Source of the DNA: Phyllobates terribilis
Taxonomy: Eukaryota
Assembly (NCBI RefSeq): GCF_046119375.1
Contig: NW_027362761.1
Coordinates: forward strand, 536,858,001 to 536,922,000
Direction of reading: 5' to 3'
DNA length: 64,000 bases
Shown here: positions 1-64,000 of the stretch, piece after piece
How the letters are laid out: the number at the start of each line of letters is the position of its first letter
Position numbering within the stretch: position 1 is the stretch's first letter
The notes under the pieces: generated by a model
Seen by the model: only the letters and a program-made list of their open reading frames with translations
The model's database searches: none
Told to the model about the DNA's origin: nothing
Program-made: the position numbers and the translations under genes

Positions 1-113
1 ATGTGACCGCCCTGGGCACAGACCGGGTCCGGGCCACGACTGCAACCCCGAGACACCTACACTGACCCGGCTCCGAGTAACCCCATTTCCCAGGGAGGGC
101 TGAGAGCATCACA
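1..113 (+). mobile_element. 3' end of solo LTR, family A (cut by window start)
   Basis: Matches 5867-5979; ends ...GCATCACA followed by CAGG. Confidence 0.9.
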
Positions 114-288
114 CAGGCTGCATGTATGTACAGTCATGGAGGGTGCAGGCTGCATGGATGCACAGTGATGGAGAGTGCAGGCTGCATGTATGCACAGTGA
201 TGGACGGTGCAGGCTGCATGTATGTACAGTGATGGAGGGTGCAGGCTGCATGTGTGCACAGTGATGGAGGGTGCCGACTACATGTATG

Positions 289-1352
289 TGTGGCACCCCA
301 GGGGTCTGGTTTCCACAGTAACAAGCAATGTTATGTCTGAGAGCAGGTGGGAGGTCTCTTGGTCAGGGATCCTGTGCATGCCACACCTCCTGCCCAGTCC
401 TGGGAGGGGAAGGACTTCCCCTAGAAAAACCTGGGGCTGAGGCAGAGTTAGTGAGTTCAGAGGGAGAGTGGAGCCAGGAGGGCTGACAGGGAGCTGTGGC
501 TCCGGCTGGGCCCAGCTCCTGGGCCCTGCCAGAAGTAGAGACAGAGAAGCAGCATAGGAAGAAACAACAGGAGCTCTGTGGGAGCAGTGTTACAAGGAGT
601 CAGGGGCTGGCAGCTGCAGAGCTCGCCCTGACTGAGAAGATTTCTTACCGGACCCGGAGTCCGAGGCTGTGGGGACTAACTCCTACCCAGCAGCAGAATC
701 CGTCAGGCAGGGGATTTCAGGTCCTCTGGCCAAGAAGCCCGAAGGCACGGTCACACGCATGGGACCAGCACCGCCGTCGTGGAGCGGAAGCTACTAGAAG
801 GCCCCGAGTCACCGGCCATACGGGTGAGCACCACACGGTACACTCAGGGACGTGGGCTACTTATACCGCCTCTAGCAAGGTAGCCAGAAGAGTACAGTTA
901 GTTTGGGAGGCCTACAACTCCGCCTGGCCAGGGGAGATCCCATCTGCTCAAGGACTGACCAGGCCCCAATCGCTAGCCAGTACTCCGGGAGGGTCTATCG
1001 TTGTCACCAGTAAAGACCCTGAACTACACCGTACCGTCTCTGAGTGGTTCCTGCTACCCCCATCATCCACGTCGGCTGCCCTGAGGCCATACCCCTCCCG
1101 TTGGGGGTTATACCATCTACGTTGCACTATCCTACCACCGGTCTCAGCGGTCTGCCCTGCAGCGGCAGCTCCATAGCTGCATTCAACGGGTGGCTTAGTC
1201 GTCCTACATCTACTGCTAAAACAGCGCCACTTAGTCTGACTCCCTGGGCACGGACCGGATCACCGCCACGAGACTACAACCCTCAAGAGATCCGGCTCCG
1301 GGTAAGCTCCCGCGTGCGCAACGCAGCGCGACACAGGCCCAGGGGCGCATCA
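289..1352 (+). mobile_element. Solo LTR, family B (1064 bp), Gypsy-type
   Basis: TGTGGCACCCC...GCGCATCA with 4-bp TSD TATG (285-288 / 1353-1356); near-identical to the paired LTRs at 6155 and 8584. Confidence 0.93.
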
Positions 1353-4300
1353 TATGCACAGTGATGGAGGATGCAGGCTGCATGTATGCACAGTGATGGA
1401 GGGTGCAAGCTGCATCTATGCACAGTGATGGACGGTGCAGGCTGCATGTATGTACAGTGATGGAGAGTTAAGGCTGCATGCATGCACAGTGATGGAGGGT
1501 GCAGGCTGCATGTATGTACAGTCATGGAGGGTGCAGGCTGCATGTATGCACAGTGATGGACGGTGCAGGCTGCATGTATGCACAGTGATGGAGGGTGCAG
1601 GCTGCATGTGTGCACAGTGATGTAGGCTGCAAGTTGTATGTATGCACAGTGATGGAGGCTGCATGTATGCACAGTGATGGAGGCTGCAGGCTGCATGTAT
1701 GCACAGTGCTGGAGGCTGCAGGCTGCATGTATGCACAGTGATGGAGGCTGCATGTATGCACAGTGATGGAGGGCGCAGGCGGCATGTGTGCACAGTGATG
1801 GAGGGTGCAGGCTGCATGTGTGCACAGTGATGGAGGGTGCAGGCTGCATGTGTGCACAGTGATGGAGGCTGCATGTATGTACAGTGATGGAGGATGCAGG
1901 CTGCATGTGTGCACAGTGATGGAGGGTGCATGTATGCACAGTGATGGAGGCTGCATGTATGTACAGTGATGGAGGATGCAGGCTGCATGTGTGCACAGTG
2001 ATGGGGGATGCAGGCTGCATGTGTGCACAGTGATGGAGGCTGCATGTAGGTACAGTGATGGAGGGTGCTGGTTGCATGTGTGCACAGTGATGGACGGTTT
2101 AGGCTGCATTTATGTACAGTGATGGAGGGTGCAGGCTGCATGTGTGCACAGTGATGGAGGGTGCAGGCTGCATTTATGTACAGTGATGGAGGGTGCAGGC
2201 TGCATGTATGCACAGTGATGGAGGGTGCAAACTGCATGTATGCACAGTGATGGAGGGTGCAAGTTGCATGTATGCACAGTGAAGGAGGGTGCATGTATGC
2301 ACAGTGATGGAGGGTGCAGGCTGCATGTACGTACAGTGATGGACGATGCATGTATGCACAGTGATGAATGCTGCATATATGTACAGTGATGAAGGGTGCA
2401 GGCTGCATGTATGCACAGTGATGGTGGGTGCAGACTGCATGTATGCACCGTGATGGAGGGTGCATGTATACTCAGTGATGAAGGGTGCAGGCTGCATGTA
2501 TGCACAGTGATGGAGGGTGCAGGCTGCATGTATGCACCGTGATGGAGGGTGCAAGTTGCATGTATGCATAGTGATGCCGGCTGCATGTATGCGCAGTGAT
2601 GGAGGCTGCAGGCTGCATGTATGCACAGTGATGGAGGGTGCAGGCTACATGTATGCACAGTGATGGAGGGTGCCGACTACATGTATGCACAGTGATGGAG
2701 GGTGCAAGTTGCATGTATGCACAGTGATGGAGGCTGCATGTATGCACAGTGATGAAGGGTGCAGGCTGCATGTAGGTACAGTGATGGAGGGTGCTGGCTG
2801 CATGTGTGGACAGTGATGGAGGGTGCAGGCTGCATTTATGTACAGTGATGGAGGGTGCAGGCTGCATGTATGCACAGTGATGGAGGGTGCAGGCTGCATG
2901 TATGCACAGTGATGGAGGGTGCAAGTTGCATGTATGCACAGTGATGGAGGGTGCATGTATGCAAAGTGATGGAGGGTGCAGGCTGCATGTATGTACAGTG
3001 ATGGAGGGTGCATGTATGCACAGTGATGAATGCTTCATGTATGTACAGTGATGAAGAGTGCAGGCTGCATGTATGCACATTGATGGAGGGTGCAGACTGC
3101 ATGTATGCACCGTGATGGAGGGTGCATGTATGCTCAGTGATGAAGGGTGCAGGCTGCATGTATGCACAGTGATGGAGGGTGCAGACTGCATGTATGCACC
3201 GTGATGGAGGGTGCATGTATGCTCAGTGATGAAGGGTGCAGGCTGCATGTATGCAACGTGATGGAGGGTGCAAGCTGCATGTATTCACAGTGATGGAGGG
3301 TGCAAGTTGCATGTATGCACAGTGATGGAGGGTGCAGGCTGCATGTATGCACAGAGATGGATGGTGCAGGCTGCATGTATGTGACTCGACCCCTGGGCCG
3401 TGGGGTACCCGGAACCGGGCTTCTTTGCATAGTGATGCAGGCTGCGTGTATGCATAGTGATGGAGGCTGCAGGCTGCATGTATGCACAGTAATGGAGGGT
3501 GCAGGCTACATGTATGCACAGTGATGTAGGGTGCCGACTACATGTATGCACAGCGATGGGGGTTGCTGGCTACATGTATGCACAGTGATGGAGGGTGCAA
3601 GTTGCATGTATGCACAGTGATGGAGGGTGCTGGCTGCATGTATGCACAGTGATGGAGGGTGCAGGCTGCATGTATGCACAGTAATGGAGGCTGCAGGCTG
3701 TATGTATGCACAGTGATGGAGGGTGCAGGCTGCATGTGTGCACAGTGCTGGAGGCTGCAGGCTGCATGTATGCACAGTGACGGAGGCTGCAGGCTGCATG
3801 TATGTACAGTGATGGAGGGTGCAGGCTGCATGTATGCACGGTGATGGAGGGTGCAAGCTGCATGTATGCACGGTGATGGAGGGTGCAGGCTGCATGTAGG
3901 TACAGTGATGGACGGTGCAGGCTGCATGTATGTACAGTGATGGAGGCTGCAGGCTGCATGTATGCACAGTGCTGGAGGCTACAGGCTGCATGTATGCACA
4001 GTGACGGAGGCTGCAGGCTGCATGTATGCACAGTGATGGAGGCTGCAGGCTGCATGTGTGCACAGTGATGGAGGGTGCAAGTTGCATGTATGCACAGTGA
4101 TGGAGGGTGCAGGCAGTATGTGTGCACAGTGATGGAGGGTGCAGGCTGCATGTGTGCACAGTGATGGAGGGTGCAGGCGGTATGTGTGCACAGTGATGGA
4201 GGGTGCAGGCTGCATGTGTGCACAGTGATGGAGGGTGCTGGCTGCATGTATGCACAGTGATGGAGGGTGCTGGCTGCATGTATGCACAGTAATGGAGGGT

Positions 4301-4707
4301 GCAGGCTGCATGTATGCACAGTGATGGAGGGTGCAGGCTGCATGTATGCACAGTGATGGAGGGTGCAGGCTGCATGTATGCACAGTGATGGAGGGTGCAG
4401 GCTGCATGTATGCACAGTAATGGAGGGTGCAGACTGCATGTATGCACAGTGATGGAGGCTGCATGCGTGCACAGTGATGGAGGGTGCATGTATGCACAGT
4501 GATGGAGGGTGCTGGCTGCATGTATGCACAGTGATGGAGGGTGCTGGCTGCATGTATGCACAGTGATGGAGGGTGCAGGCTGCATGTATGCACAGTGATG
4601 GAGGGTGCAGGCTGCATGTATGCACAGTGATGGAGGGTGCAGGCTGCATGTATGCACAATGATGGAGGGTGCAGTCTGCATGTATGTACAGTGATGGAGG
4701 GTGCAGG

Positions 4708-5979
4708 TGTGGCGCCCCTGAGGGTTCAGTCGCCACAGGGGTACTGCACCTCAGCTTGAGGTGTGGTATCTCCTCTTCCAGGTAAGGATGGAGCACTTCT
4801 CAGGACCCTACTTCACCATTCAACACTACACCACTCCTGTCCTGTAGGGGGCCTAAATGCACTAGGGTGCTGCCCCGGCCCGGGATATAGGAGATGGGGG
4901 GGGGGAAACAAAGATAGGGGGAACCATGTAGTGGGTGAGGGTGGAGAACACACTTTTAGGTTACACTTATTCATTCATATTTAATCTACAGCCATCTTAG
5001 GTTCAAGGTCTTTGATTGTGATCTTCATCGCTGATTGTGGCCTTCTGCTAGAACTTGCAGCCTATTGAAGATACACGATCCTCGTTCTCTGGCCTTGAGG
5101 CGAGGAGCGGGTCAGAGTTACCCACTGCCTCTACCCGGTCAAGGTCCCTACCTAAGAAGGCCTGGAGGGGAGCAGAGGAGACAAGCTCCACAGGCAAAAG
5201 GATCCCTGGGGGATATGGACGGAGCGGCATACGCCACCTGTATTTCTTACTCTGGCCTAGTCAGAGGGACTCCTGGTGCAAGAGGGGTGACCGGCCCCCG
5301 ATATCTGACTCTGTTACTTCACGTCTCAGTCAGAAAAGCCCGGAGGCTTAGTGGATCCCAGGAGGGATATGGACGGAGCGGCATACGCCACCTGTAACTC
5401 TCTACCTGCGTTTATCTAGTGCGACCCGGCCTTACACCTAGTTCTAACCACACATACAGTCAGGAGAAGACTTAGTGGGAGAACTCACCAAGGAGAGGAA
5501 CACACACCAGAGGGGTCTCGACAGGTGCTCCTGATCTACCTGGAAAGTGCTGGACCCCCTTCCTGGTGGCCGCAGTACGCCGCAAGGAGCAGAGGGAAAC
5601 TTTGCGGCTAAAGTACATCTGAATGTGAGTAAAAACCCGGATGACTTCACACCCCGCTTCAGCCTGTTATTTCCTGCGCGGCACTGCACCCACCACTCTT
5701 TCTCACAATGCCCTGAGGCCTGCTCTGCCTGCGGGGAGCCGTCCCATCTATACTGCCTTTAACACCGGCCTCAGTGGACTGAAGCAGCGCTGGTGTCCAT
5801 CACCGGAAACCGTAGGTGGCGTAGTCAGAAAATACCACTAAACCCTGAAAGCCCATTAAATCTTTTATGTGACCGCCCTGGGCACAGACCGGGTCCGGGC
5901 CACGACTGCAACCCCGAGACACCTACACTGACCCGGCTCCGAGTAACCCCATTTCCCAGGGAGGGCTGAGAGCATCACA
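4708..5979 (+). mobile_element. Solo LTR, family A (1272 bp), Gypsy-type
   Basis: TGTGGCGCCCC...CATCACA with 4-bp TSD CAGG (4704-4707 / 5980-5983); related to the LTRs of the 54550-59053 element. Confidence 0.92.
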
Positions 5980-7223
5980 CAGGCTGCATGTATGTACAGT
6001 CATGGAGGGTGCAGGCTGCATGGATGCACAGTGATGGAGGGTGCAGGCTGCATGTATGCACAGTGATGGACGGTGCAGGCTGCATGTATGTACAGTGATG
6101 GAGGGTGCAGGCTGCATGTGTGCACAGTGATGGAGGGTGCCGACTACATGTATGTGTGGCACCCCAGGGGTCTGGTTTCCACAGTAACAAGCAATGTTAT
6201 GTCTGAGAGCAGGTGGGAGGTCTCTTGGTCAGGGATCCTGTGCATGCCACACCTCCTGCCCAGTCCTGGGAGGGGAAGGACTTCCCCTAGAAAAACCTGG
6301 GGCTGAGGCAGAGTTAGTGAGTTCAGAGGGAGAGTGGAGCCAGGAGGGCTGACAGGGAGCTGTGGCTCCGGCTGGGCCCAGCTCCTGGGCCCTGCCAGAA
6401 GTAGAGACAGAGAAGCAGCATAGGAAGAAACAACAGGAGCTCTGTGGGAGCAGTGTTACAAGGAGTCAGGGGCTGGCAGCTGCAGAGCTCGCCCTGACTG
6501 AGAAGATTTCTTACCGGACCCGGAGTCCGAGGCTGTGGGGACTAACTCCTACCCAGCAGCAGAATCCGTCAGGCAGGGGATTTCAGGTCCTCTGGCCAAG
6601 AAGCCCGAAGGCACGGTCACACGCATGGGACCAGCACCGCCGTCGTGGAGCGGAAGCTACTAGAAGGCCCCGAGTCACCGGCCATACGGGTGAGCACCAC
6701 ACGGTACACTCAGGGACGTGGGCTACTTATACCGCCTCTAGCAAGGTAGCCAGAAGAGTACAGTTAGTTTGGGAGGCCTACAACTCCGCCTGGCCAGGGG
6801 AGATCCCATCTGCTCAAGGACTGACCAGGCCCCAATCGCTAGCCAGTACTCCGGGAGGGTCTATCGTTGTCACCAGTAAAGACCCTGAACTACACCGTAC
6901 CGTCTCTGAGTGGTTCCTGCTACCCCCATCATCCACGTCGGCTGCCCTGAGGCCATACCCCTCCCGTTGGGGGTTATACCATCTACGCTGCACTATCCTA
7001 CCACCGGCCTCAGCGGTCTGCCCTGCAGCGGCAGCTCCATAGCTGCATTCAACGGGTGGCGTAGTCGTCCTACATCTACTGCTAAAACAGCGCCACTTAG
7101 TCTGACTCCCTGGGCACGGACCGGATCACCGCCACGAGACTACAACCCTCAAGAGATCCGGCTCCGGGTAAGCTCCCGCGTGCGCAACGCAGCGCGACAC
7201 AGGCCCAGGGGCGCGTCAACTTT

Positions 7224-7242
7224 TGGCGTAGTCGGCAGGATT
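7224..7242 (+). promoter_or_regulatory. Primer binding site, tRNA-Ser
   Basis: TGGCGTAGTCGGCAGGATT is the reverse complement of the vertebrate tRNA-Ser 3' end (AATCCTGCCGACTACGCCA), 5 nt after the LTR. Confidence 0.92.
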
Positions 7243-7659
7243 TCGTGCCCGCAACCACCGGGTACTGCGTGCCTGAAAAAGACTGTTCAAACTTACCAGT
7301 GGTGAAGATTCCCGCCATCCGGCGCCATCTTCTACATTCTTCCCGCCATCCGCGAAGTTTTCCCGCCATCCGGCGCCATCTTCGACCTTCTTCCCGCCAT
7401 CCGTGGAGGTTTCCCGCCATTGGACGCCATCTTGAGGACGCCGCGCGGGAAGAAGAGGGGCGTGGACTCCGAAAGCGCGCGAGAACTGAAGTCCCGCCTC
7501 ACGTCCGGACGTTGCGTAAGGTCCTGGAAGGAGCCCAGCAGACGCCGACGTCACAGGAGCGCGACGGAAGGTCCTCAACCCTGACGATCCACTGCGGAGC
7601 CGCGGCCTACGGAAGAGGATCATCGCAAGGTAGGCCACGGTCCACTAGGGGGGAGAAGG

Positions 7660-8061
7660 ATGTCGGATACGGAGGAGAGCTTCACCGCTTCAACCCCCGC
7701 CAGCGCCACCGCTGTTGCGGTCATGCCTTTCACCATGCCCTATATCCCGGGGGCAGCCTGGCTACCCCAGTACTCAGGGGAGTCACATACCCTGCATGAC
7801 TTTAGAGAAAAGCTGGATAGCCTCTTCCAGGTGTACCCCCTCACAGAGGAGCAAAAAGTGAGCATCCTGGTGGCCCAATTAACCGGGGCAGCCCAAAGGG
7901 AGGTAAAGCCCTGGCCACCTGGGAGGAGGACTGTCGCAGAGATACTAACCCAGCTAACCGAGGAGGAGCTGCAGTACTACCAATACGAGGAAAGCCAAGA
8001 GGACCCGGACGGGTCTGAGGACTACCCTCAGGAGGGAGCACAAAGAGGACATAGCTACTGA
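7660..8061 (+). pseudogene. gag: Truncated gag (N-terminal ~100 aa) fused in frame to an unrelated acidic tail
   Basis: MPFTMPYIPGAAWLPQYSGESHTL...EEQKVSIL...GAAQREVK aligns with the gag at 61884; similarity ends near 7955. Confidence 0.85.
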
Positions 8062-11000
8062 AGGGAAGTAGCATGAATAAAGAGCTGTAAATAGTTACCC
8101 GTAAGGGTACAAGAACTGCTGCTAATTAAAATATGGTCCCCGTTGGGACTAGTGTGGAACTGTTTGAAAGAACTGTTTCCTGTGTGTCCCTATCCCTTAA
8201 CAGGCTGAGGACTGTGAACAGCCATTCCTTATCCCCACTGGCCGAGGACTGAGAGCGGCCATATCCTGTAAATAATTATGTGTTTCTAGTAATTTATGGG
8301 AGTCTTTGGTGGATTTACCGGGAATCCTTTGTACATAGTTGGAGCGTAACCCAGGACGGACTAAAGACTGTTAAGGACTCGGGGCAGGACAGACCCCTAC
8401 CTGGTTACGTCTCCCTGTTTTGGTGAAATGGACACCTTGCATTTCTTCAAAAACTGCACCCGGTTGCGGACACGCCGTGACCATCATAATGTGTTTTTCT
8501 TTGTTATGCTGTTTTTGTTTATAACTTGTTTTGTTTACAAAAATATGTTTAGTCCCGGAGTACTAAATTTCACTAGGGGGGAATGTGGCACCCCAGGGGT
8601 CTGGTTTCCACAGTAACAAGCAATGTTATGTCTGAGAGCAGGTGGGAGGTCTCTTGGTCAGGGATCCTGTGCATGCCACACCTCCTGCCCAGTCCTGGGA
8701 GGGGAAGGACTTCCCCTAGAAAAACCTGGGGCTGAGGCAGAGTTAGTGAGTTCAGAGGGAGAGTGGAGCCAGGAGGGCTGACAGGGAGCTGTGGCTCCGG
8801 CTGGGCCCAGCTCCTGGGCCCTGCCAGAAGTAGAGACAGAGAAGCAGCATAGGAAGAAACAACAGGAGCTCTGTGGGAGCAGTGTTACAAGGAGTCAGGG
8901 GCTGGCAGCTGCAAAGCTCGCCCTGACTGAGAAGATTTCTTACCGGACCCGGAGTCCGAGGCTGTGGGGACTAACTCCTACCCAGCAGCAGAATCCGTCA
9001 GGCAGGGGATTTCAGGTCCTCTGGCCAAGAAGCCCGAAGGCACGGTCACACGCATGGGACCAGCACCGCCGTCGTGGAGCGGAAGCTACTAGAAGGCCCC
9101 GAGTCACCGGCCATACGGGTGAGCACCACACGGTACACTCAGGGACGTGGGCTACTTATACCGCCTCTAGCAAGGTAGCCAGAAGAGTACAGTTAGTTTG
9201 GGAGGCCTACAACTCCGCCTGGCCAGGGGAGATCCCATCTTCTCAAGGACTGACTAGGCCCCAATCGCTAGCCAGTACTCCGGGAGGGTCTATCGTTGTC
9301 ACCAGTAAAGACCCTGAACTACACCGTACCGTCTCTGAGTGGTTCCTGCTACCCCCATCATCCACGTCGGCTGCCCTGAGGCCATACCCCTCCCGTTGGG
9401 GGTTATACCATCTACGCTGCACTATCCTACCACCGGCCTCAGCGGTCTGCCCTGCAGCGGCAGCTCCATAGCTGCATTCAACGGGTGGCGTAGTCGTCCT
9501 ACATCTACTGCTAAAACAGCGCCACTTAGTCTGACTCCCTGGGCACGGACCGGATCACCGCCACGAGACTACAACCCTCAAGAGATCCGGCTCCGGGTAA
9601 GCTCCCGCGTGCGCAACGCAGCGCGACACAGGCCCAGGGGCGCGTCATATGCACAGTGATGGAGGATGCAGGCTGCATGTATGCACAGTGATGGAGGGTG
9701 CAAGCTGCATGTATGCACAGTGATGGACGGTGCAGGCTGCATGTATGTACAGTGATGGAGAGTTAAGGCTGCATGCATGCACAGTGATGGAGGGTGCAGG
9801 CTGCATGTATGTACAGTCATGGAGGGTGCAGGCTGCATGTATGCACAGTGATGGACGGTGCAGGCTGCATGTATGTACAGTCATGGAGGGTGCACAGTGA
9901 TGGAGGGTGCAGGCTGCATGTGTGCACAGTGATGGAGGCTGCAAGTTGTATGTATGCACAGTGATGGAGGCTGCATGTATGCACAGTGATGGAGGCTGCA
10001 GGCTGCATGTATGCACAGTGCTGGAGGCTGCAGGCTGCATGTATGCACAGTGATGGAGGCTGCATGTATGCACAGTGATGGAGGGCGCAGGCGGCATGTG
10101 TGCACAGTGATGGAGGGTGCAGGCTGCATGTGTGCACAGTGATGGAGGGTGCAGGCTGCATGTGTGCACAGTGATGGAGGGTGCATGTATGCACAGTGAT
10201 GGAGGCTGCATGTATGTACAGTGATGGAGGATGCAGGCTGCATGTGTGCACAGTGATGGGGGATGCAGGCTGCATGTGTGCACAGTGATGGAGGGTGCAT
10301 GTATGCACAGTGATGGAGGCTGCATGTATGTACAGTGATGGAGGATGCAGGCTGCATGTGTGCACAGTGATGGGGGATGCAGGCTGCATGTGTGCACAGT
10401 GATGGAGGCTGCATGTAGGTACAGTGATGGAGGGTGCTGGTTGCATGTGTGCACAGTGATGGAGGGTTTAGGCTGCATTTATGTACAGTGATGGAGGGTG
10501 CAGGCTGCATGTGTGCACAGTGATGGAGGGTGCAGGCTGCATTTATGTACAGTGATGGAGGGTGCAGGCTGCATGTATGCACAGTGATGGAGGGTGCAGA
10601 CTGCATGTATGCACAGTGATGGAGGGTGCAAGTTGCATGTATGCACAGTGAAGGAGGGTGCATGTATGCACAGTGATGGAGGGTGCAGGCTGCATGTACG
10701 TACAGTGATGGACGATGCATGTATGCACAGTGATGAATGCTGCATATATGTACAGTGATGAAGGGTGCAGGCTGCATGTATGCACAGTGATGGTGGGTGC
10801 AGACTGCATGTATGCACCGTGATGGAGGGTGCATGTATGCTCAGTGATGAAGGGTGCAGGCTGCATGTATGCACAGTGATGGAGGGTGCAGGCTGCATGT
10901 ATGCACCGTGATGGAGGGTGCAAGTTGCATGTATGCATAGTGATGCCGGCTGCATGTATGCGCAGTGATGGAGGCTGCAGGCTGCATGTATGCACAGTGA

Positions 11001-13101
11001 TGGAGGGTGCAGGCTACATGTATGCACAGTGATGGAGGGTGCCGACTACATGTATGCACAGTGATGGAGGGTGCAAGTTGCATGTATGCACAGTGATGGA
11101 GGCTGCATGTATGCACAGTGATGAAGGGTGCAGGCTGCACGTAGGTACAGTGATGGAGGGTGCTGGCTGCATGTGTGGACAGTGATGGAGGGTGCAGGCT
11201 GCATTTATGTACAGTGATGGAGGGTGCAGGCTGCATGTATGCACAGTGATGGAGGGTGCAGGCTGCATGTATGCACAGTGATGGAGGGTGCAAGTTGCAT
11301 GTATGCACAGTGATGGAGGGTGCATGTATGCAAAGTGATGGAGGGTGCAGGCTGCATGTATGTACAGTGATGGAGGGTGCATGTATGTACAGTGATGAAT
11401 GCTTCATGTATGTACAGTGATGAAGGGTGCAGGCTGCATGTATGCACATTGATGGAGGGTGCAGACTGCATGTATGCACCGTGATGGAGGGTGCATGTAT
11501 GCTCAGTGATGAAGGGTGCAGGCTGCATGTATGCACAGTGATGGAGGGTGCAGACTGCATGTATGCACCGTGATGGAGGGTGCATGTATGCTCAGTGATG
11601 AAGGGTGCAGGCTGCATGTATGCACCGTGATGGAGGGTGCAAGCTGCATGTATTCACAGTGATGGAGGGTGCAAGTTGCATGTATGCACAGTGATGGAGG
11701 GTGCAGGCTGCATGTATGCACAGAGATGGATGGTGCAGGCTGCAAGTATGTGACTCGACCCCTGGGCCGTGGGGTACCCGGAACCGGGCTTCTGTGCATA
11801 GTGATGCAGGCTGCGTGTATGCATAGTGATGGAGGCTGCAGGCTGCATGTATGCACAGTAATGGAGGGTGCAGGCTACATGTATGCACAGTGATGTAGGG
11901 TGCCGACTACATGTATGCACAGTGATGGAGGCTGCATGTATGCACAGTGATGGAGGGTGCCGACTACATGTATGCACAGCGATGGGGGTTGCTGGCTACA
12001 TGTATGCACAGTGATGGAGGGTGCAAGTTGCATGTATGCACAGTGATGGAGGGTGCTGGCTGCATGTATGCACAGTGATGGAGGCTGCAGGCTGTATGTA
12101 TGCACAGTGCTGGAGGCTGCAGGCTGCATGTATGCACAGTGACGGAGGCTGCAGGCTGCATGTATGTACAGTGATGGAGGGTGCAGGCTGCATGTATGCA
12201 CGGTGATGGAGGGTGCAAGCTGCATGTATGCACGGTGATGGAGGGTGCAGGCTGCATGTACGTACAGTGATGGACGGTGCAGGCTGCATGTATGTACAGT
12301 GATGGAGGCTGCAGGCTGCATGTATGCACAGTGCTGGAGGCTACAGGCTGCATGTATGCACAGTGACGGAGGCTGCAGGCTGCATGTATGCACAGTGATG
12401 GAGGCTGCAGGCTGCATGTGTGCACAGTGATGGAGGGTGCAAGTTGCATGTATGCACAGTGATGGAGGGTGCAGGCGATATGTGTGCACAGTGATGGAGG
12501 GTGCAGGCTGCATGTGTGCACAGTGATGGAGGGTGCAGGCGGTATGTGTGCACAGTGATGGAGGGTGCAGGCTGCATGTGTGCACAGTGATGGAGGGTGC
12601 TGGCTGCATGTATGCACAGTGATGGAGGGTGCTGGCTGCATGTATGCACAGTGATGGAGGGTGCAGGCTGCATGTATGCACAGTGATGGAGGGTGCAGGC
12701 TGCATGTATGCACAGTGATGGAGGGTGCAGGCTGCATGTATGCACAGTGATGGAGGGTGCAGGCTGCATGTATGCACAGTAATGGAGGGTGCAGACTGCA
12801 TGTATGCACAGTGATGGAGGCTGCATGCGTGCACAGTGATGGAGGGTGCATGTATGCACAGTGATGGAGGGTGCAGGCTGCATGTATGCACAGTGATGGA
12901 GGGTGCTGGCTGCATGTATGCACAGTGATGGAGGGTGCTGGCTGCATGTATGCACAGTGATGGAGGGTGCAGGCTGCATGTATGCACAGTGATGGAGGGT
13001 GCAGGCTGCATGTATGCACAGTGATGGAGGGTGCAGGCTGCATGTATGCACAGTGATGGAGGGTGCAGGCTGCATGTATGTACAGTGATGGAGGGTGCAG
13101 G

Positions 13102-14373
13102 TGTGGCGCCCCTGAGGGTTCAGTCGCCACAGGGGTACTGCACCTCAGCTTGAGGTGTGGTATCTCCTCTTCCAGGTAAGGATGGAGCACTTCTCAGGAC
13201 CCTACTTCACCATTCAACACTACACCACTCCTGTCCTGTAGGGGGCCTAAATGCACTAGGGTGCTGCCCCGGCCCGGGATATAGGAGATGGGGGGGGGGG
13301 AACAAAGATAGGGGGAACCATGTAGTGGGTGAGGGTGGAGAACACACTTTTAGGTTACACTTATTCATTCATATTTAATCTACAGCCATCTTAGGTTCAA
13401 GGTCTTTGATTGTGATCTTCATCGCTGATTGTGGCCTTCTGCTAGAACTTGCAGCCTATTGAAGATACACGATCCTCGTTCTCTGGCCTTGAGGCGAGGA
13501 GCGGGTCAGAGTTACCCACTGCCTCTACCCGGTCAAGGTCCCTACCTAAGAAGGCCTGGAGGGGAGCAGAGGAGACAAGCTCCACAGGCAAAAGGATCCC
13601 TGGGGGATACGGACGGAGCGGCATACGCCACCTGTATTTCTTACTCTGGCCTAGTCAGAGGGACTCCTGCTGCAAGAGGGGTGACCGGCCCCCGATATCT
13701 GACTCTGTTACTTCACATCTCAGTCAGAAAAGCCCGGAGGCTTAGTGGATCCCAGGAGGGATATGGACGGAGCGGCATACGCCACCTGTAACTCTCTACC
13801 TGCGTTTATCTAGTGCGACCCGGCCTTACACCTAGTTCTAACCACACATACAGTCAGGAGAAGACTTAGTGGGAGAACTCACCAAGGAGAGGAACACACA
13901 CCAGAGGGGTCTCGACAGGTGCTCCTGATCTACCTGGAAAGTGCTGGACCCCCTTCCTGGTGGCCGCAGTACGCCGCAAGGAGCAGAGGGAAACTTTGCG
14001 GCTAAAGTACATCTGAATGTGAGTAAAAACCCGGATGACTTCACACCCCGCTTCAGCCTGTTATTTCCTGCGCGGCACTGCACCCACCACTCTTTCTCAC
14101 AATGCCCTGAGGCCTGCTCTGCCTGCGGGGAGCCGTCCCATCTATACTGCCTTTAACACCGGCCTCAGTGGACTGAAGCAGCGCTGGTGTCCATCACCGG
14201 AAACCGTAGGTGGCGTAGTCAGAAAATACCACTAAACCCTGAAAGCCCATTAAATCTTTTATGTGACCGCCCTGGGCACAGACCGGGTCCGGGCCACGAC
14301 TGCAACCCCGAGACACCTACACTGACCCGGCTCCGAGTAACCCCATTTCCCAGGGAGGGCTGAGAGCATCACA
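13102..14373 (+). mobile_element. Solo LTR, family A (duplicate of 4708-5979)
   Basis: Same termini and CAGG TSD; only a few substitutions versus the 4708 copy. Confidence 0.92.
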
Positions 14374-14548
14374 CAGGCTGCATGTATGTACAGTCATGGA
14401 GGGTGCAGGCTGCATGGATGCACAGTGATGGAGGGTGCAGGCTGCATGTATGCACAGTGATGGACGGTGCAGGCTGCATGTATGTACAGTGATGGAGGGT
14501 GCAGGCTGCATGTGTGCACAGTGATGGAGGGTGCCGACTACATGTATG

Positions 14549-15612
14549 TGTGGCACCCCAGGGGTCTGGTTTCCACAGTAACAAGCAATGTTATGTCTGA
14601 GAGCAGGTGGGAGGTCTCTTGGTCAGGGATCCTGTGCATGCCACACCTCCTGCCCAGTCCTGGGAGGGGAAGGACTTCCCCTAGAAAAACCTGGGGCTGA
14701 GGCAGAGTTAGTGAGTTCAGAGGGAGAGTGGAGCCAGGAGGGCTGACAGGGAGCTGTGGCTCCGGCTGGGCCCAGCTCCTGGGCCCTGCCAGAAGTAGAG
14801 ACAGAGAAGCAGCATAGGAAGAAACAACAGGAGCTCTGTGGGAGCAGTGTTACAAGGAGTCAGGGGCTGGCAGCTGCAGAGCTCGCCCTGACTGAGAAGA
14901 TTTCTTACCGGACCCGGAGTCCGAGGCTGTGGGGACTAACTCCTACCCAGCAGCAGAATCCGTCAGGCAGGGGATTTCAGGTCCTCTGGCCAAGAAGCCC
15001 GAAGGCACGGTCACACGCATGGGACCAGCACCGCCGTCGTGGAGCGGAAGCTACTAGAAGGCCCCGAGTCACCGGCCATACGGGTGAGCACCACACGGTA
15101 CACTCAGGGACGTGGGCTACTTATACCGCCTCTAGCAAGGTAGCCAGAAGAGTACAGTTAGTTTGGGAGGCCTACAACTCCGCCTGGCCAGGGGAGATCC
15201 CATCTGCTCAAGGACTGACCAGGCCCCAATCGCTAGCCAGTACTCCGGGAGGGTCTATCGTTGTCACCAGTAAAGACCCTGAACTACACCGTACCGTCTC
15301 TGAGTGGTTCCTGCTACCCCCATCATCCACGTCGGCTGCCCTGAGGCCATACCCCTCCCGTTGGGGGTTATACCATCTACGCTGCACTATCCTACCACCG
15401 GCCTCAGCGGTCTGCCCTGCAGCGGCAGCTCCATAGCTGCATTCAACGGGTGGCGTAGTCGTCCTACATCTACTGCTAAAACAGCGCCACTTAGTCTGAC
15501 TCCCTGGGCACGGACCGGATCACCGCCACGAGACTACAACCCTCAAGAGATCCGGCTCCGGGTAAGCTCCCGCGTGCGCAACGCAGCGCGACACAGGCCC
15601 AGGGGCGCGTCA
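14549..15612 (+). mobile_element. Solo LTR, family B
   Basis: Same termini and TATG TSD as the other B copies. Confidence 0.93.
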
Positions 15613-17797
15613 TATGCACAGTGATGGAGGATGCAGGCTGCATGTATGCACAGTGATGGAGGGTGCAAGCTGCATGTATGCACAGTGATGGACGGTGCAG
15701 GCTGCATGTATGTACAGTGATGGAGAGTTAAGGCTGCATGCATGCACAGTGATGGAGGGTGCAGGCTGCATGTATGTACAGTCATGGAGGGTGCAGGCTG
15801 CATGTATGCACAGTGATGGACGGTGCAGGCTGCATGTATGTACAGTGATGGAGGGTGCAGGCTGCATGTATGCACAGTGATGGAGGGTGCAGGCTGCATG
15901 TGTGCACAGTGATGGAGGCTGCAGGTTGTATGTATGCACAGTGATGGAGGCTGCATGTATGCACAGTGATGGAGGCTGCAGGCTGCATGTATGCACAGTG
16001 CTGGAGGCTGCAGGCTGCATGTATGCACAGTGATGGAGGCTGCATGTATGCACAGTGATGGAGGGCGCAGGCGGCATGTGTGCACAGTGATGGAGGGTGC
16101 AGGCTGCATGTGTGCACAGTGATGGAGGGTGCAGGCTGCATGTGTGCACAGTGATGGAGGGTGCATGTATGCACAGTGATGGAGGCTGCATGTATGTACA
16201 GTGATGGAGGATGCAGGCTGCATGTGTGCACAGTGATGGGGGATGCAGGCTGCATGTGTGCACAGTGATGGAGGGTGCATGTATGCACAGTGATGGAGGC
16301 TGCATGTATGTACAGTGATGGAGGATGCAGGCTGCATGTGTGCACAGTGATGGGGGATGCAGGCTGCATGTGTGCACAGTGATGGAGGCTGCATGTAGGT
16401 ACAGTGATGGAGGGTGCTGGTTGCATGTGTGCACAGTGATGGAGGGTTTAGGCTGCATTTATGTACAGTGATGGAGGGTGCAGGCTGCATGTGTGCACAG
16501 TGATGGAGGGTGCAGGCTGCATTTATGTACAGTGATGGAGGGTGCAGGCTGCATGTATGCACAGTGATGGAGGGTGCAGACTGCATGTATGCACAGTGAT
16601 GGAGGGTGCAAGTTGCATGTATGCACAGTGAAGGAGGGTGCATGTATGCACAGTGATGGAGGGTGCAGGCTGCATGTACGTACAGTGATGGACGATGCAT
16701 GTATGCACAGTGATGAATGCTGCATATATGTACAGTGATGAAGGGTGCAGGCTGCATGTATGCACAGTGATGGTGGGTGCAGACTGCATGTATGCACCGT
16801 GATGGAGGGTGCATGTATGCTCAGTGATGAAGGGTGCAGGCTGCATGTATGCACAGTGATGGAGGGTGCAGGCTGCATGTATGCACCGTGATGGAGGGTG
16901 CAAGTTGCATGTATGCATAGTGATGCCGGCTGCATGTATGCGCAGTGATGGAGGCTGCAGGCTGCATGTATGCACAGTGATGGAGGGTGCAGGCTACATG
17001 TATGCACAGTGATGGAGGGTGCCGACTACATGTATGCACAGTGATGGAGGGTGCAAGTTGCATGTATGCACAGTGATGGAGGCTGCATGTATGCACAGTG
17101 ATGAAGGGTGCAGGCTGCATGTAGGTACAGTGATGGAGGGTGCTGGCTGCATGTGTGCACAGTGATGGAGGGTGCAGGCTGCATGTATGCACAGTGATGG
17201 AGGGTGCAGGCTGCATGTATGCACAGTGATGGAGGGTGCAGACTGCATGTATGCACAGTGATGGAGGGTGCTGGCTGCATGTATGCTCAGTGATGAAGGG
17301 TGCAGGCTGCATGTATGCACCGTGATGGAGGGTGCAAGCTGCATGTACTCACAGTGATGGAGGGTGCAAGTTGCATGTATGCACAGTGATGGAGGGTGCA
17401 GGCTGCATGTATGCACAGAGATGGATGGTGCAGGCTGCATGTATGTGACTCGACCCCTGGGCCGTGGGGTACCCGGAACCGGGCTTCTGTGCATAGTGAT
17501 GCAGGCTGCGTGTATGCATAGTGATGGAGGCTGCAGGCTGCATGTATGCACAGTAATGGAGGTTGCAGGCTACATGTATGCACAGTGATGTAGGGTGCCG
17601 ACTACATGTATGCACAGTGATGGAGGCTGCATGTATGCACAGTGATGGAGGGTGCCGACTACATGTATGCACAGCGATGGGGGGTGCTGGCTGCATGTAT
17701 GCACAGTGATGGAGGGTGCAAGTTGCATGTATGCACAGTGATGGAGGGTGCAGGCTGCATGTATGCACAGAGATGGATGGTGCAGGCTGCATGTATG

Positions 17798-19066
17798 TGA
17801 CTCGCCCCCTGGGCCGTGGGGTACCCGGAACCGGGCTTCTGTGCAATGCTGGGGGTAGTAGTGGCAACCCGATCCCGTGGCTCAGGGTGGTCAGACCAAA
17901 TGCTGCGCAGTCTATTTATAGGTTTGGGAATGTCCGACTACGCCACCCGTGGATCGCGGTCAGGGATGACCGCCGCTGCAAGGCAGACCGCTGAGGCTGG
18001 TGTTGGTGTGCAGCAGAGGGATAGGATAACTCCCCACGGAAAGAGTGTAGCCTCAGGGCAGTGTAAGTGGATGCTGGGGGTGATGGTGCAGGCGCAGCAT
18101 AAATCACACCGAGTCCAATGGTGCAGTTCAGGCCTTTTACTCACAGTTGATATCCAAGTCACTTCTGACAGCAATGACTGCCCAAGCCTTGCTGCGTCCA
18201 GCAGGTGAGGGGCTCGGTCAACCCCCAGGCAACTCAGGAGTGTGGCACAGGACCCCCTTCTATCCTTTCTCTGGCCTCTCGTGCCCCAGCAGTGACCACG
18301 CTTCTGTCCGGCTGCCTCGGGCTGCCTCGGGCCTTCTCTGGTAAAACTTGGCGCCAGTTTCCCTGACCCTATGTTGTGCCTTCCTAGCAGGTGTAGCAGG
18401 GGGTCGCACCAATAAATGATCACGACCTCCGGTTCTTGGCTGAGGGATGATTTACCTCCACCAACTTGGGAATCCGGTACCCTTCCACGGCCTGACCCTT
18501 CACCCGATATTACGCGGGCTTGCAACGGTTGCTGTCCGTTCTGCTCTCTTAGGGTCCCTTCTGCCTTCTTGTTTCTGGAGCCTTTCTACTTCTCTGTCTC
18601 TCCTCTTTCCTTCCTTCTCCTTCTCTTCTTCTCCTCTCTGGCCCCGGCCTTTTCTCTAGGCCTGCCTTCTGAGCAGAGCTCCTACAGAGCCTCTGCTCCC
18701 TCTCACCTCTCTACTGTACTGACCTCTCAGAACTAAGATGGCTCCCACCTTTTATCTGCTTCTCTGTGTCTGAGCTCAGGTGACCTGTACCCAATGAGCT
18801 CCTTCCTATGCTCCAGAAACCGTCCCCTACTGCTCCTACATCACTCGGTTCTCTCCCCCCTCCCCACTCCAGCCAGGGACATGGTCAGTTGTGCCTGCAT
18901 AAATGGGAGCACCGTCGAGCTGTCCCCCGGAAATGGGGTGAGTGTGTATGTGTGTGTGCAGCTAACTGAGCCCTAGTCCATACTCCATCCTTACCTGAGA
19001 GTGGAATATCACACCTCTGGTTGAGGTGCAATACCCCTGTAGCAACCGAACCCTCGAGGCGCTACA
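17798..19066 (-). mobile_element. Solo LTR, family C (1269 bp), inverted
   Basis: Minus strand reads TGTAGCGCC...GGCGAGTCA; TATG on both sides (17794-17797 / 19067-19070); homologous to 47948-49210. Confidence 0.9.
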
Positions 19067-20952
19067 TATGCACAGTGATGGAGGGTGCAAGCTGCATGTA
19101 TGCACAGTGATGGGGGTGCTGGCTGCATGTATGCACAGTGATGGAGGGTGCTGGCTGCATGTATGCACAGTGATGGAGGGTGCTGGCTGCATGTATGCAT
19201 AGTGATGGAGGGTGCAGGCTGCATGTATGCACAGTGATGGAGGGTGCAAGTTGCATGTATGCACAGTGATGGAGGGTGCAGGCTGCATGTATGCACAGTG
19301 TTGGAGGGTGCAGGCTGCATGTATGCACAGTGATGGAGGATGCATGTATGTACAGTGATGGAGGGTGCAAGTTGCATGTATGCACAGTGATGGAGGGTGC
19401 AAGCTGCATGTATGCATAGTGATGGAGGGTGCAGGCTGCATATGTGCACAGTGATGGAGGATGCATGTATGTACAGTGATGGAGGGTGCAAGTTGCATGT
19501 ATGCACAGTGATGGAGGGTGCAGGCTGCATGTGTGCACAGTGATGGAGGATGCATGTATGTACAGTGATGGAGGGTGCAGGCTGCATGTGTGCACAGTGA
19601 TGGAGGATGCATGTATGTACAGTGATGGAGGGTGCAGGCTGCATGTATGCACAGTGATGGAGGGTGCAGGCTGCATGTATGCACAGTGATGGAGGGTGCA
19701 GGCTGCATGTGTGCACAGTGATGGAGGATGCAGGCTGCATGTTTGCACAGTGATGGAGGGTGCAAGTTGCATGTATGCACAGTGATGGAGGTTGCATGCT
19801 GCATGTGTGCACAGTGATGGAGGCTGCAGGCTGCATGTATGCACAGTGATGGAGGGTGCAGGCTGCATGTATGCACAGTGATGGAGGCTGCATGTATGCT
19901 CAGTGATGGAGGGTGCAAGTTGCATGTATGCACAGTGATGGAGGTTGCATGCTGCATGTGTGCACAGTGATGGAGGGTGCAGGCTGCATGTATGCACAGT
20001 GATGGAGGGTGCAGGCTACATGTATGCACAGTGATGGAGGGTGCAGGCTGCATGTATGCACAGTGATGGAGGCTGCATGTATGCTCAGTGATGGAGGGTG
20101 CAAGTTGCATGTATGCACAGTGATGGAGGTTGCATGCTGCATGTGTGCACAGTGATGGAGGGTGCAGGCTGCATGTATGCACAGTGATGGAGGGTGCAGG
20201 CTACATGTATGCACAGTGATGGAGGGTGCAGGCTGCATGTATGCACAGTGATGGAGGATGCAGGCTACATGTATGTATAGTGATGGAGGGTGCATGTATG
20301 CACAGTGATGGAGGGTGCAAGATGCATGTATGCACAGTGATGGAGGGTGCAAGTTGCATGTATGCACAGTGATGGAGGCTGCAGGCTGCATGTATGCACA
20401 GTGATGGAGGGTGCTGGCTGCATGTATGCACAGTGATGGAGGGTGCAGGCTGCATGTATGCACAGTGATGATGGTGCAAGTTGCATGTATGCACAGTGAT
20501 GGAGGGTGCAAGCTGCATGTATGCACAGTGATGGAGGGTGCAAGCTACATGTATAAAAAGTGATGGAGGGTGCAGGCGGTATGTGTGCACAGTGATGGAG
20601 GGTGCAGGCTGCATTTGTGCACAGTGATGGAGGCTGCATGTATGCTCAGTGATGGAGGGTGCAGGCTGCATTTGTGCACAGTGATGGAGGCTGCATGTAT
20701 GCACAGTGATGGACGGTGCAGGCTGCATGTGTGCACAGTGATGGAGGGTGCAGGCTGCATGTATGCACAGTGATGGAGGGTGCAGGCTGCATGTATGCAC
20801 AGTGATGGAGGGTGCAGGCTGCATTTGTGCACAGTGATGGAGGGTGCAGGCTGCATGTGTGCACAGTAAAGAGATGTAGGCTGCATGTATGCACATTGAT
20901 GGAGGGTGCAGGCTGCATGTGTGCACAGTAAAGAGATGTAGGCTGCACCCTT

Positions 20953-21050
20953 CATATTATTATTATTGTTATTTGCCAGTATTGATTCCATGGCGCTGTA
21001 CATTAGAAGGGGTTACATACAAAATACAGATATCACTTGCAGTAACAAAT
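20953..21050 (-). mobile_element. Possible degraded LINE/SINE 3' tail
   Basis: (ATT)n run followed by ATTCCATGGCGCTGTACA resembles an inverted L2-type 3' end; short and degenerate. Confidence 0.35.
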
Positions 21051-22616
21051 AAAGTTATATTGTGGTACTGTGTTAGCCAGAAAAATCGATGCAAATACTT
21101 TTATGCCCAAAAATGACAAAAGCACTCTCTTCATATCTCATTAATGGGGGAGTCTGTATTCACTGGAGATTTTACTGGTAAATTGTGAGAATGAAAGATC
21201 AGTCCAGGAGGAGAAAGAAGCGGATTTCTCTTCTTTTCTCCTCTCCCTATGACGGACGTTACGATTAGACATGGATTATCCTCCCTGCATATTGCTGGCA
21301 GTGACACTATAGGATTGGGCTCAGCACCATGGACAGCGCAGTATCATACTTAGTGCTGCACACACTGTGCGACACCGCTGCTGTCCATCATGCCGCAGAT
21401 GTAGCAGTGCTGAGTTTATCATAGATATCTGGGATTATTAGGATCCCCAGATGATGCTGAGCTGGTTTTCATGCAGCCAAAGCCAGACATGGATCCGGTG
21501 GCCGGGAGACGTCCACGTCCTTCCTATATACTGAATTTTCCTGTAAGATCCATTTCTGAGTTTGACTTAAATCCCCCATAAGAATGGATTTATCCTCATT
21601 TATAGACTTAGTCTCAGTTTCTGCAAACAGGGCCGCACTGTGTGAATGAGGCCTAAGGGTTAAACTGGTGGCAATAAGAAATGGGCTTTATCATTAAGCA
21701 TTGAAGTGACAAACTCAGCTCTGCTACACATGCAAGTCATTGTCTGTCTATCCTTATTCCATAGGTACGAAGAAAGGAAGAAAAAGAACTTTTCATGGCA
21801 GGATGGGTGCAAAGGCCCCAAGGTTATCACCAAAATCTCATTCATACAAATCCAAAAAATTAAAGCATCATTTTTTTAGATAGATGGATGGATAAAAAAG
21901 CAAAGAAAGTGGGTAGCACTCAATAGCAAATTCCAGGCAAAAAAAAATGGTGCATGTGAACAAGTGGCAACATTCCAGCTAAAGAGCAAGTGAGTGTCAA
22001 GCAAAATCGATGGATAGATACAGGGATGTAACTACCGCGGTCGCCACCACGACCAGGCCTGGCGGGTGAGGGGCCTGCCGATGCCAGCAAATACTTCAAC
22101 TGGATGTGCGTCCTCGGAAGCTAAAATGTATTACTTATCAGAGACCTGACGGGTCCGTGCGTGGGAATACACACTGCCGGCCAATCAGAGGGGTGCAAGT
22201 GACTGGGAGTGCATTGCAGTGAAGTCAGCTGCCGGATCCAGAAGAAGACACCTCGTGGCGGGGGAGCGGAGGGAAGGTGAGTCATTTTTTTTTTAAATCA
22301 GTGAGTACACGGTGGCCATACAACTACATGGATGACTATGGGCTGTGCATTATACTATATGGAGGACTATAGGCTGCGCATTATACTATATGGAGGACTA
22401 TGGGCTGTGCATTATACTATATGGAGGACTATGGGCTGTGCATTATATTATATGAAGGATATGGTCTGTATTATACTAATATAGAGGTGCATTATACTGT
22501 ATTATATGGAGAACTATGGAGAGTGCTTTATATTATATCATAGAATCATAGAATGGTAGAGTTGGAAGGGACCTACTGGGTCATCTGGTCCAACCCCCTG
22601 CTCAAAGCAGGATTCA

Positions 22617-25406
22617 CTAGATCATTTCAGACAGATGTCTGTCCAGCCTCTGTTTGAAGACGTCTATTGAAGGGGAACTCACCACCTCTTGTGGCAGCCT
22701 GTTCCACTCATTAATCACCCTAACTGTCAAAAAGTTTTTTCTAATATCTAATCTGTGTCTCCTCCCATTTAGTTTCATCCCATTGCTTCTAGTCTTTCCT
22801 TGTGCAAATGAGAATAAAGATGATCCTTCTACAATGTGACAGCCCTTGACATATTTGTAGACAGCTATTAAGTCTCCTCTCAGTCTTCTTTTTTGCAAGC
22901 TAAACATTCCCAAATCCTGCAACCGTTCCTCATAGGACATGGTTTGCAGACCAGTCACCATTCTGGTCGCTCTTCTCTGAACTTGCTCCAGTTTGTCTAT
23001 GTCTTTTTTAAAATGTGGTGCCCAAAACTGTACACAGTATTCCAGATGAGGTCTGACCAAAGAGGAGTAAAGACCGATAATGACTTCACGTGATCTAGAC
23101 TGTATGCTTCTGTTAATACATCCCAGAATTGTATTTGCCTTTTTTGCTGCTGCATCACACTGTTGACTCATGTTCAGTCTATGATCTATTAGTATACCTA
23201 AGTCTTTTTCACATGTACTGTTGCTTAGCTCTATTCCTCCCATTCTGTATATGCTTTTTTCATTTTTATTGCCCAGATGTAGTACTTTGCATTTTTCCCT
23301 GTTAAAAACCATTCTGTTGGTTGCTGCCCACTGCTCCAGTTTATTTAGGTCTTTTTGAATCCTCTCTCTCTCTTCTCTAGTATTAGCTATCCCTCCTAGC
23401 TTTGTGTCATCAGCAAATTTAATCAGTTTACCCTCAATTCCTTCATCTAAATCATTGATAAAGATGTTGAACAATACAGGTCCCAGGACGGAGCCCTGTG
23501 GTACCCCACTTGAGACATTCATCCAGCTGGATGTGAAGCCATTTACAACCACCCTTTGAGTCCGATCACTAAGCCAGTTATGAATCCACCTAACAGTTGC
23601 CTGGTCCATTGCATACTTGGTTATTTTTTCAATAAGGATGGTGTGAGATACTTTGTCAAATGCTTTGCTGAAGTCAAGATATACTATATCTACAGCATTT
23701 CCCTGATCCACCCAGTCAGTGATTCTGTCATAGAAGGAAATTAAGTTAGTCTGACATGACTTGTTAGTTACAAACCCATGCTGACTCTGGTTAATCACTT
23801 CATTCTTATCCATGTACTTACATACATGTTGTTTAATAATTTGTTCAAAGATCTTTCCTGGTATAGAAGTCAGACTCACCGGCCTATAGTTCCCTGGGTC
23901 CACCTTCTTCCCCTTTTTGAAGATAGGAACAACATTTGCTCTTCTCCAGTCTTCTGGGACTTCTCCTGTTCTCCAAGAATTTTCAAAGATTATGGAGAGT
24001 GGTTCTAAAATTTCTTCTACGATCTCCTTCAGTACTCTGGGGTGTAATTCATCTGGACCTGGAGACTTGAACTCATTTATGTTAGCTAAATATTCCCTCA
24101 CAATCTTTCTGTTTACAGATAACTTGGATTCCTCTATTCCTTTAAAAGGACAGTGAAGATCAGTTGATGTTACATTTTCTTTCTGAGAGAAAACAGATGC
24201 AAAATAGGAATTAAAAAGTTTGGCCTTCTCAACATCCTCTCTTACCATTTCTCCATTTTCATCCTGTAAAAATCCTATAGCATCTTTGACTTTTCTTTTA
24301 CTTTTGACATACCCCCAAAATCCTTTTTTATTGCTTTTGACATCTCTTGCAAGCCTTAATTCATTGTCAGCTTTAGCTAACCTGATACGTGCCCTGCAGG
24401 ATCTGCAGACTGCATTATAATCTTCTTTAGATATGCCTCCCTCTTTCCATTTAATAAACATTTCTTTCTTTCTTTTTAGCATGTGTTTAAGTTCTGCGTT
24501 CTTCCATCCTGGTTTCCTTAAAAGCTTCCCATTCTTCCTACTTTTCGGGATTGTTAACGATTGTGCTTTGAGAATCTCATTTTTAAAAATTTCCCATCCT
24601 TCCTGGACATTTTTGTCCTTAAGGACATCCAGCCATTGGATCCCTCCTATTCTCTTTCTGAGTCTCTTAAAATCTGCCTTTCTAAAATCTAACCTTGAAG
24701 TTTGAGTCTTCACATGTCTTCCTCCTCTAGTTATCCAAAATTCTATAATAGCATGATCGCTGCCTCCTAGGGTCCCAGCCACCTTTACCTCCTCAACCAT
24801 TTCCTCCCTGTTTATAAGGATTAGATCCAAAGTAGCAGATCCCCTTGTTTTCTCCCCTACCTTTTGGAAGATAAAGTTGACAGCAAGAGAGGATAAGAAT
24901 TTGCTTGACCTGTTAGTTTTACTTGAGAGAGATTCCCAACAAATGTCTGGATAGTTGAAATCTCCGATGACCACTACGTCATATTTTTTGGAGAACTTGG
25001 TCATTTGATACATAAAGAGTTCATCCATATCTTCAGCTTGCCCAGGTGGCCTGTAGTAAATTCCTACAATGGTGTCCTTTCCGTTGTTCTTTCCTTGTAT
25101 TCTTACCCAAACAGTTTCCACAGAACTCCCAGTCTCTGAAGCTTCAATCTCTGTGCAGATATACGCTTTTCTAACATACAATGCAACACCTCCTCCTCGT
25201 TTATCAAGTCTGTTTCTTGCAAATAAGTTGTATCCTTTTAGCCTTTTATTCCAATCATGTGTATCGTCCCACCAAGTTTCAGTGATTCCAATGACATCAT
25301 ATTCCTTTTCCTGCATTAGTAGTTCCAATTCTCCTTGTTTGTTGCCCATGCTTTGTGTATTTGTATAAAAACATTTTAGTTTGTGATTGGTTTCTCTTCC
25401 TCCCAT
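22617..25406 (-). CDS. CR1 ORF2: apurinic endonuclease + reverse transcriptase, 929 aa, uninterrupted
   Basis: APE motifs (GITETWW, GIYYRPP, GDFNYPDI, LDLIL, SDH) and RT motifs (NYRPVSLTS, YLDFSKAFD, GVPQGSVLGP, KFADD). Confidence 0.96.
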   Translation of the reverse strand: MGGRETNHKLKCFYTNTQSMGNKQGELELLMQEKEYDVIGITETWWDDTHDWNKRLKGYNLFARNRLDKRGGGVALYVRKAYICTEIEASETGSSVETVWVRIQGKNNGKDTIVGIYYRPPGQAEDMDELFMYQMTKFSKKYDVVVIGDFNYPDICWESLSSKTNRSSKFLSSLAVNFIFQKVGEKTRGSATLDLILINREEMVEEVKVAGTLGGSDHAIIEFWITRGGRHVKTQTSRLDFRKADFKRLRKRIGGIQWLDVLKDKNVQEGWEIFKNEILKAQSLTIPKSRKNGKLLRKPGWKNAELKHMLKRKKEMFIKWKEGGISKEDYNAVCRSCRARIRLAKADNELRLARDVKSNKKGFWGYVKSKRKVKDAIGFLQDENGEMVREDVEKAKLFNSYFASVFSQKENVTSTDLHCPFKGIEESKLSVNRKIVREYLANINEFKSPGPDELHPRVLKEIVEEILEPLSIIFENSWRTGEVPEDWRRANVVPIFKKGKKVDPGNYRPVSLTSIPGKIFEQIIKQHVCKYMDKNEVINQSQHGFVTNKSCQTNLISFYDRITDWVDQGNAVDIVYLDFSKAFDKVSHTILIEKITKYAMDQATVRWIHNWLSDRTQRVVVNGFTSSWMNVSSGVPQGSVLGPVLFNIFINDLDEGIEGKLIKFADDTKLGGIANTREERERIQKDLNKLEQWAATNRMVFNREKCKVLHLGNKNEKSIYRMGGIELSNSTCEKDLGILIDHRLNMSQQCDAAAKKANTILGCINRSIQSRSREVIIGLYSSLVRPHLEYCVQFWAPHFKKDIDKLEQVQRRATRMVTGLQTMSYEERLQDLGMFSLQKRRLRGDLIAVYKYVKGCHIVEGSSLFSFAQGKTRSNGMKLNGRRHRLDIRKNFLTVRVINEWNRLPQEVVSSPSIDVFKQRLDRHLSEMI

Positions 25407-25528
25407 ATTTTTATTATTTAAATTGTTTTGTCTTTGTTCTTCTTTTCCACTTCCAGTAGCAGAGATCTCAATAGTATTTGTCAGCTGTATGGCTTTTTCT
25501 GGCCTTTTGCTTCCCTTCCCACATTGTT

Positions 25529-26487
25529 CTAGTTTAAAGCTCTTCTGATGAGTGTAGCAAGGCGACTTCCAAATACATGTTTTCCAGTCTTCGTAAGGTG
25601 CACCCCATCTCTAGCAAGTAGTCCATCGTATAGGTAATTCATTCCGTGATCCAGAAATCCAAATCCTTGTTGACGGCACCATCGACGTAGCCAGTTGTTC
25701 ACCTGTAGAATCTTATTCCACCTCATTGTTCCATGGCCATCCACTGGGAGGATGGATGAGAAGACCACCTGCGCTCCCAATTCTTTCACTTTCTTGCCTA
25801 AGTCTTCAAAGTCACTGCAGATGGTTTCCAGGTCCTTTCTTGCGGTGTCATTTGTCCCCACATGTATTAGCAGGAATGGGTAGTGATCTGTAGGTCTGAA
25901 GAGTCTTGATATCCTGTCAGACACATCTTTAATTTTTGCTCCTGGAAGACAGCACATTTCTCTTGAGGTTATGTCTGGTCTGCAGATAGCGGCCTCTGTT
26001 CCTCTTAACAGGGAATCCCCCATAACCACCATTTTCCGTTTTTTCTTCACAACATTCTTCTTTCTCCATCCAGGAGGATTCTGAGGACTTACAAGGTTAT
26101 TCATTGCTGGCAAAGTCTTATTTTGCTGTATTTCTTCATGGTTCTCCTGCGTGAGAGCCTGGTACTGGTTCCTGAGCAGTATGGGTGCTGACTGCCTCTC
26201 GATCCTCCTGCTTCTGTGGGTCACATGCTTCCATTCCTCGGTTTCGTCAGGTGCAGTTCGAATTTCTTCTCTTTCTGAATCATGAAGAGATAATTCTGCT
26301 CTAAGAACTCTTCACCTTCCTTAATGATTTTCAAGGTAGTTAACCTCTCTTCTAGATTTCGCAACTTTTCCTCCAACAGGGACACAAGCTTGCATTTCTG
26401 GCATGTGAAGTTTGGCTTTTCCACTGGCAAGTCTGTGAACATGTAGCAGGATATGCAGCTCACCAAATGGCTCCTGGACTCTTCCAT
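25529..26487 (-). pseudogene. CR1 ORF1 (CxxC..CxxC zinc finger, coiled coil, SGNH/GDSL esterase) split by one frameshift near 26300
   Basis: SCISC...CQKCK plus heptads in 26221-26487; GDSL, HVGTND and DGVH in 25529-26224. The alternative frame reads RAELSLHDSEREEIR...EWKHVTHRSRR, which joins the two parts. Confidence 0.88.
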
Positions 26488-26566
26488 GTTCTTATTGTTA
26501 ATGTTCTGAAAACAGTGAAAAAAGCTTAAAAAAAAAGCTTCAAAATGCGCGCGCCTACCGGCGCGC

Positions 26567-28857
26567 GGTTTACCGATGTCCTCTTTTCAGCTCCAACAGC
26601 CAAAATCCAGTGTTCTTTGAGCTCGCGGAGACTCTTCACTTACCCCAAAATGCAGTGGGAATATGCAAATTATCTCCTCAGGACTCCTCCCCTGGTTTAC
26701 CGATGTTCTCTTTTCAGCTCCAACAGCCAAAATCCAGTGTTCTTTGAGCTCGCGGAGACTCTTCACTTACCCCAAAATGCAGTGGGAATATGCAAATTAT
26801 CTCCTCAGGACTCCTCCCCTGGTTTACCGATGTTCTCTTTTCAGCTCCAACAGCCAAAATCCAGTGTTCTTTGAGCTCGCGGAGACTCTTCACTTACCCC
26901 AAAATGCAGTGGGAATATGCAAATTATCTCCTCAGGACTCCTCCCCTGGTTTACCGATGTCCTCTTTTCAGCTCCAACAGCCAAAATCCAGTGTTCTTTG
27001 AGCTCGCGGAGACTCTTCACTTACCCCAAAATGCAGTGGGAATATGCAAATTATCTCCTCTGGACTCCTCCCCTGGTTTACCGATGTCCTCTTTTCAGCT
27101 CCAACAGCCAAAATCCAGTGTTCTTTGAGCTCGCGGAGACTCTTCACTCACCCCAAAATGCAGTGGGAATATGCAAATTATCTCCTCAGGACTCCTCCCC
27201 TGGTTTACCGATGTCCTCTTTTCAGCTCCAACAGCCAAAATCCAGTGTTCTTTGAGCTCGCGGAGACTCTTCACTTACCCCAAAATGCAGTAGGAATATG
27301 CAAATTATCTCCTCAGGACTCCTCCCCTGGTTTACCGATGTCCTCTTTTCAGCTCCAACAGCCAAAATCCAGTGTTCTTTGAGCTCGCGGAGACTCTTCA
27401 CTTACCCCAAAATGCAGTGGGAATATGCAAATTATCTCCTCTGGACTCCTCCCCTGGTTTACCGATGTCCTCTTTTCAGCTCCAACAGCCAAAATCCAGT
27501 GTTCTTTGAGCTCGCGGAGACTCTTCACTCACCCCAAAATGCAGTGGGAATATGCAAATTATCTCCTCTGGACTCCTCCCCTGGTTTACCGATGTCCTCT
27601 TTTCAGCTCCAACAGCCAAAATCCAGTGTTCTTTGAGCTCGCGGAGACTCTTCACTCACCCCAAAATGCAGTGGGAATATGCAAATTATCTCCTCAGGAC
27701 TCCTCCCCTGGTTTACCGATGTCCTCTTTTCAGCTCCAACAGCCAAAATCCAGTGTTCTTTGAGCTCGCGGAGACTCTTCACTTACCCCAAAATGCAGTG
27801 GGAATATGCAAATTATCTCCTCAGGACTCCTCCCCTGGTTTACCGATGTCCTCTTTTCAGCTCCAACAGCCAAAATCCAGTGTTCTTTGAGCTCGCGGAG
27901 ACTCTTCACTTACCCCAAAATGCAGTGGGAATATGCAAATTATCTCCTCAGGACTTCTCCCCTGGTTTACCAATGTCCTCTTTTCATCTCCAACAGCCAG
28001 AATCCAGTGTTCTTTGAGCTCGCGGAGACTCTTCACTTACCCCAAAATGCAGTGGGAATATGCAAATTATCTCCTCAGGACTCCTCCCCTGGTTTACCGA
28101 TGTCCTCTTTTCAGCTCCAACAGCCAAAATCCAGTGTTCTTTGAGCTCGCGGAGACTCTTCACTTACCCCAAAATGCAGTGGGAATATGCAAATTATCTC
28201 CTCTGGACTCCTCCCCTGGTTTACCGATGTCCTCTTTTCAGCTCCAACAGCCAAAATCCAGTGTTCTTTGAGCTCGCGGAGACTCTTCACTCACCCCAAA
28301 ATGCAGTGGGAATATGCAAATTATCTCCTCAGGACTCCTCCCCTGGTTTACCGATGTCCTCTTTTCAGCTCCAACAGCCAAAATCCAGTGTTCTTTGAGC
28401 TCGCGGAGACTCTTCACTTACCCCAAAATGCAGTGGGAATATGCAAATTATCTCCTCTGGACTCCTCCCCTGGTTTACCGATGTCCTCTTTTCAGCTCCA
28501 ACAGCCAAAATCCAGTGTTCTTTGAGCTCGCGGAGACTCTTCACTCACCCCAAAATGCAGTGGGAATATGCAAATTATCTCCTCAGGACTTCTCCCCTGG
28601 TTTACCGATGGCCTCTTTTCAGCTCCAACAGCCAAAATCCAGTGTTCTTTGAGCTCACGGAGACTCTTCACTTACCCCAAAATGCAGTGGGAATATGCAA
28701 ATTATCTCCTCAGGACTCCTCCCCTGGTTTACCGATGTCCTCTTTTCAGCTCCAACAGCCAAAATCCAGTGTTCTTTGAGCTCGCGGAGACTCTTCACTT
28801 ACCCCAAAATGCAGTGGGAATATGCAAATTATCTCCTCAGGACTCCTCCCCTGGTTT
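26567..28857. repeat. 127-bp tandem array, exactly 18 units + 5 bp, forming the CR1 5' end
   Basis: ORF-track period of 127; 28853-26567 = 18 x 127; each unit contains ATGCAAAT. Confidence 0.96.
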
Positions 28858-29288
28858 GGAGGACTATGGGCTGTGCATTATACTATATGAAGTATATAGG
28901 CTGTGTATTATACTAATATGGAGGATTATGGGCTGTGCATGATATATGGAGTGCATTATACTATATGGAGGAATATGGGGGGTGCATTATATATGGAGGG
29001 TGCATTATATTATATGGAGGACTATGTGGTGCATTATACTGTATGGAGGACTATGAACTGTGTATTATACAGTGGTGGCCAAAAGTATTGGCACCCCTGC
29101 AATTCTGTCAGATAATACTCAGTTTCTTCCTGAAAATGATTGCAATCACAAATTCTTTGGTATTATTCTCTTCATTTAATTTGTCTTCAATGAAAAAACA
29201 CAAAAGAGAATGAAGCAAAAATCAAATCATTGATCATTTCACACAAAACTCCAAACATGGGCCAGACAAAAGTATTGCCACCCTCAGC

Positions 29289-30368
<1,080 letters not shown>

Positions 30369-30536
30369 TTAACTGGCTGCAAGTGTGATTTAGTTATTGC
30401 CAACACCTGTTAGGTGCCACAGGTAAGTTTCAGGTGCTGTTAATTACATGAATTAGAGAAGCATCACATGATTTTTCAAACAGTGCCAATACTTTTGTCC
30501 ACCCCCTTTTTTAGGTTTGGTGTGAAATTGTATCCA

Positions 30537-31551
30537 GTAGTTAAAAGTAGTTAATACAGATGAGGATAGGGCACAGCTACAGGAGGATTTAGATAAATTG
30601 GGGAGTTGGGCCAAAAAATGGCAAATGGGCTTCAATGCCGATAAATGTAAGGTCATGCACATGGGAAAGAAAAACAGCAGTCACCCATACATATTAAATG
30701 GGAAACCGTTGGGGAAATCTGACATGGAGAAGGACCTGGGCGTCTTGGTTAATAGCAAATTAAATTGGAGTGCCCAGTGTCAGGCAGCAGCTGCGAAGGC
30801 AAATAGAGTCATGGCATGCATCAGAAGAGGAATAGGGGCATATGATGAGAACATTGTTCTTCCTCTGTATAAAGTGCTGGTAAGGCCGCACTTAGAATAT
30901 TGTGCACAGTTCTGGGCTCCGGTGCTCAGGAAAGACATATTGGAGCTAGAGAGGGTACAAAGGAGGGCGACTAAGATAATAAAGGGAATGGAGGGACTAG
31001 AATACCCAGAGAGGTTGTCAAAATTAGGCCTATTCACGTTGGAAAAGAGAAGGCTTAGGGGAGACCTCATAAACATGTATAAATACATCAGGGGGCAGTA
31101 CAGAGATCTCTCCCATGACCTGTTTATACCAAGGATGGTGACAAAGACGAGGGGGCACACTATGCGTCTGGAGGAAAGGAGGTTCCTGCACCAGCATAGA
31201 AGGGGATTCTTTACGGTCAGAGCCGTGAGACTCTGGAACTCTCTGGGAGAGGAAGTGGTGATGTCCAACTCACTTAATGAGTTCAAGAGAGGCCTGGACG
31301 CCTTTCTTGAGAACAATAAAATTACATCTTATGCTTAGTGATAGTTAATTAATCCAGGGATTTAATCTGACTGCCAGATTGGTGTCGGGAAGTGAATTTT
31401 TCCTCAATGAAGTTAATTGGCCTATACCGCATGGGTTTTTTGTTGCCTTCCCCTGGATCAACGCTGCGGAATAGCTGCAGTGCACAAGAAATAGGCTGAA
31501 CTGGATGGACGCTTGTCTTTTTTCGGCCTTATAAACTATGTAACTATGTAA
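30537..31551 (+). mobile_element. 5'-truncated CR1 fragment (different subfamily) inside the Tc1 TIR
   Basis: The 30598-31338 ORF is the CR1 RT C-terminus (RPHLEYCAQFW, RRLRGDLI); it ends in (AACTATGT)n and the Tc1 TIR resumes at ~31552. Confidence 0.9.
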
Positions 31552-31952
31552 CAATTTGGCTTTAGGACAATTCTATTTGTGTTTTTTCATTGAAGACAAA
31601 TTAAATGAAGATGATAATACCAAAGAATTTGTGATTGCAATCATTTTCAGGAAGAAACTGAGTATTATCTGACAGAATTGCAGGGGTGCCAATACTTTTG
31701 GCCACCACTGTATATATGGAAGATTATGGGGAGTGCATTATATTATATGGAGGTCTATGCGGGGTGCATTATACTTCTGCTGTGGGTCCCCAAGACTTCT
31801 ATGTACACTCCTATGTACACCCCTGGTCAGCAGAATGGTTTATTTTTTTCTATACATTAAAGAACAGCGGCAGAACGGGGGACATATATCAGGATGGGGG
31901 ATATATATACCTGATATATATACCAGGATGGGGCCCAGGATAAGGAACATAT

Positions 31953-32645
31953 TGTCACACTCCAACAAGGAGACAGAGAGCACACGGCAAGACGGATGGG
32001 AAGGGGAGCACTGCCACTAGGGAAAGGTAAGAGGGACAACCCCTGAAACTTCACCACGTGCGACGATCGCATTCCTATCCCTGCCTTGCCCCAAGCACAG
32101 CCCTGGCTAGTGCATGAGGCAGCAGGTACCCTAGTCCTGCTCTAGAATACAGACACAAGGGGAAACAGACAAGGGTAAAAGAAAACAGCAATCACTCTAA
32201 GCGCACCCAGACTATGGAATGGTATATACAGGGAAAGGAAGGGAAAGACAAACTAAAAGGGAGATAAGGAAAAGGAAGACACCTGACAAACTTCCAAACA
32301 GCAATCTCCAGAGATGACTCCTAGATAGCTTCTCTTTACACAGCTCACAGCTCCAAACCAACTCCAAGGTATAGCAAGCTATCACTGGCAACTACCCAGG
32401 CTAAGAGGTAAGCACTTATATCATTGGGGAGTGGAGAAAATCAGAACAGCTGAGATAACTCAGAACTGAAGGCTTTAGGAGGCAAGCAGGAGAGTTTAAC
32501 CCTTGCAACCAACAAAGGAAATTTGAAAAAGTTAACTGGAAAGCAAAGCAAATCCAAACAGTGCAGGAGTGCGTGTAGCCAAACACTGCAATCTTCTGAC
32601 CCCTAAAATAGTGAGACCGCTCTCTGTTGCGACATCCCCGTTACA
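31953..32645 (-). mobile_element. Solo LTR (693 bp), unrelated family, 5-bp TSD
   Basis: TGTCACAC...CCGTTACA flanked by CATAT on both sides. Strand is inferred only from a TATA-like element. Confidence 0.75.
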
Positions 32646-33400
32646 CATATATACCAGTATAGAGGGTATATATACTGTATTTATACTGTATATATATTTA
32701 GGATGGGGGGTGGGTCCAAATCTTACACCGGAGCCCATCAGACTCTACTTACGCCACTGTATAGATAGATGATTGATACATAGATGATAGATAGATACAG
32801 TAGATAGATAGATAACAGACATGCAGTTTTAGCTCATTTCTAGAATATTCCAAGCGATGATATATCATAGGTTGACGTCGTCTACACATAATAAAGCATC
32901 TGGCAGCAGGCGGACATTATTGCGGATCAGCCGGCTCAGTATGTGCTTATATGTTGAGCTTGGGGGGATTTGCTGTCTGTAAGTAATGAAGTGCACTGGG
33001 CACTATTGCTCTGATCAGGTGCAGGTTTCTTATAGACTTGGGTGCAACCCCCCAGTGGTGCAGGGCTGAGCTGTGGCGGTGGGCTCTGTCCCCAGGGTGC
33101 CCCCCATTAATCTTGGCATAAGAGAACACAGAGACCCCACTATGTGGATTATGCTGCAGATTTCTATACCTCGAGTCACTGCGGTGTTACATTAGTTACA
33201 TATACAATGTACATCAATCGTATCTCATGTCGGTGTCTTTATGTCTGATCTCGTCCTTTCTATTATTTTCCTGGATTTTCTTTGTTGCCATTTACCTTGA
33301 GAACAGATGACGATGTGTCTGAGAGCTCCCAGTGCAGGCGGCCCCCGGAAAACCCTCCTCAGCCTCCACTCCTCGCTGTATGCACTGTTTCACACTGGAG

Positions 33401-33580
33401 CCGGGGTGGGCACAGACAGAAGGGGCCCCTCCAGGAACACTATATGGGTCCAATACGTTATCATAATGCAGCCATTTATGTGTCTGGGACAGAAGCTGCT
33501 TTTTGTAGGTGAAGGTGGCCCTCTTACCTCTTGGGCCCCTTTTCATCTGCACTGGTATTACTCATGGTTTTGTGCCCCTG
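33401..33580. mobile_element. Small hAT-type MITE
   Basis: Perfect 8-bp TSD CACTGGAG; imperfect termini CCGGGGTGGGCACA / TGTGCCCCTG. Confidence 0.65.
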
Positions 33581-34009
33581 CACTGGAGCCCATGAAGCTG
33601 CTATGAGAAGAGGAGCCCCTATCAGGAGAGACCACCACTCACTATGCATGGCTAGGGAAGCAAACCGAACACTTGCTCGAGTTGCAGGACAGCCGTGCTA
33701 TGACTCTGATTCGGGATGTGGCCCCATCTAAGGGACTAAACTTGGTTTACCACTTTGAACTGCTCATGTTTTTGGCTAATACACAAAGTGACTGACTACA
33801 GGGGGTCTTGTGCCCACTGAAATCAATGAACCATCCATGCAAAGCATGTGATCTTCCATTTATGTATTTCACCAGTCTGGTAAAGGCTTCTATTACGTCC
33901 AAATCTCCTACTTTTTGGGGGCATTTTTTTGCTGCATTTTTTCAGCCTTATAAGAACTGAAGGATTTTTTGAAACATTTTGTACAAATGTTTTTGTTGCT
34001 ATTTTATTT

Positions 34010-34612
34010 TTTCATCGGCCTTCGGCTCTATCCTGATCCATGATGACTTGATGGATGAACGATCTGTAGGAAGATCGATCTTGTACAAGCCTAGATAGGT
34101 CCACCAGGGTCTTCTCCGCCGTTATCTTGATAGTATCAAGCCATCGGGTTGCTGGTCTTCCTCTTCACCTTGTTCCTTCTATTCTTCCGACCATAATGTC
34201 GTTCTCCAGTGATTGCTAAGTATGATGTGTCCAAAGTAGACAAATCGTAGCTTGATGATTCTTGCTTTGAGTGACATGTCTGGCTGATTAATTCCAAAAT
34301 TGATTTGTTTGTTCTTCTTGCCATCCATGCAGTGTCAGACTGAAGAACATTGTGCCCACCAGAGGATTTGATTCTCAGGGCCCCCCTTTCTCCCCCACTC
34401 AAGAACCCCATTGCTGCTGCAAAGTTTGCAATATGAACTCTCCTGAAGGAGAAGCCAGGGCCCACCGGAGGATTCTTCGGTTCTCTGATGGGCCAGTCCA
34501 ACCCTGCATCCATGGTTGAGATAACATCCATCTCCAGCACCACATTTCGAAGGCGTCGATTCTTCTTGTGTCTTGTTTCTTTATCATACACATAAATGCC
34601 TTTTTTCATATT
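34010..34612 (-). mobile_element. Degraded RTE/BovB-like LINE 3' fragment, interrupted by a MITE
   Basis: Minus-strand peptides IKKQDTRRIDAFEMWCWR, WMARRTNKSILE and RWLDTI match the RTE RT C-terminus. Confidence 0.8.
34330..34506. mobile_element. hAT-type MITE (177 bp)
   Basis: TIRs CAGTGTCAGACTG / CAGTCCAACCCTG; perfect 8-bp TSD CATCCATG. Confidence 0.85.
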
Positions 34613-35549
34613 TTTTTTTAGTAGTTTATAAAAAATGCACAAAAGACCACATCTAGAGCATGGCATTTTAAAAAAAAAAACAACAAAAAAATGCCCCTGA
34701 CTCCAGACTAAAAACCTCTCCAATAATATGCTGCTATTGACTCATAGCTATAATCTAGGTGCAGTCTTTTTTGCATAAGGAATGCTGCAATATGGCACAT
34801 TTTCTAAAAATCCTCTGTGCGTACGGTACAACCATTCCACAATAGACGGTTCCTTTAAGACGTTAGAGCACAGAAACCTTTGTAAATTCTAGCTGTGATC
34901 CCGGAGGGAGACGATTAACTCTCTCGGCTCTGCTATACCGCCCAAGACTCGTTATTATTCCATAAATTGCGCAGAAGAATTTTATTATCGCGCTGGTATA
35001 ATGAATTGTGAGGAGCCCATTACTGTTTTTACGTCTCCTGCGGGGGACACGGCGCTTTATTATTAGGAGAAGAATTGGAGAGTCGGGTGATTACTTCATA
35101 GAATAAACACAGAGAATTATCCGCATCTCCCAGGGCAGAAAGGGAAAACAACTCAGATTATGACAGATAATCGCTTCCAATTAGGGATATATCATTCTCC
35201 GTGCCGCTGCCGCTCCCCTCCTGCGAGTGAATCAGCCGACACCAGTGATCTTATGCTTCCATCTCAGACCTCACTACAAAGCTGTGCCGTCTGGCATCAA
35301 TCCCTTAAAGGAGCCCTGAGCCGAATGTAAAAGGATCAATCCAATCAAAGAACTTTAAGGCTGCGTTCCCACTTGTATGTTTACAGTGGATTTTCCACTG
35401 CGTATTACAGTGGCAGCATTTTAAAAAAAGCTTTAACCTTCAGGCTAGAAATCTGCAAAAAACGTAATTTTACGCTGCAAATCTTTGCCACAGATTTCAA
35501 TTTTTTGCAATGCAAATTCCACAACGGAGCCATCCTGTAGGGACATACA

Positions 35550-36070
35550 TTAAAGGGTGATCGTTGTTTTATTTATTTAATTTTACATTTAATTTTTTTT
35601 TTGCATAAATCAATAGTACACATGAAAGTAAGAAACTTTGTAATATATCTGATCATACAAATCTGCTTCTTTCCCCTCCTGGACTAATCTTTCAATTTGA
35701 AAATGTTCAATTACTGGGTAAAATGTGTCTTCAGTGAACACAGATGTTCCTTTTACCGAGATAAGAGATGACAGTTGGTGCTCATAAAGTTCTATGGAGA
35801 GCTGTAACTGTCATTTTAGGAGAACTTGCAGCCTCTAGCTCCTCCCATTTCCATAGAATTTTAGAAGCACCAACTGCCATATGCTATTTCAGTAATGAGA
35901 AAGTCTGTCTTCACTGAATACACATTTTACCCCTGAATTGAGAGTGACAGATCAATCCAGACGGAGAAAGAAGCAGATTTATCTGATAAATTACAAAGTT
36001 GTTTATTTATAAAACCATACGATTGATTTATGACATAAAAATTAAAACAATGGTTATTCTTTAATGAAAG
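35550..36070. mobile_element. Palindromic MITE, probably T2/Kolobok type
   Basis: Starts TTAA|AGGG; long internal inverted repeats (35630-35670 vs 35965-36000; 35715-35810 vs 35860-35935). Right end is uncertain. Confidence 0.55.
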
Positions 36071-36685
36071 GTTCAAAGCAGTGGATTTTACTGCAAAGCT
36101 GTGGCAAAAGATATTCACCAAATTTGATGCCCACCGTCCCCATCCCTGAGATGCCACGCTCTCAACACCACGAATGCTGGCAGGTTATAGGGATTGCGTG
36201 ACATAACAATGTTATGCAATCCCCTGGATACAGTGCCGACACCACTGGAATGTTGCCGACACCGGATGTGTGTATAAGTGTTATTATTTTGCTGGGGGCA
36301 CACATAGTGGTTGAGAAGGGGTTGTCCGAGTAGTGGACAACCCCTTTAATTCTGGATAGGCAGTATGAATGCATTGACAGCTGTTTGTTACCATTCAAAT
36401 GGTCATAGGGTTGAGTGTCTATAGTGTCGGACAGGCTCCAGCCATTGCTGTCACATCCTGTTGCTATGGTGATTGGTAACACCAAGCTGTCAATCAGGCC
36501 TAAACCATACAAATTATTAGTATATGTTTTATTGAATAAGTATAAACTCCTGAGAGATGAACGCTCCATGGGTGACATCCTATTTAATGGTAGACAAAAG
36601 CTTTATAGATGAAAACAAAAAGTGAGGTTGTTGTTGTTGCCTATAGCAACCAATCAGCTACCCCTGAAAAATGTAAGGTAAGCTC

Positions 36686-39600
36686 CAGAGACGTAGATAG
36701 GGTTTTGGTTCAGGGGGGGCGAAACTTCTGAGTGGGCCCCTAACCAGGTAACCCTGATTACAGCTATGGTGGGGCACCCAGATAGTGGATTGTAAGGGAA
36801 CCTCAGCAGATGACCGCGCTGTTACTGAAGCTGACGTTCTTTCTGATTAAATTGTTCACTTTTCCCGTCTTTTCCATCTGGCCCAGACCGACACGACAAC
36901 TTCTCCATCCAGGACTCAGAGTCTCAGGTCTTCAGAGATCACAACAAAGACACATTTGACTCCTTACATTTCAGGCCACGTCCCCATCTATTCCCAACCT
37001 GCTCAAACTCTTCATCCTGCTGATAATCCGATACTGAGCTGCTGCTGCTGCTGTACATGTCCCTATTACTGCCCCTGCTGTGCTCCCTCTAGATGGTAAA
37101 ACAAACCTCTAGAATATAGTAATGCCGTGCGCAAGTGTCCTAGAAAACATTGCCCACATTGTGCCTTCTAGAAAGTAATAATGCCCTCTGTATGCTCCTC
37201 TGACAGTCACAATAACCTGAGTTCCCCTATATCGATAAGTGCCCACTTAAAATTTAATAATGCCCTGAGTCTCCCCCCTGTACAGTTCCCCCATACACAG
37301 CATTATGCTCTCCTATACATAGTATAATGCCACCTCACTGTATAGTACCCCCACACACAGTATACTGACCCCTTAGTGGCCTCCAAACTGATGTCTCCAA
37401 CACTGTATGATGGCCCCCACACTGTGCAAAAAACCCATATTATTTCCCACACTGTATGATGGCCCCCACGCTGTGCAAAGACCCCATATTATTTCCCACA
37501 CTGTATGATTGCCCCCACACTGTGCAAAGACCCCATATTATTTCCCACACTGTATGATTGCCCACACACTGTGCAAAAACCCCACATTATCTCCCACACT
37601 GTATGATTGCCCCCACACTGTGCAAAGACCCCACATTATCTCCCACACTGTATGATGGCCCCCACACTGTGCAAAGACTCCACATTATCTCCCACACTGT
37701 ATGATGGCCCCCACACTGTGCAAAGACCCCACACTATCTCCCACACTGTATGATGGCCCCCAAACTGTGCAAAGACCCCACATTATCTCCCACACTGTAT
37801 CACTCTAACTGTAATCCCCACACTGTACAAATAGCCTACATATAGTATAATGCCCCCTCATAGGCAGAATCTGTAGTATAATCCCCCGCAAAGGCAGAGT
37901 CTGTAGTATAATGCCCCCCCCCATAGGCAGAGTCTGTACTATAATGCTCCCCCCTTCCCATAGGCAGAGTATGTAGTATCATTACCTCCACCCATAGGCA
38001 GAGTCTGTAGTATAATGCCCCCCTTATAGGCAGAGTCTGTAGTATAATGCCCCCCCCTTATAGGTAGAGTCTGTAGTATAATGTGCCCCCCTAATAGGCA
38101 GAGTCTGTAGTATAATGCCCCCCCTTTATAGGCAGACTCTGTAGTATAATGTGCCTTCCACCCCAATAGGCAGAGTCTGTAGTATAATGTGCCTCCCCCT
38201 TATAGGCAGACTCTGTAGTATAATATGCCCCCCCATAGGCAGACTCTGTAGTATAATGTGCCCCTCTCTCATAGGCAGACTCTGTAGTATAATGTGCCCC
38301 TCCCTCATAGGCAGAGTCTGTAGTATAATGTGCCCCCCCCCTCGTAGGCTGAGTCTGTAGTATAATGCCCCCCCTTATAGGCAGAGTCTGTAGTATAATG
38401 TGCCTCCCCCCGTAATAGGCAGAGTCTGTAATATAATGTGCCCCCCCTCATAGGCAGACTCTGTAGTATAATGTGCCTCCCCCCCACATTATCTCCCACA
38501 CTGTATGATGTCCCCCACACTGTGCAAAGACTCCACATTATCTCCCACACTGTATGATGGCCCCCACACTGTGCAAAGACCCCACACTATCTCCCACACT
38601 GTATGATGGCCCCCACACTTTGCAAAGACCCCACATTATCTCCCACACTGTATTACTCTAACTGTAATCCCCACACTGTACAAATAGCCTACATATAGCA
38701 TAATGACCCCTCATAGGCGGAGTCTGTAGTATAATCCCCACATAGGCAGAGTCTGTAGTATAATGCCCCCTCATAGGCAGAGTCTGTAGTATAATGCCCC
38801 CTCATAGGCAGAGTCTGTAGTATAATGCCCCCCCATAGGCAGAGTCTGTAGTATAATGTGCCGCCCCCTAATAGGCAGAGTCTGTAGTATAATGCCCCCC
38901 CCATAGGCAGAATCTGTAGTATAATGCCCCCCCATAGGCAGGTCTGTAGTATAATGCCCCCCCATAGGCAGAGTCTGTACTATAATGCTCCCCCCATTCC
39001 CATAGGCAGAGTATGTAGTATAATTACCCCCACCCATAGGCAGAGTCTGTAGTATAATGCACCCCCTTATAGGCAGAGTCTGTAGTATAATGCCCCCCCC
39101 CTTATAGGCTGAGTCTGTAGTATAATGTGCCCCCCCTAATAGGCAGAGTCTGTAGTATAATGCCCCCCCCCTTTATAGGCAGAGTTTGTAGTATAATTCC
39201 CCCCCTTATAGGCTGAGTCTGTAGTATAATGTGCCCCCCCCCCAATAGGCAGAGTCTGTAGTATAATGCCCCCCCCTTATAGGCAGAGTCTGTAGTATAA
39301 TGCCCCCCTTATAGGCAGAGTCTGTAGTATAATGTGCCTCCCCCTAATAGGCAGAGTCTGTAATATAATGTGCCCCCCCCTCATAGGCAGAGTCTGTAGT
39401 ATAATGCCCCCCCTTATAGGCAGAGTCTGTAGTATAATGTGCCCCCCCCCCTCATAGGCAGAGTCTGTAGTATAATGTGCCTCTCCCTCATAGGCAGACT
39501 CTGTAGTATAATGTGCCCCCCATAGGCAGAGTCTGTAGTATAAAGTGCCCCCCCCATAGGCAGAGTCTGTAGTATAATGTGCCCCCCCCCCTCATAGGCA

Positions 39601-40430
39601 GAGTCTGTAGTATAATGCCCCCCCCCTTATAGTCATAGTCTGTAGTATAATGTACCCCCCCCATAGGCAGAGTCTGTAATATAATGTGCCCCCCCTCATA
39701 GGCAGAGTCTGTAGTATAATGTGCCCCCCCCCTTATAGGCAGAGTCTGTAGTGTAATGTGCCCCCCCCTCATAGGCAGACTCTGCAGTATAATGTGTCTC
39801 CCCCTCTAATAGGCAGACTCTGTAGTATAATGTGCCCCCCATAGGCAGAGTCTGTAGTATAATGTGCCCCCCCTCATAGGCAGAGTCTCTAGTATAATGC
39901 CCCCCCTTATAGGCAGAGTCTGTAGTGTAATGTGCCCCCCCCTCATAGGCAGACTCTGCAGTATAATGTGCCTCCCCCTCTAATAGGCAGAGTCTGTAGT
40001 ATAATGTGAACCCCCCCCCAATAGGCAGAGTCTGTAGTATAATGTCGCCCCCCTATCCCCCCTATACTCACCTCTCCTCATTCCCTTGCTGCTCTGTGTG
40101 CCGCACCCGGCCCGCACATCTCAGCACAACGGGCTGGGTGCCAAGTGATGACGTTACTGACGTCAGACTCAGAGGGGACTGATGGGAGAGAGGGAGCATC
40201 ACGGTGATGAGTGGGGGAGCCTGATGCTGGCACCAGGGCCCCCCCCCCTGCATAGCGGCCGCCCGGCAGTGCAGGGACATAGTCTCCCTGCTCTGCCTGG
40301 AGTATAACTGTATCTGGCGTGCTGCTGTGCGCGCCGGTTACAGTTGCACAGCGTAGCTCCGGATGCGCCCCCTCAGAGCGCGGGGCCTGGGGCCACCACC
40401 CCCTCTCTTTCCCCGGTAGCTATGCTACTG
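36686..40430. mobile_element. Non-autonomous hAT element (3.7 kb) filled with minisatellites
   Basis: Perfect 8-bp TSD GTAAGCTC (36678-36685 / 40431-40438); imperfect TIRs CAGAGACGTAGATA / TAGCTATGCTACTG. Confidence 0.85.
37395..40045. repeat. Two interleaved minisatellites: ~49-bp (CACTGTATGATGGCCCCCACACTGTGCAAAGACCCCACATTATCTCC) and ~29-33-bp (ATAGGCAGAGTCTGTAGTATAATGCCCCCC)
   Basis: Directly visible. The block order 49-mer / spacer / 30-mer occurs twice (spacers at ~37795 and ~38645), indicating an internal duplication. Confidence 0.93.
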
Positions 40431-41490
40431 GTAAGCTCTGAATGGTTGCTATGAACAACAAGGACAGTCTAACTCATAGACAATTTAAATAATTGAGGTC
40501 TAGAACTCAGTGTTCATTTTCTCTTTCTTCTCATCCAGCCCAGACTTCCATGACAACTTCTCCAGACCAATGCAGAGTTTGGTGCTCAGACATCTTTAAC
40601 TTGTCACTTCTGTAGTCACCTGCATCCTATTAAGCAACAGAAAGAAATTTAGACCCTTGACAAGACTTCTTAATTAAAACAGACCCCAGAGCAGACCCTT
40701 AAATTAATACATACACTAAACCCAACCCATAATTGAATTTGGACCCCAGACCACACCCTTAGTTTAGCTTTTTTTTGCATTGGGGTAGGTATATAGACAG
40801 TGGCAGAAATCCAGAATGCGAGGCAGGGGATCTTAGTGTCTGGAGTGACAATGGTTCTACCTTAAGTTTCATCTTTATCTTCACCTCATTTCCACGTAAC
40901 GAGGCCCGTCAGGCATCTTGGCTAAATAAGGTTACAATTACAGTTGTACTGGTCAACCTTTTTCCAGAAGTCAATAATGAGATCTGGGACCTCGGATATT
41001 TTCTTACTTTCCAAGACTGGAATTCTTGTAATTTATCAATGTGTTTTATAGAAAATCCCTGAGTGATATGCAGATGTATGTAGTAACTGCAATCAATAGT
41101 CTGGGAAACTGTAAAGAAAAAAGTGTCACATAAGAAAAAATGTGCAGAACCCAGAATAGATTCATACGGACTCTCAACTAAATGTTTAGTTATTTTTCTC
41201 TACTTTTTGTTTTTTTTCGGCTGTTTTTCATTTGGGCCTTATTCTATCCTTTTAACTTGCTCATTTTTTTTAAGTCTATTTTACATGTGTTCACCTTTTC
41301 TGTTAACCTTTGTCGGCAAGATTTGGATTTTCTAGATCTTTTCGGCTAATTCATTAATTATGACTTCTTAAATAGTCACTACATTTTGAAGGAAATTGAC
41401 ACCAGTGTCCCTTGGAGTGATTTTATGTACGCTTCAAATTTTGGAGCAAATTTTGCGACATAAACGCGGAGCAGTTGCAAGAATGGTTAA

Positions 41491-41919
41491 ATAAAATCTG
41501 TCACCAGGTTTTTATTACCCCGTCTGAGAGCAGCATGATATAGGGGCAGAGACCCTGATTCTAGCAATGTATCATTACTGGGCTGCTTGCTGCACTTTTT
41601 ATAAAAACACTGTTTTATCTGCTGCAGATCTAGATGAGCTCTGTATAACCCCGCACATGTTGATTTCTGCCTATGCAGAGTGTACACAGTAACCTACAAA
41701 TCAGAGGTGGTGACGGGGTTATACAGATCTCATAAACATGGATGACTACATGACGGCAGATTTACTAGTTCTCTAGTGATAATCTCCCGATGATAAAACT
41801 GTGATTTTATCAAAACTTCAGTAAGCAGCCCAGTAAGTGACACATCGCTAAAATCAGTGTCTCTGCCCCTAGATCATGCTGCTCTCAGATAAGGTGACAT
41901 ACTACGTGAGAGATTCCCT
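41491..41919. mobile_element. T2/Kolobok-type MITE
   Basis: Flanked by TTAA; termini ..AATCTGTCA / GAGAGATTCCCT; internal inverted symmetry. Confidence 0.65.
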
Positions 41920-42048
41920 TTAAATATGAAATAAAGAGCAATTTTTATTTTCCTCAAAACTCATAAACAGCATGTGCCATATTGAAGAATTTGGTGCAAG
42001 AAACACCTACAAATACCTCAAGAAGATAAAAAAAGAAAGTTGACTTAA

Positions 42049-42558
42049 AGGGAGTCTGTCAAAAAAACAATGCTAAAATTAAACAATTTACACATTCATA
42101 TAGGGAACTTAGCCCCGATAAAAGCCATACATGTGGTAACGCGCGCTCATCTTCCTCTCATGTCAGCATCACTGCAGGGCGATCCTGTGTGCACCGAGCA
42201 TCCGCTTCAGACAGGAAGGGGGATCAGAGGACGCCCAGACACCATGACACTGCGTGAGCTCTCGGCTCCTGCAACGACAGTGCGTTCAGGGCTGAGAATT
42301 GAATATAAGCAGTGCTACTTGGAGCGTTGTCAGTCATCACATGGGGAGGGGCAGAGGATGGTAATTAATGGGGCAAAACTGTGCACTAAGCACTTGGCCA
42401 CACAATGGGTGCACCAAAGCCCCCTCATTTACATATATAATAAATCTGCTTTTACATAAAACAAAATAATTAAATTCTGTATGATTTTTGTAAGTCATCT
42501 ACAGGTATATAAATGTATAGATGGTTTAATTTGCGTTTTGGGGGGTAACAGTCTACCT
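42049..42558. mobile_element. T2/Kolobok-type MITE
   Basis: TTAA|AGGGAGTCTGTCA ... TAACAGTCTACCT|ATAA. Confidence 0.55.
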
Positions 42559-42562
42559 ATAA

Positions 42563-42950
42563 GGCTATGTGCCCACGTTGCATTTATGAAGCAGAAAATT
42601 TCTGCTGCATAAATGCAAGTCCTCTCCCGGAAAAACGCATGCGGAATTCCGCACGCGTTTATCGCGCTTTTTTCGCACGTTTATCACGCGTTTTCCACAT
42701 GCGGAATTGCCTTGCGCTTTTTAAGCATTGGACAAAGGCAATTCTGCATGCGGAAACGCAAAATTAAATGACATGCTGCGGATTTTTGAACGCGGCATAA
42801 ACGCTGCGGAAAAATCCGCAGCATGTGCATAGAAGTTGCGGAAACCCATTGGGGATCATGGGGTGCGGGTTACCAAGCATTTTACAAGCGTTTCCGCTGC
42901 GGAAATTCCGCATCAAAAACGCTTGTAAAACGCTACGTGGGCACACAGCC
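42563..42950. mobile_element. PIF/Harbinger (Tourist-like) MITE
   Basis: 16-bp TIR GGCT(A/G)TGTGCCCACGT, TAA TSD, palindromic interior. Confidence 0.88.
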
Positions 42951-43399
42951 TAAAAATTCAGCAAATAATGAATCGGGCCCTTAGTGTCTTCAAAAATGTG
43001 TCCTCCCACCCTTGTACCTTTCTGCCATTTTACCCCAGTTTCCGATGTTTTTTGCGGTTTTCTGGGTCCCATTCACATGATACATTTGTTGCCATCCAGC
43101 ACTATTTGTGCTGGTGTTTCTGTTGGCTAAAAAACAAGAATTTCAATTACTGCCCAGCCACAGGCAGTAAGCCTCCTTAGAATAAAAAGAATTGTCCCAT
43201 TCATAAATTGACATTTCATTAGTCGGACACAGTTCTTGTGCTTTATTACACAGGGAGCTTGGAACTAAGGTACAGATTTGCATGTAGGCACAGGAAAGGG
43301 CCTGCATGGAGCCAACAGATCGCTTCTGTAGCCAGTGCCGTAACTAAAGTCCTATTCTAATCTTGTGCCCCCACGAACATGTTAGTCAAATGTACAGGC

Positions 43400-44897
43400 C
43401 TATGTAATAATGTCCCCCATCCAGGCCCCTTTCTTTAATAATGTCCTCCCTCCTGGCCCCCATCCTGTAATAATGTCCTCACTCCTGGCCCTCATCCTGT
43501 AATAATGTACTCCTTCCTGGCCCCCATCCTGTAATAATGTCCTCCCTCCTGGCCCCCATCCTGTAATAATGTCCTCACTCCTGGCCCTCATCCTGTAATA
43601 ATGTACTCCTTCCTGGCCCCCATCCTGTAATAATGTCCTCCCTCCCGGCCCCCATCCTGTAATAATGTCCTCCTTCCTGGCCCCATCCTGTAATAATGTC
43701 CTCCCTCCTGGCCCTCATCCTGTAATAATGTACTCCTTTCTGGCCCCCATCCTGTAATAATGTCCTCCCTCCTGGCCCCCATCCTGTAATAATATCCTTC
43801 CTCTGGCCCTCATCCTGTAATAATGTACTCCTTCCTGGCCCCCATCCTGTCATAATGTCCTCCCTCCTGGCCCCCATCCTGTCATAATGTCCTCCCTCCT
43901 GGCCCCCATCCTGTAATAATGTCCTCCCTCCTGGCCCCATCCTGTAATAATGTCCTCCCTCTGGCCCTCATCCTGTAATAATGTACTCCTTCCTGGCCCC
44001 CATCCTGTCATAATGTCCTCCCTCCTGGCCCCCATCCTGTAATAATGTCCTCCCTCCTGGCCCCCATCCTGTAATAATGTCCTCACTCCTGGCCCTCATC
44101 CTGTAATAATGTACTCCTTCCTGGCCCCCATCCTGTAATAATGTCCTCCCTCCCGGCCCCCATCCTGTAATAATGTCCTCCTTCCTGGCCCCATCCTGTA
44201 ATAATGTCCTCCCTCCTGGCCCTCATCCTGTAATAATGTACTCCTTTCTGGCCCCCATCCTGTAATAATGTCCTCCCTCCTGGCCCCCATCCTGTAATAA
44301 TGTCCTCCCTCCTGGCCCTCATCCTGTAATAATGTACTCCTTTCTGGCCCCCATCCTGTAATAATGTCCTCCCTCCTGGCCCCCATCCTGTAATAATGTC
44401 CTCCCTCTGGCCCTCATCCTGTAATAATGTACTCCTTCCTGGCCCCCATCCTGTCATAATGTCCTCCCTCCTGGCCCCCATCCTGTCATAATGTCCTCCC
44501 TCCTGGCCCCCATCCTGTCATAATGTCCTCCCTCCTGGCCCCCATCCTGTAATAATGTCCTCCCTCCTGGCCCCATCCTGTAATAATGTCCTCCCTCTGG
44601 CCCTCATCCTGTAATAATGTACTCCTTCCTGGCCCCCATCCTGTCATAATGTCCTCCCTCCTGGCCCCTATCCTGTCATAATGTCCTCCCTCCTGGCCCC
44701 CATCCTGTAATAATGTCCTCCCTCCTGGCCCCCATCCTGTAATAATGTCCTCCCTCTGGCCCTCATCCTGTAATAATGTACTCCTTCCTGGCCCCCATCC
44801 TGTCATAATGTCCTCCCTCCTGGCCCCCATCCTGTCATAATGTCCTCCCTCCTGGCCCCCATCCTGTAATAATGTCCTCCCTCCTGGCCCCCATCCT
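43400..44897. repeat. 32-bp minisatellite CCTGGCCCCCATCCTGTAATAATGTCCTCCCT (degenerate continuation 53520-53760)
   Basis: Directly visible, ~45 units. Confidence 0.96.
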
Positions 44898-47800
44898 ACC
44901 GCTCGATGCTCGCCCGAGCATCTCACTGCTCGACATGCTCGGTGCTCGCCGAGTATTTCCGGGGTTGCTCGGCGGGAGCTCGGGTCCCCTCCCTGCATGT
45001 TTGCCGCTCTTTAGAGTGCCAATCAACATGCAGGGATTGTCTGCCACACACTGTAATGCTGTATCCATGTTGGTTGTGACATTACAGTGATTGGCTGGCC
45101 GCACAGCGTCATCAGGTCTATATCAGACCTGGTGCTGCTGTGCTCGTCACAGTCACTCCAGAATCAGACAGTGTAGGAGAGGTGCTGCTGCGTCAAGGAG
45201 AGAGTTGCATGTTTAGAGTTAGTATAGGTATTCCACAACATATATCTATAATATCCATCTGAACTAACAGTCCTTCTGAGGACTAATCCAGCTGCATAGA
45301 TATCAGTGCTAGGCAGGCAGGCTGTGTATGTGGCAGACTGCAGTGCATATAGCAAGAGAGTCCATTTCAGTTCTGTCTGCTGGTGCTTTTACAGATATTT
45401 CTAGAAATAAGCAATCCAGAGAACACAGTTTTTCTGCTCCATTTGCTTGTTGGCACTGCAGAATACAGCCAGATCCTTTCCATATGACAGCGCTAAAAAT
45501 CCATCTAGTTAAAACTATAGTTGGTCCATCGCATGGATCACATATAATTTCTCTGAAAATTCTGCCATTTCTGGCCTCCATTGAAATTTTGTTACAGTGT
45601 GTCAGCGAAGTTATTGACACGAAGTCGCTGTTAAAAATAGTTACCTACAAGCTATTTAAAACTGTGGTTTTCTGTCACACGGATCACATATCACTGCGGT
45701 TCAAATCCAGCCATTTGTACTGAACATTTAAAATATTGTCCTCCATTTATAACGGGCAAGGCGAGTGGCAAGGGACGGGGAAGTGGACGTGATGGTGATG
45801 ATGGTGCATGCAGAGGACGAGGCCGAGGCCGTGTACTAGCTGAAATTGTGCCACAACAAACACCCACATCTTCTCCCTCCACCTTCCTGTCCCAATTAAT
45901 AGGGGACAGCAGAACACCACTATTGAACAAAGAGCAGTGTGAAAAGGTTATTGGTTGGATAGCAGATATTGCTTCCAGTCACTTAGCCACCACCACCACC
46001 ACCACCACCCTGTCTTCCACATGGTCAAGTCTCAGTAGCCGTGAGTCTGGACCGCATATTCCTCACCCTGATCCTCCTTCATCCCACCATGCCGAGTGCC
46101 CGGAGACAACTGATCCTACAATTGGACACTCCGAAGAGCTGTTCACTTTTCCATTTATAGATTCGGACCTCTCGCCCGGTCCACTTGAAGTGGGGCAAGA
46201 GGACATCGCATGTAGCGATGCCAAAATATTTGCCCAGCCACGGTCACACGAAGGCGATGGTGGGAAACTGTCACAAGAGGTGGACGATGATGAGACACAA
46301 TTGCCATAAAGTCAGGAGGAGGACCAGGGTGCGGAAGTGGAAGATGAGGTGGTGGATGATATAGTAACTGACCCAACCTGCAGGGGGACATACAGAGGGA
46401 GGACAGCAGCACACAGGGGGAGGGAGGCGTAGCACCACAACAGGTAGGAAGAAGCAGTGTGGTGACTGCAGACAGAAGGCGGGCAACTGTTCCCCGTAAC
46501 ATCAACATGACAGAAGTTGGCAGTACAACTTTTAGGTCTTCCTGAGTCTAGCTGTTTTTTAAAGACTCTGCTGATAACCCCAAAAAGGCCATTTGCACCA
46601 CCTGTCAATCCAGCATCAGCAGGGGTAGCAAAACTACCAGCCTGACCACCACTGGCATGATCAGGCACATGGCAGCAAAGCACCCGACTTTGTGGGCCGA
46701 AACCCAGGGTCCAGGAACAGTGTCTGCGGGTGGCACCACTGCTGTTGTGCATGCAAGCCAATCTTCTGTCCATGGTGTATACGAAGATGCCTCCTGCCCT
46801 GCACCTGTCATTGCACACTCTCAACTAGCACCATCAGCAACCATGTCCACGTCCTTGTCCCAGCGCAGCGTTCAGTTGTCCCTACCCCAGTCCTTAGAAC
46901 GCAAGCGCAAAAACGCAGCCAACGCCCCACAGGCCTCCCTAATAAATTCACACATTTTGCGACTGCTTGCGCTCGAAATGTTGACTTTTAGGCTCGTGGA
47001 GACGGAAGGTTTCTGCAACCTGATGGCGGCGGCCGTCCCTCGGTACTCAGTCACCAGCCACCACTATTTCTCTCGGTGTGCCGTCCCCACATTACATGAG
47101 CACGTGTCCCACAATATTAGTGGTGCCCTCAACAATGCAGTTACTGGGAAAGTCCACCTAACCATGGATAAGTGCTTGTGGGCAGGGACGGTACATCTCA
47201 CTGATGGCACACTGGGTTAACATAGTGGAAGCCGGGACCCAGTCGGACCTTGGGACGGAACACGTCCTCCAGACGCTGAGGATTGCGGGCCCTGGGTCAA
47301 TCAGGATTGCCCCCACATTCTACAGCTCCTGCACCTCCTCCTCTTCCTCCTCTTCAGCATCCATCTCCAAAATAACCACATCAGTCACAAGCTTGAAGCA
47401 CTACAGCACTGCCTCGGCCAAGCAGCAACAGGCTGTGCTGAAGCTAATATGTTACGTGACAAACCACACAACGCTGAAGCGTTGTGGACAGCTCTGAAAG
47501 AGCAGGCAGATCTGTGGCTCACCCCGCTGAACATACAGCCAGGCATGTTCGTGTGTGACAATGGCCGGAACCTGGTGGTGGCTCTGAGGCAAAGCGAGAT
47601 TACACACGTACCATGCCTGGCTCATGTGCTTAACCTCGTGGTTCAGCGGTTTCTCAAAACCTACCCGGAGCTGACGGATCTGCTTGTCAAAGTACGCCAC
47701 CTGTGTGCCCATTTTAGAAAGTCACCTACAGCTTCCGCCTCCCTTGCCGTGCTTCAGGAACGTTTGCAGCTTCCGGCTCACCGACTGATGTGTGATGTCT

Positions 47801-47947
47801 CACGCGCGTTGGAACTCTACAGATGTTGGGAAGGATTTGTGAGCAGAAGAAGGCAGTTGTTAACTACCAGCATCAATAAGGCCGTCGGTATTCAGTTCAG
47901 ACTCCACATATAAGACCTCAGGAGTGGACATGGATGTTAGACATATG

Positions 47948-49210
47948 TGTAGCGCCCCGAGGGTTCGGCCGCTATAGGGGTATTGCACCTCAACCAGTGG
48001 TGTGATATTCCACTCCCAGGTAAGGATGGAGTATGGACCAGGGCTCAGTTAGCTGCATACACCACACACACCCCATTTCCGGGGGACAGCTCGACGGTGC
48101 TCCCATTTATATATATGCAGGCATAACTGACTATGTCCCTGGCTGGAGTGGGGAGGGGGGAGGAAAACCCAGTGATGTAGGAGCAGGTAGGGGTTGGGTT
48201 CTGAGCATAGGAAGGAGCTCATTGGGTGCAGGTCACCCGGGCTCACACACAGAGGAGGAGGTATAAAAGGTGGGCACCATCTTAGGAGGGAGTTCAGTCC
48301 GTTCAGTGGAGAAGTGACAGGGAGCAGAGGCTCTGTAGGAGGTCTGCTCAGAAGGCAGGCCTAGAGAAGAGGCCGGGGCCAGAGAGGAGAAGTGGAGGAG
48401 AGGAGAAGGAACAGGAAAGAAGGAGAAGAGATGGAGAAGCAGAAAGGCTCAGAAACAAGGCAGAAGGGACCCTAAGAGCCCATGAGATATCGGGTGAAGG
48501 GTCAGGCAGAATAAGGGTACCGGATCCCAAGTTGGTGGAGGTAAATTATCCCTCAGCCAAAGACCGGAGGTCGTGATCATCTATTGGTGCGACCCCCTGC
48601 TAAACCTACTAGGAAGGCACCATATAGGATAGCGGGAAACGGGGCCCACGTTTGCCTGCATAGATCCGCGGCAGCTGGACTGAAGTTTGGTCACTGGTGG
48701 GGCATGAGCCAGAGAAAGGACAGAGGGCAGTCCTGTGCCATACTCCTGAATTGCCTGAGGGTTGACCGAGCCCCTCACCTGGTGGACGCAGCACGGCTTG
48801 GGCAGTCATTACCGGCGGAAGTGACTTGGATATCAACTGTGAGTAAAAGACCCTGGACTGCAACACGTTGTCTCTGTGTTTCTTACCGCGCCAGCACTAA
48901 CGGTACTGGGACGCCCTGCACCACAACACCACCATCTACGCTCACTGCCCTGAGGCTACACTCCTCCCGTGGGGAGTTATACTATTCTCTGCTGCACCCA
49001 CAACACCAGCCTCAGCGGTCTGACTTGCAGCGGCGGTCATCCCTGACCGCAATCCACGGGTGGCGTAGTCGGACATTCAAAAACCCTACAAATAGACTGC
49101 CACAGCTATTGGTCTGACCACCCTGAGCCATGGGATCGGGTTGCCACTACTACCCCCATCATCACACTAAAGCCCGGTTCTGGGTGCCCCACGGCCCAGG
49201 GGGCGAGTCA
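47948..49210 (+). mobile_element. Solo LTR, family C (1263 bp)
   Basis: TGTAGCGCCCC...GGCGAGTCA with TATG TSD (47944-47947 / 49211-49214); TATA at ~48261. Confidence 0.92.
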
Positions 49211-49249
49211 TATGTACCATCCTCCAAAACTCTGAGGACTCCACCAAGA

Positions 49250-51376
49250 GGACTCAGAAAGAGAATAGGAGGGATCCAATGGCTGGATGTCCTTAAGGAC
49301 AAAAATGTCCAGGAAGGATGGGAAATTTTTAAAAATGAGATTCTCAAAGCACAATCGTTAGCAATCCCAAAAAGTAGGAAGAATGGGAAGCATTTAAGGA
49401 AACAGGATGGATGAACACAGAACTTAAACACATGCTAAAAAGAAAGAAAGAAATGTTTATCAAATGGAAAGAGGGAGGCATATCTAAAGAAGATTATAAT
49501 GCAGTCTGCAGATCCTGTAGGGCACGTATTAGGTTAGCTAAAACTGACAATGAATTAAGGCTTGCAAGAGATGTCAAAAGCAATAAAAAAGGATTTTGGG
49601 GGTATGTCAAAAGTAAAAGAAAAGTCAAAGATGCTATAGAATTTTTACAGGATGAAAATGGAGAAATGGTAAGAGAGGATGTTGAGAAGGCAGAACTTTT
49701 TAATTCCAATTTTGCATCAGTTTTCTCTCAGAAAGAAAATGTAACATCAACTGATCTTCACTGTCCTATTAAAGGAATAGAAGAATCCAGGTTATCTGTA
49801 AACAGAAAGATTGTGAGGGAATATTTAGCTAACATAAATAAGTTCAAGTCTCCAGGTCCAGATGAATTACACCCCAGAGTACTGAAGGAGATCGTAGAAG
49901 AAATTTTAGAACCACTCTCCATAATCTTTGAAAATTCTTGGAGAACAGGAGAAGTCCCAGAAGACTGGAGAAGAGCAAATGTTGTTCCTATCTTCAAAAA
50001 GGGGAAGAAGGTGGACCCAGGGAACTATAGGCCGGTGAGTCTGACTTCTATACCAGGAAAGATCTTTGAACAAATTATTAAACAACATGTATGTAAGTAC
50101 CTGGATAAGAATGAAGTGATTAACCAGAGTCAGCATGGGTTTGTAACTAACAAGTCATGTCAGACTAACTTAATTTCCTTCTATGACAGAATCACTGACT
50201 GGGTGGATCAGGGAAATGCTGTAGATATAGTATATCTTGACTTCAGCAAAGCATTTGACAAAGTATCTCACACCATCCTTATTGAAAAAATGACCAAGTA
50301 TGGAATGGACAAGGCAACTGTTAGGTGGATTCATAACTGGCTTAGTGATCAGACCCAAAGAGTGGTCGTAAATGGCTTCACATCCACTTGGGTGAATGTC
50401 TCAAGTGGGCTACCATAGGGCTCTGTCCTGGGACCTGTATTGTTCAACATCTTTATCAATGATTTAGATGAAGGAATTGAGGGTAAACTGATTAAATTTG
50501 CTGATGACACAAAGCTAGGAGGGATAGCTAACACGAGAGAAGAGAGAGAGAGGATTCAAAAAGACCTAAATAAACTGGAGCAGTGGGCAGCAACTAACAG
50601 AATGGTTTTTAACAGGGAAAAATGCAAGTACTATATCCTGGCAATAAAAATGAAAAAAGCATATACAGAATGGGAGGAATAGAGCTAAGCAACAGTACAT
50701 GTAAAAAAGACTTAGGTATACTAATAGATCATAGACTGAACATGAGTCAACAGTGTGATGCAGCAGCAAGAAAGGCAAATACAATTCTGGGATGTAACAG
50801 AAGCATACAGTCCAGATCACATGAAGTCATTATCGCACTTTACTCCTCTTTGGTCAGACGTCATCTGGAATACTGTGTTCAGTTTTGGGCACCACATTTT
50901 AAAAAAGACATCGACAAACTGGAGCAAGTCCAGAGAAGAGCGACCAGAATGGTGACCGGTCTGCAAACCATGTCCTATGAGGAACGGTTACAGGATTTGG
51001 GAATGTTTAGCTTGCAAAAAAGAAGACTGAAAGGAGACTTAATAGCTGTCTACAAATATCTCAAGGGATGTCACATTGTAGAAGGAACATCTTTATTCTC
51101 ATTTGCACAAGGAAAAACTAGAAGCAATGGGATGAAACTAAATGGGAGGAGAAACAGATTAGATATTATAAAAAACTTTTTGACACTTAGGCTGATCAAT
51201 GAGTGGAACAGGCTGCCACGAGAGGTGGTGAGTTCCCCTTCAATGGACATCTTCAAACAGAGGCTGGACAGACATCTGTCTGAGATGATTTAGTGAATCC
51301 TGCTTTGAGCAGGGGGTTGGACCAGATGACCCAGGAGGTCCCTTCCAACTCTACCATTCTATGATTCTATGATTCT
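49250..51376 (+). mobile_element. 5'-truncated CR1, same subfamily as 22539-28857, with a stop and frameshifts
   Basis: ORF fragments 49411-50418 and 50622-51293 are nearly identical to ORF2 at 22617; (ATTCTATG)n tail; AAGA at both junctions. Confidence 0.95.
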
Positions 51377-53900
51377 AAGATGGTGAGTGGCGCCATAATT
51401 AGTGTCACCATCCCACTTCTCTGTCTTCTGAAACGCTCTCTGCTCACAATCAAAGAGGATGCATTGCAGGCGGAGAACGATGAGATGGAGCAAGGAACCA
51501 TACAGGGTGATTACACACAGCCCAGCCTCATCTCATCCCAACGTGAATTGGGTGACAATGAGGAAGAGGAGGAGGAGGAAGAGCTAGTTTAATGCGCTAT
51601 AGATGGTACTACCTGCACAACTGTCATACCGTCTCTTCAGCATGGATGGCTTGAGGACAGGGATGGGGAAGAGAGCATGGTCAGTCGTCCTCTTGGTGAG
51701 GACATGGAAGTCTTGCCTGTTAGCAGTCTGGCACGCATGGCTTAGTTTATGTTACTCTGCATTTTCCGTGACCCTCGCATTCTCCAAATTTTGGGTGACA
51801 GTCATGACTGGTTGGTGACACTTCTAGACCCACACTACAAGGAGAACTTTCTATCTCTTATTCCCGAGGCGGACAGGTCTACAAAAATGGGGCAGTACCA
51901 GAAGGCCCCTGTTGCGGAATTATTAAAAACATTCCCATCTGAAAACTCTGGCGGCAGAGGTCACAGTTCTTCGGACAACCAAGGAGTACAGGCCAGAGAG
52001 ACACAACTCCAATCCAGCGAAGGCAGGGGAACACTGTCAAAGTTCTGGGATAGTTTTCTCAGACCCTCTCATCTTACAGGCCCTGTGGCGCGGGGTACTC
52101 TCACAGGGAGTGCAAAGTTTGGGAAAATGCTGAGGGAGTACCTTGCCGACCGTACCAATGTCCTCCGTGATTCCTCTGTGCCTTATAATTACTGGGTATC
52201 CAAGCTGGACACGTGGTATGAACTGGCTCTCTACACCTTGGAGGTCCTGGCCTGCCCAGCCTCTAGCATTTTATCAGAGCCGGTTTTTAGTGCAGCGGGT
52301 GGAATTATAACCGATAGGCATCTGCCTGTCAACTGAAAATGCTGACAGGCTGACTCTTATAAAAATGAACAAGGGCTGGATTGGGCCAGACTTCTCAACA
52401 CCACCAAATGATAGCAGCGTAACATAAACTCAAATCCAGTGTCTTTTTTTGGGAGGTCTATTCCCATGCACCTCTTCACACCTACACATGGGTATATGCT
52501 TCCTGATTTTGTCTATTTGCTCTTGTCCTCCTCCTTCTCCTCATCCTTCATCACCATATCATTGACCACCATATCTATCATATCACCTCCTCTACGTCTC
52601 TTCCAAGGGGCATTGGAGTGCCTCCAAATTTCTGGCAGCTTTTGAATTCACTGCATAGGCAAACACTATGGGAGACCCACTTGCTAATAATGGGAACATT
52701 GTTTTTAGGAGGCTGTCTGACCTCTACGTGTCTTGCAAGGGGAATTGGAGTTCCTCCAAATTTTTGGCAGCCTTGCATTCACTGCATAAGCAATAACAGT
52801 ATAGGAGACCCACTCGTTAATAATGGGAACAACAAAGCATAGCCGGCTGATGGCTCTCTAACAATAGTGAGGGCCGACTGCTAGCCCTATAAAAATAGGC
52901 TTTGTGACTTTCAGAGTTCCTCCATCATAAATGAAACAGGATGTGTCTGATGATGTGTGACACACCACATGGCCAGAAAAGGTTGTAAAATGTTAAAATG
53001 ACATTTCCCGGTGAATGCATTTGTCTTGGTTGAAAGCAATGCAAAAGTGCAAAAACGCATCAAAAACGCTACGTGTGAACATAGCCCAAGGTGTGGAGGA
53101 GCATTTTTGTTTTTGTATATTTATTTTGCCTTATATACAAGTTATTACCCTGGAAAGGATGTTCCTTAACATATTTCCCAGGAAAATCCATTTTGGTTTT
53201 GTTTTTGTATGTTTTATTGTGAGTCCGTAAACGTGGTGTAATACTCTGACAACGTTGTTGACAGAAGTGACCTGGGAGTCAGAAATGCTTCCAGGGGTCT
53301 TCCCCGTGCTGTTCCCATGTAATTTGAGCACTGTTTCCATCGATTTGGGCAATTTTTAGGCCCCCTGCAGACCGCCGGCAGGAGCCGCCTGAAAAATGCT
53401 CGAGTTTCCCATAGACTTACTGTACATTGGGCTCTTAACTCGGACCGAGCACTCGAGTATTCCAATTTTCTCGACCCGAGCATTGAGCACCTGAGCATTT
53501 TAGTGCTCGCCCATCACTAGTAATAATGTTCCCATCCTGGCCCCCATCCTGTAATAATGTCATCCATCCTGGCCCCTATCCTGTGATAATGTCCCCTGTC
53601 CTGGCCACCAAAATTTGTAATAATGTTCACTGTCCTGGGCACCTTCCTGTATTGATGTCCCCCGTCCACCCCCAATCTGTAATAATGTTCTCTGCCCTGG
53701 ACCCCGTCCTGTAATAATGACCCTTGTCCTAAGCCCCCAATCTGTAATAATGACCTAATGACCTCTGTCTGGCTCTCTTCTCCAACACATTTTAAATAAA
53801 ATAAACTATTCTTCTTACCCATGCATGCTCCAGCAGCCATGCTCCAGCAGCCAGCAGCGTCCTCTCCCTCCTTCACAGTGGGTGCAGGAGGCCAGGGCAT

Positions 53901-54185
53901 GGGCAGCACGGTGGCTCAGTGGTTAGCACTGTAGCTTTGCAGCACTGGGGTCCTGGGTTCAAATCCCACCAAGGACGACATCTGCAAGGAGTTTGTATGT
54001 TCCCTGTGTCTGCATAGGTTTCCTCCGGGTTCTCCGGTTTCCTCCCACACTCCAAAGACATCCTGATACGGAATGTATATTGTGAGCCCCAATGGGGACA
54101 GTGCCAATAATGTCTGTAAAATTGTCTGAATTGTAAAGCGCTGTGGAATATGTTGGCGCTATATTAATAAAAAGATTATTGTTAT
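53901..54185 (+). mobile_element. tRNA-derived V-SINE
   Basis: Pol III A box TGGCTCAGTGG, B box GGTTCAAATCC, V-core GGTTTCCTCCGGGTTCTCCGGTTTCCTCCCACACTCCAAAGAC and LINE-like tail TGTAAAGCGCTG...AATAAA. Confidence 0.85.
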
Positions 54186-55823
54186 ATGACATTGATGACA
54201 TGTGCCACCTGCAGCAGGCATGCCGACATCAGCTGCCGTTCCCTGATTGACAATACATTTCAACTGAATGTACAGTACTTCTGAGGACACATACTCAGCT
54301 GAAAACAGCACTGGTGTCAGCGGGTCCCCTGACACTATGGGTGTGGTCACGGTTGCACTCACTGCGACCTCAATCATTACTCCCCTGTCTTCAGCGCTCA
54401 TCTGCTCACTGCCTCAACCCTGAAGAGACCACATATCGCTGACTTTCCATTCGAGGCTAAAACAGAAAGCTTCAGACGGAAAGTCACAGGATGTCCTGGA
54501 GAGAAGATCGTATCAGTCTAGTAATAAATTGTATTTAGAAATGTGTTAATGTGGCACCCCTGAGGGTTCTACCGCCACAGGGATGCTGCACCTCTTTAAT
54601 GGGGTGTAGTGTTCCTCCTCTGAGGTAAGAACAGTGCGATTGTCAGGACCCTTCCTTCACATCCAACACCACACTTCTCCCACCAGAGGGGGCTAATAGG
54701 CACTAGGTGCTGCCCCTACTGGAAATTGGGAAACTGGGGAACCAAGAGATAGGGGAACCAATTAGTGGGTGAGGGTGGAGGACTCACATTTTAGTGACAC
54801 TTTAAAATTTGATATTTAATACAAAGCCATTTTGGTTCTGGGTCTCTTGTATTGTGATCTCCCACGCTGATCCTGTGTGGACCTGCAGCGGAGGGAGACA
54901 CGGCCCTCGTACCCTGGCCTTGGGTCGAGGGGCAGGTTGCAGATGATGTATGTCTCAGCCCGGTCAAGGACCATGACCAAGAAGGCCCGGAGCTCAAGAG
55001 TGTAGCTCCACCGCAAATGGATCCCAGGGGGATGCAGACGGAGCGGTATACGCCACCTGTCCTCGCTATGCTGATCTATTCAGAGGGATTCCGGCTGCAA
55101 GAGGGGTACCGGCCCCCGACACCTGACCTTGCTACTCCACGTCCTGGTCAGGGAAGTCCGGTAGGCCCTGAGGATCCCACCGGGTAACGGAAGGAGCAGA
55201 GCTGCCACCCGAACCCTTTTTCTGAGTGAAGTTCAGAGGGAGACCCGGCCTATCTACACACACACACAGACAGGAAAGTACCCGGTCTGAAGTCTAGGAA
55301 CACTCTGGTGCGGGGTCCTGATTGAACACTGGACTGGCTCAGAGGTTGTCGGACCCCCCCGTCTCTGGTGACCGCAGAACTCCGCGAGGAGCTGGGAGAA
55401 GCCTTTCAACTGCAATCTCCACCGTGAGTAAAGCCTTGGAAGTTCACCCCTATGGCCTCCGGACTCTTTATTCTGCGCTACACCGCAACACGCAGTACCA
55501 GACCACCTGGACTACTACCCCCCCTCAATCCAGTCTCGCTGCCCTGAGGCCCTGCTCCGCCTGTGGGGAGCAGTAACAACTTCGGCTGCCATAACACCAT
55601 GCCTCGGCGGACTGCAGCAGCGCTGGTGGCCCTCACCAGGTGCCACAGGTGGCGTAGTCGTAATCAGCCACTCAACCCGGATAAGCCCACACCATCCTTT
55701 TTAATATGACGGCCCTGGGCATGGAGCGGGTCCGGGCCACAGCTGCACCCCATCTCTCCATCACAGGACCCGACCCGAGTCCCCCATCCGGGGCTTACAG
55801 AAGGCTTTGAGGCGTCACACAAA

Positions 55824-55841
55824 TGGCGTAGTCGGCAGGAT
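55824..55841 (+). promoter_or_regulatory. Primer binding site, tRNA-Ser
   Basis: TGGCGTAGTCGGCAGGAT, 4 nt after the LTR end. Confidence 0.92.
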
Positions 55842-56175
55842 CGCGTGCCCGCAGCAAAGGAATGAATTACCCATTGCTACCGGGTACTGTGTGCCTTACA
55901 CCTTGGACTGTCGTTTCCACTTAAAATGGCACCCACCCAAGAAGACGGTCTTCTAACACCTCCTATCGTGGGCCAGGCTCCCACATGGCGCCAAAAGTGT
56001 GGAATGCCCCTTCCATCAGAGACTGTCCGCGGGGTAATGCCCGTCAAAATGGATGGGCTGAACGAAGGCGTGCCTGTCAGCATACCGCCCTGGAGCCGCC
56101 CCGAAAGAGGAGGGAAAAAGAAAACAACAAGGTGCGGCCATAGGAGTTGGAGTTTGGCGACCATCAGGAGCGGAC

Positions 56176-57265
56176 ATGGACACTGCTGGAGCGCAACAAA
56201 CGGAATCTTCCGAACCCGGCCCAGGATCTTCTCTCGGCAGGGAGCGAAGCGGCAGGATCCTTACAGCGGGAGATATTGAATTTCTCCACCAGGAAGCCCC
56301 GAGTCTTGTACGGAGACTGGATGAGGCCCAGAAGGCGGCATCTGCTGCGTGGCGGGAAGAAATGCTGCTGCGCATCCGGGCCCGCCGCCAAGGAGCCGAA
56401 GCTCAGGAGGAAGCGGTGACAGAGGTCGCGAGCAGCCCAGAGGCGGGTGAGTGTGCTACCCCTGCCCCGGCTGCTGAGCCTACCATTCCCATGCTGGACC
56501 TCATGGCTGAATATCTCCTGCCCAGCGCGGTCACCTGGGAGCAGGTCTTTGCTCCGGAGCTGCAAGCATCAGCTATAGGTGGGGACCTGCGCTGCCGCCC
56601 AACTCCCGAATCGGAAGCGCCTGAGGCTGCTGGGGTATCCACCGACCCCAACCCGGACTTGTCCACACTTACGGAGGACCCGCAGCAACCCCTAATGACA
56701 CCGCTACCCGCACCAACAGTCACCTGGCCGGAGGATGAGGAGTGGGCCTGGGACAACCAGGGGGGGGGACCTGATGGGCTTCCCCCGGGAGACCCGGGCT
56801 GAAGTGCAGAGGAGGAGTGAGCGGTGCCGTGAGCAGATCCTCCAGCTCACTCGGGAGCAACGCCAAAGGGAGGTCCGCTGCGAGCGCCTCAAGGTGCGGG
56901 CCAAGGCTGCTAAGTCCCGGGTCCGACAAGAAGAGGCAACCTGTCCCAGTCCCCGTGTGGAAGGGCAAGTCGTCCGCTTCCACCATGAGGCGGGGTGGGG
57001 GTTCATCAGGAGTCCCCATTACCAAGACGACGTCTTTGTCAGCAGGCGGGACGTCGAGCCGCGTTTGAAGAAGGGACACCCTGGCCGGAACCTCTTCCCG
57101 GGTGACGTAGTTACCTACACCCGCCACCACGGGGTGCGAGGGTGGTACGCCCTGGACGTCCACAAGGTGTCCGGGAGCGATGCCCCCTCGCGCTCACCCT
57201 TAGAGGACCGGTCAGCCCCCGTCGGGAGGAATGAGCCTTTTCCCCGGAGGAGGCCCGAGAATTAA
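56176..57265 (+). CDS. Coiled-coil / Pro-acidic linker / cold-shock-domain protein (~362 aa if one G in the 56760-56768 run is removed; two overlapping ORFs as assembled)
   Basis: 56957-57169 encodes VEGQVVRFHHEAGWGFIRSPHYQDDVFVSRRDV...RNLFPGDVVTYTRHHGVRGWYALDVHKV, with RNP1-like GWGFI and RNP2-like VFV at CspA/Y-box spacing. Domain call made by eye. Confidence 0.8.
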
Positions 57266-60200
57266 GCAGCCCCGGCAGCTAAAACTTGTTTAAAGTTAAA
57301 ATGTTTATGTTTATGTTTAATTTGCTCTCCCCGGTTTCTAGAGACATTTGTCCCTGCGGACTTGCAGCAGACAGACTCCAACCCTGTAAATAGTTTGCAT
57401 CTCTTTAGGTGCTCCTTATTGGTTTTATGTAAAACCGCGGCTACTTCTACCTCAGACCTCAGAAGAAAAACCCATCTGGAGGTCCAACTCGGGATCTTCA
57501 TGCCCTGAAGCCACCCCAGGGCCTACGTTGGGGGTTTGGGACAGGTCCCTCGTGCTTCTGAACTGCCTTTTAGTCCTTGCACTTTAACCCGTCTGTCTGT
57601 GCATAAATGTCTCTGGATAATTATTGTACTTTTATATTTTATGCTGTCTGAAACATTAAAGAAGAAGTGCCTCCCATAAAGGGAAGATTGTTTGCTGTTA
57701 TATATAAAAAAAAATAAAAAAAAACTGTACCAGGTATTGCTCTTTTGCAGCCCGCGGACGTGCTGTGTTTCACCAGGGGGGAATGTGGCGCCCCTGAGGG
57801 TTCGACCGCCACAGGGATGCTGCACCTCTTTAATGGGGTGTAGTGTTCCTCCTCTGAGGTAAGAACAGTGCAATGGTCAGGACCCTTCCTTCACATCCAA
57901 CACCACACTTCTCCCACCAGAGGGGGCTAATAGGCACTAGGTGCTGCCCCTACTGGAAATTGGGAAACTGGGGAACCAAGAGATAGGGGAACCAATTAGT
58001 GGGTGAGGGTGGAGGACTCACATTTTAGTGACACTTTAAAATTTGATATTTAATACAAAGCCATTTGGTTCTAGGTCTCTTGTATTGTGATCTCCCACAC
58101 TGAACGTGGATCCTGTGTGGACCTGCAGCGGAGGGAGACACGGCCCTCGTACCCTGGCCTTGGGTCGAGGGGCAGGTTGCAGATGATGTATGCCTCAGCC
58201 CGGTCAAGGACCATGACCAAGAAGGCCCGGAGCTCAGGAGTGTAGCTCCACCACAAATGGATCCCAGGGGGATGCAGACGGAGCGGTATACGCCACCTGT
58301 CCTCGCTATGCTGATCTATTCAGAGGGATTCCGGCTGCAAGAGGGGTACCGGCCCCCGACACCTGACCTTGCTACTCCACGTCCTGGTCAGGGAAGTCCG
58401 GTAGGCCCTGAGGATCCCACCGGGTAATGGAAGGAGCGGAGCTGCCACCCGAACCCTTTTTCTGAGTGAAGTTCAGAGGGAGACCCGACCTATCTACACA
58501 CACACAGACAGGAAAGTACCCGGTCTGAAGTCTAGGAACACTCTGGTGCGGGGTCCTGATTGAACACTGGACTGGCTCAGAGGTTGTCGGACCCCCCCGT
58601 CTCTGGTGACCGCAGAACTCCGCGAGGAGCAGGGAGAAGCCTTTCAACTGCAATCTCCACCGTGAGTAAAAACCCTGGAAGTTCACCCCTATGGCCTCCG
58701 GACTCTTTATTCTGCATTACACCGCACTATTCAGCACCAGAACTCCTATACTACAACCCCCTCCATCCTGTCTCTCTGCCCTCAGGCCCTGCTCCGCCTG
58801 TGGGGAGTAGTAACAACGACGGCTGCCATAACACCCTGCCTCAGCGGACTGCAGCGGCGCTGGTGGCCTTCACCAGGTGCCACAGGTGGCGTAGTCGAGA
58901 TCAGCCACTCAACCCGGATAAGCTCGTACCATCCCTTTTTAATGTGACGGCCCTGGGCATGGAGCGGGTCCGGGCCACAGCTGCACCCCATCGACAACAT
59001 CGGACCCGGCTCCGAGTCCCCCATCTCCCAGGGTAGGGCTTTCAAGTGTCACACATTTCATTTAAAGATATTTATTAGGTGTCAGGAGACAAGGGAATCT
59101 GAGAGCAGCATACTGTACAGAGACCCTGATTCCGTGATGTGTCACTTGCTGGGCTGCTTGCTGTAGTTTTGATGGGCCCACTATTGTTGACTTTTGGCTT
59201 TGATATATTACATTTTCTATGGGATGATGAGAATTCCTGCTTGGAATGTTGTAATAGCAGAAAGTGGACCCACATGATTGCTGGATCTTCTAAGCTAAGT
59301 TCCTTGTCTGCGCATTATATATTGTGTGGTTCATAAATGATTGCTACATTTAGCCAGGACTCGCCACAATTAAATCCCTGGTGACATAGGGCCCTTGATA
59401 TCATACACAGCAGTGCAGCAGAAGATCGCAGTGACCTGATATCACATTCCCGGCCCCCTCCAGGCCGCTGCTTATTCATCTATCGTTTTAATTCCAAGAC
59501 TCTGTACATCCTGATCTCCATGTTCAAGGGGCTCAGAGTAATCGCACTGCCTGTACTGCAACATGGCCACGTTATGTATTTAAATTGAACATATAATCCT
59601 TAGGGCCCCCTCCCACCGACCTCATTATTAAGGCATTGTTGTAGTGTTCATAGAAGACTGAAATCTGTACCATCAGCCTGGACTTACACTGAAGGAAAGG
59701 ACCCCAGTATCTCCATGCTCCGGTAAAGAAATCGGGAGATGTGGATGAGATGACGGGGTTAAACAGGATAGTTCAGTCCCAGAAAATCAAATAGATATTG
59801 GATTCCTGTCCATACCTCAATAATGGACTGAAGGCTCCTCTCTGATGATGTCCTGTCCGCCTTAATAAAATAACCAAAGCCCTGTGTAAGCGCAGAAATT
59901 CTGGGTTGTGCTTCCCGCATTCCAGATTTCCTCGTATAAATGCCAGGGGTGCAGCTATATAGACCTACAGGAGCTTTAAAAACATCTCTTTCCAAATCCT
60001 TAGGCATCATAGGGTTTTTTCCAGAGCTTAAAGTTGTTGCGTGTATAGTGCGCGCTCTGAGGATTCTTAAGTGCCGGTATCTGGAGCGGGCAGTCATATG
60101 CCTGCAAGTATGTAAGCTCCCGGCCACATTCCGACTAGACTGTTTCCGGTCTTGCTCAATATACTTGCATTGAACGAGGCCACGTACATCTAGTCAGAAT

Positions 60201-61883
60201 GTGACCAGGAGCATGCATATCGAACACTTACGCTGGCACAGGAGAATCCTCATATCACTGCACGCTATGTGAGGATTCACATGTCTGCAGTCACATAGAC
60301 AACCCCTTTAACAATTGATGATCTGTCCATTTGATTGGTTATCAATATGAGGTAATTTGTGGCCTGACACCCAGTACCCCACCCTATCTTCTAAATTCTG
60401 CCCTGGCAGCGGCCCTATGCATTGCTCAGTGGCTGATACCGAGTACTTACTTTATCTCCCATTCAAGTGTGGCTCATTGTGGAGTGTATGTGTGTCACCC
60501 CAGGCCTGGATGCCACAAATATTAAAGGCTGTGTCTGAGAGCAGGAGGGAGGTTCCCTGGTCAGGGACAATTAGCATACAGCACCTCCTGTCCCAGGCCA
60601 GTAGGGGAAACTGGCTGCCCCTATAAAAGCTGGAACTGAGGGCAGGGTTAGGGAGAACTTTACGACCTAGCTCAGGACTGAGACTAGTCCCAGAGAAGGA
60701 GGGACAGTTCAGCTGTAGCCAAGGAGTCCGTGAGGCAGAGGAGAAGCTGCGAGCCAGGGACAGAGGCGACGAGAGCCGGTCCTGGCTGAGAGAACTACAC
60801 TACCGGGCATTGGGGTCCGAGGCTGTCAGGGATGTAAGCCCAGCAGCAGAGAACCAACCCGCGAGGGATTTCAGGTCCCTTGGCCTAAGAAGCCTGGAGG
60901 TTCCGCCACACAGAGGGACCAGTAGAGCAAGGAGAAGCCACAGGTACCTAAGGCCCGAGTCGCAAGCCATACAGGCGAAGTACACGGCCAGCTCAGGGAC
61001 GTGGGCTATTACACCACGAAAAGGGGGATAGTCAGCAAGGGCAGAGAGAGAACGGTAGGCCTTCACACTCACCCTGACCAGTGTGGCTCGCCCGAATGCT
61101 CTCAGACACCCAGGCCCATTCCTACCCGGTACTCCTGTTGGCTCAATAGTAATACCTACAATAAAGACCCTGGACTGTTTGAAGCGGACTCTGAACTCTC
61201 ATTACTGCGGCCTGCACTATCACCCCCAGCATTCACATACGCTTCCGTGAGGCTACACTCGTCCCGTTGGGAGTTATCCGACCCCTGTGCTGCACACCAA
61301 CATCAGCCTCAGTGGTCTGCCTTGCAGCGGCGGTCATCCCTGACCGCAATTCACGGGTGGCGTAGTCGGACATTCATAACTCTACAAATAGACTGCCACA
61401 GCATTTGGTCTGACCACCCTGAGCCACGGAATCGGGTTGCCACTACTACCCCCATCATCGCATAGAAGCCCAGTTCCGGGTGCCCCACGGCCCAGGGGGC
61501 GAGTCAGCTTTGGCATAGTCGGCAGGATTGTGACCAACCCGCCACAAACGGGTATTGCGTGCCTGAAAAAGACTTTATACTTACCTGAGTGAAGTTTCCC
61601 GCCATTCGGGGCAGTTTCCCGCCATTCGGAGCCGTTTCCCGCCATCGGGCACCATCTTCGGGACGCCGCGCGGGAAGAAGAGGGGCGTGGACGTCCAAAC
61701 CGCGCGAGACCTGAAGCGCCACCCTACGCACCGACGCTGCGCAAGGTCCTGGAAGGAGAGAGAGCGACGCTGACGTCACCAGGACGCGACGCAAGGTCCT
61801 CGCCCGGAGCAGCACCAGCGGAGCCGCAGCCTACGGAAGAGGATCAACGGAAGGTAGGCCACGGTTAACTAGGGGGGAGGAAG

Positions 61884-62876
61884 ATGTCGGAAGCGGAGGC
61901 CCCCTCTACCACCAGCGTGGCTGCAGCAGCGGTGATGCCGTTCTCCATGCCCTACATCCCCGAAGCGGCCTGGCTGCCCCAATACTCAGGGGAATCCCAT
62001 ACATTAACTGACTTTAAGGAAAGACTGCACAGTTTATTTAAAGTTTATTCCCTGACAGAAGAACAGAAAGTGAGCATTCTGACGGGGCAGCCAACTGGTG
62101 CAGCCCAGCGGGAAGTGAAATCATGGTCAGATGAGGAGAAAAGGACTGTAAAGGACATTCTGACCTGGCTGCGGGGTACCTTTGACACCCGTACCTCAGC
62201 AGAAATCAAAATGCGGTTCTATGGCTGTAAGCAGCGAGCCCAAGATAGTATCAGAGACCATGCCTTGAACCTGCAAGAAGCTCTGGGAGCAATCAAACTA
62301 GCTGACCCTGGCAGCGTGCAGGATACCGATAAACTGTTGACTGATCAGTTCATAGAAGGTCTGCTGTCCAGCGCCCACAGAACCCAGCTGATCCTCATGG
62401 CCCTACAGAACCCCGATTTGACTTTTGCACAATTCAAGGATAGGGCCATCCAGGTGCTCCAAGAACCCGCACCAGGTGGCGCTGTAGCTTCCCGGCGCCC
62501 TGCCATCACTTACCACCAGGAGGCGGCGCCCTACCCCGCAGACCTTGTGGGGGCTGATGCGCAGGCCCTAAACCCATCCCCTCCTGCAAACCTGCACCAT
62601 CAGGTCCAGGAACTAACAAAGAGTGTTGCTGCATTGACCAGGACCGTACAGTCGTTACAGATGGACCCGTCAGGACCAATCAAGCTGGCTTCCAGTCCGG
62701 AGGATGTCCCATGGCGTCGACGGAGGAGGATCCCGCTGTTCAGAGGGAAGCCCGCCGATCGTTACACTGAGGATGGACAGCCGATTTGCCGCCGTTGCAG
62801 CCAGCCGGGACTCGTAGCCAGGTACTGTACTTTAAATGGGTCCGACCTGGGGCAGTGGGCCAATCCCCAGGCATAA
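61884..62876 (+). CDS. gag: Gag (PNMA/retrotrans_gag-like), 330 aa, with degenerate zinc knuckle
   Basis: Follows PBS and leader; contains QFIEGL and C-terminal CRRCSQPGLVARYC (His position is Leu). Confidence 0.88.
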   Translation: MSEAEAPSTTSVAAAAVMPFSMPYIPEAAWLPQYSGESHTLTDFKERLHSLFKVYSLTEEQKVSILTGQPTGAAQREVKSWSDEEKRTVKDILTWLRGTFDTRTSAEIKMRFYGCKQRAQDSIRDHALNLQEALGAIKLADPGSVQDTDKLLTDQFIEGLLSSAHRTQLILMALQNPDLTFAQFKDRAIQVLQEPAPGGAVASRRPAITYHQEAAPYPADLVGADAQALNPSPPANLHHQVQELTKSVAALTRTVQSLQMDPSGPIKLASSPEDVPWRRRRRIPLFRGKPADRYTEDGQPICRRCSQPGLVARYCTLNGSDLGQWANPQA

Positions 62877-62891
62877 GGTCATCAGGCCCGT
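62831..62891 (+). promoter_or_regulatory. -1 programmed ribosomal frameshift signal
   Basis: T TTA AAT in the gag frame, short spacer, stem CCTGGGG/CCCCAGG; loop GGGCC can pair with GGCCC at ~62886; the protease lies in the -1 frame. Confidence 0.75.
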
Positions 62892-64000
62892 CTAATTGGC
62901 GTGATAAGTACGTAGGGGGATGCCCGTTTTTACCCGTAGTGCTGGACGGTATCCCCATGAGTGCACTGCTGGACACCGGGTCCCAAGTGACTACCATCCC
63001 TGTACTTTTCAAGCAGTACTGGAGTGACACTGACATAACCCGCTATCCAGACAGTGACTTGAGCATCATCGCCAGCAATGGCCAGCCCGTGCCACAGGTG
63101 GGGTTCAGAGAGATGACCATTAAGATTGATAAAGTTGAACTGCCGGCACAGGGAGTGATCATTGTGGACATTGACCGTCGAGAAAGTCACCCTAAAATAA
63201 CCTTGGGTACTAACGTGATTGAAAATTGTCTTTCAGAAGTGATTGTAATTTTGCAGCAGGTGGTGATGAATGCGAGCTCCAGCCAACAGAGGGTCCTCCA
63301 GAAAGAGATAAGAGCCCTGATGAGATGGCAACAGGTAGAACTGTCTGGTGGTGAGATCTGTAGCGTGAGGATGAGAGGGATTAAGAGGGAGAGACTACCA
63401 AGCCATGGTAGAACCCGTGTACTCAGACAGCAGGCCCACCATTTTGACAGCCCGGGGGGTGGTTGATATCAGCCATGGAAGGGTGCCCGTCCGGATCTTA
63501 AACATTGGGGAAAGGGAAGTACACTTGCCCCGGCACGCTACATTAGCCAAATTGTTTGCTGTCGAACACAATGCTCTCAGGGTCGTGGAACCCTTGCCTC
63601 CATCTCCACCGGTGGAGGATAATGGCTCCCAGAAACACAAGGAGGACTGGTGCCAGAAACTCCACGTGGGTGCTGACTCCTCTCCCTCGCACCAAAAACA
63701 AGGAGTCTACCGGGTGGTTCAGGAGTACGAGAGAATCTTTAGTAAGCACACCCTAGACTTCGGCAGGGTGAAAGGGGTAGAACACCACATCCCCACGGGG
63801 AGCCACCCACCAATAAAAGAGAGACACAGACCTGTACCCCCTGCACATTATCAGAATGCAAAGGGCATGCTGAGAGAAATGAAAGAAGCTGGGGTCATTA
63901 GATATAGCTGTAGCCCCTGGGCAGCTCCCTTGATTCTGGTAAAAAAGAAAGATGGTACCATGAGAATGTGCGTGGACTATAAACAAATCAATCGTATCAC
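62831..64000 (+). pseudogene. pol: pol (aspartic protease, linker, RT start) with a frameshift near 63370-63400
   Basis: ALLDTGSQVT in frame +2; linker and RT ([32 protein letters not shown]) in frame +3, open to the window end. Confidence 0.9.

Follow-up and report, generated by a model that had tools for sequence, protein, structure and literature searches.

Several LTR retroelements depend on other elements for their copying. MaLR and plant TR-GAG are non-autonomous LTR elements with a single open reading frame (ORF), and defective transducing retroviruses and maize Bs1 are helper-dependent LTR elements with an internal host-derived coding sequence, which are rare or low in copy number. 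Xenopus 1a11 and Xretpos (PMC4585706), and zebrafish Bik-1/Bik-2 and chicken ENS-1 (PMC12067270), are also presented in the accessible text of these reports as non-autonomous single-ORF LTR elements. Among vertebrate non-autonomous LTR elements for which we located a published account, those ORFs that have been characterised are Gag-like. Other LTR retrotransposons carry additional ORFs, namely the bdelloid ORF3 types (PMC5408684), elements with plant aORFs (PMC7264820), and those with orchid AlkB (PMC9289625); at the level of search listings, the term "cold shock domain" was not found in these three sources. No description of an LTR family bearing a cold-shock domain (CSD) was found in the openly accessible literature searched; Repbase, Dfam, subscription journals, or supplements may contain one. 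The poison-frog family described here resembles the 1a11/Xretpos/Bik/ENS-1 type, as far as the accessible accounts go, in its LTR-ORF-LTR plan, lack of pol, presumed copying by a partner, and multiple copies. However, 1a11, Bik-1/2, and ENS-1 are said there to encode Gag or Gag-like proteins, with tens to hundreds of copies reported, whereas the ORF of the frog family is mostly disordered plus a CSD, has no detected Gag, and exists in about 26,000 copies. The family also appears to share a captured non-retroviral domain with the additional-ORF elements cited above, but in the rotifer ORF3 elements, as summarised in that source, the additional ORF accompanies gag and pol, while the CSD ORF is the only gene of the frog family.

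The window analysed is a 64,000-nucleotide stretch of the Phyllobates terribilis genome, and at 54550-59053 it contains a non-autonomous LTR element that carries a CSD protein and no other cargo. On the forward strand, the element runs in the order LTR, tRNA-Ser primer site, single coding region, polypurine tract (PPT), and LTR. The 5' LTR (54550..55821, 1272 bp, ends checked) and the 3' LTR (57784..59053, 1270 bp) both have the form TG...CA and are 95% identical. The primer-binding site (PBS; 55824..55841, TGGCGTAGTCGGCAGGAT) is complementary over 18 nt to the tRNA-Ser(TGA/AGA) 3' end with its CCA, and matching tRNA-Ser genes are present in the same genome (L186-L188). It is followed by a short leader (55842..55900), probably a packaging signal, with motifs common to autonomous Gypsy elements (matches at 7244-7275 and 61550). 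An AT-rich 3' untranslated region (57266..57772), in which all frames are shorter than 120 aa and none was Pfam-tested, precedes the PPT (57773..57783, CCAGGGGGGAA, last base 57783), which is of the type seen in the autonomous Gypsy of locus L037. No gag or pol domain was found inside the element by domain searches. The original prediction had described complete cis-signals without gag or pol, and leader motifs in common with neighbouring Gypsy elements; both descriptions held, the leader matches falling in the elements at 7224 and 61511.

The same prediction spoke of one internal ORF, which does not apply to the window copy as a single open frame, its coding region being broken across three frames (~55884-56123, 56089-56760, and 56750-57265). 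The first piece (55884..56123), located by tblastn with the natural open copies L039 and L117 and by alignment A2, contains a conserved PPIVG..WRQ motif and a basic patch. The second (56089..56760; ORF list, tblastn, and AlphaFold model of natural copy L117) covers the first helix and a Pro/Glu/Ala-rich disordered linker, and the third (56750..57265; ORF list, Pfam, structure model, and tblastn) covers a DLMGF motif, a long helix, the CSD, and a tail. Within the third piece lie a charged helix of 49 residues (56795..56941; H10-58 in predicted structure m001c3c45cc97) and the CSD, an OB barrel (56954..57166) assigned by Pfam PF00313, the predicted structure, and PDB profile searches. Because no target-site duplication surrounds this copy (TTAA on the left versus CATT on the right) and its LTR differences are uneven (13/877 sites, then 44/381), it is probably a recombinant. 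The window copy is a decayed member of its family, and other copies, unlike it, have open frames and target duplications.

The PF00313 profile matched 56699-57262 at 28.0 bits (cut-off 27, E 2e-6), and some divergent family members scored 14-27 bits, below the cut-off. The domain was predicted to fold as a five-strand barrel (mean pLDDT 87.5), with a best VIA-align structural match of Z 11.4 and rmsd 1.7 over 67 residues, and Foldseek ranked bacterial Csp structures above YBX. The C-terminal CSD that had been proposed was thus confirmed by profile and by a fold resembling Csp and YBX structures. W65 and H87 of YBX1 are named as nucleic-acid contacts in the accessible part of a report in which the YBX1 CSD binds ssDNA (PMC7498358). 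Of 99 distinct family copies, nearly all have other residues at the W65 and H87 equivalents (K/R/E and S/T/N, respectively), and the basal L128/L175 type keeps H at the latter position. The aromatic face is partly kept, with F74 and F85 equivalents retained, W at the Y72 equivalent, and arginines added. With both contacts lost from almost every copy, the protein is unlikely to be a plain mimic of Y-box proteins; from its sequence, the family CSD may differ from YBX1 in affinity or target, and DNA is a possible ligand. Pfam detected the CSD alone and no Gag domain in family ORFs, hhalign of the family ORF against the neighbouring Gag gave a probability of 0.2%, and no capsid-like helical domain appeared in the full-length AlphaFold model of L117, in which 318 of 521 residues are of low confidence. 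A homodimer prediction for helix plus CSD scored 0.03, and the ESM Atlas returned generic CSD clusters alone (0.82-0.83), the N-terminal part having no usable match.

Genome-wide, exact matches to the RNP1-RNP2 codon pattern of the domain numbered 25,961, compared with 0 for the control. Assuming that most copies have the full length of 4.4-5.1 kb, the family would account for some 120 Mb of sequence, or about 1% of the assembly, without counting solo LTRs. It is split into many subfamilies and two LTR backbones without mutual LTR similarity. A repeat pair flanks the CSD in 44 of 56 wide loci. A 4-bp target duplication was present in 20 of the 25 copies with both outer ends parsed, and the youngest copies have LTRs 99.9-100% identical and open frames of 737-827 codons, which together indicate recent insertion. 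A PBS match of 17-18/18 was located 1.5-1.85 kb upstream in 8 of 9 loci taken by position. At L185 and L192, loci with family leaders, the PBS is extended by copied tRNA-Ser sequence, the footprint expected of tRNA-primed reverse transcription, which supports priming by tRNA-Ser. ORF-less or deleted derivatives are also present (L185; window 7219-8583), and elements of the family may therefore do without the protein or receive it in trans. Neither an own LTR pair nor a PBS was recovered for the divergent types L128/L175, L171, L173, L174, and L143.

The public relatives found all come from poison frogs and are annotated there as uncharacterised genes. A region search returned three related proteins, all from poison frogs, and a word-index homolog search with the whole protein gave no match among 8000 scored candidates. 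The "longer" homolog search gave nine matches, of which one is a Ranitomeya model and the other eight are proteins outside the family, either multi-domain or unnamed; as it missed known members, it probes the distribution beyond poison frogs only weakly. No run on record as RNA was found to contain the element; in three guessed-RNA contig sets from one study, the LTRs were covered and the ORF thinly, an observation with no bearing on expression.

The two backbones bear on the idea that the protein is a nuclear activator of its own LTR, in which the CSD would bind DNA and the acidic/Pro-rich region would activate transcription. Alignment revealed basic patches in the N-terminal part, which we take to resemble nuclear localisation signals. 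The family has its own U3, only U5, PBS, and leader being common to helpers, and the ssDNA binding of the YBX1 CSD described in the available text (PMC7498358) also fits. However, a nuclear factor would lack cis preference, and the same domain type occurs on two backbones without LTR similarity, and we regard this activator role as improbable.

The CSD is under purifying selection, with dN/dS of about 0.1 among copies, contrary to the neutral decay that would have refuted the original prediction. Values were 0.00-0.18 for the CSD (9 of 13 listed pairs with finite dS) and 0.24-0.66 for the linker, for copies selected by protein score, which biases dN down and is controlled only in the shared-versus-single contrast below. 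Mean pN/pS over 52 between-subfamily pairs was 0.33 (CSD) versus 0.74 (linker). In the CSD of subfamily A (24/30 copies), shared variants were 7 nonsynonymous to 34 synonymous and single-copy variants 21 to 22 (P=0.003). In the linker, single-copy variants were near neutral, with 6 stops alongside 92 nonsynonymous and 43 synonymous changes, and thus inserted copies mostly decay. This near-neutral pattern and the decay of most copies speak against retention of the protein for host benefit; some family copies are annotated as genes by NCBI, and zebrafish Bik-1 Gag offers a precedent in the accessible account (PMC12067270), yet we consider such a benefit highly improbable. Selection also bears on the idea that the protein works in trans against germline RNA control, suppressing or acting as a decoy for the piRNA pathway or Y-box masking, which would boost the activity of both family and helpers. 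This would suit a Y-box-type domain on a long disordered Pro/acid-rich protein, the great abundance of both family and helpers, and the abundance of Gypsy RNA in poison-frog ova noted in the accessible text of PMC6278860. A public good acting in trans would, however, be open to cheating and fit poorly with dN/dS near 0.1 across subfamilies, and two Y-box RNA contacts are replaced; we judge this suppressor unlikely.

A candidate helper type lies next to the window copy: the Gypsy element at 60490..64000 on the forward strand has an LTR, a tRNA-Ser PBS at 61511, a PNMA-like gag, a protease, and an RT start, is decayed, and exceeds the window. Its near relative at L037 encodes PR-RT-RH-IN, and the helper-type RT motif has 44,650 genome copies. 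For the first backbone, U5, PBS, the first 65 nt or so of the leader, and the PPT are common to the family and gag-pol Gypsy, and the subfamily F leader matches that of the Gypsy at 61.5 kb with 97% identity across 67 nt. The common PBS, PPT, and U5 would also fit a history in which the CSD ORF belonged, as an accessory gene, to an autonomous Gypsy lineage now rare or extinct, from which the elements arose by deletion, and extra ORFs are known in LTR elements according to the accessible part of PMC5408684. Against this, apart from nesting, gag-pol and the CSD ORF were found inside one LTR pair in 0 of 40 wide loci, and a same-strand helper RT motif occurred within 7 kb in 1 of 48 loci taken by position, compared with 1.7 expected, the single case being nested. 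In addition, the ORF lies immediately after the PBS, with the PPT downstream of it, and selection acts among the pol-less subfamilies themselves. Derivation by deletion is thus very unlikely in our estimation, and the accessory-gene alternative of the original prediction is not supported; an autonomous carrier may exist at less than a few percent of loci. L037 was considered as an autonomous CSD carrier and rejected, being a nested gag-pol element whose 3' LTR adjoins the middle of a CSD ORF. No autonomous partner of the second LTR backbone was found among the sampled loci.

The other alternative, a captured and strongly diverged host CSD, is favoured, the Y-box being the nearest known type by profile. 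In a PDB profile search, the top eight matches were YBX1/2 (56-58 bits), followed by bacterial Csp (47), LIN28 (23), CSDE1 (21), and CARHSP1 (19); a second search again placed the Y-box nearest by a narrow margin (31 versus 29 bits). The family CSD aligns with YBX1 without gaps and has a long beta3-beta4 loop of Y-box length, and it resembles YBX1/YBX2 (FRGY2) in fold and in the F74/F85 equivalents. In contrast, identity is about 30%, the W65/H87 equivalents differ, the main family lineage has one additional loop residue, and the domain lies near the C-terminus after a long helix, with no recognised Y-box flanking regions. A tree of 76 columns with one decayed Y-box row did not reject a grouping of the elements with that row (p-AU 0.59), the grouping itself not being recovered, and L143 fell outside the family clade as a long branch. 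Searches of the genome yielded no intact host YBX gene. Processed copies of CSDE1 and of a Y-box gene in the same genome look unlike family copies. A processed pseudogene of a host gene was ruled out by the LTRs, thousands of copies, and purifying selection; what was found is a multi-copy, selected ORF, and none of the outcomes named beforehand as fatal to the original prediction occurred. The family CSD is likely derived from a host Y-box gene. A host-derived internal coding sequence and helper dependence would recall defective transducing retroviruses and maize Bs1, but the frog family differs from them in its age and diversification, in the purifying selection acting on it, and in its continuing insertion.

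Taken together, we give slightly better than even chances to a large gag-less and pol-less LTR family encoding one CSD protein, likely of host Y-box origin, that likely binds its own RNA for packaging and copying by helper Gypsy elements. The element would be transcribed from its own U3 and the single ORF translated. The protein would then bind single-stranded RNA through what it retains of the aromatic face (the F74 and F85 equivalents, with W in place of Y72) and through the added arginines, and would attach to the element's own RNA during its synthesis, because selection on an ORF in a many-copy parasite requires a product favouring its own template. Helper Gag and Pol would package this RNA, reverse-transcribe it from tRNA-Ser, and integrate it, as the common signals suggest, so that the protein may be a cis-acting RNA coat or chaperone of a satellite element using borrowed Gypsy particles. 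LINE-1 ORF1p and hepatitis delta antigen likewise have a long helix and an RNA-binding module serving their own RNA, and delta needs a helper particle; this is a functional analogy between different element classes and folds, with no homology shown.

A broader proposal, which we consider somewhat less likely than not, is a class of satellite retrotransposons that may use a host Y-box domain as an RNA coat to win Gypsy packaging, may have retained that domain on two unrelated backbones over tens of millions of years, and may rival their helpers (about 26,000 versus 45,000 motif copies) and inflate poison-frog genomes. The family would be a parasite of a parasite with a host-type RNA-binding domain as its sole gene, selected and present in tens of thousands of copies, and it raises a tractable question of why a helper-dependent element needs a protein. 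It also names part of the repeat fraction left unclassified in the accessible text of poison-frog genome papers (PMC12208295; bioRxiv 2023.11.06.565769), and several frog gene models that NCBI lists as "uncharacterized" or CSD-containing probably represent transposon ORFs.

The element at window 54550-59053 is real, and the LTRs, tRNA-Ser PBS and PPT of the original prediction were all located in it. The 5' LTR (54550-55821) and the 3' LTR (57784-59053) have TG...CA ends and are 95% identical to each other, the 18-nt PBS at 55824 is complementary to the 3' end plus CCA of tRNA-Ser(TGA/AGA), and the PPT ends at 57783. Genes for tRNA-Ser(TGA/AGA) are present in the same genome (three of eight short stretches examined were tRNA genes). 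A single internal ORF had been expected, but the coding sequence of this copy is split over three frames. Because target duplication is absent and LTR divergence is uneven (13/877 sites, then 44/381), this copy is probably a decayed recombinant. Its last frame scored 28.0 bits for the cold-shock domain (CSD) against a Pfam cut-off of 27, and AlphaFold, given window 56768-57178 and 33 natural relatives, predicted a 49-residue helix and a five-strand barrel with a mean pLDDT of 87.5. The top structural match of the model was bacterial CspB (Z 11.4, rmsd 1.7, 67 aligned), with CRHSP-24, Unr and Lin28 among the further best matches. Profile and structure prediction thus agree with the C-terminal CSD and OB fold proposed earlier.

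In the 10.6-Gb genome holding the window, element-domain queries returned 30,000-37,000 first-look candidates per search (150 scored each), a Pfam family search 33,380, and a decayed host Y-box copy 10. A strict RNP1-RNP2 codon pattern matched the genome 25,961 times (control, 0), a lower bound since the pattern recovers 77 of 117 small loci and misses a second CSD lineage, some subfamilies and host copies. A repeat pair brackets the CSD in 44 of 56 wide loci, bearing out a multi-copy, LTR-flanked ORF, and a 4-bp target duplication was found in 20 of the 25 loci with both outer ends parsed; loci L138/139, L145 and L175 were excluded from this tally, and several of its failures are tandem arrays or parsing errors. 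Clean LTR pairs are ~91% to 100% identical. The youngest subfamily has LTRs of 99.9-100% identity and open frames of 737-827 codons, and for one query domain all 150 scored loci were identical to the query. At a substitution rate of 2.5e-9 per site and year, the value used in the available text of bioRxiv 2023.11.06.565769, LTR identity places the insertions roughly between 18 million years ago and the present.

The second CSD lineage (L166-L170, L172, L176 and L177; e.g. G000:C8:112.56 Mb) has 1.03-kb LTRs unrelated to the first backbone and a different PPT, with the same tRNA-Ser PBS. Its 819-codon open frame carries the CSD mid-frame, its protein resembles the first only in the CSD and immediate flank, and its youngest copies have LTRs ~99% identical, some standing in tandem at 3.6-kb spacing. 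Some subfamilies (L140-L142 and L144) use a different PBS, beginning TGGCGTCA, a putative match to tRNA-Ser(CGA).

An accessory gene of the neighbouring Gypsy lineage had also been proposed, but in 40 wide loci all gag, pol or integrase hits fell outside the CSD-element LTR pair or belonged to nested insertions. We compared 48 domain loci with 100 RT motifs of helpers (candidate autonomous gag-pol Gypsy elements) in the initial 18.4 Mb of contig C1; a same-strand RT occurred within 7 kb of 1/48 loci, against 1.7 expected at random, and at that sole locus the 5' LTR of the element cuts pol. These results also make it very improbable that some autonomous lineage not seen here carries the ORF as an accessory gene. 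In 8 of 9 loci examined in sequence along the contig, with one tandem neighbour passed over, the PBS lies 1.5-1.85 kb upstream of the CSD. The ORF has no recognisable Gag character: Pfam detects the CSD only, the full-length model is disordered except for two helices and the barrel, and hhalign against the neighbouring Gag gave 0.2%. The helper RT motif has 44,650 genome matches, and the candidate helper domain order is PR-RT-RH-IN. Helpers and CSD elements have PBS and PPT type in common, and the leader likeness noted earlier held (~65 nt at 79-97%). The last ~350 bp of the LTR match at 76-85% for subfamilies C and F and lower for A and B; no U3 likeness appeared in the LTR comparison.

In 11 natural copies with open frames, dN/dS of the CSD was 0.00-0.18, well below the neutral ~1, in those 9 of the 13 listed pairs that had finite dS (the other 4 were saturated), and linker dN/dS was 0.24-0.66. 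Mean pN/pS over 52 between-subfamily pairs rose from the CSD (0.33) through the long helix (0.49), the first helix (0.64) and the linker (0.74) to the N-terminus (0.77). Picking these copies by protein score biases dN downward. Subfamily A (24 of 30 copies, six near-identical duplicates removed) served as an internal control. CSD variants present in at least two copies were 7 nonsynonymous and 34 synonymous, versus 21 and 22 for single-copy variants (P=0.003); shared linker variants were 32 and 27 (P=0.0002 versus shared CSD variants). Replicating lineages are under selection, and inserted copies decay.

The CSD element has the structure of a helper-dependent LTR element and would work like one; it would supply its own promoter and cis-signals, and a helper would supply particle and enzymes. 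In family members L185 and L192, tRNA-Ser sequence is copied beyond the PBS, which fits tRNA-primed reverse transcription; extended primer sites occur in both helper-type and CSD-type elements. At L184, L185 and L189-L193, copied tRNA-Ser sequence lengthens the primer sites to as much as ~34 nt in total, followed by element sequence. An ORF in a many-copy parasite would, we infer, stay selected only if its product favours its own template RNA. LINE-1 shows cis preference. On this reasoning we lean slightly towards a putative cis-acting RNA coat or chaperone, which would stabilise the RNA and help it both into and through the particles of the helper. Such a role is made plausible by the reported part of host YB-1 as an HIV replication cofactor (PMC6040738). 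ORF-less derivatives exist and count against a strict need for the protein. A trans-acting suppressor of germline control is doubtful, an activator of the LTR is unlikely, and selection through benefit to the host is extremely improbable.

The CSD is likely of Y-box origin, judging from sequence profiles. A profile of 21 diverse element CSDs ranked YBX1/YBX2 top (56-58 bits, ungapped), followed by bacterial Csp (47), LIN28 (23), CSDE1 (21) and CARHSP1 (19 bits), and a narrower profile gave the identical ranking by a small margin. The proposed capture of a host CSD is favoured by this ranking, but Foldseek placed bacterial Csp structures slightly above Y-box structures, and a 37-row tree, which groups 23 of 24 element rows into a single clade (97/96), resolved no sister group for it. 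Within this clade the L128/L175 type, with its RNP2 histidine retained, branches first. Taking YBX1 contact residues from the available portion of PMC7498358, the residues matching F74 and F85 are unchanged in 34/34 aligned lineage I copies; among 99 distinct copies, gathered by a search pattern that largely presupposes both phenylalanines, Y72 is mostly W, W65 is K/R/E, H87 is S/T/N and Q88 is R. The predicted binding surface is still aromatic and basic, but remodelled. Three local copies of the basal CSD type (L128/L146 and L147/L175, G000:C4:791.48-791.52 Mb) keep the RNP2 histidine and exactly the Y-box loop length; no LTRs of their own were found at these copies. L119-L124 (G000:C1:734.44 Mb) is a processed copy, duplicated in part, of a gene with several CSDs, presumably CSDE1, and L145 (G000:C11:349.41 Mb) is a processed Y-box copy that has decayed and scores 61 bits to YBX2.

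A search of 1.84 billion cluster representatives gave 188 matches; in the best 150 of these, seven hits had a single domain, and all seven were from poison frogs (Ranitomeya variabilis, R. imitator, Anomaloglossus baeobatrachus and Phyllobates terribilis), a weak test for other frogs. They are annotated 'uncharacterized' or 'CSD domain-containing', the foreign copies being known as protein models only; further protein searches added two models from the same genera. Anomaloglossus and dendrobatids diverged tens of millions of years ago, and the presence of the family in both suggests an origin of that age. Two NCBI gene models, P0154 and P0156, are probably annotation chimeras, since they join the element ORF with a DDE_Tnp_4 transposase domain or a CSD with astacin/CUB domains.

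Pol-less, single-ORF LTR elements are described in the available parts of PMC4585706 (1a11, Gag-like, and Xretpos, in Xenopus) and PMC12067270 (zebrafish Bik-1/2, whose ORF is Gag). The frog element is likewise pol-less with one ORF, but that ORF is not recognisably Gag; LTR elements with extra ORFs, as far as PMC5408684 was available, carry them beside gag-pol, whereas the frog ORF stands without gag-pol. The CSD element thus belongs to neither the Gag-only nor the accessory-ORF kind. No report of a CSD within an LTR element was found in the literature searched (Repbase, Dfam and supplements being outside its scope), and the term 'cold shock' is absent from the main text of five papers on frog genomes or repeats, PMC6278860, bioRxiv 2023.11.06.565769, PMC12822217, PMC12208295 and PMC4131045.

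The window holds further related sequences. Solo LTRs at 4708-5979 and 13102-14373, 69-78% identical to the CSD-element LTR, lie within 32-bp satellite DNA, and related LTRs occur at ~17795-19070 (minus strand) and 47945-49213, the latter 88% identical to subfamily F LTRs. A short LTR element at 6154-9647, which sits within a duplicated 8.3-kb block of 32-bp satellite, has a 1.36-kb interior with a helper-type leader and 3' end, a 5' gag piece 75% identical to the Gypsy at 61.5 kb, and ~300 bp that are 68-69% identical to the 3' UTR of CSD elements; it may have arisen by recombination between helper and satellite RNA. Other elements are a LINE whose ORF1 encodes a GDSL esterase and whose ORF2 encodes an endonuclease-RT (22617-26311, minus strand), a Tc1 transposase (29289-30368, minus strand) and hAT pieces (BED finger and dimerisation domain) broken up by other elements (46552-52336, plus strand).
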